This document shows, piece after piece, positions 1 to 64,000 of a DNA stretch of 64,000 nt; the first letter of the stretch is position 1, and each line of letters starts with the position of its first letter. The notes under the pieces are model-generated. The model searched no databases and was not told the DNA's origin. It saw only the letters and a program-made list of their open reading frames with translations. The DNA lies in assembly GCA_963727455.1 (NCBI GenBank), contig CAVSGG010000008.1:320001-384000 (forward strand), read 5' to 3'. The DNA is from Candidatus Krumholzibacteriota bacterium. Its GTDB lineage: Bacteria > Krumholzibacteriota > Krumholzibacteriia > JAJRXK01. A program made the translations under genes and the position numbers.

Positions 1-267
1 AAAGCGCGCGCGATGCAGCCCGTTGGGTCCCGGCTGCGCCACCACGTAGAAGGCGATCGTAGGGAGCCCGTATTGTTGGATGATGCCAGTGGGTTCAGGA
101 GGCTCAAAGAGCCCCTGGGGACTGGTGAAGATCCCGATCTCTCCCGGGCGCAGGGGCACGGCGGTATCTGCGCTTGCCGGGCTAACGAGTGCGAGGGGGA
201 CCAGAGATCCTAAAAAGAAAAATCCGAAGGCGAGAACCAAGAGGGAAACGCGGGTTCGCATTGGCAC
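1..267 (-). CDS. 5' part of a secreted protein, paralog of the 531..2472 gene (runs off window start)
   Basis: GTG start at 267 with GAGGAG upstream. The open frame reads MPMRTRVSLLVLAFGFFF...EPTGIIQQYGLPTIAFYVVAQPGPNGLHRARF, matching the N-terminus of ORF 865..2472. Confidence 0.8.
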   Translation of the reverse strand, partial: MPMRTRVSLLVLAFGFFFLGSLVPLALVSPASADTAVPLRPGEIGIFTSPQGLFEPPEPTGIIQQYGLPTIAFYVVAQPGPNGLHRARF

Positions 268-291
268 ATACTCCTCGATCCAGGAGCCACG
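89..291. repeat. 203-bp direct repeat, copy 1 (copy 2 at 2294..2496)
   Basis: Identical to 2294..2496 except C267 versus T2472 (GTG versus ATG start codon). Confidence 0.95.
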
Positions 292-530
292 TCGATCCTA
301 CTCCCTGTAGCGCAGGAAACGCAAGTGTGGACCGGGAATTCACGGCCGCGCTTGGACTCGAAGACATCGCGCTTCAGAACATCGCGATGGTGGGGGATGA
401 CGTGCCCGGACTTCTGGGGTTGCGCTGAGAAACGCCGTCTTCTACTGGGGTCATCTCACCAGTGCAGCTGGCGGAAGCTACTGCACCAGCACGACCGCTG
501 GAGCTTAGTGCCCCAGCACCTCGGCGGAGG

Positions 531-2472
531 CTACTTTACCAGCACCGCAGCGCGAGTTTGGGTCCCGCCGGCCGTCGACAGCAACACCCGGTACACCCCG
601 CTGGCGAGTCTCGCGCCGTTCTCATCCCTGCCGTCCCAGCGCAGTTCGTGTGGCCCCGCCGTGAGCTGGCCCTCGAAGAGGCGCTTCAGCATCCGCCCGC
701 GCGCGTCGTAGATCTCCACCTCGACATGTCCCGCTTGCGCCAGTTCGAAGGAAACCGTGGTGCGCGGATTGAAGGGATTCGGGTGCAGCGGATGCAGCAG
801 CGTGACCCGCTTTGCCGGCGCCGAGGTCGCAACGCAGCTGCCGCGCGGGATTCCCCGGCCCGTCTCATCGAAGGCGCGCACGGAGCTCAGCGCGTACGCT
901 TCCTCCCCACTGCTCACGAAGAAGCCGGGGTCGATGTGCACGGTTCCCGTGCTGGCCGCCGCCCACGCGATGTGCAAGAGGCCTGGCTCCTTCAGTGACC
1001 AACTGAGCTTTCCGTGATCCGCGCTCACGAAGGCCACGTCCTGGTGGGTAGGATCGAAACTGAGTTCCAGCTCGGCCCCGGCCGCGCCCTCGATCACGAT
1101 CGAATCGTAGTCGTCCAGAGGATCCGGGTACGCGCAGGCCTCGGTTCCGGTCGCGCCCGCAGTGAGGCCCGCGAATCATGCGGTTGAAGAGCACTCCATC
1201 GCCGGCATCGGCTTCCCCGTTCTCGTTCAGATCGGCCCGGCAATGCGTCATGTCGTCGGCCTCAAGGCTGCCGCTGGCCAGCGCCAGGGCCGCATCGCGG
1301 TCGATCTCATCGACGACATCGTCGTCATAGACGTCTCCCTTTTCGCAGCCGATGCGAATCCAGGCAGGGCCTTCCCTGGGGAGCAAGCTGCCGTCCCAGA
1401 ACACATCATTATCCGTTTCGAAATCAGTTCTGGGAGAAAAAACCGCCGGGGAGTTTCCCAGACGATAGTCCACCTCGAAGACCCAAGTATCGAAGTGCAT
1501 TCCCTCCTCTCCGCTGATGAGCAGTTCGAGGTAGCCCGGGTCGTTTTGCACGACACTCAGCTGCATACCATTGGCCTCGGCTGGTAGGCTGAGACGGACG
1601 GATTCCACCGTGGCCAGATTGCTGTCCCAGTCGAGATAGGCGCGCAACGAATCGTAAGGGAGGCAGTACTGCAAATCCCCGCTTCGTGCGCAGTATTCCT
1701 CGTTGAAATCGTTCAGCCGATCGCGCGAGATGCCAAAGTTCTTGCGATCCGATCCACAGCTTTCGCCCCACGCGTGCGCAGAAAAGGGAACGGTCAACAG
1801 CCCTCCCGGATCGGCGCCATGATCGGTGGAGAGCAAGGAGAACTTAGCCACGCCAACGAGGGTGTAACAGTCGAAATCGTTCGTTCGTTGTGCCCGCCGA
1901 CGATCGTAGGGCAGGTTCCAGGCGGCCGGAAGCAGCGGGGCGTCACCGCAGCTCTGGGTCTGCACGTAATCGCCGTCGTAGGCAAGCAGTATCAGGTCAT
2001 CGTAGAATTGCAGATTGTTGGCCAAGAACACGGTCAACAGCAGCACCGGCTCGTCGCCCTCGAGGCAGCCCTCGGTGTCCACGAGATCGAAATATCCCTC
2101 CTCGGCCCGTCCACCGACCTCTTCGATTCCCGGCGCAGTCTGGATCTGTACTGGAATGGGCCCATCTAGAAAAAGGGGCGAGTAGGATTCGGTATACAAG
2201 TTTTCGACGCGAAAGCGAGCCCGGTGGAGCCCATTCGGTCCCGGGCGTACTACCACGTAGAATGCAAGCGTATACAAGCCACGGAATATCCCGGTGGGTT
2301 CAGGAGGCTCAAAGAGCCCCTGGGGACTGGTGAAGATCCCGATCTCTCCCGGGCGCAGGGGCACGGCGGTATCTGCGCTTGCCGGGCTAACGAGTGCGAG
2401 GGGGACCAGAGATCCTAAAAAGAAAAATCCGAAGGCGAGAACCAAGAGGGAAACGCGGGTTCGCATTGGCAT
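531..2472 (-). pseudogene. Frameshifted secreted protein: signal peptide, cohesin-like, dockerin-like and C-terminal FlgD-Ig/PNPFN domain (~646 aa if repaired)
   Basis: ORF 865..2472 has a signal peptide and twin EF-hand-like dockerin motifs (GDVYDDDVVDEID, ADLNENGEADAGD), then turns to junk. ORF 531..1097 carries HPNPFNPRTTVSF...WDGRDENG..LASGVY. Removing one base at CCC 1168-1170 fuses them. Could be an assembly error. Confidence 0.75.
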
Positions 2473-2496
2473 ATACTCCTCGATCCAGGAGCCACG
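2294..2496. repeat. 203-bp direct repeat, copy 2
   Basis: Covers the RBS, signal peptide and first ~60 codons; matches 89..291. Confidence 0.95.
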
Positions 2497-2537
2497 AGGA
2501 GCTTAGCACTTCGCGAACCCGCTTGGCAAACCCTGCC

Positions 2538-4076
2538 TCAATGGATCTTCACGATCTTGGCCGCTTCCGAACCCACGCTACCGCTCGCGCGCAGGAGATA
2601 CATCCCGGAAGCGACGGACTCTCCGCGGTCATCGCGTCCGTCCCAGGTGACGAAGTCCCGGCCCGCCGGCACCGTGACCGTACGCACCGCGCGTCCTGCA
2701 AGATCGAAGAGCTGGAGCTGAACACTGCGATCCATCGCACGGCTGAGACGCAGTTGCGTGCTCTCCCCCATCACGTTGGGCTGCGCCCAGACGCGCAGGG
2801 CGGGATCTCCGGTCCAATGACCGACTCCGGTCGCAGACGCGTAGTCGTACGACGAAGTATTGAGTTGAATGGTAGCGAGCGTAGCGGAGGCCTGCTGTGC
2901 GATCTCCTCCGTCTTACCCGGGGGGTTGTCCACGTCGAAGAAGACGTCGAAACTGACCACGCCCGGCTCCACCGGTGGCAACGCAATGTGGGAAAAGCTC
3001 AATCCCGATCCCTCCGGTACGTCGAAAACGAGCCAATGGTCGGTCCGATAGGGCACCATTCCGCTACCGTCCATCGAGTACGAGCGGAACATCACGCTAA
3101 AGCCCATGCCCATGATTTGATCTGGTGGAAGCATGAGCGACGGATCTCGAGCAATGGTCGGCATGAGGTCTCCTGCCGCTTGTACTTCGACCCGCAACAC
3201 GATGCTACGGTAATGCGTCGCAGCCTGCTTGGGGGAATAGGTGTCGACGACCACGATGCCTACCTGCTCGCCCGGCATGCCAATGCCACCGCCGGAATCG
3301 CTGGCCATCAACTCTGTAGCCGGCGGATCCCCGGCGTTGGTGACGCTTTGCAGCGACAGAGCTACAATCTCCGTCTGAACCGTCGCACCCGTGGCATTCA
3401 TGCTACTCATGGTGATGTGCAGAGCCCCCGTCGGATACGGCGGGCCAACGATCGTCCCGTCCGTGACGTCCGCGCCAGCAGCGCTGGCTGGCAGCTCCCA
3501 GGCGCGAAAGTCCGCAATGTGGTAGTCGCCGAAGTCGGGTACCACGAGGCTGAGGCGAATGAACTCGACGTGCGTCAGGTCCGCGGTGGAATAGTCGGAA
3601 AACGGAAAGAAATAGACACCTGATCCCGTGATCGATTGCGTGGTGCTTTCCTCGATCCCGGTGTCGTCGCGCACAAGCACTTCGAGCTGGCCGGCCGCCA
3701 CCGCGATCGGCATGTCCACCCGGAAGGAATTGAGCACCCCTCCGTAGCTCAGATCCACCAGGGTCGGGTCATAATCGAATTCGAGACGTCCTCCACCGTT
3801 CCCCCACACCGTGGTCACCTGATTGTCGACATTCACGAGAGCGAGATCTGCTCCACTGAGACTCCCGTTGATGTACATGCGTTCCACGCGAGCCAGCGAA
3901 ATACAGTGTCCCGGAAGCAGACCCGTCTGGATCGAGCTGTCGAAGGTGTTCCCGCCCAGGGAAAACGCACCTTGCTCGAAGTCGTCGATCACCTGAGCCG
4001 ATGCGAAGCTTGCAAGCACGCACGGCAGCAGGGCAGACATTGTTAACGTCCGCAAGATATTCTGAGCAATCCTCAT
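2538..4076 (-). CDS. Secreted protein with C-terminal FlgD-Ig-like domain
   Basis: Signal peptide (..SFASA-Q); C-terminus FDLAGRAVR..WDGRDDRGESVASGMY; GAAGGGG RBS. Confidence 0.85.
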   Translation of the reverse strand: MRIAQNILRTLTMSALLPCVLASFASAQVIDDFEQGAFSLGGNTFDSSIQTGLLPGHCISLARVERMYINGSLSGADLALVNVDNQVTTVWGNGGGRLEFDYDPTLVDLSYGGVLNSFRVDMPIAVAAGQLEVLVRDDTGIEESTTQSITGSGVYFFPFSDYSTADLTHVEFIRLSLVVPDFGDYHIADFRAWELPASAAGADVTDGTIVGPPYPTGALHITMSSMNATGATVQTEIVALSLQSVTNAGDPPATELMASDSGGGIGMPGEQVGIVVVDTYSPKQAATHYRSIVLRVEVQAAGDLMPTIARDPSLMLPPDQIMGMGFSVMFRSYSMDGSGMVPYRTDHWLVFDVPEGSGLSFSHIALPPVEPGVVSFDVFFDVDNPPGKTEEIAQQASATLATIQLNTSSYDYASATGVGHWTGDPALRVWAQPNVMGESTQLRLSRAMDRSVQLQLFDLAGRAVRTVTVPAGRDFVTWDGRDDRGESVASGMYLLRASGSVGSEAAKIVKIH

Positions 4077-4350
4077 GATGAGTCCCCTTCGAATGGGCTT
4101 CGTTGCGTACGTAGCCCGTGATCTGCAGAGGGCATCGAGAGGTCACTACTGGGGGAACTCTGAGCGCTATCTAAGGGGGTCGATCGGTGAAGCACAAAGC
4201 ATAGACACGCCTGTGCCCGAAAACATGGGACCTCTCCATCCCCGAAGCGCCAGAAACGGCCCGCCGCAACGAGGGCGCGATGGCGGCGGAGGGGGACCCG
4301 AGGTTTTGGCGTGGATCCATCCTGGCACAAATTCGATTGCCGTTGCCAGG

Positions 4351-4384
4351 AGAAAATCAAAGGAGGTTCGCCTGGCGAACCTCC
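4351..4384 (-). terminator. Intrinsic terminator after nrdJ
   Basis: Inverted repeat GGAGGTTCGCC-T-GGCGAACCTCC (4362-4384) followed by TTTGATTTT on the minus strand. Confidence 0.7.
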
Positions 4385-4449
4385 CTGGGTGAATTCGAAG
4401 CAAGGAAGTCGGACTTTAGAGCCTAGCTAGTGAAGATCAAGACCTTCGC

Positions 4450-7347
<2,898 letters not shown>

Positions 7348-7483
7348 AACCTCATCCTCTCCTCATCCATGAGTTGACTTATTCTTTTTTTGCGACGGAA
7401 TCCCTAGGGGATGCCGGCGGTGTTCCGGACTGGGGCAAGGGCCTAAGACCCTGGAAATTCTCAAGTTGCGTTGATGGGCGCCA

Positions 7484-7531
7484 ACACAAGATCTAGTGCC
7501 CTGAGGCGCAACGTACCACAAGACCTTGGGT
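7484..7531. promoter_or_regulatory. Tandem NrdR boxes upstream of nrdJ
   Basis: CACAAGATCTAGTG (7485-7498) and CACAAGACCTTGGG (7517-7530), 32 bp apart, resembling the acaCwAtATaTwGtg consensus. Confidence 0.8.
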
Positions 7532-7570
7532 CGTCAACGGCAAAAATGGGATCGAGGAAATTGGGCGATT

Positions 7571-8014
7571 TCAGGCCTGTTTTGGCATCTGGACGAGCTC
7601 GGTGAGGACTTCCAAGACCACCCCGCGAACATCTTCACGCGTTAAGTTGAAGATTTTCATGCGTTCTTCACGGGTGCCCTCGGCCCCGGCCGGGTCAAGC
7701 ACCGGATGATGGTCCAGGCGCAGGTCCGGATGACGCCGGTGCAACTGGCCAAAGGCCTGGTCGCTGAGGGTGACGATGCGGTCGAAGGAGTTGAGGTCCA
7801 GCTGCGCCACCGTCTTGCTGTGTTGGCCGGAGATGTCGATGCCCACTTCGGCCATGGAGGCCACCGTGTCGGAAAAGAGTCCGGCTGCCATCAGGCCCGC
7901 ACTCTCCACTTCCAGTCCGGGAAAGGCCAGCGCGCGCGCGAAGCCCTCGGCCATCTGGCTTCGACAAGCATTCGCGTAGCAGACAAAGAGGAGGCGTTTG
8001 CGAGGAGGTAGCAT
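7571..8014 (-). CDS. LMW-PTP/ArsC family protein
   Basis: P-loop FVCYANACRSQMAEG, EVGIDISGQHSK, LDP; likely start ATG at 8014 within ORF 7571..8575. Confidence 0.85.
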   Translation of the reverse strand: MLPPRKRLLFVCYANACRSQMAEGFARALAFPGLEVESAGLMAAGLFSDTVASMAEVGIDISGQHSKTVAQLDLNSFDRIVTLSDQAFGQLHRRHPDLRLDHHPVLDPAGAEGTREERMKIFNLTREDVRGVVLEVLTELVQMPKQA

Positions 8015-8078
8015 GGATCCTTGAAACTCCGCGAGTCTGCAGCTCAGATTTCGGAAGCGAGTTCGACCAAGCCCAAGC

Positions 8079-10610
8079 TCAGAACTCGGGACCGAGCTGC
8101 ACGAAGATAGTGCCAACGCGCCGTTCAGCCACCGCCCAGCACACGCGAAACGGTCCCAGCGGAGTCTTCCACGAGAGATTGGTCCCCACTCCCGCGAGAG
8201 GCGCGGCATGACGGAGGGTCTCCTCGTCCCGCCAGCCGATGGCCGCGGTGACGCCGAAACGCAAGGTCGCCGCCAGCTGCCAACCCAATCCCCCGCGCAG
8301 CCAGAGAAGCCGCGATGCGAGGATTTCTTCGCGCCGCAGACCGATCCAGCCAAGAGGTCCGCCGGCGCGTCCCCGCAGGGCGACGGGAAGCCGGGGCGAT
8401 CCCTGCACGAAACCCAGTGCAGCCGAGAGGCACAGCCTTCCCGGTCCCTTGGCTTGTGCGACCGCGCCGCCTTCCAGACGCCAAAATCCCAGGTCTCCCC
8501 AACCGGGTACCCCCCGCAGGTAGCGTATGCGGAACCCGAGTTCGTGGGAGTGAACCAGGCCCAAGTTGGCACCACTTTGCAGCTCGGCCGTGATTCCGCT
8601 CAGAGTTTGCGGTCCTGCGGCCTCGTTGAGGCTGAGCCGACTTTCTCGATAGCTCGAGAGCCGGCTCGTCTGGAATCCTACATGCAATCCGAGACCAGGA
8701 TGACGCACCCGGAATCCCAATTGCAGGCCTATCCCCTGCTCTTGGATCACGAGTCGATCTACACGCGAGCCGCGTTCATAGAGCCAGGGCCGGTCTCGCG
8801 ACCAATCCAAGTGCGTCGTGAGCGAGAAATGGCCTCCGGGCGGAATGCCTTGCTGCAGACGGAACTCCAAAGCCGCCTTTCGTTCACTGTAGCGAGAGCT
8901 GAGAGCGGCCTCGCCGCCTCCCAGCGGCAGACGCGCCTGATGGAGCCGGGCCAAGAGGGCGGCGTCATCGTCGGTGATCACGTGGCCCGCGAGTTCCAGT
9001 CGGGCTTGGTGGCGAAGTTCCAGGTGGGGCCGCAGCCGCACCGGGGTGGGCGGGCCGTTCCTGGCGCTGGAAGGCGCGCTGCCGCGCGGTGCGCTGGCGG
9101 AAGCGTCGTCCCCGAGGTGCTCGACTTCGATCCAGGCGCTCTCAACGGCTGGCATGCGCTCGAGGGCATTGAAACGCCGGTAGACTTCCCGCAGGGGGAA
9201 TTCCTCGCCCAGCTCGAAGCCCAGACGGCGGTGCAGCTCGGCCGCGCTCATGCCATCGCCGTCTTCGAGCTCCAGTTTTCCGACCTCAACCTCCGGTTTC
9301 GTTTCGGCAGTGCTTGGGTGCGGCCTGACTCGCGGAGTGGTACCGGGAGATTGGGGGGCGGCAGCTTGCCTCGGCTCAGTCTGCAGACTGCGCAGACTGT
9401 CCCTGCGCTTCGAGGCGAACTCGTAGCCGATGCGGACGATTTCCTCGATCCCGGCAAAGTTCAGACTCCTGTATTTCTGCAGCGGGATGTGCAGAACGAG
9501 CTCCCCCGAATTCGGCTCCACCAGGTTGCTGGGGTACTCCTGCAGCTCCATCGTGCGAATCCACATTTGGTAAAGATCTTCCGGGCTCTGCCGGCCGGGC
9601 AACTGTGTGTTGCTGACGTCGACCACGAGAGAGCGGCGAAATCCCAGGGCGCGCGCGATCTCCAGAGGGTTGTTGAGCCTGAATCCCCCGTCGACGAGTT
9701 CGTGTCCCCTGATGTCGACCGGTGGTAAGAGCAACGGAATCGTGCCGCTGGCCTGCACGGCGCGCGCCAGTGAGCCACTGCGCAGGACCACGATCTGCGC
9801 GGTATTCAGGTCCACCGCCACCGCGCGGAAGGGGGTGGGAAGCCGGTCGAAATCACTCTTGGCATCCAGGAGAGCGCCCGCGCTGAGCGAGCCGATGAGT
9901 TGGGTGATCTTGCGCCCCCCCGAGAGGTTCCGTGGGGGAAGCGGTGGAAGGCGATCCAGTAGGAGACTGAGCTGCGCTTCGGGCAACTCGCGCCACCCTC
10001 CCTGAAGTTGCGCAGGAGCGAGCCGGGCGTCACTGAACAGCGAAAACCAGTCCTGCGAACGCACCATTTCCCGGAGTTGGTCGGCCGTGTACCCACAGGC
10101 GTAGAGCGCACCCAGTACCGCTCCCATGCTGCAGCCCACGATGAGTCCTGGACGCAGGCCCTCCTCCTCCAGCACCTGTAGAACGCCAATCTCGGCGAAG
10201 CCGCGGGCTCCTCCCCCGCCCAAGACGAGCGCAAAGGAGCTCGTGTCCGCCCGCGTCCAGTCGTGCATGGCCTCGAGTTCCACTCGGGCGGAAGCTGGCT
10301 CCGGAGCGCACAAGAGCTGGGGCGGTTTGGGCTCGGAGTGCGCGCTGGATGGGGACGATGCGCTCCGCGCGGCTAGCAAAGAAGTCGGCAACGGCGCGCC
10401 CGGTGAGGCGAGCGAAGCCGACTGCATCGGCGCGCTCTGTGCGGCAGACGCTGAAAGGGAAATTGCCGCGGCGTGCGCGAAAGTGGAAATTACCGCGCTG
10501 AGCGTGAAAAGGAAAATTGCCCCGGCGAGCACGAAGGACAGTAAGTTCCAAGCGCGCGAGCGATTTTCCGCTCTATCGCCACTGCTCGAATCGCGAACTC
10601 GCTTGGGCAT
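8079..10610 (-). CDS. Patatin-like phospholipase with POTRA-like and beta-barrel domains (PlpD/type Vd-like)
   Basis: GGGGARG, GCSMG, DGG patatin motifs; C-terminal TPLGP...LGPEF barrel signature; N-terminal hydrophobic segment. Confidence 0.85.
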   Translation of the reverse strand: MPKRVRDSSSGDRAENRSRAWNLLSFVLAGAIFLFTLSAVISTFAHAAAISLSASAAQSAPMQSASLASPGAPLPTSLLAARSASSPSSAHSEPKPPQLLCAPEPASARVELEAMHDWTRADTSSFALVLGGGGARGFAEIGVLQVLEEEGLRPGLIVGCSMGAVLGALYACGYTADQLREMVRSQDWFSLFSDARLAPAQLQGGWRELPEAQLSLLLDRLPPLPPRNLSGGRKITQLIGSLSAGALLDAKSDFDRLPTPFRAVAVDLNTAQIVVLRSGSLARAVQASGTIPLLLPPVDIRGHELVDGGFRLNNPLEIARALGFRRSLVVDVSNTQLPGRQSPEDLYQMWIRTMELQEYPSNLVEPNSGELVLHIPLQKYRSLNFAGIEEIVRIGYEFASKRRDSLRSLQTEPRQAAAPQSPGTTPRVRPHPSTAETKPEVEVGKLELEDGDGMSAAELHRRLGFELGEEFPLREVYRRFNALERMPAVESAWIEVEHLGDDASASAPRGSAPSSARNGPPTPVRLRPHLELRHQARLELAGHVITDDDAALLARLHQARLPLGGGEAALSSRYSERKAALEFRLQQGIPPGGHFSLTTHLDWSRDRPWLYERGSRVDRLVIQEQGIGLQLGFRVRHPGLGLHVGFQTSRLSSYRESRLSLNEAAGPQTLSGITAELQSGANLGLVHSHELGFRIRYLRGVPGWGDLGFWRLEGGAVAQAKGPGRLCLSAALGFVQGSPRLPVALRGRAGGPLGWIGLRREEILASRLLWLRGGLGWQLAATLRFGVTAAIGWRDEETLRHAAPLAGVGTNLSWKTPLGPFRVCWAVAERRVGTIFVQLGPEF

Positions 10611-10618
10611 TCTCTGCC

Positions 10619-11458
10619 TTAGGCCGGTCCTTGCCGTAGCAGGCGCTCGAGCCGGCGGCGGATTTGCTCGGCGTCACTCGCCTCGGGCCGCATGGTGAGA
10701 TAGTCCTCCAAGTCGGCGATGGCGGCCATGCGGAGACCGCTCAGGCCGTAGAGGATTCCCCGATCCCGTCTCTCCTCGGCCGACTCGGGATGCAACAAGA
10801 CGATGCGCTCCACCACCGAGAGTGTGCGCGAAACGTCGCGACGGCGCGCGTAGAGCAGCTTCAAGTTGGAGAGCAGACGCACGAGAATGCGCCGCGAACT
10901 CATGCGCCGCAGATGTTGCTCCTCCAAGATCACTTCTTTGGAGCGCGCCCGCTGGCTGAGCCTTCCCTGCAGCTCTCCACGCAGAAGCACGCGCCCCTTG
11001 TGGAAAGGATCGAAATACAGACTTCCGCCGTCCGGATGGTCGTGCGCCAGCAGAAAATGACCGGGAAAGTCGACACCCTCGAGAACCACGCCCGTCGCGC
11101 GCCGCAGAACTTCCATGGTCAGAATCCCCAAGCTGATGGGAATACCCTTCCGGCGCGACAGCACCTTGTTCAGCATGGAATTGTCCGGGTCATCGTAGTG
11201 AGAGGCGTTGCCCGAAAAGCCCAACTCGACGAAGAGGAGTTGCTTGAGCGCGTAGGCGATGTTGTGAAAACCCGAGCCAGCGTCGACGTGACACGCGAGT
11301 TTGTCCGCGATGCGCTCGACTTGATCGACGCATTCCTCGACGGAGAATTCCGGATACTCCTCTTGCGCGATGAGAAGCGAAACTACGAGGAGATCGATTT
11401 CCGCATCGTCACTCTTCACCAGGGCGGTGAAGCGCTCCCGCGCGTGACTCTTGTACAT
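10619..11458 (-). CDS. SirB1/YchA-like transglutaminase-like plus TPR protein
   Basis: GFSGNASHYDDPDNSML..RRKGIPISL, DFPGHFL, DPF, ERRDRG TPR end. Confidence 0.85.
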   Translation of the reverse strand: MYKSHARERFTALVKSDDAEIDLLVVSLLIAQEEYPEFSVEECVDQVERIADKLACHVDAGSGFHNIAYALKQLLFVELGFSGNASHYDDPDNSMLNKVLSRRKGIPISLGILTMEVLRRATGVVLEGVDFPGHFLLAHDHPDGGSLYFDPFHKGRVLLRGELQGRLSQRARSKEVILEEQHLRRMSSRRILVRLLSNLKLLYARRRDVSRTLSVVERIVLLHPESAEERRDRGILYGLSGLRMAAIADLEDYLTMRPEASDAEQIRRRLERLLRQGPA

Positions 11459-11549
11459 GATGACCTCACGGCTCGGGGTCCTCAATCAATCATATACTGC
11501 CCACGGCCCCCTGACGACCCCGAGTTGGACCAAAAGGCGGAAGGGGTGC

Positions 11550-11578
11550 TTGCCGCCTCCGCAAACCCCCTCTAGGAT
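11550..11578 (+). promoter_or_regulatory. Sigma70-type promoter for a probable leaderless transcript
   Basis: TTGCCG-17-TAGGAT, then 7 nt to ATG 11586; no SD. Confidence 0.6.
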
Positions 11579-11585
11579 TGCGACT

Positions 11586-13412
11586 ATGGGAATTCGCTAC
11601 GTAGATGGGAAGCGCTTTCGGCGCGCGGTGATCGCGGGTGCCGAATGGGTGCGTCACATGCGCGAGCACCTCAACAAGATCAACGTCTTCCCGGTTCCCG
11701 ACGGTGACACGGGCACCAACATGGCTCTGAGCCTGTCTGCTTCGGCAGATGCGGCCCAGAAGAGCGACGACGACGATCTCGCCCAGGCGTCCCAGGACAT
11801 CGCCGAGGCCAGCATTCTGGGTGCGAAAGGGAATAGCGGCCTGATCATGGCCCACTGGTTCCTGGGCTTTTCCAAAGCACTCGGGAAGAAGGCACGTATC
11901 GGCGCCGAAGAACTGGCGCACGCACTGGGGCGCGCCACTCTCCAGGTCTACGAAGCCATCGAGAAGCCGCAGGAGGGGACCATCCTCACCGTGATGCGCG
12001 AGGGGAGCGACGCAGCAGCGCGCGCGGCGGAAAGCGGACGCGATGTGGGTGGAATCATGGACGAATTTCTCGACGCCGCCCGGGCCGCCTTGAAACGAAC
12101 GCCCGAAATGCTCGCCATCCTGAAGGAATCGAAAGTGGTGGACGCGGGCGGACAGGGTTTCGTGCATTTCTTCGAAGGGGTCAAACGTACCCTGGAAGGC
12201 TCGCCGCCACCGGTCGCGCGCGAGGAGGATCTACACGCCGACACCGCGCACCTCGCGATCGGCGAGGGGGAATTGGACGGGCGGTACTGCACCGAGGTCG
12301 TGGTGCGAGGTCGAAACTTCGATCCCAATTTGCTCAAAGCGCGCTTTCACCATCTCGGATCCTCCATGCTCTTGGCGACAACCGGCGAAGTCTTCAAACT
12401 GCACATTCACACCGATCATCCCGACGAGGTCTTCCGTTTGGCGCAGCGTTGGGGCAGCATCGAGGAGCGCAAGGTCGATGACATGCTGCGGCAGAACGAA
12501 GAGCGGCAAACCCACAAGCAGGAGCCGCTGGTTCCGCTCGTCCAGCAGCCTGCGACCGTGGCCATCCTCTGTGATTCCACTTGCGACCTGGATGCGACAA
12601 CACGGCGCGAGTACGGAATCGAGATGGCGCCGCTCTCGATTCTCTTCGGCGACGAGGTATACCGCGATCAAGTCGACCTGAGCACGACCGAATTCTACGA
12701 ACAGCTGCAGACGAATCCCCACCATCCCACCACCAGCCAACCGCCGCCACGCGAGTTCGTGGAAGCGCTGGAGCGCGTCCGCGACGATCGCGAGGTCATC
12801 ATCATCACCCTGGCCAAGAAGCTGTCGGGCACCTACCGCTCCGCTCTCAGCGCGGCCAAGCTGGTGGATCACCCGCGCGTGGAGGTCTTCGACTCCAACT
12901 CCGCCAGCGTGACCTTGGGAATGCAGGTCGTTTGTGCTGCGCGCCTCGCGCAAAAGGGTGCGAGCGTCGACGAGATTCTGGGCTGGCTGAAGCGATGGCG
13001 CGATCGTGGCGGCATTCTCTTCACCGTGGCCACTCTCGACTATCTGAAGCGGGGCGGCCGCATCGGCACCGCAGCCCATCTGATCGGCAGCCTCTTGCGG
13101 ATGCGACCCGTGCTCACTTTCCGCGAGGGAGAGGTACGGCCTCTCAGCAAAGTGCGCGGCGATGACGAAGCATTCGAGAAAGTGTTGCGCGCGTTCAACG
13201 AGGCGGTACCGGCCGGCAAGCGGGTGCGGCTGGGCATCTTGGATTCGACGGGCAGTACCCGTCTAGAGCAGGCGGAGGCGCGGGTGCGTGGGCGCAACGA
13301 AATCGTCGAGATCTTTCGCGGACACATCACCGGTGTCGTAGGCACCCACGTGGGTCCCGGGGCCTGGGGACTGTTCTATCAGATCGTGGAGGACGACGAT
13401 CCGCTGGTATGA
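11586..13412 (+). CDS. Fatty acid kinase fusion: DAK2 (FakA-like) plus DegV (FakB-like)
   Basis: LNKINVFPVPDGDTGTNM, GAKGNSG, EGTILTV, VVDAGG; then DSTCD, PTTSQP, LSGTY, LKRGGRIG, GTHVGPG. Confidence 0.9.
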   Translation: MGIRYVDGKRFRRAVIAGAEWVRHMREHLNKINVFPVPDGDTGTNMALSLSASADAAQKSDDDDLAQASQDIAEASILGAKGNSGLIMAHWFLGFSKALGKKARIGAEELAHALGRATLQVYEAIEKPQEGTILTVMREGSDAAARAAESGRDVGGIMDEFLDAARAALKRTPEMLAILKESKVVDAGGQGFVHFFEGVKRTLEGSPPPVAREEDLHADTAHLAIGEGELDGRYCTEVVVRGRNFDPNLLKARFHHLGSSMLLATTGEVFKLHIHTDHPDEVFRLAQRWGSIEERKVDDMLRQNEERQTHKQEPLVPLVQQPATVAILCDSTCDLDATTRREYGIEMAPLSILFGDEVYRDQVDLSTTEFYEQLQTNPHHPTTSQPPPREFVEALERVRDDREVIIITLAKKLSGTYRSALSAAKLVDHPRVEVFDSNSASVTLGMQVVCAARLAQKGASVDEILGWLKRWRDRGGILFTVATLDYLKRGGRIGTAAHLIGSLLRMRPVLTFREGEVRPLSKVRGDDEAFEKVLRAFNEAVPAGKRVRLGILDSTGSTRLEQAEARVRGRNEIVEIFRGHITGVVGTHVGPGAWGLFYQIVEDDDPLV

Positions 13413-13567
13413 GGGAGTGTCTTGAATTGGAAATGGATTCAGGGTACGGCCCGAACTACCCTCGATGAGCGCCTTACCTGATTTGCGCCATCTCCAAGGC
13501 GTGATCCCCAGTGTACTGATGGTGCCATCGCGCGAGAGATTCGAGCATCATTCGAGGAGTCGTTATA

Positions 13568-14596
13568 ATGAAACGAATTGGGTTGCTTGCATTGCTTTCG
13601 CTTTGTGTCATCTGTGTCTCTCCCGCCCCTGCCACAGCCGCCGATGCGGCCGATCAGGAACTCCATGAGATCGTTCTCGAACCCGATCTGGTGATCGGGA
13701 ACGATGAGGACGGGGTGTTGATCGGAAGGGTGAGCAGCGTCGTCGTGGATTCCCATGGCACGATCTACGTCGGAGACAATCAACTGGTGTCGGTCCTGAA
13801 GTTCTCCGACTCGGGTAAGTTCCTGGGAAAGTTCGGCTCGGAAGGACCGGGTCCCGGAGAAATCATGAAGCACTTCACGATGGGGATCGATGGCAAAGAT
13901 CGCCTGGTCTTCGCCGCCAATAGCGGACGGGTCACGCTACTCGATACCGAAGGAAAGTTCCTCGACGAGTTCAATCGGGATCAGCCGGGGTGGTTCATCT
14001 ACAGCCTGCAGTTCGACTCCAAGGGCAACCTCTACACGGTCGATCCGAACATGCTGACGCACCAGATGATTCGCGAATACTCGCCGAATTGGGAAGAACT
14101 GAGGTCCTTCGGGGACAGCTACGCGGTGGGAACGCACGAAGATCCTCGATCTGAGCAGACCTATGCGTCGGGGAGACTCGCAATCGGTCCGGCGGATACC
14201 TTGTTCTACGTGCAGTCGACGCCCTACGAGCTGCGCAAGTACGCCGAAGAGGGCGCCTTGGTGGCAAAGACGAGCGAAGGCGCCGGCGAATTCGTCCCCC
14301 CACATCCGAAGGTCGACTGGACGCGTACCCCCATTAGGGTAGGGTACTCAGGTGGCGCATGGGGAATCGCGGTTCGACCCGACGGACTCGTGCTGACCTC
14401 ATCGAGCCGACGTCTCGAGGATAACAGCCAGGAGAGCCTCCTCTGCTGTTACGACTCCCAGCTCCATCTGTTGGCCGCAAAGCGCATGGATGGAGGCTTC
14501 TTTCTCAGGAGTTCGGATTCGAAGGGACGCCTCTTCGTCGTGTCGCACTCCGATACGGGCCCCCTGATCACCCGCTACCGGATGCGCCTAAAGTGA
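13568..14596 (+). CDS. Secreted 6-bladed beta-propeller (NHL-like) protein
   Basis: Signal peptide; VDSHGTIYVGD, FLGKFGSEGPGPGE, FDSKGNLYTVD repeats. Confidence 0.8.
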   Translation: MKRIGLLALLSLCVICVSPAPATAADAADQELHEIVLEPDLVIGNDEDGVLIGRVSSVVVDSHGTIYVGDNQLVSVLKFSDSGKFLGKFGSEGPGPGEIMKHFTMGIDGKDRLVFAANSGRVTLLDTEGKFLDEFNRDQPGWFIYSLQFDSKGNLYTVDPNMLTHQMIREYSPNWEELRSFGDSYAVGTHEDPRSEQTYASGRLAIGPADTLFYVQSTPYELRKYAEEGALVAKTSEGAGEFVPPHPKVDWTRTPIRVGYSGGAWGIAVRPDGLVLTSSSRRLEDNSQESLLCCYDSQLHLLAAKRMDGGFFLRSSDSKGRLFVVSHSDTGPLITRYRMRLK

Positions 14597-14675
14597 GCAG
14601 CCCGGGAATACCCATGTGGAACTGCAGCGGGAGACTGGACCACGCGACCACAGGGCAGCCCTCACGAGTCTTGCG

Positions 14676-14771
14676 GCACGACTTCTACCCGGGTACACGG
14701 TCCGATCGCCTGTTCGGGCACTTGGCACGGTCTCCTGCCCGGGTGCATAGCACGAGTTCTACCCGGGTAGA
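14676..14771. repeat. Three GCACG-N-TCTACCCGGGTA palindromic units at the HNH gene 3' end
   Basis: TCTACCCGGGTACAC 14684-14698, CCTGCCCGGGTGCA 14734-14747, TCTACCCGGGTAGA 14758-14771. Confidence 0.85.
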
Positions 14772-16117
14772 GAATGCTCATGCTCGTGCTCGGGCTCATG
14801 CTCGGGACCACCCCCCTCTCGTCTCGCGGCTTGGAAAAGCTCCCGCCGTTTCTCTTCGCTCAGAGCATGCAAGGCACGATGACAGGATGCGCATAAGGTG
14901 ATGAGGTTTGTGAGCTCGTGCTTCCCCCCATCCTTCCTTGCAAGGATGTGATGCACCGCCAAGAAATGTCGCTGCCCGCATCCCGGCATACGGCATCGAT
15001 GCCGATCGCGCTCGAGAACCTGCCGGCGAATCCGCGGCGGCAAAGTCGAACGGGTTCGCTGACCAGGACGTTTGATCTTCGCGTCGCAGAGCGCCGCCTG
15101 CAGTGTCACGCGATCGATGACTCGGTCGCCGCGACCGGTGGCAACGCTAGCGGACTCACAACGCGGGCAACACTGGATGCGTACCTGATACGGCGACGCA
15201 GTCACGCGGGCCGAGAACCCCAGATGCGACCCGGCCCTGCCCGATTGGCCCTTTTGCTGACTCCCCGGCAGACTCTCCATCTGACTTCCGCGCTGACTAC
15301 CCCGCTGACTCCCCCGCTGGCTTCCCCGTTGATCCTCCCGCAGAGTGTTCCTCTTTCTTCTCGCTTTCGTGTCGGCCAGTAGCGACGACAGTGCCGCGAG
15401 CAGCAATTCACCTTTCGCCTCACGATGACCACATTGGCGCAACTGGGCGACGAGCGCCTCGTAACGGGCAAACTGCTCCGGAGTGAGAGTGACGCTGAGG
15501 CCGAGGGGAATCTCCGCAATCCTCTCCTGCGCAGCTTGCCCCTCCCGCGGGGTTTGCTCTAGCTCTGGGGCTTGCCTCTCCTGAGTCAGCTCTCTCTCTG
15601 AGGCCACCTTCCCCTTTTCCTCGAGCCCGGCTGAGGTCCCCAAGGCCATCTGCGCCGAGTGGTCTACCCGTGTGGCGCGAACCCGCCGCTTCGTTCGGTC
15701 GATCTCCCGTTCGAGCTCACGGCGGCTCGAGCCCTGCGCCTTGCGCAGCCACTCCTTCTGTGTCTTCGCGGTAGCCACGGTGGCCACGGCCCGCGCTTTG
15801 GTCCACCCCAGCTCGCCCGAAACCACCGCCTTGCGCAAGGTCGGCAGCTCTTTCAGACGCTCCGCCAACTTCAGGAATTGATAGGAGCGTGCTCGTGAAA
15901 ACCCGAGAGCCTCCGCTGCATAAAGATGAATGCTCCCGAAGCCGAGCTTCTTGTAGAGCCGGCGTCGGTGCAGTTCGGCGAACCAGAGAACCACACTCTG
16001 CTCGGCGGAGCGCCAGTTTTGCACCGCGCGCTTCAGTTCGTGGTCGACCTGCACCGCGCTGAGACCAGGACGATAGGCGGGGGAACAATGGGACTGTTTC
16101 GGCGAAGCTGCTGACAT
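14759..16117 (-). CDS. HNH endonuclease with DUF222-like helical N-terminus
   Basis: RDRHRCRMPGC..VHHI...GGKHELTNLITLCASCHRALH; GELGWTKA-type N-terminal motif; GGAGG RBS before ATG 16117. Confidence 0.85.
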   Translation of the reverse strand: MSAASPKQSHCSPAYRPGLSAVQVDHELKRAVQNWRSAEQSVVLWFAELHRRRLYKKLGFGSIHLYAAEALGFSRARSYQFLKLAERLKELPTLRKAVVSGELGWTKARAVATVATAKTQKEWLRKAQGSSRRELEREIDRTKRRVRATRVDHSAQMALGTSAGLEEKGKVASERELTQERQAPELEQTPREGQAAQERIAEIPLGLSVTLTPEQFARYEALVAQLRQCGHREAKGELLLAALSSLLADTKARRKRNTLREDQRGSQRGSQRGSQRGSQMESLPGSQQKGQSGRAGSHLGFSARVTASPYQVRIQCCPRCESASVATGRGDRVIDRVTLQAALCDAKIKRPGQRTRSTLPPRIRRQVLERDRHRCRMPGCGQRHFLAVHHILARKDGGKHELTNLITLCASCHRALHALSEEKRRELFQAARREGGGPEHEPEHEHEHSLPG

Positions 16118-16358
16118 GATGGCCTCCACGAATCGAGAACGAATCGCTCGACGACCCGGTTCACACCGCGTCGTGGGTGGTACTTCTTTGGGGAGGCAAT
16201 ACAAACATAATAGTGTATTTTAGAAATTTCACAAGGGAAACTTGGGCGCTGTCATGCAGGTTCCTCTGGGCATGGCGCCCCTCGACACCCCAATCTTGTC
16301 CTAGAAATATACGATGTATTTGCGCCACATGATTGCGTCCCGCTCCCAGGAAGACGTC

Positions 16359-16436
16359 ACCGTCTACCCGGGTACACCCTCGCCCCCATCGGGTTCGCGA
16401 GGCGGGAAGGACCCACTACCGTCTACCCGGGTACAC
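16359..16436. repeat. Two identical 19-bp ACCGTCTACCCGGGTACAC units upstream of the HNH gene
   Basis: Copies at 16359-16377 and 16418-16436. Confidence 0.9.
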
Positions 16437-16668
16437 GGCCATGCTGCGGATGCTGATCGGCGCTTGGCCCGGCCCGCTCCTCACGCCCACCCTCTGTTTC
16501 CATCCGCGAGCCGGTCGCAAATCCGAGTCTTTTTTTCGCACGCACCCTTCTTTAGGCTGCCCGATCGGGACGCGAACGCACGCTCGACCGACCTTGCTTT
16601 CGTCAGACCCAAGAACTACCGTCGATGCGCTCATCCACACAGTAGGGATCCAAGGAAGGAGACGTCCT

Positions 16669-17718
16669 ATGATCGGGATCGTCGGTTATGGTTCCTATGT
16701 TCCGCGCTACCGAATCAAGGCAGATGACATCGCCAAGCAGTGGGGCGCGGACGCGGAGGCCTTCAAAAGGGGCCTCCTCCTCGAAGAAAAGACAGTCCCC
16801 GGACCAGACGAAGATACGATTACCATCAGCGTAACGGCGGCCCGCCACGCACTGGCTCGGGCCGGCATCGACCCCCAAGAAATCGGCAGTTGTTACATCG
16901 GTTCCGAGAGCCATCCCTACGCGGTCAAGCCCTCGGGGACCATCCTGATCGACGCTCTGGGGATTGGGCCCGAGGTCCATGTGGCCGACTTCGAATTCGC
17001 TTGCAAGGCCGGCACGGAGGCCATGTACGTAGCTTACTGTCAGGTCAAGTCGGGCGAGATGAAGTACGCGCTGGGGATCGGCGCCGACACCAGTCAAGGC
17101 GCTCCTGGCGATGCGCTCGAATACACCGCGTCGGCCGGTGGCTCCGCCTTCATCATGGGCACCGAAAACGTCGCGGCCGAGATTTTGCACACCTATTCCT
17201 ACACCAGCGACACTCCCGACTTCTGGCGGCGTGAAGGCGAATTTTACCCACGCCACGCCGGTCGCTTCACCGGGGAGCCCGCGTACTTCAAGCACGTGCT
17301 GAGCAGTGCCGGAGGAATCCTCGAGCGCAGCGGTATGAAGCCGGAGGATTTCCGCTACGCCATCTTCCACATGCCCAACGGGAAGTTCCCGCTGAAGGCC
17401 GGCAAGGCCCTGGGGTTCAAGAAGGAACAGATGGAACAGGGCTGGGTCGTCAATCTCATGGGCAACACCTACAGCGGGTCCTCGCCCACTGGATTGGCCG
17501 CCTGTCTGGACGTTGCCAAGCCCGGGGATCAGATCCTCATCACCTCCTTCGGAAGCGGCGCCGGATCGGATTCCTTCATTCTGCGCGCGACCGACCGTCT
17601 GCCCGCGATTCAAAATCTGGCGCCTAAGGTGCGCGATCAACTCGGCGACCGGCGCATTCACCTTGACTACGGCAAGTACGTGGCCTACCGCGGCAAGATC
17701 CGCATGAACGAGGTTTAG
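16669..17718 (+). CDS. Archaeal-type hydroxymethylglutaryl-CoA synthase
   Basis: [18 protein letters not shown] (catalytic Cys), [28 protein letters not shown]; AAGGAGG-like RBS. Confidence 0.9.
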
Positions 17719-17731
17719 AAAGGGGGATGAG

Positions 17732-18892
17732 ATGAGAGACGTAGCTGTCATCGGAATCGGCATGACGAAATTCGGCGAGTTGTGGGACACCCCCCTAAGG
17801 GATCTTTTCGCGATGGCGACCGCCGACTGTTTGGAAGATGCGGGGGTGGAACGCTCCAAAATCCAGTCGGCGTACATCGGTTGCATGAGCGGCGGACTTT
17901 TCGTGGGCCAGGAGCACCTGGCCTCCATCCTGACCGATTACGCCGGACTGCAGGGCATCGGCGCCACCCGCGTCGAGTCGGCCTGCGCCTCGGGAGGCGC
18001 AGCTTTCCGGGCTGCTTGGTTGGAGGTGGCCAGCGGAGCCAGCGACTTCGTTCTGGCTGGTGGGGTGGAAAAAATGAACGACGGCGCGGATGCGACCTAC
18101 TGCTTGGCTACTGCCGCCGATCAAGAATATGAGGTGTACAATGGGGTCACTTTCCCCGGTCTGTACGCGATGATTGCCAACGCGCACATGGAGCGCTACG
18201 GCACCACGCCGGAAATGCTGGCGTCGGTGGCGGTGAAAAACCACGACAACGGCGCCTTGAATCCGAAGGCACAGTTCCAGATGAAGATCAAGCCGGAGAC
18301 GGTTCTGGGTGCGGTGCGCGTGGCCGAGCCCCTGGGACTCTTCGATTGCTCCCCGGTCACTGACGGTTCGGCCTGCGTGCTCTTGGCGCCGGCGGATGTG
18401 GCACGCAAGCTCGGCAAGCCCGTGGTGAAGATCATTGGCTCCGGGCACGCCACCGACACCATCGCTCTGCACGATCGTGAGGACTTCGCCGCCATTCCTG
18501 TGGTGGGCGAAGCGGGACGCCGCGCTTACGAAATGGCCGGGATCGGCCCCAAGGACGTGGATGTCTGCGAGGTGCATGACTGCTTCACGATCGCCGAGAT
18601 CGTGTGCACTGAAGAACTCGGCTTCTTCGAGCGTGGTCAGGGTGGTCAGGCGGCGCTGAAAGGGGCCACCGCTCGTGATGGTGCGAGACCCATCAACACT
18701 TCAGGTGGTCTGAAGAGCAAAGGACATCCGGTGGGCGCCAGCGGCGTAGCGCAGATTTACGAAATCGTCACGCAGCTCAGAGGTGATGCCGGGGATCGCC
18801 AGTTGAAGAAGCAACCCAGGATCGGCATGGCGCAGAACATGGGCGGTTCGGGTGGAAGCTGCACCGTCCACATCCTGGAGGTGGAGTCATGA
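17732..18892 (+). CDS. Archaeal-type acetoacetyl-CoA thiolase (SCP2-like thiolase family)
   Basis: [34 protein letters not shown]. Confidence 0.9.
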
Positions 18893-19281
18893 TTACGCCG
18901 CGCTACCATCGCGAGATTCCTCAGCGCTATCGGTTGGAGGCCGGCAAGTGCAAGCAGTGCGGAGAGGTCCACTTCCCGCCTCGCGCGGTGTGCCGCAAAT
19001 GCGGGGCACGTGAGTTCGACACCACCAGTCTGCCGCGTCGCGGCAAAGTGCTGACCCACACCACGATCTGGATTCCACCCGCGCAGTTCGAAGCACAGAA
19101 GCCGTACGTGGTCGCCATCGTGGAGTTGGAAAACAAGACTCGGCTCACCTGCATGGTGGCCGACGCTCCGCCCGACGAGGTGAAGATCGGCACCGAAGTG
19201 GAGATCATCTTTCGCAAGCTGCAGTTCGATCCCAAGTGGGAAGTGCTGCAGTACGGCTACAAGGCGAGAGTCATCAGCTAG
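18889..19281 (+). CDS. DUF35 Zn-ribbon/OB-fold scaffold protein
   Basis: [28 protein letters not shown]; 4-nt overlap with the thiolase gene. Confidence 0.9.
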
Positions 19282-19465
19282 AGTCCTTTGGACTTGGCCA
19301 AATGACGGGCAGATGAGCGACGAATACAAGGGCGATTCCTCGAATGGGGGATCGCCTTTCGCATGAGGGCTTGATTGTCAACGCGCCCTGCGGGTGAGAT
19401 ACTGCCAGCAAGATTAGGTCGATCAGTTCCAAGAGCTTGCGACGACACAGAGCAGAGGATTCGGC

Positions 19466-20779
19466 ATGAACCCACCCAAGAGCACTGGTCTCGGTTTCTG
19501 GGAGTTGGCCTCGATCGGCGTGGGCGGGATGGTCGGAGGCGGCATCTTTGCCGTCCTCGGTCTGTCCGTCAAGCTGACCGGAGGAGGGGCGCCCCTGGCG
19601 TTTGCGACCGCGGGGATCGTGGCGCTCTTCACCTCCTATTCCTATGCGCGACTCTCCGTTCACCTTCCCAGTCAGGGGGGAACCGTCACCTTCCTGGATC
19701 ACGCCTTCGGTTCCGGGCTTCTCACCGGCGGTGCGAACATCCTGCTCTGGATGAGCTACATCGTCATGCTCTCCCTGTACGCCTATGCATTCGGCAGCTA
19801 CGGGGCATCGTTCTTCCCGGAGGCAACGCATTCTGTGTGGAAGCACGTGTTGATCAGCTTCAGTGTCGTCGGTATCACGGGACTCAACCTCTTGAAAGCC
19901 AAACTCATCGGGGAAGCGGAAGACTGGATCGTTCTCTTCAAGCTTCTGATCCTGGCTCTCTTCATTGCGGTGGGAATCTGGGGAGTGGACGGCGCGCGGC
20001 TGGCGCCCTCCGCATGGGCCTCTCCGATGGGCCTCGTCGCCGGCGGGATGATCATCTTTCTCGCCTACGAGGGTTTCGAGCTGATCGCCAACGCAGCCGA
20101 GGATGTACGCGACGCGGCCAAGACTCTGCCACGAGCGCTCTACGCCAGCGTCGGCTTCGTTATCGTGCTCTACGTACTCGTCGCGGTCGTCACAGTGGGT
20201 TCCCTCCCAGTAAGCAAGATCGTGGGCGCCGAGGACTACGCCCTCGCCGAAGCGGCGCGACCTTTTCTGGGGCAGACCGGTTTCCTTTTGATCGCGATTG
20301 CTGCCATGCTCTCCACCGCGTCGGCCATCAATGCAACGGTGTATGGAGCCGCCCGGCTGAGCTACGTGATCGCGAAGGACGGCGAGCTACCGAGGGCTCT
20401 GGAGAAAAAGGCCTGGGGAAGACCTCTGGAAGGGCTTCTCATCACCTCTGGGCTCACCGTGTTGGTGGCCAACCTCGCCGATCTTTCGAGTATGTCGACC
20501 ATTGGTAGCGCCGGCTTCCTTTTGATCTTCGCCGCGGTCAATCTGGCCAACGCGAGACTGGCATCCACGACCAAGAGTCACAGATCAATTTCCCTGATCG
20601 GGGCCGCGTTTTGCCTCGGCGCACTGGGGTGCTTGATCTGGCACACGGTGAGCACCGCACCCCAGCAACTGTGGTTCTTGGTTTTGATGATCGGGTTCGC
20701 CTTTTTCGTCGAGATCGCCTTTCGGGTGATTTCGGGACGTCGGATAAGTCTGCGCAAAACAAAGCACCTCTCGGCCTGA
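19466..20779 (+). CDS. APC family amino acid permease
   Basis: GGMVGGGIF, AYEGFELI, about 12 hydrophobic segments. Confidence 0.9.
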   Translation: MNPPKSTGLGFWELASIGVGGMVGGGIFAVLGLSVKLTGGGAPLAFATAGIVALFTSYSYARLSVHLPSQGGTVTFLDHAFGSGLLTGGANILLWMSYIVMLSLYAYAFGSYGASFFPEATHSVWKHVLISFSVVGITGLNLLKAKLIGEAEDWIVLFKLLILALFIAVGIWGVDGARLAPSAWASPMGLVAGGMIIFLAYEGFELIANAAEDVRDAAKTLPRALYASVGFVIVLYVLVAVVTVGSLPVSKIVGAEDYALAEAARPFLGQTGFLLIAIAAMLSTASAINATVYGAARLSYVIAKDGELPRALEKKAWGRPLEGLLITSGLTVLVANLADLSSMSTIGSAGFLLIFAAVNLANARLASTTKSHRSISLIGAAFCLGALGCLIWHTVSTAPQQLWFLVLMIGFAFFVEIAFRVISGRRISLRKTKHLSA

Positions 20780-20928
20780 GCCTTCGGACTCGTTCTGCTC
20801 CCTCGCTCAGGTTTCCAGTCGATTCCGCGTGTGCAGAGGGAACCGGTGGTCCGACCCCGGCTCGCCCCATCTTCGATGTGGCGTTATCCTCTCTGAGTCG
20901 TCTGCAGACTCGATCCATGGAGGTAGTC

Positions 20929-21192
20929 ATGATCGCCACGGATGCGCTCCAGACCATTCCGAGCGTGGGCCCCAGCATCGCGGCTGACCTGCGCTCGCTC
21001 GGCTATCGGCAGGTGGAAGACTTGCGCGATGAGAGCCCGGAGGAAATGTACGATTCGCTCTGCGAGCTGCGCGGAGAGAAGATCGATCGCTGCGTGCTCT
21101 ACACCTTTCGCTGCGCGGTCTACTTCGCGAGTACGAGCCAGCACGATCCAAAGCTGCTCAAATGGTGGAACTGGAAGGACGAAGGACGCTGA
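20929..21192 (+). CDS. Helix-hairpin-helix protein, Cdd1 (pathogenicity locus) family
   Basis: LQTIPSVGPSIAADL, DRCVLYTFRCAVYFA, KWWNWKD; GGAGGT RBS. Confidence 0.8.
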   Translation: MIATDALQTIPSVGPSIAADLRSLGYRQVEDLRDESPEEMYDSLCELRGEKIDRCVLYTFRCAVYFASTSQHDPKLLKWWNWKDEGR

Positions 21193-21262
21193 AGCGAGAA
21201 GACGCTCCTGCTGGTCCAAGGAGAGAGACAAGCTCGTGGACAACTCGCTGAAAGGGAGACTC

Positions 21263-22012
21263 ATGCACCAATGGTTCGTTCCTTTTGCCTTGTTCGCCGT
21301 ACTTATGCCGGGCACACCGGCCACGGTTCAAGCTGCGGACGAGACGCTAGCTCCCGAAGCGGCGCAAAGCTCGGGCTGGCAACAGGAGTTTCATCTCGAC
21401 CAGCGCCATTTCCTCACCAGCGGCGCCAACGACTACTTCCTTTTGGTTCCCCATTTTCGGCTCATACTCGAAGGTCCGGGCGCTAAGTTGATGATCACCG
21501 TGCTTGACGATACGGTTCAGGTCGGCAAGATCATGACCCGCGTCGTGGAGGAGCGGGAATGGGAAGAAGGGCAACTCGTCGAAGTCTCGCGCAACTTCTA
21601 CGCGATGGACGCGCGAACCAAGGACATCTTCTATTTCGGGGAGGAAGTCACGAGCTTCCCTGAAGGAAAGTCCGAAAAGGGCAACGACTCTTGGCGCGCC
21701 GATGACAAGGGGGCCCACGCCGGGCTGATGATGCCCGGCACTCCCGAAGTGGGCATGAAGTACTATCAGGAATTCGCCCCCGGACGAGCAATGGATCGGG
21801 CGGACATCGCCACTCTTTCGCTGTCCTTCAAGACCCCCGTCGGGACCTTTGCGAACTGTCTGCGGACACGGGAGAGCTCGGGGCTGAACCCTGACGAGCT
21901 CGAATTCAAGACCTACGCGCCGGGCATTGGACTCGTGCAGGACGAAGAACTCCTCCTTTCGAACTACGGATTCAGCAGGGGTACCAAGACCATACCGATT
22001 CGCGGCCGTTAG
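21263..22012 (+). CDS. Secreted hypothetical protein
   Basis: Signal peptide; NDYFLLVP, YFGEEV, AGLMMPG, YYQEF, KTYAPGIGLV pattern; RBS GGGAG. Confidence 0.75.
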   Translation: MHQWFVPFALFAVLMPGTPATVQAADETLAPEAAQSSGWQQEFHLDQRHFLTSGANDYFLLVPHFRLILEGPGAKLMITVLDDTVQVGKIMTRVVEEREWEEGQLVEVSRNFYAMDARTKDIFYFGEEVTSFPEGKSEKGNDSWRADDKGAHAGLMMPGTPEVGMKYYQEFAPGRAMDRADIATLSLSFKTPVGTFANCLRTRESSGLNPDELEFKTYAPGIGLVQDEELLLSNYGFSRGTKTIPIRGR

Positions 22013-22234
22013 GCAGCCGCTGCACAGTGGCAACGAAACGCTGCGGTCTCGTCTCACTGCCTGTCAGCGCGCCTCTGCGTCCGCAACAGCCTTGCAGTTG
22101 AGCGCGAGGGGAACCTCCCAAGCCTCCCAGAGTATATCGCATGTCCCCGACGTGATCCCCCAAGGCCTCTACCCCGCGCCGAGTCCTTTCATGCCGGAGT
22201 CGGAGATTCCAAACTCCAAAGGAAGGATGAACTC

Positions 22235-22540
22235 ATGCGTATGCTTCTCCATGTCCGCATTCCGAACGAGGCGTTCAACGATGCGGTCAGAGATGGTACG
22301 GTCGGTCAGAAGATCCAGAAAATTCTCGAAGAAACCAAGCCCGAGGCAGTGTACTTCACGGAGTACGAAGGGTACCGGGGTTCACTGCAGATCATCGATG
22401 TGAGTGATCCGGCACAAGTACCCAAGTACGCGGAACCGTGGTACCTCCTCTTCGATGCCGAATGTGAATTCAGGGTGGTCATGACGCCAGAGGATCTCGG
22501 CCGCGCCAAGCTGGAGTCAGTGGGAGAAAAGTGGCGCTAG
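22235..22540 (+). CDS. Small conserved hypothetical protein (GYD/DUF3303-like)
   Basis: KPEAVYFTE..G.R, AEPW, VMTPEDL; RBS present. Confidence 0.7.
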   Translation: MRMLLHVRIPNEAFNDAVRDGTVGQKIQKILEETKPEAVYFTEYEGYRGSLQIIDVSDPAQVPKYAEPWYLLFDAECEFRVVMTPEDLGRAKLESVGEKWR

Positions 22541-22562
22541 CTGTGGCGAAGAGGCAACGGCA

Positions 22563-23039
22563 ATGAGCGACTTCGAACCGAAGATAGTGAGCTTCGAGGG
22601 TACGCTCGTGGTCGATGCCGGACTCGAAGCGGCCTTCCCTCTGTTCTCTCCCGATGGGGAGCGAGCTTGGGTGCCAACTTGGAAACCCGAGATCCTCCAC
22701 CCTCCCTCCGGCGCGTGGAGGAAGGGCCAGGTATTTCGAACCCAGGAAGAAGATGGAGAAGCACTGTGGCTCGTCTCGCAACTGAGTCGCGAGAACCACG
22801 AGGTCGAGTACCATCGCCTCCAGCCAAAGCGCCACCTCACGCGCGTTCGCGTTCGCTGCTGTCCCTCGGGGCAGCAGCAAACCGAAGTCACCGTCAGCTA
22901 CTGTCATGTGGGACTCTCCGAAGCGGGCAACCGAGAGCTGGCCGCAATGTCGCCGGATGCCCATCGGCAGAGGCTACAGAAATGGTCACGCTGGATTCGG
23001 ACTCATCTCGCCGGCGATGGATTCGACGCGACCAGCTGA
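22563..23039 (+). CDS. SRPBCC-like hypothetical protein
   Basis: FPLFSPDGERAWVPTW; GAGG RBS; operon context. Confidence 0.65.
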   Translation: MSDFEPKIVSFEGTLVVDAGLEAAFPLFSPDGERAWVPTWKPEILHPPSGAWRKGQVFRTQEEDGEALWLVSQLSRENHEVEYHRLQPKRHLTRVRVRCCPSGQQQTEVTVSYCHVGLSEAGNRELAAMSPDAHRQRLQKWSRWIRTHLAGDGFDATS

Positions 23040-23045
23040 ACCAAA

Positions 23046-23615
23046 TTGGGAGATGCCGTCGCGCGCCAGGCGCAAAGTTTCATGAGAGCCGAGGCCAACG
23101 ACGAGGCCATTCCCTTCTACCGGCATTGTGGATTCCGCGCGCAGCCCGAAGACGTGCAGGGTGTTGCAGTCCCGGCCGTCCTCCCCCGGCCCGGACTGCG
23201 CAAACTCGACGGCACGCGACCAGAGGATCGCGGCGCGCTCTATCGCCTTGCCCGAGGCCGCAGCCCCATTTCCGATCGCTTCGCAATTCTGAACCCGAAG
23301 CTGGTCATGTTCCACGCCCTGTACGGTCTACGCGACCACGTCTACGAGATTCCAGATCTGCAGTGCGCGGTCTTCTTCACGCAGTCAGAAGGTTGCCTCC
23401 GCCTCCTGGATGTCGTCGGTGCGCAGGTGCCGAAGTTCACCCGGCTCTATCCCTACCTCGCTCACGAACAGGACCGTGTAATCGAATTCCATTTCTTCAG
23501 CGACAAAATGGGAGTGCGCCAGGCCCACCTGGCTCCGTGTCCCCACGACAACTGCTTCGTCAAGGGACGCCTCCCCGTGGAAAAGCTCGTCTTTCCCGCC
23601 ACCGGCAAGGCTTGA
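23046..23615 (+). pseudogene. 5'-truncated GNAT acetyltransferase-like gene
   Basis: Begins directly at ANDEAIPFYRHCGF (GNAT motif-B-like) with no preceding motif A region; ends FPATGKA. Confidence 0.5.
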
Positions 23616-23646
23616 GGCACACACCCTGGCCAAGTTCGCCTCGACC

Positions 23647-23694
23647 CGAGCACAGTGTCGCGCGGGCACAGTGTCGCCCGAGCACCAAGTCGCC
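23647..23694. repeat. Three imperfect 16-bp tandem units
   Basis: CGAGCACAGTGTCGCG / CGGGCACAGTGTCGCC / CGAGCACCAAGTCGCC. Confidence 0.75.
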
Positions 23695-23807
23695 CAGGAC
23701 CATCCCCGCTAGCCGCCTCCTCGCGCCGTGCAGCCAGAGCTGTTCGTCCGGCATGAGCATGGTGTAGCCTGAGCTAGCAGGAATATCCCCAAGCAAGGAG
23801 AAGCAAG

Positions 23808-24269
23808 ATGGACATGCCGCAGCTCAGCTCCGGTCACAGGCGCTTTCAAGAACTCGCCGGAAAGTGGGAAGGGAAAGAAACGATGTACCCTTCGCACTGG
23901 GATCCCAACGGCGGAACGGGTCAGGGTCGCAACGTGAACACCGTGGCGCTCGGCGGATTCGCCTTGGTTTCGGACTACGAGCAGCAGCGGGACGGTGTCG
24001 TCACCTTCCGCGGCCATGGCGTCTACAGCTACGACCCCCAAACGGAGCTCTACTCGCTCTACTGGCTCGACTCCATCGGCTCCCACCCCGAGTTGTTCAC
24101 CGGAAAATTCGAGGGGAAGCTACTCACCCTAGGGCACGATCGTCAGCCCATGCAGGTTCGACTCATCTACGATCTCTCCAAGCCCCAGATCATGGCCTCG
24201 AGCATGGAGATGTCTCAGGACGGAGTCGAGTGGAAGAAGCTCTTCGACGCGGAGTACGCGAGGATCTGA
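23808..24269 (+). CDS. DUF1579 family protein
   Basis: LAGKWEGKE, FRGHGVYSYDP, YWLDSIG; AAGGAG RBS. Confidence 0.75.
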   Translation: MDMPQLSSGHRRFQELAGKWEGKETMYPSHWDPNGGTGQGRNVNTVALGGFALVSDYEQQRDGVVTFRGHGVYSYDPQTELYSLYWLDSIGSHPELFTGKFEGKLLTLGHDRQPMQVRLIYDLSKPQIMASSMEMSQDGVEWKKLFDAEYARI

Positions 24270-24322
24270 ACTCGCGGGCAGTTTTGTATGCCCGCCGCCA
24301 TTCTGCGACGCGTCCATTCATC

Positions 24323-25627
24323 CTAGCTCCATTCCAAGAGCAGCGTGTCTTGGATGTGATCGCGCCAGTCGGGATCGACGCCGGCCTTTTCCGCATAGTC
24401 CCTCCAACGCGAGAAAACCGCCACGACCTCGTTCAGAATCTCCTCGGCTCGTCCGCGTTTCAGGGACGCGCTCTTGGCGCACCCCTTGAAATCCTCGCGG
24501 CTGAAATCCTCGCGCTTGCCGTTCATGCTCATCTGGTGGCGGGCGGTCCACCGGCCCGAGGGATTGAAGCTATAGGTCATGTCGAAGGCGGGGGAAAGCG
24601 ACCACTTCCCGGCGCGATCCATCAGGAAAGCGATGTTCTTGACGTGATCGTCTTGATTGCGGCCCACGATGTTGAACACCATGCGGCGGAACTGCTCCTC
24701 GATGCTGCTTGTAGGAAGTTCGAGCTGTCGCATCACCATCAGGGCCTGCTCGTAGGAGTAGGCACCCGCCAGGTGGTAGTCGAAATGAGCCATGGCCCCA
24801 AGGGATTGCATGTGCAGCTTCTGCCCCCCCTCGAGTCGATCGAAACGGCGCATCATGAAGTGCCGGCGCCCGTTTTCTTCGAAGAGCCGGCAGTCGTTGA
24901 TGGCGATGCCGCAATCCCGGGCCATCTGGGAATAGGCATATTCGATGGCGCCGTAACCCTGCGGGTCCTCCAGCTCCCTGTCCTTGTTGCCCATCACCCC
25001 ATCGAATTTCAGTATCCAGTACTCGAACTCGTCCTCGGCCGGCACTTGTCCCGAGCGAACCTCGTTCGTGCGGGGATTCCAGGCGATTACCGCCTTCGCG
25101 CGTGCTCCCCCGGCCGAGGTGCCCACTCGCAGAATGTCCCCCAGCGCTTGCCCCTTGCTCTCCTCGGCAAAAGAAACGCTGAGCTCGCTACGGTGACTCA
25201 AAATCTCCGATGCCAAATCGACGAGCTTGTCGATCTCGACCTGCTGCGCGGTTCTGGCCTTGGGCCCCAGAGCGGGACGGAATTCCAGCGCTCCCATTCC
25301 GCGGCTTCCGGTGTAACAGAGTCGCTCGATTGCGTTGAACGACTCGGGCGTGCGCCCCTGACTGGCCAACCAGGCGTCGATGAGTGCGTTCCCGAATCGG
25401 TCGGGAAGCGAATCAGCCAGAAGTCCGGGCAGTCCGTGGAAGGACACTCGGGACAACTCGGGAAAAGAGTAGACGCGGCGCGAGAGGGGCATGGTGAGGG
25501 GGGCGACTTCGATCCCGCTTTGCGCAAAGCGCGGGGCGTACTCGAATGCGGCCACCTCGCTGCTTTCGCTCAGGGAGACCGCGCCAATGGTGGTGCCCCA
25601 GAGCTTGACCTCGGCCACGCGGTTCAT
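24323..25627 (-). CDS. hipA: HipA family toxin kinase
   Basis: GLPGLLADSLPD, GTSAGGARAKA, WILKFDG, RRFDR, NQDDHVKN, LSPAFD. Confidence 0.93.
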   Translation of the reverse strand: MNRVAEVKLWGTTIGAVSLSESSEVAAFEYAPRFAQSGIEVAPLTMPLSRRVYSFPELSRVSFHGLPGLLADSLPDRFGNALIDAWLASQGRTPESFNAIERLCYTGSRGMGALEFRPALGPKARTAQQVEIDKLVDLASEILSHRSELSVSFAEESKGQALGDILRVGTSAGGARAKAVIAWNPRTNEVRSGQVPAEDEFEYWILKFDGVMGNKDRELEDPQGYGAIEYAYSQMARDCGIAINDCRLFEENGRRHFMMRRFDRLEGGQKLHMQSLGAMAHFDYHLAGAYSYEQALMVMRQLELPTSSIEEQFRRMVFNIVGRNQDDHVKNIAFLMDRAGKWSLSPAFDMTYSFNPSGRWTARHQMSMNGKREDFSREDFKGCAKSASLKRGRAEEILNEVVAVFSRWRDYAEKAGVDPDWRDHIQDTLLLEWS

Positions 25628-26010
25628 CGCTCATCCTCCCAGGACCACGGAGAGGAGGTCTCGGGGGACTTTTTCGTGGATGTCTCCGGGGACTTCTTCG
25701 GGAAGTTCTCGCGGCTGGACGCGCGTTGCCGCTGATTCCCCTGCCGCCGTAGCAAATCCATCGGACGCGGACCGAGCTCGGGTAGTAGCTGATCGAGGCG
25801 AGGAAGTAGCTCGAGCACACGCAGAATTCGCACCAGGCTCGAAAGCTGTCCCGACTCGCCCTTCTCGATTCTCTCCACCGTCCGCTTGCCCAGACCGGCG
25901 CGCTCGGCCAGGGCTGCCTGGGTCAGTCCCAAGTCGATTCGCCGGCGCGCCAGCCGCCGTCCCAGTTCTTCCAGAACGGCCGCATCGGAGAGTTCTATTG
26001 GAAAGGTCAT
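25624..26010 (-). CDS. XRE-family HTH antitoxin (HipB-like)
   Basis: LTQAALAERAGLGKRTVERIEKG; 4-nt overlap with hipA; Trp-containing C-terminal tail. Confidence 0.88.
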   Translation of the reverse strand: MTFPIELSDAAVLEELGRRLARRRIDLGLTQAALAERAGLGKRTVERIEKGESGQLSSLVRILRVLELLPRLDQLLPELGPRPMDLLRRQGNQRQRASSRENFPKKSPETSTKKSPETSSPWSWEDER

Positions 26011-26021
26011 AATCGCAACTT

Positions 26022-26117
26022 TTGACGACTTATCGTCAATATAGGTTTTAAATCGTCAATTCTTACGAATTATATGCACGAAGTTGAGCCATGTCAAGTC
26101 GTCGTATACGACGACTT
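26022..26117. promoter_or_regulatory. Putative hipBA operators
   Basis: TTGACGA-N4-TCGTCAA (26022-26039), half-site ATCGTCAAT (26052-26060), perfect 22-bp palindrome AAGTCGTCGTATACGACGACTT (26096-26117). Confidence 0.65.
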
Positions 26118-27519
26118 ATAAGGAATTGTTCTCGGTCGAGCGGGAAGGCTCTTCCCGCCCCTCCTCCTGCGATTCTCTCTGCTCCAGAGCGCTTCCCTCG
26201 AAGACCGGGCGGCGCACCAGCCCACCGTGGGGATGGATTCCGAGAGCGCGCAGGGCCCGCACGCGAATCGAAGGCAGGCGCGGTGCGGGAGCGCGCGGCA
26301 TGAAACGGCCGGCGGCGAGCGCGGCAAGCAGTCGCGCCACCGCGCTGACGGCGAACAGGCCGCGGTAGTCGCCCCCGAGCAAGGGAAGCAACCACGCGGC
26401 GAGCACGCCCGCTCCGAGCTGCGCCCAGCCCACGAGCAGGCTGTGGGCGGCAAAAAGCGTGGGCCGCGTTCCGCGGGTACTGGATTCCAAAAGCAGAGTG
26501 AAGTAGCCCAGCTCGAAGGCGGACCAGCAGATTCCGGAAAAGAGCTGGGCGAGCAGGATCACCAGGAAGGTCCTGGCGAAGACCCAAGGCAGCGGCACGA
26601 TGGCAATCACGAATAGGGCCAGGATCCAGATCCCCCGCGCGCCGTAACGATCGATGGCGTCGCCCCACGAGGAAGTCACTAGCGACTTGATGACGATCAT
26701 CGCCACCGTCGCGATCATATACTCCAGGTAGCTGAAGCGTAGGCTCTCCAGCATGAATGCCCCGTAGTAGGGGGCGCTGGTATACACCGCAAAATGGAAG
26801 AGAGCAACGAGACCCAACAGCCAGAAGGCACGGGTGCCGCGACCGCTGCGCAGGAATCGCCGCGCCTGTGCTCGTCGCGCCAGACCACTGAAACCGGGTT
26901 CACAGGAGAGAGCGAGGAGGATGGCCGAGGCAATCCGAAAACCCGCCGCGAGCAGGAACGCCAGCTCGAAACCCAACCCGCCGATCATCGGTGAGCTCGC
27001 TCCCGCGGCGGTTGGCTCCAGCCACTGCAGGATGAGTCCACCGCACACCAACCCCGCGCAGGTTCCAGCGTATACCCCGCGATTGCGCCGCCCGAAATAG
27101 CGTCCTCGAACCGCCGCCGGGACCAAATCCCCGATCCAGGACGACCAGGCCGTGCCCGCCCCCTGCCCCATGATCTGATACAGGCAGACCATCAAGATCA
27201 AGCGCGCCGGGGTTGAGGCTCCGAAGTGTTCGACCACGCTCAGAGCCACCAGCACGAGCGCTTGGGCCAGGGCGCTGAACATCACGAGCGGCTTGCGACG
27301 AATTCTCCTGCCCAAGAACGCGACCACGGTCAGTGGTCCGGCCCCGGCAAGTGCCAGCGGTAGGGTGATCGTCAGGGCGAGCTCGAGAGCGCTTGCGTGC
27401 AGTCGTACTGCATCGGCGATGAAGTAGGTCTCCCCCAGGCCTACCATGATTGCCCACGCCGTACCCTCCCACACAGAGAGGCGCATCGTGCGTTCGATCT
27501 GTTCCTTCGTGAGAGTCAT
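26116..27519 (-). CDS. MFS transporter
   Basis: About 12 TM segments; WSSWIGDLVP..RGRYFG, WGDAIDRYG. Confidence 0.85.
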   Translation of the reverse strand: MTLTKEQIERTMRLSVWEGTAWAIMVGLGETYFIADAVRLHASALELALTITLPLALAGAGPLTVVAFLGRRIRRKPLVMFSALAQALVLVALSVVEHFGASTPARLILMVCLYQIMGQGAGTAWSSWIGDLVPAAVRGRYFGRRNRGVYAGTCAGLVCGGLILQWLEPTAAGASSPMIGGLGFELAFLLAAGFRIASAILLALSCEPGFSGLARRAQARRFLRSGRGTRAFWLLGLVALFHFAVYTSAPYYGAFMLESLRFSYLEYMIATVAMIVIKSLVTSSWGDAIDRYGARGIWILALFVIAIVPLPWVFARTFLVILLAQLFSGICWSAFELGYFTLLLESSTRGTRPTLFAAHSLLVGWAQLGAGVLAAWLLPLLGGDYRGLFAVSAVARLLAALAAGRFMPRAPAPRLPSIRVRALRALGIHPHGGLVRRPVFEGSALEQRESQEEGREEPSRSTENNSL

Positions 27520-27573
27520 CGAGTTCTCCGGTCCCACGCAGCGGCCGCTAGAGGATGAAGCTCGCGAGAGATT

Positions 27574-28473
27574 TTAGCCGGTGTTCGTCTTCGGCCGGTC
27601 CCACAGCTCCACCCCTACCACCGAAACCAGGATGAGCAAAGCACCCATCAGCCCGAGGAAGGAGAGAACCTCGCCCAACAGGAAGTAGGCAAAGAGGGTG
27701 GCGAATACGGGTTCCATGGAGAAGATGAGCGCGGTCCGCTGCGGTGTGGTCCGTCCCTGGTAATTGGTCTGGAGCCAGGTGGTGCCGCCGGTGGCAAGAG
27801 TGGCGGTGAACAACAGGGCGACCCATGCCATCTTGCTGAAGTGCAGCGAAGCGGGATGCGAGAGCGGCAGAAAGGCGCCCGCCAAGGCCGCGATTCCCGC
27901 GATCTGCACGAAGGCAAGGGCCGTCGAATCGGGTTTCCTACGCAAGTAGATCTGCAGCACGTGAATATAGACCGCGTAGATCGCCGCGCAGGCCAGAACG
28001 AAGAGATCGCCGCGAGTGATTCCGCCGGTCCGCGGATCGGTGAGCAGGAAGAGACCCAAGGTGGCGGTCAGTGCTGCCAGAAGCTCGATGCGCTTGGGGC
28101 GACCCGCCCGGAAGATCGGGGAGAGAAGGGGAACCAGGATCACACTCAAGCCGGTGATGAAGGCCGCTCGTCCCGCGCCGACCGTAGTGAGCCCCAGCGT
28201 CTGGGTGATGTAGCCTCCCCCGGCCAGGACCCCCAGGATCAAACCAGGGAGAACGACAGAACGGAGACCAGCTCTCGCCTTCGAATTGAAAAGGACTAGC
28301 GGTAGGAATACGAGGAGCGCCAAAGAAAAGCGAAGCGCCACGAAAACGAGCGGCTCCAGGGTGCTCACCGCGGAACGAATGAGAGGAAAGGTGAGCCCCC
28401 AGAAGAGGGTAACCAGCAGCATGGCCAAGTCGGCACGGTGCCTGGAATCAAGGAAGAGCGAGCGCAGGGCCAC
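27574..28473 (-). CDS. DMT/EamA family transporter
   Basis: FWGLTF, LRF, AAFITGL, FSMEPVFA; 10 TM segments. Confidence 0.88.
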   Translation of the reverse strand: MALRSLFLDSRHRADLAMLLVTLFWGLTFPLIRSAVSTLEPLVFVALRFSLALLVFLPLVLFNSKARAGLRSVVLPGLILGVLAGGGYITQTLGLTTVGAGRAAFITGLSVILVPLLSPIFRAGRPKRIELLAALTATLGLFLLTDPRTGGITRGDLFVLACAAIYAVYIHVLQIYLRRKPDSTALAFVQIAGIAALAGAFLPLSHPASLHFSKMAWVALLFTATLATGGTTWLQTNYQGRTTPQRTALIFSMEPVFATLFAYFLLGEVLSFLGLMGALLILVSVVGVELWDRPKTNTG

Positions 28474-28477
28474 TCCT

Positions 28478-28987
28478 TCAGCGCGCCTCTTCGTGCGGCG
28501 CGATCGTTACCAGCGGGGCGTCGGGCAGGACGAGTTCCTCGGCCTCGGCGTGAATGGTCTCCACCGTTCCCGCGATCGTCGCCGGCAGCTCCACCTCCAT
28601 CTTCATCGCCTCCACGCGCACCACCGCTTGCCCGACTTCGACCTCCTGGCCCATCTCCACCAGTAATGCCAGTACTTTCCCGGGCATGGGAGCACGGACT
28701 ACCGGGCTTCCCAGCGCGGCATCAAGGTCCTCCTCGTCCTCCTCATCCACCAGTTTGAAGCTCGAAACTCTCGCTCCCACCTGGACCCAGAGTTGGTGTC
28801 CGTTGCGCGCATAGCGCGCCCGTAAAAGCTCGTCTCCCACTCGCAGGAGTATCGCATTCTCGTCCAACGCCTCGATCTCGCAGAGCAGACTCTTTTCGCC
28901 TGGAAGATCCAGGCGCAAGGACCCGCCTTCCGGCTGAAGACGCAACAGGTGCCGTGTCCCCTTCTCCTGTAGATGCAGCTCCATCAT
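28478..28987 (-). CDS. Biotin carboxyl carrier protein (BT plus biotinyl domain)
   Basis: APMPGKV, EAMKME biotinylation motif. Confidence 0.9.
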   Translation of the reverse strand: MMELHLQEKGTRHLLRLQPEGGSLRLDLPGEKSLLCEIEALDENAILLRVGDELLRARYARNGHQLWVQVGARVSSFKLVDEEDEEDLDAALGSPVVRAPMPGKVLALLVEMGQEVEVGQAVVRVEAMKMEVELPATIAGTVETIHAEAEELVLPDAPLVTIAPHEEAR

Positions 28988-30513
28988 TCTCCACCTCCCA
29001 GCCGAAGGGCGGGAAGATGGGACCAGGGACCGGGAATCTCCTGCCCGACTGCGGCTTGCCCTCGGCGCGGCGCGGCAAGTGAGGCACGGCTCAAAACGGC
29101 GGCGGCAACGGCCAGCGCCGCAGAATCCTCGCCCTTGCCGGTATCACTTCCCGACTTCCAGTCCTTGAAGTGCTGCGGCAAGAAGCCGGTGTGGGTATGG
29201 CCCTCAGCGAACTGCGGGTGCGCCAGGATCGCGTGGAGGTAGGAAAGATTGCTTCCCACTCCCAACAGGACAGTTTCTGAAAGGGTCTGCAGCATACGGC
29301 GCCTGGCAGCGTCGCGATCCTCCGCCCAGGTGGAGAGCTTTGCAATGAGGGGATCGTAGTACAGAGAGATTTCGGCGCCGGTGGTGATCCCAGTGTCCAC
29401 CCGAACTCCCGGTCCCGCGGCGGCCTCGAAGAGAAGCACCTTGCCGGTACGGGGCATAAAATTCTCCGAGGGATCCTCCGCGTAGAGTCGCGCCTCGATG
29501 CTGTGCCCGCGTGAACGGATGTCCTCCTGCTTCAGTCTGAGTGCATCCCCCTGCGCAACGTGAATCTGTTGGACTACGAGGTCAACTCCGGTCACCCATT
29601 CGGTAACCGGGTGCTCCACCTGTAGACGCGTGTTCATCTCCAGAAAGAAGAACTCGCCGCTCTCGTCCAAAAGCATCTCGACCGTCCCCGCGCCAGTGTA
29701 CGAAACCGCGCGCGCAGCTCGAACCGCAGTCTCGTGCATCCGCGCGCGGAGTGAATCGTCCAATGAGGGCGCCGGTGATTCCTCGATGATTTTCTGATGA
29801 CGGCGCTGAATCGAACACTCGCGTTCCCCGAGATGCAGGACCTCTCCCTGAGTATCCCCCAGCACCTGCACTTCGATGTGGCGCGGCCGGGTGAGCAGCC
29901 GCTCCAGATAGACTTCTTCGTTGCCGAAAGCCGAGAGAGCTTCGCGTCGCGCCGCGGCCACCGCATCGCTCAGGTCCTTGGGTTCCTCTACCGCGCGCAT
30001 TCCCTTGCCGCCACCGCCGGCCGAGGCCTTTACGAGCAGAGGAAAACCGACGCTTTCCGCCGCCTTCATGATCTCCGAGCTCGACGCTTCGGCCCCGAGC
30101 AGGGCGCCGGGAACCACCGGAACTCCGGCCTCCTCCATGCGCGCCCGCGCGCGCGTCTTGAGACCCATCTCCTCGATGACTTCTGGCGTGGGTCCAATGA
30201 AGGTCAGGCCGGCGTCCGCGCACGCCTGGGCGAACTGGGCATTTTCGGCCAAGAACCCGTATCCGGGATGGATCGCGTCGCATCGGGTGGTACGCGCTGC
30301 CTCCAAAATTCTGTCGATCACCAGATAGCTCTTGCTGGCCTCCGCCTCGCCAATCATCACGAGCTCGTCGGCCAGTTGTGCATGGAGAGCGAAACGATCG
30401 ACATGGCTCGCGACCGCTACGCAAGAGATGCCGAGTTCGTGACAGGCTCGGATCACGCGTACCGCAATTTCCCCTCGGTTTGCGATCAAAATGCGGCGGA
30501 TCGGCTGGCTCAT
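28984..30513 (-). CDS. Biotin carboxylase subunit of an acyl-CoA (probably methylcrotonyl-CoA) carboxylase
   Basis: IANRGEIA, HPGYGFLAEN, GGGGKGM, RECSIQRRHQK, EMNTRLQVEHPVTE. Confidence 0.93.
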   Translation of the reverse strand: MSQPIRRILIANRGEIAVRVIRACHELGISCVAVASHVDRFALHAQLADELVMIGEAEASKSYLVIDRILEAARTTRCDAIHPGYGFLAENAQFAQACADAGLTFIGPTPEVIEEMGLKTRARARMEEAGVPVVPGALLGAEASSSEIMKAAESVGFPLLVKASAGGGGKGMRAVEEPKDLSDAVAAARREALSAFGNEEVYLERLLTRPRHIEVQVLGDTQGEVLHLGERECSIQRRHQKIIEESPAPSLDDSLRARMHETAVRAARAVSYTGAGTVEMLLDESGEFFFLEMNTRLQVEHPVTEWVTGVDLVVQQIHVAQGDALRLKQEDIRSRGHSIEARLYAEDPSENFMPRTGKVLLFEAAAGPGVRVDTGITTGAEISLYYDPLIAKLSTWAEDRDAARRRMLQTLSETVLLGVGSNLSYLHAILAHPQFAEGHTHTGFLPQHFKDWKSGSDTGKGEDSAALAVAAAVLSRASLAAPRRGQAAVGQEIPGPWSHLPALRLGGGE

Positions 30514-31307
30514 TCTTCCTCCTCGAATTCAGCCGCCCACTTCGTCTGACGTCTTGCGAAGTAGGCATCGAAGCCCTCTTTGGCCTCGTCGGTTGCGCGC
30601 TGGGCAGCAATGTACTCGGGAGTGATTTCCACGGCTTTCGACAGGGGCAAGGAGCCAATTTCGTCCAGGAGCCGCTTGCACGCAGACTGCGCCAGCGGTC
30701 CTCCCTGGCTCAGCTCCTTCAACACGACGTCGACCGTTGCATCCAGTTCCTCCAGAGAGGCGATCTCGTCCACCAGGCCGAGTCGCTGCGCCTTTTCGGC
30801 CGTGAAGATCTGCGTGCTCAAGAACAGAGTGCGGCAGACCCCCGGTCCCAGACGCCTCAGTACGAAGGGCGAGATCACCGCGGGGAGGATCCCCAAGCGC
30901 GCCTCGGTCAGACCGAACTTCGTTCCTTTAGCGGCAACGACCACGTCGGCTGCGGCGACCAGCCCCAGACCTCCACCGATCGCTGCGCCTTGAACCCGGG
31001 CGACAACCGGTTTGGGACAGGAGGAAATGGCTTCGTAGAGCCCGCTCAGGGTCCGCGCGTCGGCGAGATTATCTTCATGATCGTAGCCGGCGAGACGACG
31101 CATGTAGCCGATGTCCGCGCCGGCACAAAAGGACTTTCCCTCACCTCTCAGGAGCACGAAGCGCACGGCGGAATCCGCTGCAGCTGCGCGAATGCCCTCG
31201 CTGAGTTCCTGGATGAGTTCTTCGTCGAGCGCGTTGCGGATTTCCGGTCGGTTTAAAGAGAGTATCCGCGTACTACCCTTGGCATCTTGGATCAGTTTGT
31301 CGCTCAT
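30510..31307 (-). CDS. Enoyl-CoA hydratase, probably methylglutaconyl-CoA hydratase
   Basis: LNRPEIRNA, FCAGADI, AIGGGLGL, EARLGILPAVISP; carboxylase operon context. Confidence 0.85.
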   Translation of the reverse strand: MSDKLIQDAKGSTRILSLNRPEIRNALDEELIQELSEGIRAAAADSAVRFVLLRGEGKSFCAGADIGYMRRLAGYDHEDNLADARTLSGLYEAISSCPKPVVARVQGAAIGGGLGLVAAADVVVAAKGTKFGLTEARLGILPAVISPFVLRRLGPGVCRTLFLSTQIFTAEKAQRLGLVDEIASLEELDATVDVVLKELSQGGPLAQSACKRLLDEIGSLPLSKAVEITPEYIAAQRATDEAKEGFDAYFARRQTKWAAEFEEEE

Positions 31308-33109
31308 GCCTCGTCTCCTCGCGTCGAATCCGCCGCACTCACCAGCGCCTCGTCCACCTCGAACTCCATGGCCAAGAGCGCATGGGAATAGGTCTTCCCC
31401 TGAGCATCGATGTGTAGTGAGAAGGTCCCTCCTCCTCCCAGTGATTCGAAGAGGAGAAAGTTCAACGCATGTAGGTTGGGAACCTCGAAGCGCTTGACTC
31501 CACCATGAACGATTCCCTCAAAGCGCCGCTGGACCGTCTCTTCCGTGAGTGTCTCCTTCAACCAGGGAAAGATACTCGGATGTCGGGCAATCACCCCAAT
31601 GTTGCTGGTATCACCTTTGTCGCCGCTGCGTCCGTGGGCAAGCCGGCGCAGCGGCACTTTGACGAGTCTACCACTGGCGCGCGGGACTTCGGCCCCGGAA
31701 AGTTCCGCTTCCACCGGGCAGCGTCCGTCGCCCGTGCCCTTGCCGAAAGAGACTTCCACTTTCTCCGTGCCGGCCGCATCGGAAACCTCCACCAGGGCCT
31801 TGCATCGGCTTCGGGGAATCAGACAGGGCCAGTATCCGACGACTTCTTGTACCCGCGGCCTCCCTCCGGTGACGGCCACCCCGGGAGGTCCCGAGAGGAT
31901 CAGGGCCGCGAGCATTTTGGAAAACGCCGTGATCTTTTGACGGCTGCGGTCTCGGACGCTCATGCGTAGGTAGATCTCGCTGGCCTCGTGGGTGGGCGAC
32001 ATCGGTCCCCAGGTCGCGTCCGCGCCCACGAACTCCGCCAAATGCTCCTGACAATCGGGAAGACGATTCCACATGATTTCGGCGAAGGCCTCTCCCTTGG
32101 TCCGCGCCTCGGGACCACAGATGATGACGGCGCCGCTGGCCTTGTATCCCTCGTGCAGACTGGCCGAAATCTTCAGGGTGTCCGTGGGCGGGGCCCCCTT
32201 GATGCCCCACACGCGCACTCGGTTCTTCCCCGCCTGCTCCAACTTGATCGAAGTGAATGCCGCTACCACATCGGGTGTGATGTAGGAGCTCGGGTCACCC
32301 ATTTCGTAGACCAGCTGTTCCTTGACGGTTTCCACGCACACTAGTCCACCCGTGCCCTCGTGCTTGGTCACGATGAAGGAGCCGTCGGGATGCATTTCGA
32401 CGATGGGATATCCGATGTCGTGAAAGCTCGGCACCCTCTTCCAGTCGGTGAAATTACCCCCCGTGCTCTGGGCCCCACATTCCAAGATGTGAGCGGCGAT
32501 GGTTCCGGCCGCGAGTTGGTCGTAGTCGTCCCGGTTCCAGCCGAAACGGTGAACCATCGGCGCGAGGGAGATGCCCGTGTCCGTGACCCGTCCGGTCACG
32601 ATGATCTGAGCGCCGCGCTTCAGGGCCTCCACCACCGGGGCGGCCCCGAAATAGACGTTTGCGCTGGTGAATTTGCCGCTCGCCTCGGAGAAATTCCTGC
32701 CGTCGTCCATGTTGGCGAGTGCTTCGCCCTGTTCGTACCAGGTCGAGAGGGATTCGAGGACCTCGTCCCCGGCCACCAGACCCACCTTCAAGGGGCTGGA
32801 GCCCTCCTCCCCGATCTTCAGCAACTCGTCGCGGCACGAGTAAGGATTCACGCCTCCCGCATTGGTGATGATCTTGGTCCCGGTTTTCGCCAGAAGCGGC
32901 AGTACTTCGCGCACCTGATCGACGAAATCGTGTGCGTACCCCAGCTTGGGGTTCCGGCTGCGCTGCTTCTGGAGAATGGACATCGTGATCTCGGCCAGAT
33001 AGTCGATGGTGATGACGTCCAGCGGTCCACCCTCGAGCTGACGTTTCAACACGCCGAGATCGTCACCCCAGTAGCCGCCGGCGTTGGCTATACGTATGGC
33101 TTGCGTCAC
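31304..33109 (-). CDS. AtuA family (DUF1446) acyclic terpene utilization protein
   Basis: ANAGGYWGD, DYLAEITM, NAGGVNP, TGRVTD, ECGAQSTGGNF, RSGDKGD, DAQGK. Confidence 0.9.
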   Translation of the reverse strand: MTQAIRIANAGGYWGDDLGVLKRQLEGGPLDVITIDYLAEITMSILQKQRSRNPKLGYAHDFVDQVREVLPLLAKTGTKIITNAGGVNPYSCRDELLKIGEEGSSPLKVGLVAGDEVLESLSTWYEQGEALANMDDGRNFSEASGKFTSANVYFGAAPVVEALKRGAQIIVTGRVTDTGISLAPMVHRFGWNRDDYDQLAAGTIAAHILECGAQSTGGNFTDWKRVPSFHDIGYPIVEMHPDGSFIVTKHEGTGGLVCVETVKEQLVYEMGDPSSYITPDVVAAFTSIKLEQAGKNRVRVWGIKGAPPTDTLKISASLHEGYKASGAVIICGPEARTKGEAFAEIMWNRLPDCQEHLAEFVGADATWGPMSPTHEASEIYLRMSVRDRSRQKITAFSKMLAALILSGPPGVAVTGGRPRVQEVVGYWPCLIPRSRCKALVEVSDAAGTEKVEVSFGKGTGDGRCPVEAELSGAEVPRASGRLVKVPLRRLAHGRSGDKGDTSNIGVIARHPSIFPWLKETLTEETVQRRFEGIVHGGVKRFEVPNLHALNFLLFESLGGGGTFSLHIDAQGKTYSHALLAMEFEVDEALVSAADSTRGDEA

Positions 33110-33299
33110 CTTGCAGTTCCTTTGCGCGAATTGAGGCTCAGAATGGGTAATTGTGCCCTTCCCGGCACCCGACGAAACGGCGGGGATGGAATGGCAGTAT
33201 AGAGGCCACCACGAGACTCGTCCACCAGACCCCTGGCCCAATCGTATCTTGGCTGTTAGGCTGATCGCGAAAACGAGGAAGCAACGTCCGGGAGGAACC

Positions 33300-34712
33300 A
33301 TGGAACTGAAGAAGCTGCAGAGCCGTGTGGATCAGACATGGGAAGAAGAGATTCTGCCCACCCTTGCCGAGTATATCGCCATTCCCAACAAGTCCCCGAT
33401 GTTCGACCCGGAATGGGAGAACCACGGCCACATGGAAAAGGCAGTGCAGCTTCTGAGTTCCTGGGCCAAGGAGCGGAAGCTGAAGGGAATGAAGCTCGAG
33501 GTGGTCCGTCTGAAGGGGCGCACGCCCCTGATTTTCGCAGAGATTCCGGGCGAGGGCGAGGAAACGGTCTTGCTCTACGGGCACCTCGACAAGCAGCCGG
33601 AAATGGTCGGCTGGGACGAGGGCAAGGGACCGTGGACCCCGGTGATGCAGGACGGCAAGCTCTACGGACGCGGAGGGGCGGACGACGGCTATGCCATCTT
33701 CGCGGCCCTCACCGCCATCGAGCAGGTGCAGGAACAGGGGCTGAAGCACGCGCGCTGCGTGGTGGTGATAGAGGCGTGCGAGGAGAGCGGAAGTCCCGAT
33801 CTCCCCGAGTATATCGAACACCTTGCCGATCGAATCGGCACTCCGAGTCTTGTGGTGTGTCTGGACTCGGGTTGCGGTAACTACGATCAGCTCTGGAGCA
33901 CCACCAGCTTGCGCGGCAACGTTACCGGGAAATTGACGATCAAGCTGCTCACCGAGGGAGTGCATTCGGGAGACGGCAGCGGAGTCGTTGCCGAGAGCTT
34001 CCGGGTGGCCAGAGCCCTCCTGAGCCGCATCGAGGATCAGGAGACGGGCGAAATCTTGCTTCCCGAGCTCAACGTCGACATCCCCATGGAGAGGATCGAA
34101 CAGGCAAAGGTCGTCGCGGAGATTCTGGGCGACGGTGTCTACGATCAATTTCCTTTGAACCCGGGTACGAAGCCGACCACCAATGACAAGACGGAACTGG
34201 TTCTCCGTCGCACCTGGCGGCCAACCCTTTGCGTAACCGGAGCTGACGGTTTTCCCAGTGTTCGCAACGCGGGCAACGTGTTGCGACCAGAGACGATCTT
34301 CAAACTTTCTTTCCGCTTGCCGCCCACCGCCGACCCCAGACTGGCGGCGAAGCGTCTAAAAGAGGCCTTCGAAACCAACCCACCCTACGACGCGCGGATC
34401 GAATTCGAATTCGATTCTCCCGCAGCGGGCTGGGATGCCCCTCCTCTCGCCGAGTGGCTCGAAGAATCTCTGCAGAGCGCGTCGAACGCGTTTTTCGGGA
34501 AACCGGCGTGTTACATGGGCGAGGGCGGGAGCATTCCCTTCATGTCGATGCTGGGAAAACGCTATCCCCTAGCCCAGTTTCTGATCACCGGGGTACTGGG
34601 ACCGTCTTCCAACGCGCACGGCCCGAACGAGTTTCTGCACGTGGCAACCGCGAAAAGAGTTACGGCCTGCGTGGCAAAGCTGCTTTCTGACCACCACGAC
34701 GCGTTCGCGTAG
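33300..34712 (+). CDS. M20 family metallopeptidase (Dug1/CNDP-like dipeptidase)
   Basis: YGHLDKQP, YGRGGADDG, EESGS, GEGGSIP, NAHGPNE; GGAGG RBS. Confidence 0.9.
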   Translation: MELKKLQSRVDQTWEEEILPTLAEYIAIPNKSPMFDPEWENHGHMEKAVQLLSSWAKERKLKGMKLEVVRLKGRTPLIFAEIPGEGEETVLLYGHLDKQPEMVGWDEGKGPWTPVMQDGKLYGRGGADDGYAIFAALTAIEQVQEQGLKHARCVVVIEACEESGSPDLPEYIEHLADRIGTPSLVVCLDSGCGNYDQLWSTTSLRGNVTGKLTIKLLTEGVHSGDGSGVVAESFRVARALLSRIEDQETGEILLPELNVDIPMERIEQAKVVAEILGDGVYDQFPLNPGTKPTTNDKTELVLRRTWRPTLCVTGADGFPSVRNAGNVLRPETIFKLSFRLPPTADPRLAAKRLKEAFETNPPYDARIEFEFDSPAAGWDAPPLAEWLEESLQSASNAFFGKPACYMGEGGSIPFMSMLGKRYPLAQFLITGVLGPSSNAHGPNEFLHVATAKRVTACVAKLLSDHHDAFA

Positions 34713-34760
34713 CACGAGGCGTTCGTCCCGCAGGTAGCAGATCCCGGGGGAGGACGGAAA

Positions 34761-36107
34761 CTAGCCGCGATGTCCGGGAACGCTGCCCCGCGAGAGGTCC
34801 TCGCGGCCCTGCTCGGTGCACAGGATGTCGTCCTCGATACGTACGCCGCCGCAGAGAAGAAGCTCATCGATCAGCTTCCAGTTGAAGGCAGAGGAGTGCG
34901 CACCCTGGCGGAACGGTTCCAGCAACATCGCGATGAAGTAGATTCCCGGCTCGACGGTGAGAACCTGGCCAGCTGCCATCTCCCGAGTGGTCCGCAAGTA
35001 GGCGTGCCGCGGCGGAGGCTCCAAGGTCCCTCCCGCGGGGGACTGTTGCCGCCCCCCCACGTCGTGCACCTGGAGACCGAGATGATGCCCCAGTCCGTGG
35101 GGGAAAAAGGGATCGGTGAGACCCTGCTCGAAGGCCTCGTCCGCTTTCACTTTCAGGATCGAAAGTTCGCAGAGGATCTTGGCCACTCCGCGGTGTGCAG
35201 TTTCGTGAAGATCCAAGTAGGAACGTCCCGGTCCAACCCCCTTCACCAGCTCTCGCTGCAAGGTATCGAGATGGTTGACGAGTTCTCGAAAGACGCGATG
35301 CGCCGCTGCCTGCGGATAGGTGCGCGTGATGTCGCTCGCGTATCCATAGACGGAAGCGCCTGCGTCCACCAGTAGATTCAAAGTCGCGGACGGCGCTTGA
35401 ATCTGTTTGCTCTGATAGTGGAGAACCGCGGAGTGCTCGTTCCAGGCGATGATGTTCGTATAGGGGACTTCGTTTTCCAGGTGCTGCGTCGCGGCAAGAT
35501 AGCCCGCGTGCATCGAGCGCTCGGAGCGCCCTTGCTCCGCATCGCTTCGCACGACCGCGTGACCGAGTGCGGCCTTGCGCACGGCTCCGCGTATACATTC
35601 CACCTCGTAAGCGGTTTTCAGTCCGCGATCCCAATCCAGTCGCGCCATGAGTTCTTCCGGTTCGACCCTCTCCTCTTCGATGCTCAGAGCCCGCGCGGTT
35701 CCGTCATCCGGACCCACGTACGCCAAGCCCTCGAGGTTTCCGACTGCTCTGACTGCGGCCTTGGCATCGGCCACCGTCTCCACGCAGAGGCTCGTCATGT
35801 AGGGATGTTCCGGGTCGGGCGGTGTCTCGTACCAGTAGTCCCTGGGCACCACTTTCACCAGAGTGGGCAACTCGCCAGGGCGAAACACCAGCAGATGATC
35901 CGGCCCCTTCACCGGGGCCCAGCGCGCGAAGTGAAAACTCGGTTTGAACGGGACGGGTTGATCGTCCGCGTGATACAGAACATCTCCCCCGGCCGCGAAC
36001 ACGATCCCGCGAAATTCCCTGCCCTCTCTCGCCAGGTCCTTGAGAATGGCCGCGCTGCGCTTTGAAAGCTCCTCGATGTGAGTTCTGTAGGATGCTTTCA
36101 GATCCAT
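34761..36107 (-). CDS. pepQ: Xaa-Pro dipeptidase (prolidase)
   Basis: VPRDYWY, DAGA...YASDITRT, PHGLGHHLGLQVHDVGG, TVEPGIYF, GGVRIEDD. Confidence 0.88.
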   Translation of the reverse strand: MDLKASYRTHIEELSKRSAAILKDLAREGREFRGIVFAAGGDVLYHADDQPVPFKPSFHFARWAPVKGPDHLLVFRPGELPTLVKVVPRDYWYETPPDPEHPYMTSLCVETVADAKAAVRAVGNLEGLAYVGPDDGTARALSIEEERVEPEELMARLDWDRGLKTAYEVECIRGAVRKAALGHAVVRSDAEQGRSERSMHAGYLAATQHLENEVPYTNIIAWNEHSAVLHYQSKQIQAPSATLNLLVDAGASVYGYASDITRTYPQAAAHRVFRELVNHLDTLQRELVKGVGPGRSYLDLHETAHRGVAKILCELSILKVKADEAFEQGLTDPFFPHGLGHHLGLQVHDVGGRQQSPAGGTLEPPPRHAYLRTTREMAAGQVLTVEPGIYFIAMLLEPFRQGAHSSAFNWKLIDELLLCGGVRIEDDILCTEQGREDLSRGSVPGHRG

Positions 36108-36200
36108 GACTCTCCTCCGTTGCTGCAAGGCAGCAGTGCGCAAGGTCACGAGCCCGTGGGGGCGAAGTTGGTCGAGGGACGTGCGGAGCGCGCGCGTGAG

Positions 36201-37850
36201 CTAGAAACGAAATACGCCGTAATTGGTTTTCTGCAAGGGTGCGTTGAACGACATCTCCAGGGAAAGCCCCAGAACGTCGCGCGTTTGCAGGGGATCGAGG
36301 ATTCCGTCGTCCCAGAGCCGCGCCGTCGAGTAGTAGGGCGAGCTCTCCAGCGCATACTTGTCGAGAATAGGCTGTTTGAACGCGTCCACTTCCTCTTGGG
36401 ACATGGACTCGCCATTACGGGCGAGTTGCTCCTGTTTGACTGTGGCCAGAACGCCGGCCGCCTGCTCCCCACCCATGACGCTGATGCGGCTGCCGGGCCA
36501 CATGAAGAGCAGGCGAGGTTGGTAGGCTCGCCCACACATGCCGTAATTCCCCGCTCCATGGCTACCGCCGATGATGATCGTGAATTTGGGTACGGCGGCA
36601 TTGGCCACCGCGTTGACCATCTTGGCTCCGTCTTTCGCGATTCCGCCCTGTTCGTATTTCTTGCCGACCATGTAGCCAGTGATGTTCTGCAGAAAGAGGA
36701 GCGGAATTTTGCGAGCGCAGCACAGCTGTACGAAATGCGTGACCTTCAGTGCGCTCTCGCTGAAGAGAACACCGTTGTTGGCCACGATTCCGAGCTCGTA
36801 GCCGTGGACCCGCGCAAATCCGGTTACTACCGTGGTGCCGTAGCGTTCCTTGAATTCGTGAAAGCGCGAACCGTCGACCAGTCGCGCGATGACCTCCCGC
36901 ACTTCGAAGGGACGGCGTGGGTCCTCGGGCAGGATTCCCAGAAGTTCTTCGGGATCGAAGTGCGGATCCTCCGGGGCTTCTCGCGGAACTGCCGACTTCT
37001 TCGCCAAACCGAGATTCTCCACCATGTTGCGGATGATCTTCAGCGCATGCGCGTCATCGTTGGCGAGAGAGTCCGCCACTCCGCTGATGCGCGTGTGTAC
37101 GTCACCTCCACCCAGTTCCTCGGCCGTGACTTCTTCTCCCGTCGCTGCTTTGACCAGAGGTGGACCGCCCAGAAAGATGGTCCCCTGTTCCTTCACGATG
37201 ACGACTTCGTCGCTCATGGCGGGCACGTAGGCTCCACCGGCTGTGCATGAGCCCAAAACGGCAGAGATTTGGGGAATGTCGCGGGCACTCATCTGGGCCT
37301 GGTTGTAGAAAATGCGGCCGAAGTGCTCGCGATCCGGGAAGACCTCGGCTTGCAGCGGCAAAAACGCTCCTCCGCTGTCCACCAGATAGATGCAGGGAAG
37401 ATGGTTCTCGAGCGCGATTTCCTGGGCACGCAGGTGCTTCTTGACGGTGAGGGGATGGTAGGTCCCACCCTTCACCGTGGCGTCGTTGGCGACGATCATC
37501 ACCTGCCGACCATGGATGTTGCCGACGCCGGTCACGATCCCTGCGGCCGGGACGGGAGTGGAATACACTTCGTGCGCGGCCAGCGGCGAAAACTCCAGGA
37601 AGGGGCTACCCTGATCCAAGAGAGCGTCAATTCGCTCTCGTACCAGCAGTTTGCCCCGGCTCTGATGGAGCTCGCGGGCCCTTGGGCTCCCACCGAGTCG
37701 GACCTTGGCCAGGGCTTCCTCCAGCGCTATGGCGCGAGCCCGGTTGACCTCCTGATTGCGCTTGAAGTCCGGCGAGTTGGGAAGTACGGCACTCGAGAGC
37801 CTGCGCACGGCGAGCCTCCGGCTGAAGGGGAATGGAGATGGGTCCGCCAT
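36201..37850 (-). CDS. Methylcrotonyl-CoA carboxylase carboxyltransferase (beta) subunit
   Basis: [56 protein letters not shown]. Confidence 0.92.
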
Positions 37851-38056
37851 CGGCTCGCATCATCGTGCCGCCAGCGTCCGCAAAGAAAGAAGAAGTGTAG
37901 AAGCCTCGAGGGCGCGCGTAAAGAGCCGCGAGGGACAGACGCAGAGCTTCGTGATAGGCTGGCTGCGTGCCTTGCCGGGCAAAAGGCACGAAACCGAGAA
38001 AGCGCCGGCGCGTATGGATTCGAGGAACGCGCACCGTCTTGCTCCCGGGAGGATCC

Positions 38057-40036
38057 GTGATCGACCGCGAAGAGGAAATGCCCTTCACTGGCGAATACCT
38101 CGACTTTGCCCATGCAAGCACGGACGATCTGCAGACTCGTATTTTCGAGCTTCTCACGCTGGTGGAAACCAGTCGCGAGCTGCTACGCGCCCACGACGCC
38201 GATGACGTGGCGCGCCGCGTTTTGCTCTCCGTCATCGGAGTTCTCGGCGCCTCCTCCGCCAGTGTCCTGCGACGAGATCCCGTGGGCGAGCGCATGGAAC
38301 TCTTGGTCCACGCGGGACTGGATATCGAAGAGAGACTCGAATTCCATCTCCCCGACACGATGGTGGAAGCTTTCGAACAGAAGAGCGACGGACGGCCTTT
38401 CCGCGTCGACCGCGATCTCGTTCAGGGGCCAGCCCGCGATTTTCTGCACTCCTACGAGAAGGTGCTCGAAACACTCGATGCGGCGGTAGTGTGTCCGCTC
38501 ATCGGACGTCAGGGGCTCTTCGGCTTTCTCCTCTTGGGACGCCGCCTCCTGAGCGAGGGATATTCCTCGAACGACCTGGAGGTTTTCGCGAGTTTGGCCG
38601 AGCTCTACACCCTCGCATTGGAACGCGGTGCGGGTCCCGCGCCCATTTTGGGGCGTGCTCCCGCGGAGGTGCCGCGCGAGGTCTCCCTGGCTCTGCGCAA
38701 ACTCCGAGAATTGTATCCGCCGCTGCGAGGAATCCTCGGCGAAAGCGAGGTGATTCTCCAGCTTTTCCGCGACATGGTTCAGCTTGCGCCGAGTCGTGCC
38801 ACCGTTCTCATACAGGGAGAGAGCGGCACGGGAAAGGAAATAGTGGCTCGCGCCATCCACGAACTCTCGGCGCGCCAAGGCGGTCCGCTGGAAATCGTCG
38901 ACTGTTCCTCCATTCCACGCGAACTCATCGAGAGCGAACTCTTCGGACACCTGCGCGGCGCATTCACCGGCGCGGTGCGCGACCGACGCGGCGCCTTCGA
39001 GCTGGCGCACCGAGGCACACTGTTCCTGGACGAAATCGGAGACATGAGCCTCGCCTCGCAGACGCGTCTGTTGCGCGCACTACAGGAGGGACGCTTCCGG
39101 CCGGTGGGCGGAGAGAAGACGCGTTCGGTGGACGTTCGGGTGATCGCGGCCACCAACGTCGATCTGAGGGAGGCTGTTGCTCGCGGCGAATTCCGCAAGG
39201 ATCTGTTCTATCGGGTTCAGGTCTATCCCCTCAGACTTCCGCCCCTGCGCGAGCGCGTGGGAGACATCGCCATCTTGAGCCGCGCCTTCCTCAAGCGTTT
39301 CTACGCGGACTTCGGATTGAAGGAACCCATCGTAGATCCGGAAGTGATCACCGCTTTGCAAGCTCATCTGTTTCCGGGAAACGTGCGCGAACTTCAGAAC
39401 ATGGTCGAAGCCCTCGCCATAAGAAGCCGTGACAAACGTCACGTTCGACTCGAACATCTACGGCGCGTATTTGCAAGTCAGCAGTTGACGCAGCGCCCTC
39501 TTGCGGACGCGAACTCCGATCAAGGGTCGTCCCGCCCGTTGGCGAAGCACCCCTTGGAAAGCGCAAGCACCCCACCGGAAACCAAGTCGGGCGCAGCGAG
39601 CGCCGAGGGACTCGCTCCCCCCAGCGATGCGAGCGCTGAGGCCGTGGCACGGCAGATCCTCGACGCCTGGCGCCAGACCGGCTTCAATCTTCTCGAAGCC
39701 AGCCGGCGTTTGAAATCGCTGCGAACTCAGGGAGAGAACGTGGCCATCGTGGATCGGGTCCAAATGAACCACTATCTCGACGGGGAGACCCTCAGAGCTT
39801 TCATGTCGAGTGGATCCGAAGCGGAAGTTGTGGAGATCCTCTGTGCCGGATCGCAGCCGCGGCACCGCGTCGCTCGGCGGACTACCCGCCTGCTGCAACA
39901 GGCCCTGCAGGCCCTGCAGGGCGACGCGCTACACGAGACCTTCCCGCGCCTGCCGGCGCAGTACGAGCCGGTGCTACGCAAGCTAGAGAGCAAGGGCGCC
40001 GACTGGATGCGGAAACATCTGCAGCTGAACTCCTGA
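38057..40036 (+). CDS. Sigma54-dependent enhancer-binding protein with N-terminal GAF domain
   Basis: GESGTGKE, ESELFGH..GAFTGA, LFLDEIG, FRKDLFYR, FPGNVREL; start uncertain (38057 or 38078). Confidence 0.9.
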   Translation: MIDREEEMPFTGEYLDFAHASTDDLQTRIFELLTLVETSRELLRAHDADDVARRVLLSVIGVLGASSASVLRRDPVGERMELLVHAGLDIEERLEFHLPDTMVEAFEQKSDGRPFRVDRDLVQGPARDFLHSYEKVLETLDAAVVCPLIGRQGLFGFLLLGRRLLSEGYSSNDLEVFASLAELYTLALERGAGPAPILGRAPAEVPREVSLALRKLRELYPPLRGILGESEVILQLFRDMVQLAPSRATVLIQGESGTGKEIVARAIHELSARQGGPLEIVDCSSIPRELIESELFGHLRGAFTGAVRDRRGAFELAHRGTLFLDEIGDMSLASQTRLLRALQEGRFRPVGGEKTRSVDVRVIAATNVDLREAVARGEFRKDLFYRVQVYPLRLPPLRERVGDIAILSRAFLKRFYADFGLKEPIVDPEVITALQAHLFPGNVRELQNMVEALAIRSRDKRHVRLEHLRRVFASQQLTQRPLADANSDQGSSRPLAKHPLESASTPPETKSGAASAEGLAPPSDASAEAVARQILDAWRQTGFNLLEASRRLKSLRTQGENVAIVDRVQMNHYLDGETLRAFMSSGSEAEVVEILCAGSQPRHRVARRTTRLLQQALQALQGDALHETFPRLPAQYEPVLRKLESKGADWMRKHLQLNS

Positions 40037-40104
40037 GCCCTCGCGCAGGCTTTCGAGTTTCCGCTGGAAACTCTGAACCCAAGCGCGGACTTTCGAAGCC
40101 GGGG

Positions 40105-40150
40105 CAAAAGGAAAAGCGGAGCGCCCTCCCTGAATGGGGCGCCCCGCTTC
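40105..40150 (-). terminator. Intrinsic terminator, minus strand
   Basis: AAGCGGGGCGCCC..GGGCGCTCCGCTT hairpin followed by TTCCTTTT on the minus strand. Confidence 0.7.
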
Positions 40151-40494
40151 GAAAGACTGACGACGGGACCAATTTGGTCGGGCGCGATGCTCCCTCGCCA
40201 AGAACACCGGCCGCTTCGTCGTCAGCTCGGGGTTCGCCGATGCCGGGCGGCATCTTGCGGGAGTTCTCGCCAACTCCCCGAACCCTTTGGTCGCAACAGA
40301 ACCCTCGATTCACTCCAGCGCGATCCCCAAAAGGGGCGCCGGTCGTGTGGGGTCGTGGGGTGACCGGCGCAGCACTGCCTTGTCGAGTTCCCCTTCGGGC
40401 TCCGTCTCCTCTTCTTCCACACTTCTCACGTCCCTCGCCCGCGGACGTACCGCAGGGTCCAGATACGCGAGTCAGAGGTGTCCGTGTGGCATCG
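40105..40494 (-). ncRNA. Candidate sigma54-dependent structured RNA
   Basis: Lies between a -24/-12 promoter and a terminator, contains many hairpins, and has no convincing ORF. Confidence 0.45.
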
Positions 40495-40504
40495 ACCCCT
40501 GCTT

Positions 40505-40522
40505 AAGCAGAGCCGATGCCAA
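40505..40522 (-). promoter_or_regulatory. Sigma54 -24/-12 promoter
   Basis: Minus strand TTGGCATCGGCTCTGCTT with exact GG-N10-GC spacing. Confidence 0.6.
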
Positions 40523-40658
40523 CTTCGCTGCGACTGGGAAAGCAAAGGTCAACTCATTGTGTTCCAAACGTTTAGAAGAGGACACCGTTGCGGGCCCCAG
40601 GGACTTTTGTTGTGAAGACGGGGCGGACTCCCGGGATGTTCTGTTGTCGTTTGGTGTG

Positions 40659-40691
40659 TGACATCAAAAATGAACATCACAAGTGATGTCA
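40659..40691. promoter_or_regulatory. Palindromic protein-binding site (possible enhancer/UAS)
   Basis: TGACATCA...TGATGTCA with nested ACATCAC-AA-GTGATGT, about 140-170 bp upstream of the sigma54 site. Confidence 0.45.
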
Positions 40692-40764
40692 AGGCTGCTA
40701 GCAAGCTGCCAGAGAAGTGTTTGCGGGCTTTCTTGGGGCGCGGGCTGCTGCTACTCTGGGACCC

Positions 40765-42153
40765 ATGAGCGTATCCTCCACACTCTGGCACGGGATCGAT
40801 ACCCTGGTCTGCATGGACGAGCGACGTCGGGTGCTGCACGGCGCCTGGATTCGCAGCGAAGGACCGCGAGTGGTGGAACTGGGTGAGGGTCCATTCGAGC
40901 CACGCAGCGGCGAAAGCACGGTGGATTTGGGCGGCGGAATCGTGATTCCGGGTCTGGTGAACGTCCACCACCACCTCTGTCAGAATCTCACCCGTGCTTA
41001 TGGCCCGGCAGCCGACGCCGAACTCTTCCAATGGCTCACCCTGCTCTACCCGATCTGGGCGGGTTTCACTCCGGAAAACCTGGATCTGGCGGCCCGCGTG
41101 GGATTCGCCGAGCTGCTGCTCTCTGGCTGCACCACCACCAGCGACCACCACTACCTCTTCCCGCGCGCGGGCGCGTCCGAACTGCTGGATGCTACTTTTC
41201 ACGCCGCGCAGGCGCTGGGCATCCGCTTCCACGGAACTCGCGGATCGATGAGCGTGGACGAGTCGAAGGGGGGACTGCCGCCGCGTTCGTGTACGCAGGA
41301 TGAGAGCGTCATCCTTCTCGACAGCGAACGCGTCATCAAACGCTGGCACGATGGGACGCCCTTTTCGATGCATCAGGTCGGGCTGGCACCCTGTGCCCCC
41401 TTCTCGGTGAGTCAGGATCTCATGCGCGAAACCGCGCGCCTGGCTCGCGCCGAAGGAGTACGCCTGCACACCCATCTGGCGGAAACTCGCGACGAAACAG
41501 CGTATTGCTTGGAGCACTTTTCCTGCCGCCCGCTGGACTTCCTCGAGGAAGTAGAGTGGATCGGGGACGACGTGTGGCTGGCCCACGGCATCTGGTTCGA
41601 CGAGCGCGAGATCGACCGCCTGGGAAAAGCGGGAGTTGGCATCGCTCATTGTCCCACTTCCAACATGCGCCTGGGTTCGGGCGTATGCGCGGTGCCCGAG
41701 TTGCGCGCGGCCGGTGTCGCGGTTGGTCTGGGAGTGGACGGGAGTGCGAGCAACGACACCGCTCACATGCTCAACGAAGCACGGATGGCCCTATACCTGC
41801 GGCGGCTTTCGAGTGGAGCGGCGGCCATGACCGCCATGGAGGCGCTGGAGTTGGCGACTCTGGGGGGAGCCCGTTGCCTGGGACGCCGCGAACTTGGCTG
41901 GCTTGGAAAGGACTCGGCCTGCGATTTTGCGCACTTCGATCTTAAGGAGGAAATCGCGGCCAGCGGCGCCCACGATGCGGTAGCCGCGCTCCTCTTCTGT
42001 GGTCCCCTGCGCGCGAGGTCCGTCGTGGTGAACGGTGAAGCGGTGGTGAGGGATGGGCAGGTTCTCACCGAGGATCTGCTTGCGCTGCTTCCCGCGCATC
42101 GCGAGGCCGCCCGGCAGCTCGTGCAAAAGGCGCTGAACACTCCCAATTCCTAA
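40765..42153 (+). CDS. 8-oxoguanine deaminase-like amidohydrolase (AtzB family)
   Basis: PGLVNVHHH, GCTTTSDHHY, RGSMS, LHTHLAE, HCPTSNMRLGSG, GVDGSASND. Confidence 0.88.
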   Translation: MSVSSTLWHGIDTLVCMDERRRVLHGAWIRSEGPRVVELGEGPFEPRSGESTVDLGGGIVIPGLVNVHHHLCQNLTRAYGPAADAELFQWLTLLYPIWAGFTPENLDLAARVGFAELLLSGCTTTSDHHYLFPRAGASELLDATFHAAQALGIRFHGTRGSMSVDESKGGLPPRSCTQDESVILLDSERVIKRWHDGTPFSMHQVGLAPCAPFSVSQDLMRETARLARAEGVRLHTHLAETRDETAYCLEHFSCRPLDFLEEVEWIGDDVWLAHGIWFDEREIDRLGKAGVGIAHCPTSNMRLGSGVCAVPELRAAGVAVGLGVDGSASNDTAHMLNEARMALYLRRLSSGAAAMTAMEALELATLGGARCLGRRELGWLGKDSACDFAHFDLKEEIAASGAHDAVAALLFCGPLRARSVVVNGEAVVRDGQVLTEDLLALLPAHREAARQLVQKALNTPNS

Positions 42154-42243
42154 TCGCACGCACGCACCGGCGCTTGTGGCTGAGATCCCCATCAGGGGGC
42201 TTGAGGTGAAGCCCGGCTCCGCGTGCACGCGGCGCGTCGAAGC

Positions 42244-43332
42244 TCAGCGTTGCCCTTCGAGCCGATGGTCGGCGAGCAAACTCGCGACCGCAGTCTGGAT
42301 CGTGAAATTTTGATCGACGAGGAGCCGGCCCCTCTCCCCCCGGCGCTTCGCTTCCTGCGGATCGTCCAGAACTTCCCGAATGGCCGCGCACAGTCCATCG
42401 ACATCCCCCACCTCGGCCAACCAACCGGTTTGTCCCGCCTGCACCGCCTCGACGATCCCCCCGGTGCGAGTAGCCACGACCGGCCGCGCCAGGGCGAGCG
42501 CCTCGAGCACCGTGTTGGGCAGTGCCTCCCAACGCGAGGCCTGTGCCACCAGATCCGCGCGTCTCATGAGCGCCGGCACGTCGTCCCGGCGGCCCAAGAG
42601 GCGGCAGCGCAAGTCGAGGTCCGCCGCGAGCCTGCGCAGAGAGGCCTCACAGGGGCCGACTCCGGCCAACCACACCTCGAGTTCCTCCCTTCCGAGCCTT
42701 GCCGCGGCCTGCAGCACCAACTCCTGACCCTTGTTGTGGTCGAGGCGTCCCACGCTCAGAACGACCTTGGCAGAAGTGGCGGGCACCGCGAGATCATCCT
42801 CGGCACGCGCGCGGAAATCCTCGGCATCGATACCGTTGGGGACCACGCGCATCTTCCCCGGGTTCACCCGCAAATAACGCCGCGCATACTCCCGCACGTA
42901 CTGGGATACCGGCAGAACCGCGTCGAAGCGACGGTAGGTCCACAGCGCCAGTGCTCGATAGCCGAGACGCCGCACCAGCTGCGGAACTTCACGGTCGAAC
43001 ATGTTGTGGAGGGTACTAAAGCGCAGGTAAGGCGTGCGCGCACCCTGCATGGCCACAAGCGCGTCCGCGCGCAGCATGTGACTGTGCACGAGTTGCGCTT
43101 GAAACTCAGCCAGAGCGCCAGCTAGGGCCTTGCGCGCCGTGCCGAGCGATCCGCGCAGGGGAAGCCGCCGGGTCTCGACTCCTGCGAGTGCATCGAAGCG
43201 ATCGGTGAAGGGACCCTCGGGAGAGATAAGCAGAACTTCATGACCCAAACGGGCCAACTCGCGGGCTGTGAGCGCGGTGTTCTCCTCCGCTCCTCCCAGC
43301 GAGGCCGAGTCGATCAATTCGACGATTCGCAT
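42244..43332 (-). CDS. Glycosyltransferase family 4
   Basis: GGAE, VVPNGID, VGRL...KG, EALPNTVLEA. Confidence 0.88.
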   Translation of the reverse strand: MRIVELIDSASLGGAEENTALTARELARLGHEVLLISPEGPFTDRFDALAGVETRRLPLRGSLGTARKALAGALAEFQAQLVHSHMLRADALVAMQGARTPYLRFSTLHNMFDREVPQLVRRLGYRALALWTYRRFDAVLPVSQYVREYARRYLRVNPGKMRVVPNGIDAEDFRARAEDDLAVPATSAKVVLSVGRLDHNKGQELVLQAAARLGREELEVWLAGVGPCEASLRRLAADLDLRCRLLGRRDDVPALMRRADLVAQASRWEALPNTVLEALALARPVVATRTGGIVEAVQAGQTGWLAEVGDVDGLCAAIREVLDDPQEAKRRGERGRLLVDQNFTIQTAVASLLADHRLEGQR

Positions 43333-43375
43333 GCGCGGGAGACTAGCACGCAGGCACTCCGGCTGCGAGATCGAG

Positions 43376-43993
43376 TCAATTCGATCGCGGCGGCTGAGAG
43401 CAACCGAGGGCCCGGGTGATGAAGGTGATGGCGTCTGCCGCGGAGGATTCCAGGCGATAGTTGCGTTCACTCAGCACCCAGTTGGTCGCCAGCTCGTCTA
43501 GCACCCCGAACACCATCTTGGCCAATTCACGCGGTGGAAGGTCGGCCAGGAAGCTTCCCTTCCTTTGCCCGCGATCGAGGATCGTCGCGAGCGCGTCCAG
43601 GTAGCGCTGTAAGAGGCCCAAACTTAGTTCCTGCAAAAAGGGAATGCTCTTGCGCAAATCGACCTGAAACACCGCGGCGAGCTCGCGGTCCTCGCCCACG
43701 CACTCCAGGTGAAGCTGAATGAAGCGCTCGAGCTGGGCGCGGGGATCGCTCGCTTCCGCCAAAGCAAGCAGTCCCCTCTCCAGAAATCGATTCATGGCCC
43801 GCTCGTAGACCGCGCGCAGCAGCTCGTCCTTGCTCTCGAAGTAGAGATAGATGGTTCCGTCGGCCACGCCGGCCGCCTTGGCCACCTCGCTGACCCGGGT
43901 CCGGTGGAATCCCTTGGCCGCGATCACTCTTACGGCGCCATCCAGGATGGTCTCCCGCTTCTCGTCCCGGAGTTTCACCTTGCGTGGCGGCAT
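43376..43993 (-). CDS. TetR family regulator, FadR(YsiA)-like
   Basis: VAKAAGVADGTIYLYFESKDELL; divergent from the fad operon. Confidence 0.88.
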   Translation of the reverse strand: MPPRKVKLRDEKRETILDGAVRVIAAKGFHRTRVSEVAKAAGVADGTIYLYFESKDELLRAVYERAMNRFLERGLLALAEASDPRAQLERFIQLHLECVGEDRELAAVFQVDLRKSIPFLQELSLGLLQRYLDALATILDRGQRKGSFLADLPPRELAKMVFGVLDELATNWVLSERNYRLESSAADAITFITRALGCSQPPRSN

Positions 43994-44030
43994 TTTTCCT
44001 CTTTCCAGCGTCTTGAGGCTTTCTCAAAAG

Positions 44031-44044
44031 TGAATATATATTCA
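44031..44044. promoter_or_regulatory. Putative TetR/FadR operator
   Basis: Perfect palindrome TGAATATATATTCA between the regulator and fadN; shares TGAAT..ATTCA arms with Bacillus FadR boxes. Confidence 0.65.
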
Positions 44045-44177
44045 GTATCGGCCGCCAGGCTTCCGAGTCGGCCCTATTCCTGCATGCGAATTAGAGGCCA
44101 ATTCCGAGCGAAAACCGGCTTGATCGTGCCGATTCCGCTTGGAAGGGGCTCAACTCCGCCCTTTCGAGGAGTGAACC

Positions 44178-46607
44178 GTGATTCAGAATGAAACTTGGTC
44201 GAGAGTTCCCGTTCTGCGCCGCGTCGCAGTGCTGGGAGCGGGCACGATGGGGGCAGCCATTGCGGCCCATCTGGCGAACGCCGGGCTAGAGGTGCTTCTC
44301 CTGGATCTTCCTCCCCGGGAATTGAGCGATGAAGAGAAGGCGGCGGGAGTGGATCCCCAGAGCCCGGAGCACCGTAACCGCCTGGCGCTTGCGGCCATCG
44401 CCGCGCTCGACAAACATCGCCCGGCCCCCCTCTTCACCCGCGAATTCGCCTCCCGAATCGAGGCTGGCAACTTCGAGGATGAGCTCGACCGGTTGGCCGA
44501 GATGGATTGGGTCATCGAAGTCGTGGTGGAGCGTCTGAACATCAAGCAGTCCTTGTTGTCCAAGGTAGAAGCGGCGGTGGGTGACTCCACGATCATCTCC
44601 TCCAACACCAGCGGCATCCCCATCGCGTCGCTCTGCGAAGGTCATGGCGAGAGCTTTCAGCGGCGCTTCTTGGGAACCCACTTCTTCAACCCGCCGCGCT
44701 ACATGCACCTCTTGGAAGTCATTCCGGGGCCCAGGACCGATCCCGCCTTGGTGGAGACTTTGCGCGCGTTCGCGGATGAGCGCCTGGGCAAGGGAGTGGT
44801 CGTGGCGAAGGACCGTCCCAACTTCGTAGCCAACCGCATCGGTTGCTTTGGAATGATGCGCACCGCCGCTCTGATGCTCGAGCACGAACTCGGTGTCGAT
44901 GTGGTGGATGCCCTGACCGGACCGTTCCTGGGACGCGCCAAGAGTGCCACTTTCCGCACCGCTGATCTCGTGGGCTTGGACGTCCTGTTGCACGTGGCCG
45001 AAAACGTCAAGTTGGGTGCGCCGGACGATCCCGAGCTGGAAGTGTTCACGCCGATTCCACAGCTGAAGCGCATGGTGGAGGAAGGTCTTCTGGGAGAAAA
45101 GACCGGGAAGGGCTTTTTCCAGAAGACCAAAGTGGATGGCAATCGCGTCATCCAGACTCTCGATCTGAAGAGCTTCGAATACCGCGATCGCGAAAGAGCG
45201 CACTTCCCCGAGATCGACGCTCTCAAGGGAACGGACGATCTGCGCCAGCGCCTGCGCGGGGTCTTCAAGGCCAAGGGCAAAGGCGCTACCTTCTGCTGGG
45301 CCGTGCTCAGGGACACCTTGCGCTACGCGGCCGAGGTGGCGGCAGAGATCGCTGACGATCTGCCCTCAATCGACCGCGCCCTTTGCTGGGGCTTCGGCTG
45401 GCAACTGGGGCCGTTCCAGGTCTGGGACGCCATGGGCTTCACCGATGTCATCCAGCGTATGGAGGAGGACGGCCGACCCGCTCCAGAGTGGGTGAAGGAA
45501 TTCGCCAAGTCGAACGCGAACGGTTTCTATCAGCGATCCGATGATGGCGGTTACCGGGTTGCCGTTCCCGATGGCAGCTCTAGCACTCCTCTGCGTGAGC
45601 TTCCCGGGGTCATCGATCTAAAGCTGCCCAGCCAGGGAATCCGCAAAATCGCCGAAAACAGCGGAGCAAGTCTGTGGGATCTGGGAGACAGCGTCCTCGG
45701 ACTCGAGTTCCATTCCAAAATGAATTCCATCGGTGGCGAGATCCTGTCGATGACTGCGCAGGCGAACGAACGCGTCGTGAAGGATTTCCGCGGCTTGGTG
45801 GTCGGCAACCAGGGGCAAAACTTCTCGGTTGGTGCCAACCTGGCGCTTTTGTTGATGGCCGCGGTCGAGGGTGAGTACGAGGAAATCGATCTCATCGTGC
45901 GTCAATTTCAGCGCACGACCATGAGCCTGAAGACCTGTCCGCGTCCGGTGGTGGTGGCACCGTTCGGCCTCACGCTGGGCGGGGGATGTGAATACACCCT
46001 TCACGGTGCACGCGTGCACGCCTCGGCAGAGCTCTACGTGGGTCTGGTGGAGGGTGGAGTGGGGCTCATTCCCGCCGGCGGAGGGACCAAGGAATTCTAT
46101 CTGCGCATGCTGGAGCGTCTGGGACCCAAGTCGGATCCGATGGAGGCGGCACGCCGCGCCTTCGAGACCATCGGCATGGCCAAGGTCTCGACCAGCGCGG
46201 TGGAGGCCCAAGAGTTGGGATTCTTGCGCGCGAGTGACAGTCTGGCCATGAATCCGGACCGGCTCATCGCCGGAGCGAAGGCCGAGGTGATTGCGTTGGC
46301 CGAAGCGGGCTACGTGGCGCCACACCCGCGCGAGGACATTCCCGTTTCCGGAGCAGACGGCCGCGCCCTCCTCGAGGTCGGTCTCTACAACATGCTCGAG
46401 GCCGGATACATCTCCGAGCACGACCGGCTCATCGGCCGCAAGCTGGCGCGCATCCTCACCGGCGGCGAGGTGGTGGCGGGCGCGAAAGTGAGCGAACAGC
46501 ATCTGCTCGATCTCGAGCGCGAAGCATTTCTCTCGCTCTGCGGCGAGCGGAAGAGCCTCGAGCGCATCCAGTACATGCTCAAGAAGGGTAAGCCCCTGCG
46601 CAATTAG
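44178..46607 (+). CDS. fadN: 3-hydroxyacyl-CoA dehydrogenase/enoyl-CoA hydratase
   Basis: GAGTMG, SSNTSGIP, HFFNPPRYM, FHSKMN, LGGGCE, GKPLRN end. Confidence 0.9.
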   Translation: MIQNETWSRVPVLRRVAVLGAGTMGAAIAAHLANAGLEVLLLDLPPRELSDEEKAAGVDPQSPEHRNRLALAAIAALDKHRPAPLFTREFASRIEAGNFEDELDRLAEMDWVIEVVVERLNIKQSLLSKVEAAVGDSTIISSNTSGIPIASLCEGHGESFQRRFLGTHFFNPPRYMHLLEVIPGPRTDPALVETLRAFADERLGKGVVVAKDRPNFVANRIGCFGMMRTAALMLEHELGVDVVDALTGPFLGRAKSATFRTADLVGLDVLLHVAENVKLGAPDDPELEVFTPIPQLKRMVEEGLLGEKTGKGFFQKTKVDGNRVIQTLDLKSFEYRDRERAHFPEIDALKGTDDLRQRLRGVFKAKGKGATFCWAVLRDTLRYAAEVAAEIADDLPSIDRALCWGFGWQLGPFQVWDAMGFTDVIQRMEEDGRPAPEWVKEFAKSNANGFYQRSDDGGYRVAVPDGSSSTPLRELPGVIDLKLPSQGIRKIAENSGASLWDLGDSVLGLEFHSKMNSIGGEILSMTAQANERVVKDFRGLVVGNQGQNFSVGANLALLLMAAVEGEYEEIDLIVRQFQRTTMSLKTCPRPVVVAPFGLTLGGGCEYTLHGARVHASAELYVGLVEGGVGLIPAGGGTKEFYLRMLERLGPKSDPMEAARRAFETIGMAKVSTSAVEAQELGFLRASDSLAMNPDRLIAGAKAEVIALAEAGYVAPHPREDIPVSGADGRALLEVGLYNMLEAGYISEHDRLIGRKLARILTGGEVVAGAKVSEQHLLDLEREAFLSLCGERKSLERIQYMLKKGKPLRN

Positions 46608-46622
46608 TCCAGGAGGAAATCG

Positions 46623-47762
46623 ATGACAGCCTACATCCTCGATGCGGTTCGTTCGCCAATGGGGCGCGCACACAAGGGCAAGCTGGCGACCGTTCGTCCC
46701 GACGATTTGGCAGCGCAGCTGGTCCAGGCTCTTCTCGCGCGTCACGAGAATCTGGAACCCGCCACCATCGACGATCTGATCGGCGCCACCGCCATGCCCG
46801 AGGCCGAACAGGGAATGAACCTGGGACGCATCGTGGCCCAGCGCGCGCAGCTTCCCGACAGCGTGCCCGGAATGACCTTAAACCGATTTTGTGCCTCGAG
46901 CCTGGAGGCCATCGCGCTTGCGGTCGCGAAAATTCAGAGCGAGATGGCTGATGTAGTCGTGGCCTTTGGTGTGGAGAGCATGAGCCGAATCCCCATGGGC
47001 GGTTTGAAGCTGTCCCCCAATCCCTGGCTGGCCGAACACAGGCCCGGCAACTACCTGGGGATGGGATTGACGGCGGAAAACCTGGTGAAGCGTTACTCGA
47101 TTACCCGCGAGGACCAGGATGCCTTCGCATTGAAGAGCCATCAGCGAACCATCGCCAGCGAGAAAAAGAGATTGTGGGAGGACGAGCGCATTCCGTACGA
47201 GCAAGAGGGAGAAATCGTCTTGGACCACGACGAGTGTCCCCGCGCGGAGACGAGTCTGGAGCTCCTCGGCAGCCTCAAACCTTCCTTTGCCCTGAACGGC
47301 ACGGTGACGGCCGGCAACAGCAGCCCATTGACCGATGGCGCGAGCGCGGTGCTGGTGGTCAGTGAGAAAATTCTGAAGGAGCTCGGCGAAGAGCCCCTGG
47401 GCCGTCTGGTGAGCTATGCGGTGGCCGGTGTCGACCCCGAGATCATGGGGATCGCGCCGGTTACTGCGGTGCCCAAGGCTCTGGCGAAGGCGGGCTGGAA
47501 ACTGTCAGAGATCGAGCGAGTAGAACTGAACGAGGCCTTCGCCGCCCAGTCCCTGGCCGTGATCCGCGAATTGGGTTTGGACCCCGAACTCACCAATCCG
47601 CAGGGTGGAGCCATCGCGCTGGGACATCCTCTGGGGATGAGTGGCGCGCGGATTGCGGGGACTCTGCTGCACGCCATGAAGCGTTCCGGCGAGCGCAAGG
47701 GACTCGCCACTCTCTGTATCGGAGGCGGCATGGGGGCCGCCGCCGCCTTCGAGCGCGCATGA
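46623..47762 (+). CDS. fadA: 3-ketoacyl-CoA thiolase
   Basis: NRFCASS, NEAFAAQ, GHPLG, CIGGGMG. Confidence 0.9.
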
Positions 47763-47788
47763 ATCGCGCCTGCATTGGAGATGTGACC

Positions 47789-49567
47789 ATGAATCAGAAG
47801 ACCTTACGACGCGGCGGGAGCTTCCTGATCGAGCTTACCCCGTTTCAGGAGATTCAAACCCCCGAAGACTTCAGCCAGGAAACTCAACTCCTGGCGCAGA
47901 CCTGCCGCGACTTCGTAAAGCAAGAGGTTCTGCCGGTGATGGAGCGGCTGGAAGCCCAAGAGGAAGGTCTCATGCCCGCCCTGCTGAAGAAGGCGGGCGA
48001 AATCGGCCTCTTGGCGGTCGACGTTCCCGAGGCCTTCGGCGGACTCAGCGCGCCCAAGACCCAGAGCATGGTGGTGGCGGAGTCCATTGCCGCGGGCGGA
48101 AGTTTTCCGGTAGCACACGGCGCGCAAACCGGCATCGGCACTCTGCCCATCGTTTATTTTGGAACAGCGGAGCAGAAGCAGGAGTGGTTGCCCAAATTGG
48201 CCACTGGGGAACTCATCACCGCCTACGCTCTCACCGAAGCCGGCAGCGGAAGCGATGCACTGGCCGCAAAGAGCACGGCCGTCCTGGACGGTGAGGAATG
48301 GGTGCTCAACGGTGAGAAGATGTACATCACCAATGGTAGCTTCGCCGACGTGGTGATCGTCTTCGCCAAAGTGGACGGCGAGCATTTCTCGGCTTTCATC
48401 GTGCCCATGGACACCCCGGGTGTTAGCCCCGGTGCCGAAGAACACAAGATGGGCATCAAGGGCAGCTCCACGACGAGCATCGTGATGCAGGACGCCCGCA
48501 TTCCCAAGGCCAACCTCCTTGGTGAGGTGGGTAAGGGACACATCATCGCCTTCAACATCCTCAACGTCGGACGGTTCAAGTTGGGCGCCGCAGTGACGGG
48601 AGCGGCGAAAGAAGCAATCGAAAAGACCATCGCCTACGTGAGCGAGCGCAAACAATTCAACAAGACTCTCAGCGAGTTCCCGCTCACGCAGAACAAATTG
48701 GGAACGATGGCGGCGCGGATTTTCGCCGCGGAGAGCGCGGTCTATCGTACCGCAGGATATTTCGACGAAGCGATCAGTGCGCTGGACAAGACTCACGCGG
48801 ATTACGACCGAGAAGTCATCGGCGCCATCGACGATTACTCCATCGAGTGCAGCATCATCAAAGTCTTCGCATCGGAGGTCCTGGACTACGTGGTGGACGA
48901 GATGGTGCAGCTCTACGGAGGCTACGGCTTCGTGGAGGACTACCCCGCCGCGCGCTATTACCGTGACTCCCGCATCAATCGCATCTTCGAGGGCACGAAC
49001 GAGATCAACCGCATGCTGATTCCCGGGATGATTCTCAAGCGGGCGATGAAGGGCGAGCTTCCGCTCTTGGCGGCGGCCAAGGGCATTCAGGACGAGTTGC
49101 TTTCCATTCCGTCGCTCGGCGAGGAGGGTGAGAGGGAAGCCTTCGCGGCCGAGCTCGAGCAGGTCGCCAAGCTCAAGAAGGCCGTTCTGCTCGTGGCGGG
49201 AGTCGCCACACAGAAGCTAGGAACCAAACTGCAGGAAGAGCAGGAAGTTCTCGTGCACGCCGCCGACATGATCATGGAAACCTACGCGCTGGAGAGCGCG
49301 GTGCTGCGTGCGCAGAAGATGCTGGCTGCGGGCAAGAAGATTCCGGCGGTGCAGGCCATGATCACCGTTCTGGTCGCTGAAGCCGTCGAGCGCGTGGGAC
49401 GCGCAGGCCGTACCGCACTGACCCACGTCACCGAGGGTGATGAACTGGGCATGATGCTGGTGGGCCTCAAGCGATTCACGAAAGTGCCGCAGGTCGACAC
49501 CATTGCCGCGGCACGCGTGGCCGCCCAAGCCCTCCTGGAGCATGGAAGCTACCGGGTGCCGGCCTAG
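47789..49567 (+). CDS. fadE: Acyl-CoA dehydrogenase
   Basis: [38 protein letters not shown]. Confidence 0.9.
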
Positions 49568-49709
49568 AGTCGAAAGAGAGCCCGGTGCCGTCCGCTGTCT
49601 CCGTCGTCCTTCCCGCCTCCCATTGAAGAAGGACGATGAAGACAGCCCCCGACGAAACCGGGCTCGCCGCGTTCTTCTTGCAGGCTGGATGCCAAGCGGG
49701 AAGCATCGC

Positions 49710-49753
49710 AAAAAAGCAGCTCCAAGCCCCCTTCAGACAAGAGCTTGGAGCTG
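49710..49753 (-). terminator. Intrinsic terminator after the C25 peptidase gene
   Basis: CAGCTCCAAGC (49717-49727) pairs with GCTTGGAGCTG (49743-49753); T6 tract on the minus strand. Confidence 0.65.
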
Positions 49754-49835
49754 AACCCTCCACCGGTCTTCGCGCTCCACTCGCCGCCCCCCGCTGTCCG
49801 GCGTTCGACGGCCCGGACAGCGGGGCAGCGACTCC

Positions 49836-52244
49836 TCAACGCACCTTGACCACGCGCGTGCTGATCTGACGACCTTCGGTGAGCAGTTTGACGAAGTAGA
49901 CTCCGCTGGACACGCTGCTTCCGTGATCGTCGCGGCCGTTCCAGCCGATGTGATCCTCGCCGGGACCCACCTGCAGCGCGCGCACCTGGCGGCCGCGGGC
50001 ATCGAAGATCCGCAGGCGGCCACCCTGGTCCAACCTGCGGTTCAACTGGAACACGGTGCGCTGGGCCATCACCGAGGGAGTGGCGCGCAGGAGCAGCTTG
50101 CTGGTCTGCAGCGAGGGCGCGGGCGTACCGGCGATCACGGGGACCGATCCCACGAAGACGTTGCCGTCCAGATCGCGAACCACAACTTCCATCTCTCCCT
50201 CCGTGCTGGGAGTGACCGAGAGGCTGGCCGCTCCTCCTGCGTCGGTGTAGGTGTTGGTGAAGACCTCGTCGCCGCTGGCGAGCTTGCCGTTGTTGGCGCG
50301 CTTCCAGACCGAGACCAGCGCCTCTTTCACCGCCAAGCCTTCGGGATCGTAAACCTCGACGGTCAGGCCACAGCCATCGGGACAGACCTGGAGCGCCTCG
50401 GGCATGATCACCGTCCAGTCCAGGGCGCCCAGACGCTTGATCTTCATCTCCGGATCGCCCAGCAGCATGTACATCCAGGCGTTGTCACCGTCATAAGCGC
50501 TGGTCATCTGGTTCTCTGCAGCGGAGATTGCCTGCGCATGTCCGGTGATGCCATCTTCGAAGACGGCCTTGAAGAGACCGCGATCCAGTTCGTGGTTGGG
50601 AGTCGTGTAGCTGGGCACGGTGGCTCCATAGTGCGCGACCGCACCGTCGTTGGTCTCCTCCATCCAGTTTTCACCGACGCAGTCCGCCACCCGGATGTCG
50701 TTGTTGTTACATGCGATGGACCAAACCACTGGTGTGCGCGGAGCGTTCGCCAGGACGCTGATGTCGGAAGAGCCGAAGCTTTCGAAACTGGTGTTCCAAC
50801 CGGTCCATGCGCCAGTGCTGCCGTGTCCGCGATAGCAGATGAGCCCCGCTCCGTTGTCGATCAGGTCCCTCACGTCGCTATTCGTCGTTCCGGCACTGCC
50901 GTAGAGAGTGACGAAATTCGGCGTCACGGAGTAGCTCGCGGTGCGCACGGACTCCTGGGCGCCCTCATATTTGTTGGGCGCGTTCTCCTTGTGCGCGGCC
51001 AATCCCACCGTGGTATAGGGCCAGGTGAAATCGCGGCCGTTCTCGTAGTTGAGGATCTTCGCCACCTGGTTGCTGAGGTCGTCCGCGTTATCCACCGACA
51101 GGCGTCCTACCCAGACCTCCTCGTTCAAGTCGTCGCCGTTCATGGAACCGTAAAGATCGTCGGTGGGAACCACTCCTGCGTTGTTGGTTTGGGGGGAGGG
51201 GCACAACGGAATGAACGTATCATCTCCCACGAGCAACACATAGTGGTCGTAGAGAGGTGACGAGCTTTGATACCAATGCTCGATGGCATCGCGAATTTCG
51301 CTGCAAGTAGTGCCCACCGATTCCAGGGTCAACTCGGTCACTTGGAAGCCGCGGGACTTCTTTTGATCGATCAGCGGTTGGATCTGCGGCTGCAGGTATT
51401 CGCGATATAGGAAGAGGAAGCGACCTTCGTAGTATTCTCCATTGCTGAGGAAAAATTCCCGCGCCACTTTCCAGTTGTCATAGATGGTCGCGGCCAGGTG
51501 CGCCTCCTCGATCGTTCCTTGCCCGAATGAGAGTAATGCCCCCTGATGTCCGAGCAGCAACCGCATCTGGTCATAGACCTGAAGTTCGCCGGTCGCGGGA
51601 TCCCACTTGCATGGCCAGGCCTCGAACTGAGCAGTGGGAATCCAGCGGTCGGCGGCTTCGACGGGCCGGCCCCGCGGTCCGAAATCGGTGGGCCAGGGTC
51701 CGCTGCTCGCATAGAGCTGCTCGTCGATCTGGAAAATCTCAGGGTCCCCCTCGGGATGATCGCGCTCGGGAATGGGTTGCGGGTAGATCTGCATGTTCGA
51801 GAAGCTGCGCGTGTTGAGGATCTCCACGCGATCCAGGGTGACACCCTCGGCGCTGGTGGGTACGGCCAGACACATCTGGACCGCGGGCAGAAGCGGAGCA
51901 CCGGTTTGACCCATGATGCCCAGGCCGGGAAAGCTCAGGCGCTGGTAGCTGTGTTGATCGGCGCCCAGGACATCTTCCATCCAGAAACCGTGGATGACCA
52001 CGTCGATCACGGTCTGTTGGTCGTCTGATCCGGAGACGAGTTTGACCTCGGCCGCAGTCCCCTCCGGAGTGTGGTCCAGGTGCACCCATTCCTGGGCCCG
52101 GGCATCGCCGGCAAGGGGACCTGCGCCAATGGTCAAGAGAAAGACCAGCCAGAGCAGGGAAAGCGCCGGGAGCTTCGCTTTGGGGGATCGAACTGAGGGC
52201 TCAGGGAAGGCTCTGCCCTGAAAGTGCGGATCGGGCAAGCGCAT
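49836..52244 (-). CDS. C25 (gingipain-like) cysteine peptidase with propeptide and FlgD-Ig C-terminus
   Basis: GAPLLP propeptide motif, YVLLVGD, VGRLS, YRGHG (His), SIAC (Cys), LLGDP, WNGRDDHG..VSSGVY. Confidence 0.88.
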   Translation of the reverse strand: MRLPDPHFQGRAFPEPSVRSPKAKLPALSLLWLVFLLTIGAGPLAGDARAQEWVHLDHTPEGTAAEVKLVSGSDDQQTVIDVVIHGFWMEDVLGADQHSYQRLSFPGLGIMGQTGAPLLPAVQMCLAVPTSAEGVTLDRVEILNTRSFSNMQIYPQPIPERDHPEGDPEIFQIDEQLYASSGPWPTDFGPRGRPVEAADRWIPTAQFEAWPCKWDPATGELQVYDQMRLLLGHQGALLSFGQGTIEEAHLAATIYDNWKVAREFFLSNGEYYEGRFLFLYREYLQPQIQPLIDQKKSRGFQVTELTLESVGTTCSEIRDAIEHWYQSSSPLYDHYVLLVGDDTFIPLCPSPQTNNAGVVPTDDLYGSMNGDDLNEEVWVGRLSVDNADDLSNQVAKILNYENGRDFTWPYTTVGLAAHKENAPNKYEGAQESVRTASYSVTPNFVTLYGSAGTTNSDVRDLIDNGAGLICYRGHGSTGAWTGWNTSFESFGSSDISVLANAPRTPVVWSIACNNNDIRVADCVGENWMEETNDGAVAHYGATVPSYTTPNHELDRGLFKAVFEDGITGHAQAISAAENQMTSAYDGDNAWMYMLLGDPEMKIKRLGALDWTVIMPEALQVCPDGCGLTVEVYDPEGLAVKEALVSVWKRANNGKLASGDEVFTNTYTDAGGAASLSVTPSTEGEMEVVVRDLDGNVFVGSVPVIAGTPAPSLQTSKLLLRATPSVMAQRTVFQLNRRLDQGGRLRIFDARGRQVRALQVGPGEDHIGWNGRDDHGSSVSSGVYFVKLLTEGRQISTRVVKVR

Positions 52245-52455
52245 GGAGTGCCTCCTTCGGCAGACGCCGTGGCGGGACGGATTGACAGGGATTGTCAGCT
52301 ATCGAGCAAGGGCGAGTTCCGCGGCGGACGCGTTCCCCGTCCCCCACGAGCTCATCGGTTCTTGGTTTGCTCTCATCCTTAGCAACGAAAATCCGGCGCC
52401 GAAGCGGACACACATTCGTTGACGAGAAGTGGGTGGATGAAGACGATGTGGAGGG

Positions 52456-53013
52456 GTGCCACTCGTGACGAGAGAAATCCAGATCGCCCTGCTGCGCGGC
52501 ATCAACGTCGGCGGACACAACAAGTTGCCCATGCGCGAGCTGCGCTCGCTGTGCGAGGAGTTGGGCTGGCAAGATGTCCGATCCTACATCCAGAGCGGAA
52601 ATCTGGTGTTTCGATCCTCCTCCCCACGATCCCTCTTGGAGCAGACGCTCGAGAAGGCCATCGAGGAACACTTCGGCTATTCGATCAGTGTCCTGGTTCG
52701 ATCGGCGAGGGCCTGGTCGGGTCTTCTGAGGAGCAATCCCTTTCCAAAGGAGTCCGAAATGGGGCCCAATCACGTGATGCTCCTGCTCTCCAAGATAGCT
52801 CCCGAAAGGAACGCGGTGCGCGAGCTGACTCCCTACGCGAACAACGGAGAGTGTCTGCGGCGGATAAAAAGCGCGTTGTGGATCCACTACCCGAACGGCG
52901 CCGGAACTTCGAAATTGACCCCTTCCGTCCTGGCCCGCTGCATGGGCTCGCCGGTGACCGCTCGCAACTGGCGCACCGCACTCAAACTGGAGGAAATGGC
53001 GCGATCGTCCTAG
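52456..53013 (+). CDS. DUF1697 family protein
   Basis: LLRGINVGG, YIQSGN, TARNWRT. Confidence 0.88.
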   Translation: MPLVTREIQIALLRGINVGGHNKLPMRELRSLCEELGWQDVRSYIQSGNLVFRSSSPRSLLEQTLEKAIEEHFGYSISVLVRSARAWSGLLRSNPFPKESEMGPNHVMLLLSKIAPERNAVRELTPYANNGECLRRIKSALWIHYPNGAGTSKLTPSVLARCMGSPVTARNWRTALKLEEMARSS

Positions 53014-53050
53014 ACTCCCGCTTGGCTTCCCCGCTCTCGAGGAGAACTTC

Positions 53051-54082
53051 GTGAGAAGACTTTCCGCATTGACTGCCACCCTCGTCGCGTTGCTCTGCGC
53101 CGCCAGCGCGAGTCAGGCTGCTCCCTCCCTGAAAGAGTACTTCGACAACTCGGGGCGAAACGACGTGATCGGCGGCGGCGTCCGCATGATTCCCGTCAGT
53201 ACGCCCAAGGGAGAGTTTCAGGTCTGGACCAAACGGACCGGCAACAACCCCACGATCAAAGTGCTCTTGCTGCACGGCGGACCGGGGATGACCCACGAGT
53301 ATCTCGAGGCCTTCGACAGCTATTTCCCGGGCGCGGGAATCGAGTACTACTACTACGACCAGCTGGGCTCCTTCTTCAGCGATCAGCCGGACGATCCCGA
53401 TCTCTGGACCATTCCGCGTTTCGTCGAGGAAGTCGAGCAGGTCCGGCAGGCTCTCGGTCTGAACAAAGACAACTTCTATCTCTACGGTCACTCCTGGGGC
53501 GGGATCCTGGCCCTGGAGTACGCCCTGAAGTACCAGCAACATCTGAAGGGACTGATCATCTCGAACATGATGGCCTCAGCTCCCGCCTACAACGACTACG
53601 CGCATAAGGTGCTGATGCCGCAGATGGACCAGGCTGCTCTGAAGAAAATCGAGCAGTTCGAGGCCGACGGGAAGACCGACGACCCGCAGTACATGGGACT
53701 TCTGATGCCCAATTGGTATACGGTGCACATTCTGCGCATGCCGGCAAACCAATGGCCGAACCCGGTGAACCGCGCAATCCAGTACCTCAACCCGAAGATC
53801 TACGTGCTGATGCAGGGACCAAGCGAGATGGGACTCTCGGGCAGACTCGCCAACTGGGACCGCACCGCCGATCTGCCCAAGCTCGAGGTGCCAACCCTGA
53901 CGATCGGATCGAAGTACGGCACCATGGATCCCGATCACATGAAGATGATGGCCCAGAAGGTGCAGAACGGGCGCTTTCTGCTCTGTCCCAACGGAAGCCA
54001 CTTGGCAATGTACGATGATCAGAAGATCTATATGAAGGGGCTTATCCAGTTCTTGAAGGACGTTGACGCCGGACGCTTCTAA
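53051..54082 (+). CDS. Secreted proline iminopeptidase-family hydrolase (S33)
   Basis: Signal peptide; HGGPG, YDQLG, GHSWGG, GSH. Confidence 0.9.
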   Translation: MRRLSALTATLVALLCAASASQAAPSLKEYFDNSGRNDVIGGGVRMIPVSTPKGEFQVWTKRTGNNPTIKVLLLHGGPGMTHEYLEAFDSYFPGAGIEYYYYDQLGSFFSDQPDDPDLWTIPRFVEEVEQVRQALGLNKDNFYLYGHSWGGILALEYALKYQQHLKGLIISNMMASAPAYNDYAHKVLMPQMDQAALKKIEQFEADGKTDDPQYMGLLMPNWYTVHILRMPANQWPNPVNRAIQYLNPKIYVLMQGPSEMGLSGRLANWDRTADLPKLEVPTLTIGSKYGTMDPDHMKMMAQKVQNGRFLLCPNGSHLAMYDDQKIYMKGLIQFLKDVDAGRF

Positions 54083-54160
54083 AGGGAGAGTGGATTCTGC
54101 AGCCTCGTTTTGTGGTGAGAAGACTGAACAGGGTGAGTCCTGGGCCAGGAGGATCTCCGG

Positions 54161-54853
54161 ATGAAATCGGTGCGAAGCCTGGCTCTCGCTTTCGGGATCT
54201 ACTTCGTTCTGTACCTGAGCTATCTGGCGTGGTGGCCTGAGAGCGAACTCCTCCACTGGCTCACGCTGGTCGCAATGCCACTCACCCTCTTGAGAATTTT
54301 GCTGCGCAGGCCCTCGGGATTGCCTTCTCTGCGCGAGGCCTTGCGAGCAGCTGGTTTCTCGGGCCGCCCAAGGGCGCGGGGGATCGTTGCGGCTTTGCTC
54401 GTTGGAGTCCTACTCAGTGGACTGCAATTGGCCGGACGGAACGCCAACGAGATTCAGGATCTGATCCTGTCACCTCGAGTTCTGTGGCTGTGGCCGCTGT
54501 CGTTTTTCATGATGCTCTTGACCGCTGCCACCACCGAGGAATTCTTCTTTCGGGGGATTCTGCTGAAGCGATGCAGTGCCGCGACCGGATCGAAATGGTT
54601 GAGTGTGGGAATCACCTCGATACTCTTCGCGCTCTATCATGTGCCCTACGCCTATCACCTTGCGGCGTGGGGCACGCAGTTCGACCTGAGCGGCGCACTG
54701 CGATCCGCATTCGAGACGGGTTTCCCACTGGGAATTCTCTTGGGAAGTGTCTTCGTCATTGCTGGCGAGAATACGCTTGCATCCATTCTCGCCCACGCGC
54801 TGATCAACTCCCTACCCGGGATGCTGATCGTTCAGAGCTTCTTCGGATCGTAG
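54161..54853 (+). CDS. CPBP/CAAX (Abi) intramembrane metalloprotease
   Basis: EEFFFRG, FALYH, HALIN. Confidence 0.88.
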   Translation: MKSVRSLALAFGIYFVLYLSYLAWWPESELLHWLTLVAMPLTLLRILLRRPSGLPSLREALRAAGFSGRPRARGIVAALLVGVLLSGLQLAGRNANEIQDLILSPRVLWLWPLSFFMMLLTAATTEEFFFRGILLKRCSAATGSKWLSVGITSILFALYHVPYAYHLAAWGTQFDLSGALRSAFETGFPLGILLGSVFVIAGENTLASILAHALINSLPGMLIVQSFFGS

Positions 54854-54891
54854 CCGCAAATGCTGGAAACCAGGAAGACGGAGGTCTAGCC

Positions 54892-55098
54892 GTGAAAACG
54901 AGGAACTATCTCCTGCAAGCTACTGTCACCGCCTGCGTAGCCTTCGTAGTCTCCGCAGCCGTAACGTATTTCTACCGCCTCATCGTGCACGGCCAAGCTG
55001 CGGTAAACTGGGAGACTGCGTTCGACTTGGCGATCGTACTGGGAGTTGTCCTGCCGCTGGTCAGCGCAAGAGGCTCAGCAGTTCGCCAAAAGAACTGA
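54892..55098 (+). CDS. Small two-TM membrane protein
   Basis: GGAGGT RBS, GTG start, two hydrophobic helices. Confidence 0.6.
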   Translation: MKTRNYLLQATVTACVAFVVSAAVTYFYRLIVHGQAAVNWETAFDLAIVLGVVLPLVSARGSAVRQKN

Positions 55099-55714
55099 GG
55101 AGAGCATGGGGCTTCGCCGCGCGGAGGTCTTCCACGCGCCCGATGCCATAGCTGAACGCGATGGAAATGCAGCCGAGCGCATGAGCCGCTTTGATGTCGT
55201 TCGGGGAGTCGCCGACCATCCAAGCCTCCTTCGCACCCACCTTCAGCTCGTCCAGTACCAGCTGCAAAAGATCAGGAGCCGGTTTCACGGGTACCCCCCG
55301 GCGCGCTCCTACGATCGCGTCGACGTAAGGCGCCAGCCCGACACCCTCGACCACCCGCGCCGTAAACTCGTCAGGCTTGTTGCTCGCCACTCCCATGCGC
55401 AGCCCGCGCGCGCGCAACACCGCCAGAGTCGACGCGACCTCTGGATACGCCTGCGTGTGATCCAGCAGATGTTGCGCGTAGAAATCACGGAAACGCAGGA
55501 GCGCCGTGTCGACTTCGGGGCCATCCTCGCCCAGCGCTCGAGCAACCAGCATTCGAGCTCCATCCCCGATGTAGCCGCGCACGGTTTCCTCGGGCAGGGG
55601 CGGCAGGCCGCGCTCTTGCAGCATCAGATTGCAGGCCACCGTGAGATCGGCGACCGAGTCGACGAGGGTCCCATCGAGATCGAAGCAGATCGCACGGGGT
55701 GGGCGGAAGTTCAT
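55061..55714 (-). CDS. HAD-IA hydrolase, phosphoglycolate phosphatase-like
   Basis: FDLDGTLVDS, SNK, KPAP, VGDSPND. Confidence 0.88.
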   Translation of the reverse strand: MNFRPPRAICFDLDGTLVDSVADLTVACNLMLQERGLPPLPEETVRGYIGDGARMLVARALGEDGPEVDTALLRFRDFYAQHLLDHTQAYPEVASTLAVLRARGLRMGVASNKPDEFTARVVEGVGLAPYVDAIVGARRGVPVKPAPDLLQLVLDELKVGAKEAWMVGDSPNDIKAAHALGCISIAFSYGIGRVEDLRAAKPHALLSSFGELLSLLR

Positions 55715-55821
55715 GCTGGGAATCCTACCTTCCAGTGTCGTCCTGCGCAAGAAAGGCGTAGCAGAGCCGAAAGCACGGTGCAAATGGCGCGAAATCTCCC
55801 TGCGATTCCCGCGAGCATGTC

Positions 55822-55851
55822 TTGAAAAGTCCCGGAATCAGGGGATATACT
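55822..55851 (+). promoter_or_regulatory. Sigma70-type promoter
   Basis: TTGAAA-18-TATACT. Confidence 0.6.
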
Positions 55852-55857
55852 CGGCGC

Positions 55858-56225
55858 AGCTCCTTCAACCGAGTGCACCCCTGAACGCCAATGCGTTGGC
55901 GATCTTGCTCGGTAGGAACTGGGGAAGCGATCTCGCCAACGGTGCCCTCGTCGAGGGCCGGTTCGACACCACCGACTGCGGGATCGTCGGCCGAGGGGTT
56001 GCGAGCACCGACATCTGCTCGACGTCCGGATGCCCATGCGATGCAGAGACCGGACCACGGATTCTGACTCGCATCCATCGTGGCCCCGCCACATTGGCTC
56101 CTTTGCTCTGCAACCGCTTTGACATGGCGACCCTTCGGCTTCCCCAGGAGTTTTCGACCCAAGGCCTCTTCCTTCTTGACGATCGCGCGGGCTCCCTCTA
56201 AGGAGAGGGAGCCCCGTTCGTTTCC
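55858..56225 (+). ncRNA. Candidate structured ncRNA or long cis-regulatory leader
   Basis: Nested long-range stems (CTGGGGAAGC/GCTTCCCCAG, TCGCCA/TGGCGA, GGTTGCGAGCA/TGCTCTGCAACC) between a promoter and a terminator hairpin. Confidence 0.5.
56189..56223 (+). terminator. Terminator-like hairpin before the SPOR gene
   Basis: Perfect 11-bp stem GGGCTCCCTCT-AAGG-AGAGGGAGCCC followed by CGTTCGTTT. Confidence 0.6.
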
Positions 56226-56244
56226 CTTCGGGAGGTTTTGCAAG

Positions 56245-56892
56245 ATGGCACGCGAAGACACTCCAGATCGCCGTCCCCTGCTCTACGGCATCGCAGCCCT
56301 TCTCATCTTGTGCGCCGCGCTCTTCCTCTTTTGGCCTCGGGGCCCCAAGAACGAGCTCAGCACGATGACCCTCACCCCGCCGAGCGCGGAGAACCAAGTC
56401 CAGGCCGGGCAGGTGAACCCCGAGGACTCAGCCACCACCACCGCCAAGGAAGCGATGAATTCCGAGGAGACACCCAGGGAGAGCCTCTCTGGGGAGCAAC
56501 AGGAGCCTCAGTCCACCACCCCGAAGCAGAGCTCGCCCGAACCGAGCTCTGCGAGCACGGTGACCCCGGCAAAGACCGTGAGTTCGAGTCCGGCGCCAGC
56601 GAGCCACGAGAAGGCCCCGCAGAAGCTCAGCAGCGGTCTGGTGCAGCCGACCTCCACGGGCCGCTATCTGCTCAATCTCGGCTCTTTCGGTAGCCATTCC
56701 AACGCCCAGCGGCGGGTGGACGAGCTGCGAGCGAACGGCGTGCCCGCCGACGTGGCCCAGGGGACCAAGCCTGACGGCAGCCCGATCTACCGGGTGCGCG
56801 TCGCATACTTCGAGGGACACAGCCTGGCCAAGGCCTACGGTGAAGACTTGAAACGACGCCTGGGTCTGGATTACTGGATCTCCGAGCGCTGA
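56245..56892 (+). CDS. SPOR domain protein (TM anchor, linker, SPOR)
   Basis: N-terminal TM, S/T/P-rich linker, YLLNLGSF...NA, YRVRV; GGAGG RBS. Confidence 0.85.
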
Positions 56893-57013
56893 GGCCCGAC
56901 ATAGCCCGGGTTTTCCAGTTCCGAAGGCGCCCTTTCGGCTCCCGCCGGTCCGCGATATACTGACCTTCGGACTTTCGATCTCCCTTTCGTTCAATTTTCG
57001 CCTGAGGTACGCC

Positions 57014-59161
57014 TTGCCGACGAAGCGGAATCCCAAACAAGCACCTTTCAAGAGCTTGGACCGCTCCGCCCTGCTCGCCGCCTACCGGACGATGGTCAGC
57101 GCGCGGGCGGTGGACGACGAGGAGATCAACCTCAAGCGAAAGAACCAGATCTTCTTCCAGATCTCCGGCGCCGGTCACGAGGCCGTCCTGGTGGCCGCCG
57201 GCATGGTTCTGCGGCCAGCCTATGACTACTTCCTTCCCTATTACCGCGACAGAGCTCTCTGTCTGCAGCTCGGCATGACCCCCTACGAGATGTTCTTGCA
57301 GGGCGTGGGCGCGCAGGACGATCCGAACAGCGGGGGGCGGCAGATGCCGGCTCACTGGGGTCACGCCGCCTTGAACATCGTGTCCAAGAGTTCCTGCACC
57401 GGCATGCAGACCCTGCACGCGGTGGGCGTCGCGGAGGCTGGGCGCTATCTCGAGAGCTTCGAGGAGGCGCGCGCCGGAGCAAGTGAATTCCACGTCGACG
57501 AAGTGGTCTACATGTCGGTGGGAGACGGCTCGATCAGCGAGGGAGAGTTCTGGGAAGGGCTCAATGGCGCCTGCAACCTGAAGCTCCCCGTTCTCATTCT
57601 CGTCGAAGACAACGGTTACGCCATCTCCACCCCCAACACGGTCCAGACGGCCGGGATCCCCGTGCACGAGCTGGTAGCCTCATATCCCAATCTCGGGGTG
57701 TGGAACGTGGATGGCACCGATTTCCGGGCCTCGTACGAGGTTCTCAAGGCGGCCGCCGCGCACTGTCGAGCGAGAAAAGGTCCCGCCCTCGTCCGCGCGA
57801 CGACGGTCCGCCCCTACTCTCATTCGATGAGTGACGATCAAAAACTCTACCGCAGCAAACAGGAACTCGAGGAAGAGGCGCGCTCGGATCCCCTGCACCG
57901 CATGCGCCGCGATCTCATCGAAAACGAAAGCGTGAAGGCGGAGGACTTGGATGCGTTGGAGGCGGAGTGCCGCGCCGATGTCAAGGAGGCCTCCCTCAGG
58001 GCACAGTCGGCACAAAAGCACTCTCCCAAAAACGCGTTGCTCTACCTCTACAGTGAGGAGCAGGATCCCGCCGGGCCAAAGTTCGATACTCCCGAGGACG
58101 CGAAGTCGGAGGGCGGCAACGGAACCGGCGGCGAAAAACCCATCTCCATGCTGGAGGCGATCAACCGCACCCTGCACGATGAAATGGCGCGCGATGCACG
58201 GATACTCGTGTTTGGTGAGGACGTGGCCGATGCTACCAAAGAAGAGGTCCTGAGCGAGTGCAAGGGCAAGGGCGGAGTGTTCAAGGCCACCGCCGGGCTC
58301 CAGCGTGCCTTCGGGCCCGAGCGCGTCTTCAACTCCCCGCTGGCCGAAGCCAGCATCGTCGGTCGCGCAGTGGGAATGGCCACGCGCGGACTCAAGCCAG
58401 TCGTCGAGATCCAGTTCCTCGACTATATCTGGCCCGCTTACATGCAAATCAAGAACGAGCTTTCCACCATGCGCTGGCGATCCTACAACAACTGGAAAGC
58501 CCCGGTTGTGGTACGCGTCGCGGCCGGAGGATACCTACAGGGCGGCGCGATGTATCACAGCCAGAGCGGGGTGAACCTCTTCGCCAGCATTCCCGGCCTC
58601 CGGGTGGTCATGCCCAGCGAGGCCCGCGATGCCGTCGGACTCCTTCGAACCGCAATTCGCTGCGACGATCCGGTGATCTTCCTCGAGCACAAGCACCTCT
58701 ACCGACAGCCCTATGGAAAGTCGCTCTACCCAGGATCGAATTTCATGATTCCCTTCGGGAAGGCGCGGCTGCACCAGGAAGGAAGCGAGGTCACCATCGT
58801 GACCTATGGCGCCCTCGTGCATCGCAGTGAGCTGGCCGCCAAGCAACTGCAGAAGGAGACTGGGCTGTCCGCGGAGATCCTGGATCTGCGTTCTTTGAGT
58901 CCCTGGGATCATGAGGCGGTAGCCGAGAGCGTACGCAAGACCAACCGCTGCGTGGTGGTCTACGAGGACCCCAAGAGCCTGGGTTATGGAGCCGAAATCG
59001 CGGCCTGGATCGCCGACGAACTTTTCGAATATCTCGATGCTCCGGTACGACGCGTCGCGGCGCTCGATACGCACATCGCGTACGAGACAGAAACGGAGAG
59101 GGCGACGCTTCCCCAAACCGAAGACGTCGCCCAGGCACTCCGCGAAATCGCGCGCTACTAG
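57014..59161 (+). CDS. Fused E1 alpha/beta 2-oxoacid dehydrogenase (probably branched-chain)
   Basis: [29 protein letters not shown] motif, [20 protein letters not shown]. Confidence 0.92.
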
Positions 59162-59203
59162 AGCCTCAATTCCGCGCCATATTGAGAACCATGCGCTGGC
59201 AAG

Positions 59204-60568
59204 CTAGGATTCGCCCACCTGGATGGTCGTCGTGTGCTCGCTCATCTTCACCGGCTTGGCTTCCTCATCAGGAATCCCCAGATAGTCCGCAACGGACTGC
59301 GGCACTCTCGCATACCACATCGTCGCGGTAACCCGCACCGGTCCGCTCGCGATCTGCTCGGGAATGATCCAGCGGAATGACTCGTTGACGGCTTTCAACG
59401 GAGCGAGACGGTAATCCGGACCGAATCCGGCCGTGTTCCACTGCGCAATCGTCATCCGGCCCTGAGGATCGAGATAGGGTAGGCGGAAGATACGGTCGCC
59501 CGCGGGCACCGGCGCGTCTCTGAGCAGTCCCACGAACTGGTCGAGGTCCTGGATGTCTCCGATGTCCTGGTAGGCCATCGCCTCGGCCGACGCCACCGTC
59601 CATTCCTCACCTTCGAATCCCTTCGGCTCGACAGCCAGATGGTAGATCTTGCCTGCCGCATCGACGGCCTGCACGTCGAGCCACACCATTCTCTCCTCGG
59701 CCGAACCTGAGGGAATCATGTGCGCAGCTTTGGCGTTCACAACGGTTGCGGTGAAACGCGTTTCGTCACCCACTTGCACCTGTGCCCGCAAAGGGTGAAT
59801 GCGAACTTCCACGGCTCCGGCGAGCTTGCCCAGGTCGTGCGCGCCATGGAAGAGATGTTGACGGACATCCGGATGGTCCATGCCACCGGCGTCGGGAGCG
59901 GAATTCCCGGCCGCGGGCGGCATGTGGCAATCCTGGCACACGATGCCGGCCTTGGCCTGGGGACTGTCCTTCCATTCGAGATGCGTGGCCTTCACCCACA
60001 GACCCCAGGGGTCCTTTTCGTTGTGGCAAGTGCCGCAGAACTCGGCGCTCATGAGAAATGGGTTGGCTTTTATCGCATGGACCGGGCTCTCCGTTCCCTC
60101 GCGCACGCCCTGTTTGGCCCCTCCCGGCTGCACGATGAAGTTGAAGTTGAACGGCACTTCACCCTGAAATCCCGTGATGGAATGACAGAGATCGCAGCTC
60201 ACTCCCTCGTTGGCGCGCGTTCCTTCCGCGGGACGGCCAGGAGGGATGTCACCGGCGAGAAACGCCAGGGGCGCATGACATCCATTGCACCCCGCCTTGA
60301 CTCCCGCCACCTTCGCGAACTTCTCCGCGTGTGGCAGCGCCAGCTTGAAGTATTCGATCTCGTCCCAATCGTGAGTGAAACTCTGTGACATCATGGACTG
60401 TTCATATTGGGGCACGATGTCCACGTGACAATCGAGACAGGTCTGGTTGGGCTCGAAATCGCCGTAGCTCCTCGTGCCCAGTGCAGCATCCCCCGCCGGC
60501 GCGTCGGCATGAGCAACCCATGGCAAGACGCAGAAGAGGGTGAAAAGAACGAACACGGTCGACTTCAT
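59204..60568 (-). CDS. Periplasmic pentaheme c-type cytochrome (c554-like) with C-terminal beta domain
   Basis: Signal peptide; CLDCH, CNGCH, CDLCH, CGTCH, CQDCH; AHMIPSG. Confidence 0.88.
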   Translation of the reverse strand: MKSTVFVLFTLFCVLPWVAHADAPAGDAALGTRSYGDFEPNQTCLDCHVDIVPQYEQSMMSQSFTHDWDEIEYFKLALPHAEKFAKVAGVKAGCNGCHAPLAFLAGDIPPGRPAEGTRANEGVSCDLCHSITGFQGEVPFNFNFIVQPGGAKQGVREGTESPVHAIKANPFLMSAEFCGTCHNEKDPWGLWVKATHLEWKDSPQAKAGIVCQDCHMPPAAGNSAPDAGGMDHPDVRQHLFHGAHDLGKLAGAVEVRIHPLRAQVQVGDETRFTATVVNAKAAHMIPSGSAEERMVWLDVQAVDAAGKIYHLAVEPKGFEGEEWTVASAEAMAYQDIGDIQDLDQFVGLLRDAPVPAGDRIFRLPYLDPQGRMTIAQWNTAGFGPDYRLAPLKAVNESFRWIIPEQIASGPVRVTATMWYARVPQSVADYLGIPDEEAKPVKMSEHTTTIQVGES

Positions 60569-60736
60569 GGGTTTCCTCCTTGGCACTTGGGATCCACGGG
60601 AACTGTCCCAAGGATAGAGCCTCTTGGCGCTCGATCCTAGTCAGCTTTGCACGACGAGACTTCGTCACCGCATTGTGCTAAGCTTGAGCGGGAAGAGGCT
60701 CCTGATTCAAGCTGCGAAAGCCAGAAAGGGGAGCGC

Positions 60737-61429
60737 ATGCGTTTACCCGCTGTATGCTCTGGAGTTTTCACGCCGATCCGAGTCCTTGCGCTCGCCTCGC
60801 TCTTGCTTCTCGGCGCGGCCTCCTCCGCCAATGCTCGTTTCTACTCCGGTTGGATCGGGCTCTTTCTCGATCCCGCCGGCACGGTCAGCTATGTAGATAG
60901 CGGGAACTCCGGCGATCACTCCGATTTGGTGGAGGTTCTGCCGGACGGCGGACTGCGCTACACGGTCTACGTTTTGGGCAAGGATCTCCCACGGGGCACT
61001 TCGGCCTACGAGTTCGCCCTCAAACCAGCCTACTGGGCTGGCGGGTACTGGAATTCGCCCCCACTACTCTCCCCGAGTTTTCCCGAAGCTGCCGAATACT
61101 GGGAATGGAGCTCGACGGGGATCGAGCCCTACACGACGCAGATCAACTATGCCGTGGAGCTGGGGGAGTGTCTGCCCGCCGAGGGACTCATCACCCTGGC
61201 GACCATCGAAGTCCAGTATAACTACCTCGATTCGTTTGTTCTGTTCGTCGAGCTCGCGGAAGCCCGCACCAACTCGACCGTTGTCTACGATTACGGCTAT
61301 CGACCCTGCGATGCGGCAGGGCCCTTCGTACGCCTTCCCTTGCCTCTCGGTCAGACGGAGGCGGGGGTGTACTTGCCCGATCCGGCCGCGGAACTTTCCT
61401 GGGGACAGATGAAGGCACAGTTTCGTTGA
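60737..61429 (+). CDS. Secreted protein with C-terminal SWGxxK motif
   Basis: Signal peptide (ASSANA), IGLFLDPAG, ends ELSWGQMKAQFR. Confidence 0.8.
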   Translation: MRLPAVCSGVFTPIRVLALASLLLLGAASSANARFYSGWIGLFLDPAGTVSYVDSGNSGDHSDLVEVLPDGGLRYTVYVLGKDLPRGTSAYEFALKPAYWAGGYWNSPPLLSPSFPEAAEYWEWSSTGIEPYTTQINYAVELGECLPAEGLITLATIEVQYNYLDSFVLFVELAEARTNSTVVYDYGYRPCDAAGPFVRLPLPLGQTEAGVYLPDPAAELSWGQMKAQFR

Positions 61430-61466
61430 GTAGCGTGCACCACGCGGCCCGCGAGTGAGGGCTACC

Positions 61467-61886
61467 CTACTGTGGCGAAGCTGCGCGCCGAGCGAAGAAG
61501 AAGTAGAGCGCCGCCCACACGAAGTCACCCGCCGAAAGAAGACAATAGGCCAGGGCTCCCTGGGGACGGTGCCAGAATACGATCCCCAAAATTCCCAAGG
61601 CTCCGGTTACCCGCATGGCAATGGAGAGATCGACCAACGGCGGACAGCGTTGTGCGGTCTCCGCCGCGGTCAGATAGACCAGGGGAAGTACGAGCAGGGG
61701 CAAAGTCGCCAAACGGAACAGAAAGGGTGAGCATGGCAGTGGATGGGAGAAGAGCGAGAAGAGCCAGGTGGGCATGGCCAAAAGCAAGATGAACCAGAGC
61801 CAGTCGTAGAGCGCACTCAAACGCAAGACGAAAATCAACGGACGCAGGGAGCTCACTGGGATTTTTGGTGATTCCATAGGTCTCAC
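61467..61886 (-). CDS. Four-TM hypothetical membrane protein
   Basis: Four hydrophobic segments; RBS upstream. Confidence 0.65.
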   Translation of the reverse strand: MRPMESPKIPVSSLRPLIFVLRLSALYDWLWFILLLAMPTWLFSLFSHPLPCSPFLFRLATLPLLVLPLVYLTAAETAQRCPPLVDLSIAMRVTGALGILGIVFWHRPQGALAYCLLSAGDFVWAALYFFFARRAASPQ

Positions 61887-61910
61887 TCTCCCTTCGTTTT
61901 CATTCGGCCG

Positions 61911-62624
61911 CTAGATCCCGAAGAGGGTCTCTACCGTTCCTCCCAACACGTCTTCGCTCAGAAGGGCCTCGGCCATTCCCACGTGGAGTCGAGACCCCAT
62001 GGTACGTCTCTGTGCGAGCAGGATGTCCAGGATCGACTGCGGGCCGCGACCGATGGGCATCTGGCTCGCGTAGGCCTCAATGGCGCGCGTGAGCGTCTCT
62101 TCATGTTCGGAGACATCCACGACAAAACTGGGAGGCACCGTTTCGGGTAGCATGTAGTAGAAGAGCCGCTTCACTTGGTGAGGTTCTCCCTGTGGCAGAG
62201 CCCTGCGCAGGCGCGCCAGCTTGCAGCCATCGCGAGCCAAGAGACCCGCGGCGAGATGATCCACGTTGGCCCTGCCGTCGAGGTGACTGGCTCGATTGTC
62301 GGGATAGGGCGCCAGAACGAGGGTGGGACGGAGCTCTCGCAGGAGCTGCGCGATGCGCACTCGACTCTCTCGGTCGTTTTCGACACCCGTGTCTTTGAAG
62401 TCGAGGATTCGGTGTTCACAGCCCAGGATCCGCGCCGCTTCCGCCGCCTCGCGCGCTCGCCCTTTGGGCGTTCCCCAGCTGCCTGCCTCTCCGGCGGTGA
62501 GGGCGACAATCATGACTCGGCGTCCCACCGCGCTCATGGCAGCCAGGATTCCACCAATCGCCATTTCCGCGTCGTCGGGATGTGCGCCAATCACCAGCGC
62601 ATCGAGAGAATGCTGCTTGGACAT
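61911..62624 (-). CDS. PIG-L family deacetylase, BshB1-like
   Basis: AHPDDAE, TAGEAG, R..EAAEAARILG, DH, YASQ. Confidence 0.82.
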   Translation of the reverse strand: MSKQHSLDALVIGAHPDDAEMAIGGILAAMSAVGRRVMIVALTAGEAGSWGTPKGRAREAAEAARILGCEHRILDFKDTGVENDRESRVRIAQLLRELRPTLVLAPYPDNRASHLDGRANVDHLAAGLLARDGCKLARLRRALPQGEPHQVKRLFYYMLPETVPPSFVVDVSEHEETLTRAIEAYASQMPIGRGPQSILDILLAQRRTMGSRLHVGMAEALLSEDVLGGTVETLFGI

Positions 62625-62793
62625 GTCGTGATGGTATCCACAGGCCCCCCATGGCACAAGCTCTTCCATCTTGAAACGTGGCCTCATGCCCTCAACGCAC
62701 CGAGACTTGCGCTTTGCCACGGCCCCGATAGACTAGGGGCCCGTTGGGACAGAAGAGAGTTCATTTCAAGGCACCCTAAAGGAGAGAATTCCC

Positions 62794-63816
62794 GTGAGAG
62801 TACTCGCGACCGTCTCGAGCTTCCTTCTCATGAGCGCGCTTTTGGGCAGTGGAGTCTCCAGGGCAGAGGACGAAGTGACCCCGGGACCTTGGCAATTCGA
62901 AATGCTTGCTGGTTTCAATCTCAACCAGAGCGCGTTTTCGAACAACTGGTCCGGTGGAGATCGTGGAGCTTTCGCCTGGAGCATCAAGTCCGACCTACGT
63001 GCGGAACGTCAATTCACGCAGTCCTTCAACTGGACGAACACCCTGAGCCTGGCCTACGGCGTCACTGCCAAACAGGTGGCCGACCCCGACAATCCAAAGA
63101 AGAAGGTCTGGGATCGCCCGGAGAAGAGCGACGATCAAATCCTCCTGGAATCGACGGCACGCTGGGGCAAGACCTCGCTCAACCCTTACCTCCAATTTCG
63201 CTTCGAGACACAGTTCTTGGACAAGAGCGATCCGCGCGGGGCTCTGAAATTCAATCCGCTGCGTTTCAACGAAGCGGCCGGGATCACCAAGGTGATTCAA
63301 AAGACCGAAAAGCGAGAGATCCTCACCCGGCTCGGATTCAGCGTGCGTGAGAACGTGGCCAAGACCTTTCAGGATCTGGCCGGTGATAGGACCTCGAGGA
63401 CCAGCACGATGGACGGTGGATTGGAATGGCAGAGCGTGGCAGGCTTTCCTTTTTCCAAGGAACGCTTCTCTTTGAACTCACGGCTGATTCTCTTCTTGCC
63501 CGTCTTCTATTCGGCCAAGAGTGATTTGAAAGACTTCGACCAGGACAGGATCGACGCCGGAATGCCAGGTGACGCCATAGCCGACTACTGGAAGCAAGCG
63601 AGCGCCGACTGGCAGAACACCCTCACTGCCAAAGTCACAGACCTCTTGTCGGTGAATCTGTTCTTTCAGCTCGTCTACGAAAAATTCGACACGAGCACCG
63701 ACCTGAGTCCCGACCTGCCGCTGGACGTGCGTGTGGCAAACGCCGACGTGGGTATCCGCAAGGCAGCGCAATGGAAGCAGACTCTGGCTCTGAGCTTGAA
63801 TTACCGCTTCTTCTAA
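62794..63816 (+). CDS. DUF3078-like outer-membrane beta-barrel protein
   Basis: Signal peptide; NQSAFSNNWSGG, LAYG, KSDD; ends LNYRFF. Confidence 0.78.
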   Translation: MRVLATVSSFLLMSALLGSGVSRAEDEVTPGPWQFEMLAGFNLNQSAFSNNWSGGDRGAFAWSIKSDLRAERQFTQSFNWTNTLSLAYGVTAKQVADPDNPKKKVWDRPEKSDDQILLESTARWGKTSLNPYLQFRFETQFLDKSDPRGALKFNPLRFNEAAGITKVIQKTEKREILTRLGFSVRENVAKTFQDLAGDRTSRTSTMDGGLEWQSVAGFPFSKERFSLNSRLILFLPVFYSAKSDLKDFDQDRIDAGMPGDAIADYWKQASADWQNTLTAKVTDLLSVNLFFQLVYEKFDTSTDLSPDLPLDVRVANADVGIRKAAQWKQTLALSLNYRFF

Positions 63817-63862
63817 GCCGCGGGCTTTGACGAACCTTCACCCTCTCAAGGGAAGTTTTGAC

Positions 63863-64000
63863 ATGGACAGCCAATCCGTACAGGGCCTCTACCTCACCAT
63901 CCAGGACCTTGCCGTTGCCTACGGTGGACGCATCCTCGGCGCCATCGCCATTCTGATCGTGGGTAGGATTGCCGCGGGGATCATCTCCAAGGCCGTTCAC
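63863..64000 (+). CDS. N-terminus of a probable MscS mechanosensitive channel (partial)
   Basis: MDSQSVQGLYLTIQDLAVAYGGRILGAIAILIVGRIAAGIISKAVH resembles MscS TM1; runs off the window. Confidence 0.6.
   Translation, partial: MDSQSVQGLYLTIQDLAVAYGGRILGAIAILIVGRIAAGIISKAVH

Follow-up and report, generated by a model that had tools for sequence, protein, structure and literature searches.

The window, by which we mean the whole 64,000-nt stretch of Candidatus Krumholzibacteriota DNA that was analysed, lies on contig C8 of genome G000 (completeness 88.85%, contamination 6.68%). The locus described here is a 530-nt intergenic gap, flanked on the left by a divergent gene for a HAD-family phosphatase (55061..55714, minus strand; Pfam HAD_2, E 2.1e-35) and on the right by a gene for a SPOR-domain membrane protein (56245..56892, plus strand; Pfam SPOR, E 4.6e-10). 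The start codon of the SPOR gene is the ATG at 56245, and its ribosome-binding site, GGGAGG, is located at 56230-56235. The HAD gene is the syntenic neighbour of the RNA in the related genome G004 too. The gene 3' of SPOR (57014-59161) encodes a fused E1 alpha-beta 2-oxoacid dehydrogenase component of 715 aa, in which the E1_dh, Transket_pyr and Transketolase_C domains are carried on a single chain; this gene is also syntenic in G004.

Transcription signals of the RNA

A consensus scan of the region located a single sigma-70-like promoter, TTGAAA-18-TATACT, at 55822..55851 on the plus strand (10/12 matches), compared with a mean of 0.1 sites in 50 shuffles. This is the promoter from which the initial annotation had started its proposed RNA, and its assignment is borne out by the homologues. 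Equivalent promoters were found in the matching relative place in G001 (10/12), G004 (TTGAAG-17-TATAAT, 10/12) and G002 (TTGAAC-17-TATACT, 9/12), and the element is also evident in the alignments of homologues. Transcription of the RNA would proceed from this promoter, and we infer a start at ~55858.

The 3' end of the RNA is less sharply defined. The folded part is followed by a tail (56148..56188, plus strand) that contains a U run (56151-56154) and a C/U tract (56165-56177) and represents a possible alternative 3' end in the sequence. Weak hints of an end in the tail are provided by a contig from RNA-library run X8, which reaches ~56173, and by a small terminator-like site at that position in G001. 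Further downstream a terminator scan identified an intrinsic-terminator-like element (56189..56224, plus strand), comprising an 11-bp hairpin at 56189-56214 with the loop AAGG and the tail CGTTCGTTTC; the 11-bp terminator stem of the initial annotation, ending 30 nt 5' of the SPOR ATG at 56245, is thus present. The scan returned this one site against a shuffle mean of 0.8, and in number it does not exceed chance. The hairpin is kept in both G000 contigs that carry the locus (C8 and C9), in G001 and in metagenome contig L048. In G002 it is shrunk to 5 bp and in G004 it is not formed in like manner; in neither of these two genomes did a simple scan of the RNA strand detect a terminator in the interval from the RNA to SPOR. 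The RNA may therefore end after the U run at 56151-56154, at the C/U tract (~56173) or at 56222.

Fold of the RNA and comparison with known families

The RNA is GC-rich, and the fold energy of the region on the plus strand corresponds to a z score of -4.13, with none of 100 shuffles as good, compared with -2.61 on the minus strand; the RNA core alone (55862-56152) gave -4.02. Single-sequence folds of the G004 and G002 homologues yielded z scores of -2.02 and -2.90, respectively, and the closing helix and both arms described below were recovered in each. A consensus fold, calculated with RNAalifold on a MAFFT alignment of five sequences, contains 83 pairs in 11 helices. Pairing is possible in 93.9% of the alignment cells of these pairs; shifting the 3' partners by 1-3 columns lowers this value to 35.8-47.7%. 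Both-sided changes occur in 11 of the 83 pairs, a number reached by 2/500 shuffles, and the covariation score of 0.237 (against 0.173) was reached by 0/500. A second, model-fitted alignment of six sequences, which leans towards structure, displayed both-sided changes in 12/84 pairs spread over five helices: the outer 5' helix (4/7), the inner 5' hairpin (3/6), the closing helix (2), the 14-bp helix (1) and the long inner hairpin (2). These compensatory changes support a multi-helix fold, covariation among homologues from related genomes being a check that the initial annotation had suggested; as they derive from only three independent lineages (effective sequence number 1.16), the covariation support is real but thin. 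Several positions keep G-U pairs, which would turn into A-C mismatches if the opposite strand were read, indicating that the plus strand is the RNA strand.

The 5' hairpin domain (55868..55913, plus strand) was seen in the alignments and consists of an outer helix, ACCGAGT/GCTCGGT (55868-55874/55907-55913), and an inner hairpin, CGCCAA/TTGGCG (55886-55891/55896-55901), between which the conserved CCCCTGAAC is unpaired. The initial annotation had described the same arrangement from the window alone. The loop of the inner hairpin varies in length in the RNA-library contigs, as expected of a variable loop.

The core domain (55919..56147, plus strand) is formed by a closing helix (55919-55925/56141-56147) over a three-way junction, and its layout, recovered in the alignments, is alike in independent single-sequence folds of the window, G004 and G002. 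Arm 1 (55927..55987) comprises the helices 55927-55936/55978-55987 and 55940-55943/55971-55974 and a hairpin at 55944-55949/55953-55958. The first of these helices, of 10 bp, is present in all sequences, and CAAC and GACAC are unpaired and invariant; the pairs of this arm are almost invariant, and covariation is thus little informative there. Arm 2 (55989..56140), found in both the alignments and the folds, is headed by a 14-bp helix (55989-56002/56127-56140) that displays a compensatory change from U-A to C-G, plus a change from U-G to C-G in G001. Inside this helix there is an inner junction from which a long hairpin (56038-56072, loop GACCA) and a short hairpin (56080-56092) extend. Confidence is lower for this inner part of arm 2, as two consensus predictions disagree and the single-sequence folds share only the two-hairpin inner junction. 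A pseudoknot scan between unpaired columns revealed nothing beyond an already known hairpin.

The core fold differs in part from that proposed initially, in which three nested long-range stems enclosed four hairpins; two of the three stems are superseded by better-supported helices. The outer stem (55919-55928/56138-56147) is an exact 10-bp match in the window, but only 7/10 of its pairs are kept in the homologues. The second stem (55933-55938/56125-56130) forms in the window but is disrupted in both G004 and G002, and the bases of its 5' half are part of the local 10-bp helix. The third (55997-56007/56104-56115) competes with the better-supported 14-bp helix, although a short version is possible in both lineages. 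Among the hairpins, GCCCTC/GAGGGC is present, CCGAC/GTCGG and TCCGG/CCGGA are not conserved, and CCACG/CGTGG competes with the conserved GTGGC/GCCAC (56080-56084/56088-56092).

The RNA does not belong to a family represented in Rfam 15, whose 4227 models include RNase P, 6S, tmRNA, SRP, OLE, GOLLD, ROOL, HEARO, raiA and riboswitches. At the gathering score there were 0 matches in the whole 64,000-nt window, and up to E 10 there was no family match at the window locus or in four homologous loci, consistent with the novel RNA of the initial annotation. SNORD100 scored 15.9 bits on the terminator hairpin in the search up to E 10 and was dismissed as a chance match, and one 20-bit match in the four homologous loci was unrelated. 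ARAGORN detected no tRNA or tmRNA in 55000-57000. It could be argued that the RNA belongs to a known family but has diverged too strongly for the Rfam models to recognise it, a view we consider extremely improbable. G000 yielded no RNase P RNA (RF00010), and this at first made that role possible. However, a standard copy (273-302 bits) is located elsewhere in 9/9 family relatives, including three that also carry the RNA described here (G001, G002 and G004), and the gap in G000 most likely reflects its incomplete assembly (88.85%). The 6S (60.2 bits), tmRNA and SRP RNAs were found elsewhere in G000, and the absence of an Rfam match up to E 10 extends across five homologous loci, further arguing against divergence from a known family.

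A protein-coding reading of the region was rejected. There is no conserved open frame, and the G004 sequence contains stops in all six frames. Gap runs between the window and G004 are 4, 1, 1, 3, 3, 1, 1, 2, 2 and 1 nt long (8/10 are not multiples of three), mismatches are distributed over the three codon positions as 29, 31 and 37, and reading frames overlapping the RNA had no Pfam match.

Distribution in genomes, metagenomes and RNA libraries

When the sequence 55822-56245 was used as a BLAST query against 41 related genomes, 4 matched including G000 itself. The G001 match extended over the full length at 89% identity, and those of G004 and G002 covered the core (window equivalent 55919-56101) at 75%. 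The order HAD/RNA/SPOR is common to 3/4 other species of the genus (G001, G004 and G002), and the same setting occurs in a second G000 contig and in metagenome contigs L048, L060 and L057. The fourth congeneric genome, G003, in which no RNA was found, is also without close SPOR and E1 homologues (best E1 25% identity), and its lack of the RNA is thus uninformative.

The second G000 contig, C9, bears a copy of the RNA with 94% identity (93.8% over the RNA), and no copies were found in G000 beyond the window and this colinear contig. The region of C9 from 99002 to 116249 (L105) is colinear with window positions 45882-64000, ~18 kb, with three blocks of 86-89% identity; two segments, corresponding to window 54079-55079 and 60665-61465, are replaced between C8 and C9. 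The G000 bin probably mixes two related populations rather than holding two paralogues, and 'two copies' of a feature in this genome therefore need not be paralogous. Between C8 and C9 the identity is 93.8% for the RNA, compared with 77.5% for HAD, 83.9% for SPOR and 87.6% for E1. Between the window lineage and the other lineage, the whole RNA is 66.8% identical and is not better conserved than the genes beside it (60.9-75.5%).

Five sequences were combined into a covariance model, which gave full-length matches in 4/10 family genomes and, when applied to 151 genomes of the phylum, detected full-length RNAs only in those four, representing 1/69 genera; no homologue was found in the other 68 sampled genera. 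Weak matches in 4/151 genomes (20.6-26.2 bits) are attributed to chance, as they comprise only 45-55 nt or skip >130 model positions. Exact-pattern scans, which miss diverged homologues, were extended to larger collections. In a species genome collection 24 loci were retrieved, 3 of which fit the RNA model and have the contig coordinates of G001, G002 and G004; the other 21 (from Streptomyces, Arthrobacter and others) fail it. Among metagenome contigs 37 loci were retrieved and 4 fit the model. L048 is full length (311 bits), L060 and L057 are cut by contig ends, and a 41-nt partial match at L058 (20.8 bits) was taken as chance; 33/37 loci had no match. The scan of viral contigs returned 3 loci with a best score of 7.6 bits, none of which is a match.

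Homologues were also present in RNA libraries. Twenty public runs share words with 55700-56900, and four of these, from three studies, are metatranscriptomes with one contig each. The contig from run X8 (304 nt) aligned to 55895-56154 at 95-99% identity and has unaligned ends that remain RNA-like out to ~56173. In runs X10 and X11 the contig (206 nt) aligned to 55873-56053 at 90-95% and terminates in a remnant of adapter next to ~55870, where the 5' helix has its foot; this weakly hints at a transcript end. The X15 contig (179 nt) aligned to 55940-56118 at 90-95%. The metatranscriptome contigs are confined to 55873-56154 and none is located on HAD or SPOR, although diverged flanks may fail to align, and uncovered parts of the 1201-nt stretch say nothing on transcription there. 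The contigs attest presence only, not strand, ends or level, and DNA carry-over is possible; we conclude that the RNA is probably expressed.

The distribution bears on the view that the locus contains no functional RNA at all, and is instead a decaying gene, the relic of a mobile element or a GC-rich spacer that is stable through its composition. Such an origin would fit the narrow range (1 of 69 sampled genera), the z score of only -2.0 in G004 and a GC content equal to that of the surroundings. A decaying gene or a spacer, however, would not be expected to keep its promoter in all lineages or to accumulate compensatory changes in five helices, and the region displays neither a conserved reading frame nor a Pfam match. 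Similarly, extra genome copies were not seen besides the colinear second contig, viral contigs gave no match, and homologues occur in RNA libraries. We consider a non-functional locus very improbable. These data show that the feature is a genuine conserved structured RNA, restricted to one genus of an uncultured phylum (to our knowledge Candidatus Krumholzibacteriota has no cultured member).

The SPOR promoter-like motif and the possible role of the RNA

In addition to the promoter of the RNA, the intergenic region contains a second promoter-like motif close to SPOR, TTGACG (56176-56181) followed after a 17-nt spacer by TAAGGA (56199-56204), spanning 56176..56204 on the plus strand. Each of 11 loci from 5 genera has a single copy of CTTGAC(G/T) upstream of SPOR, and in 10 of these, the exception being G007, it is followed by N17 and TA..... 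The -10 hexamers are TAAGGA (3 loci), TAAGCA (4), TAGACC (2) and TACATC (1). Loci L015, L016, L018, L019 and L020 are among those in which the motif is conserved; its -10 element is unusual in not ending in T. SPOR homologues were identified in 9/10 family genomes, and the motif is found in G005, G006, G008 and G009, which lack the RNA; in all, it extends to 4 genera without the RNA. As the motif is kept in genera that lack the RNA, it looks like SPOR's own promoter, and CTTGACG-N17-TA.... is probably just that, a putative assignment based on sequence conservation. The RNA gene, in turn, appears to have been added upstream of the SPOR promoter in one genus. In the window lineage the terminator hairpin overlaps the spacer and the -10 element of the SPOR motif. 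A SPOR transcript starting at ~56211 would be without the 5' arm of the hairpin and would consequently escape termination.

This arrangement is central to whether the RNA is a gene in its own right or the long structured 5' leader of the SPOR mRNA, acting as a riboswitch, a protein-responsive attenuator or a stabiliser, with transcription either stopping at 56189-56214 or reading on. The leader model draws on the position of the RNA, which is co-oriented with SPOR and directly upstream of it in every locus, and on the hairpin and U/C-rich tract just 5' of the ribosome-binding site. Indeed, a terminator detectable by the scan is absent between the RNA and SPOR in G004 and G002, where read-through is possible, and for this reason we treat a leader as unlikely rather than dismissing it. 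Set against this, SPOR has its own promoter motif, which is shared by the 4 genera without the RNA, and its homologues there are without such a leader: in five genomes, drawn from the four other genera of the family, nothing upstream of SPOR matched the RNA (best 10.8 bits). Only one lineage has a strong terminator. The pairing GCGATC/GATCGC, which had been suggested as an alternative to the fold beside the terminator, is absent from G004 and G002, and no conserved terminator with an exclusive alternative pairing, as expected of an attenuator, was found. Nor does the element recur upstream of related genes in different lineages; it is bound to a single gene in a single genus among the 151 genomes, unlike known riboswitch classes. 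The RNA-library contigs also end before SPOR. The initial annotation had offered two readings, a novel multi-junction non-coding RNA and an attenuator or riboswitch controlling a cell-wall gene. The first is supported by the lack of an Rfam match, the fold with its compensatory changes, the kept promoter and the homologues in RNA libraries; the second is the weaker half, given SPOR's own motif, a terminator hairpin that is strong in just one of the two lineages, a switch pairing that is not conserved and the extent of the library contigs.

The overlap between hairpin and promoter in the window lineage could also indicate that transcription from the strong upstream promoter across the SPOR promoter, ending inside it, lowers SPOR expression by occlusion, in which case transcription rather than the fold of the RNA would have the main effect. 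We regard this as improbable. The position of the terminator hairpin within the spacer and -10 element is as occlusion would have it, but the overlap is weak in G002 and absent in G004, and occlusion has no need for a conserved 230-nt fold, the helices of which are kept by compensatory changes.

With a promoter conserved among the homologues and a structure kept by compensatory changes in three lineages, the RNA displays two properties of a stand-alone non-coding RNA gene. We therefore favour, as the fairly probable explanation, a stand-alone gene for a stable, structured, trans-acting RNA of a new family found in one genus. Under this explanation transcription would begin at the RNA's own sigma-70-type promoter, and the transcript would fold into the 5' hairpin domain followed by the ~230-nt core, in which the closing helix would hold two long arms at the three-way junction, with several invariant internal loops. 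In the window lineage the RNA would end at the C/U tract near 56173 or at the hairpin 56189-56214, giving a length of ~300-365 nt. The hairpin would lie inside a separate SPOR promoter, such that SPOR transcripts would begin past its 5' arm. The RNA would most likely act in trans as a folded particle, binding protein or serving as a scaffold, rather than as a sensor for SPOR; its size, junction architecture and invariant loops suggest a protein-binding particle. We infer the transcript ends, the independence from SPOR and the trans-acting, protein-binding role, and no pointer to a partner protein or a target emerged from the analysis.

Large orphan structured non-coding RNAs of bacteria include OLE, GOLLD, ROOL, HEARO and raiA. 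Like these, the Krumholzibacteriota RNA probably stands alone in an intergenic region, is several hundred nucleotides long and has many helices, multi-way junctions and invariant internal loops; it shares with them a narrow taxonomic range, a function that is not evident from sequence and discovery through comparative and environmental data. It differs from them in matching none of their Rfam models and in being found in one genus only; its length of ~300 nt is below that of OLE, GOLLD and ROOL, and no associated protein gene was identified. With 6S RNA and abundant protein-binding regulatory RNAs it has in common a strong promoter of its own, and it seems stable and abundant enough to assemble from the RNA libraries of mixed communities. 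In contrast to the long bulged hairpin of 6S, however, its structure is a branched junction, and a regular 6S RNA is encoded elsewhere in G000. It resembles riboswitch and attenuator leaders in being a structured element co-oriented with, and 5' of, a gene, and in being followed, in the window lineage, by a terminator hairpin near the ribosome-binding site; it departs from them in that the downstream SPOR gene has its own promoter motif, in that neither the terminator nor the switch pairing is conserved, and in that the element is missing upstream of SPOR in other genera.

It is conceivable, if doubtful, that the RNA founds a new class of complex-folded RNA, a ribonucleoprotein scaffold or ribozyme of the rank of OLE, ROOL or raiA, specific to this candidate phylum and sufficiently abundant in wetland, salt-marsh and marine-sediment communities for assembly from metatranscriptomes. 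As a conserved and probably expressed molecule of 300 nt that combines a three-way junction with invariant loops, the RNA is of the kind that has yielded new RNA-protein machines or ribozymes, and its size suits chemical probing and cryo-EM. The narrow range, one genus and three lineages, limits both the evidence and its general reach. The literature we found contained nothing linking Krumholzibacteriota with non-coding RNA, there being no RNA-gene topic among the matches listed; for SPOR domains and riboswitches, the matches listed likewise revealed no link beyond chance co-mentions. The layout of the locus is instructive in itself, with the terminator of the upstream gene embedded in the probable promoter of the gene that follows.

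At the opposite end of the intergenic region, the HAD phosphatase gene looks leaderless: on the minus strand (55712-55750), TTGCGC (55750-55745) is followed after 17 nt by TAGGAT (55727-55722) and after a further 7 nt by the ATG at 55714. This layout was judged by eye and was not flagged by the consensus scan; the HAD gene of G004 has the same layout, TTGCGC-18-TACGAT-7-ATG. Between the divergent HAD and RNA promoters lies GAAAGCACGGTGCAAA (55769-55784), a sequence containing a GCAC-N-GTGC palindrome, which is kept in G000 contigs C8 and C9 and in G001, nearly so in G004, and is not alignable in G002. This sequence may be the binding site of a regulator.
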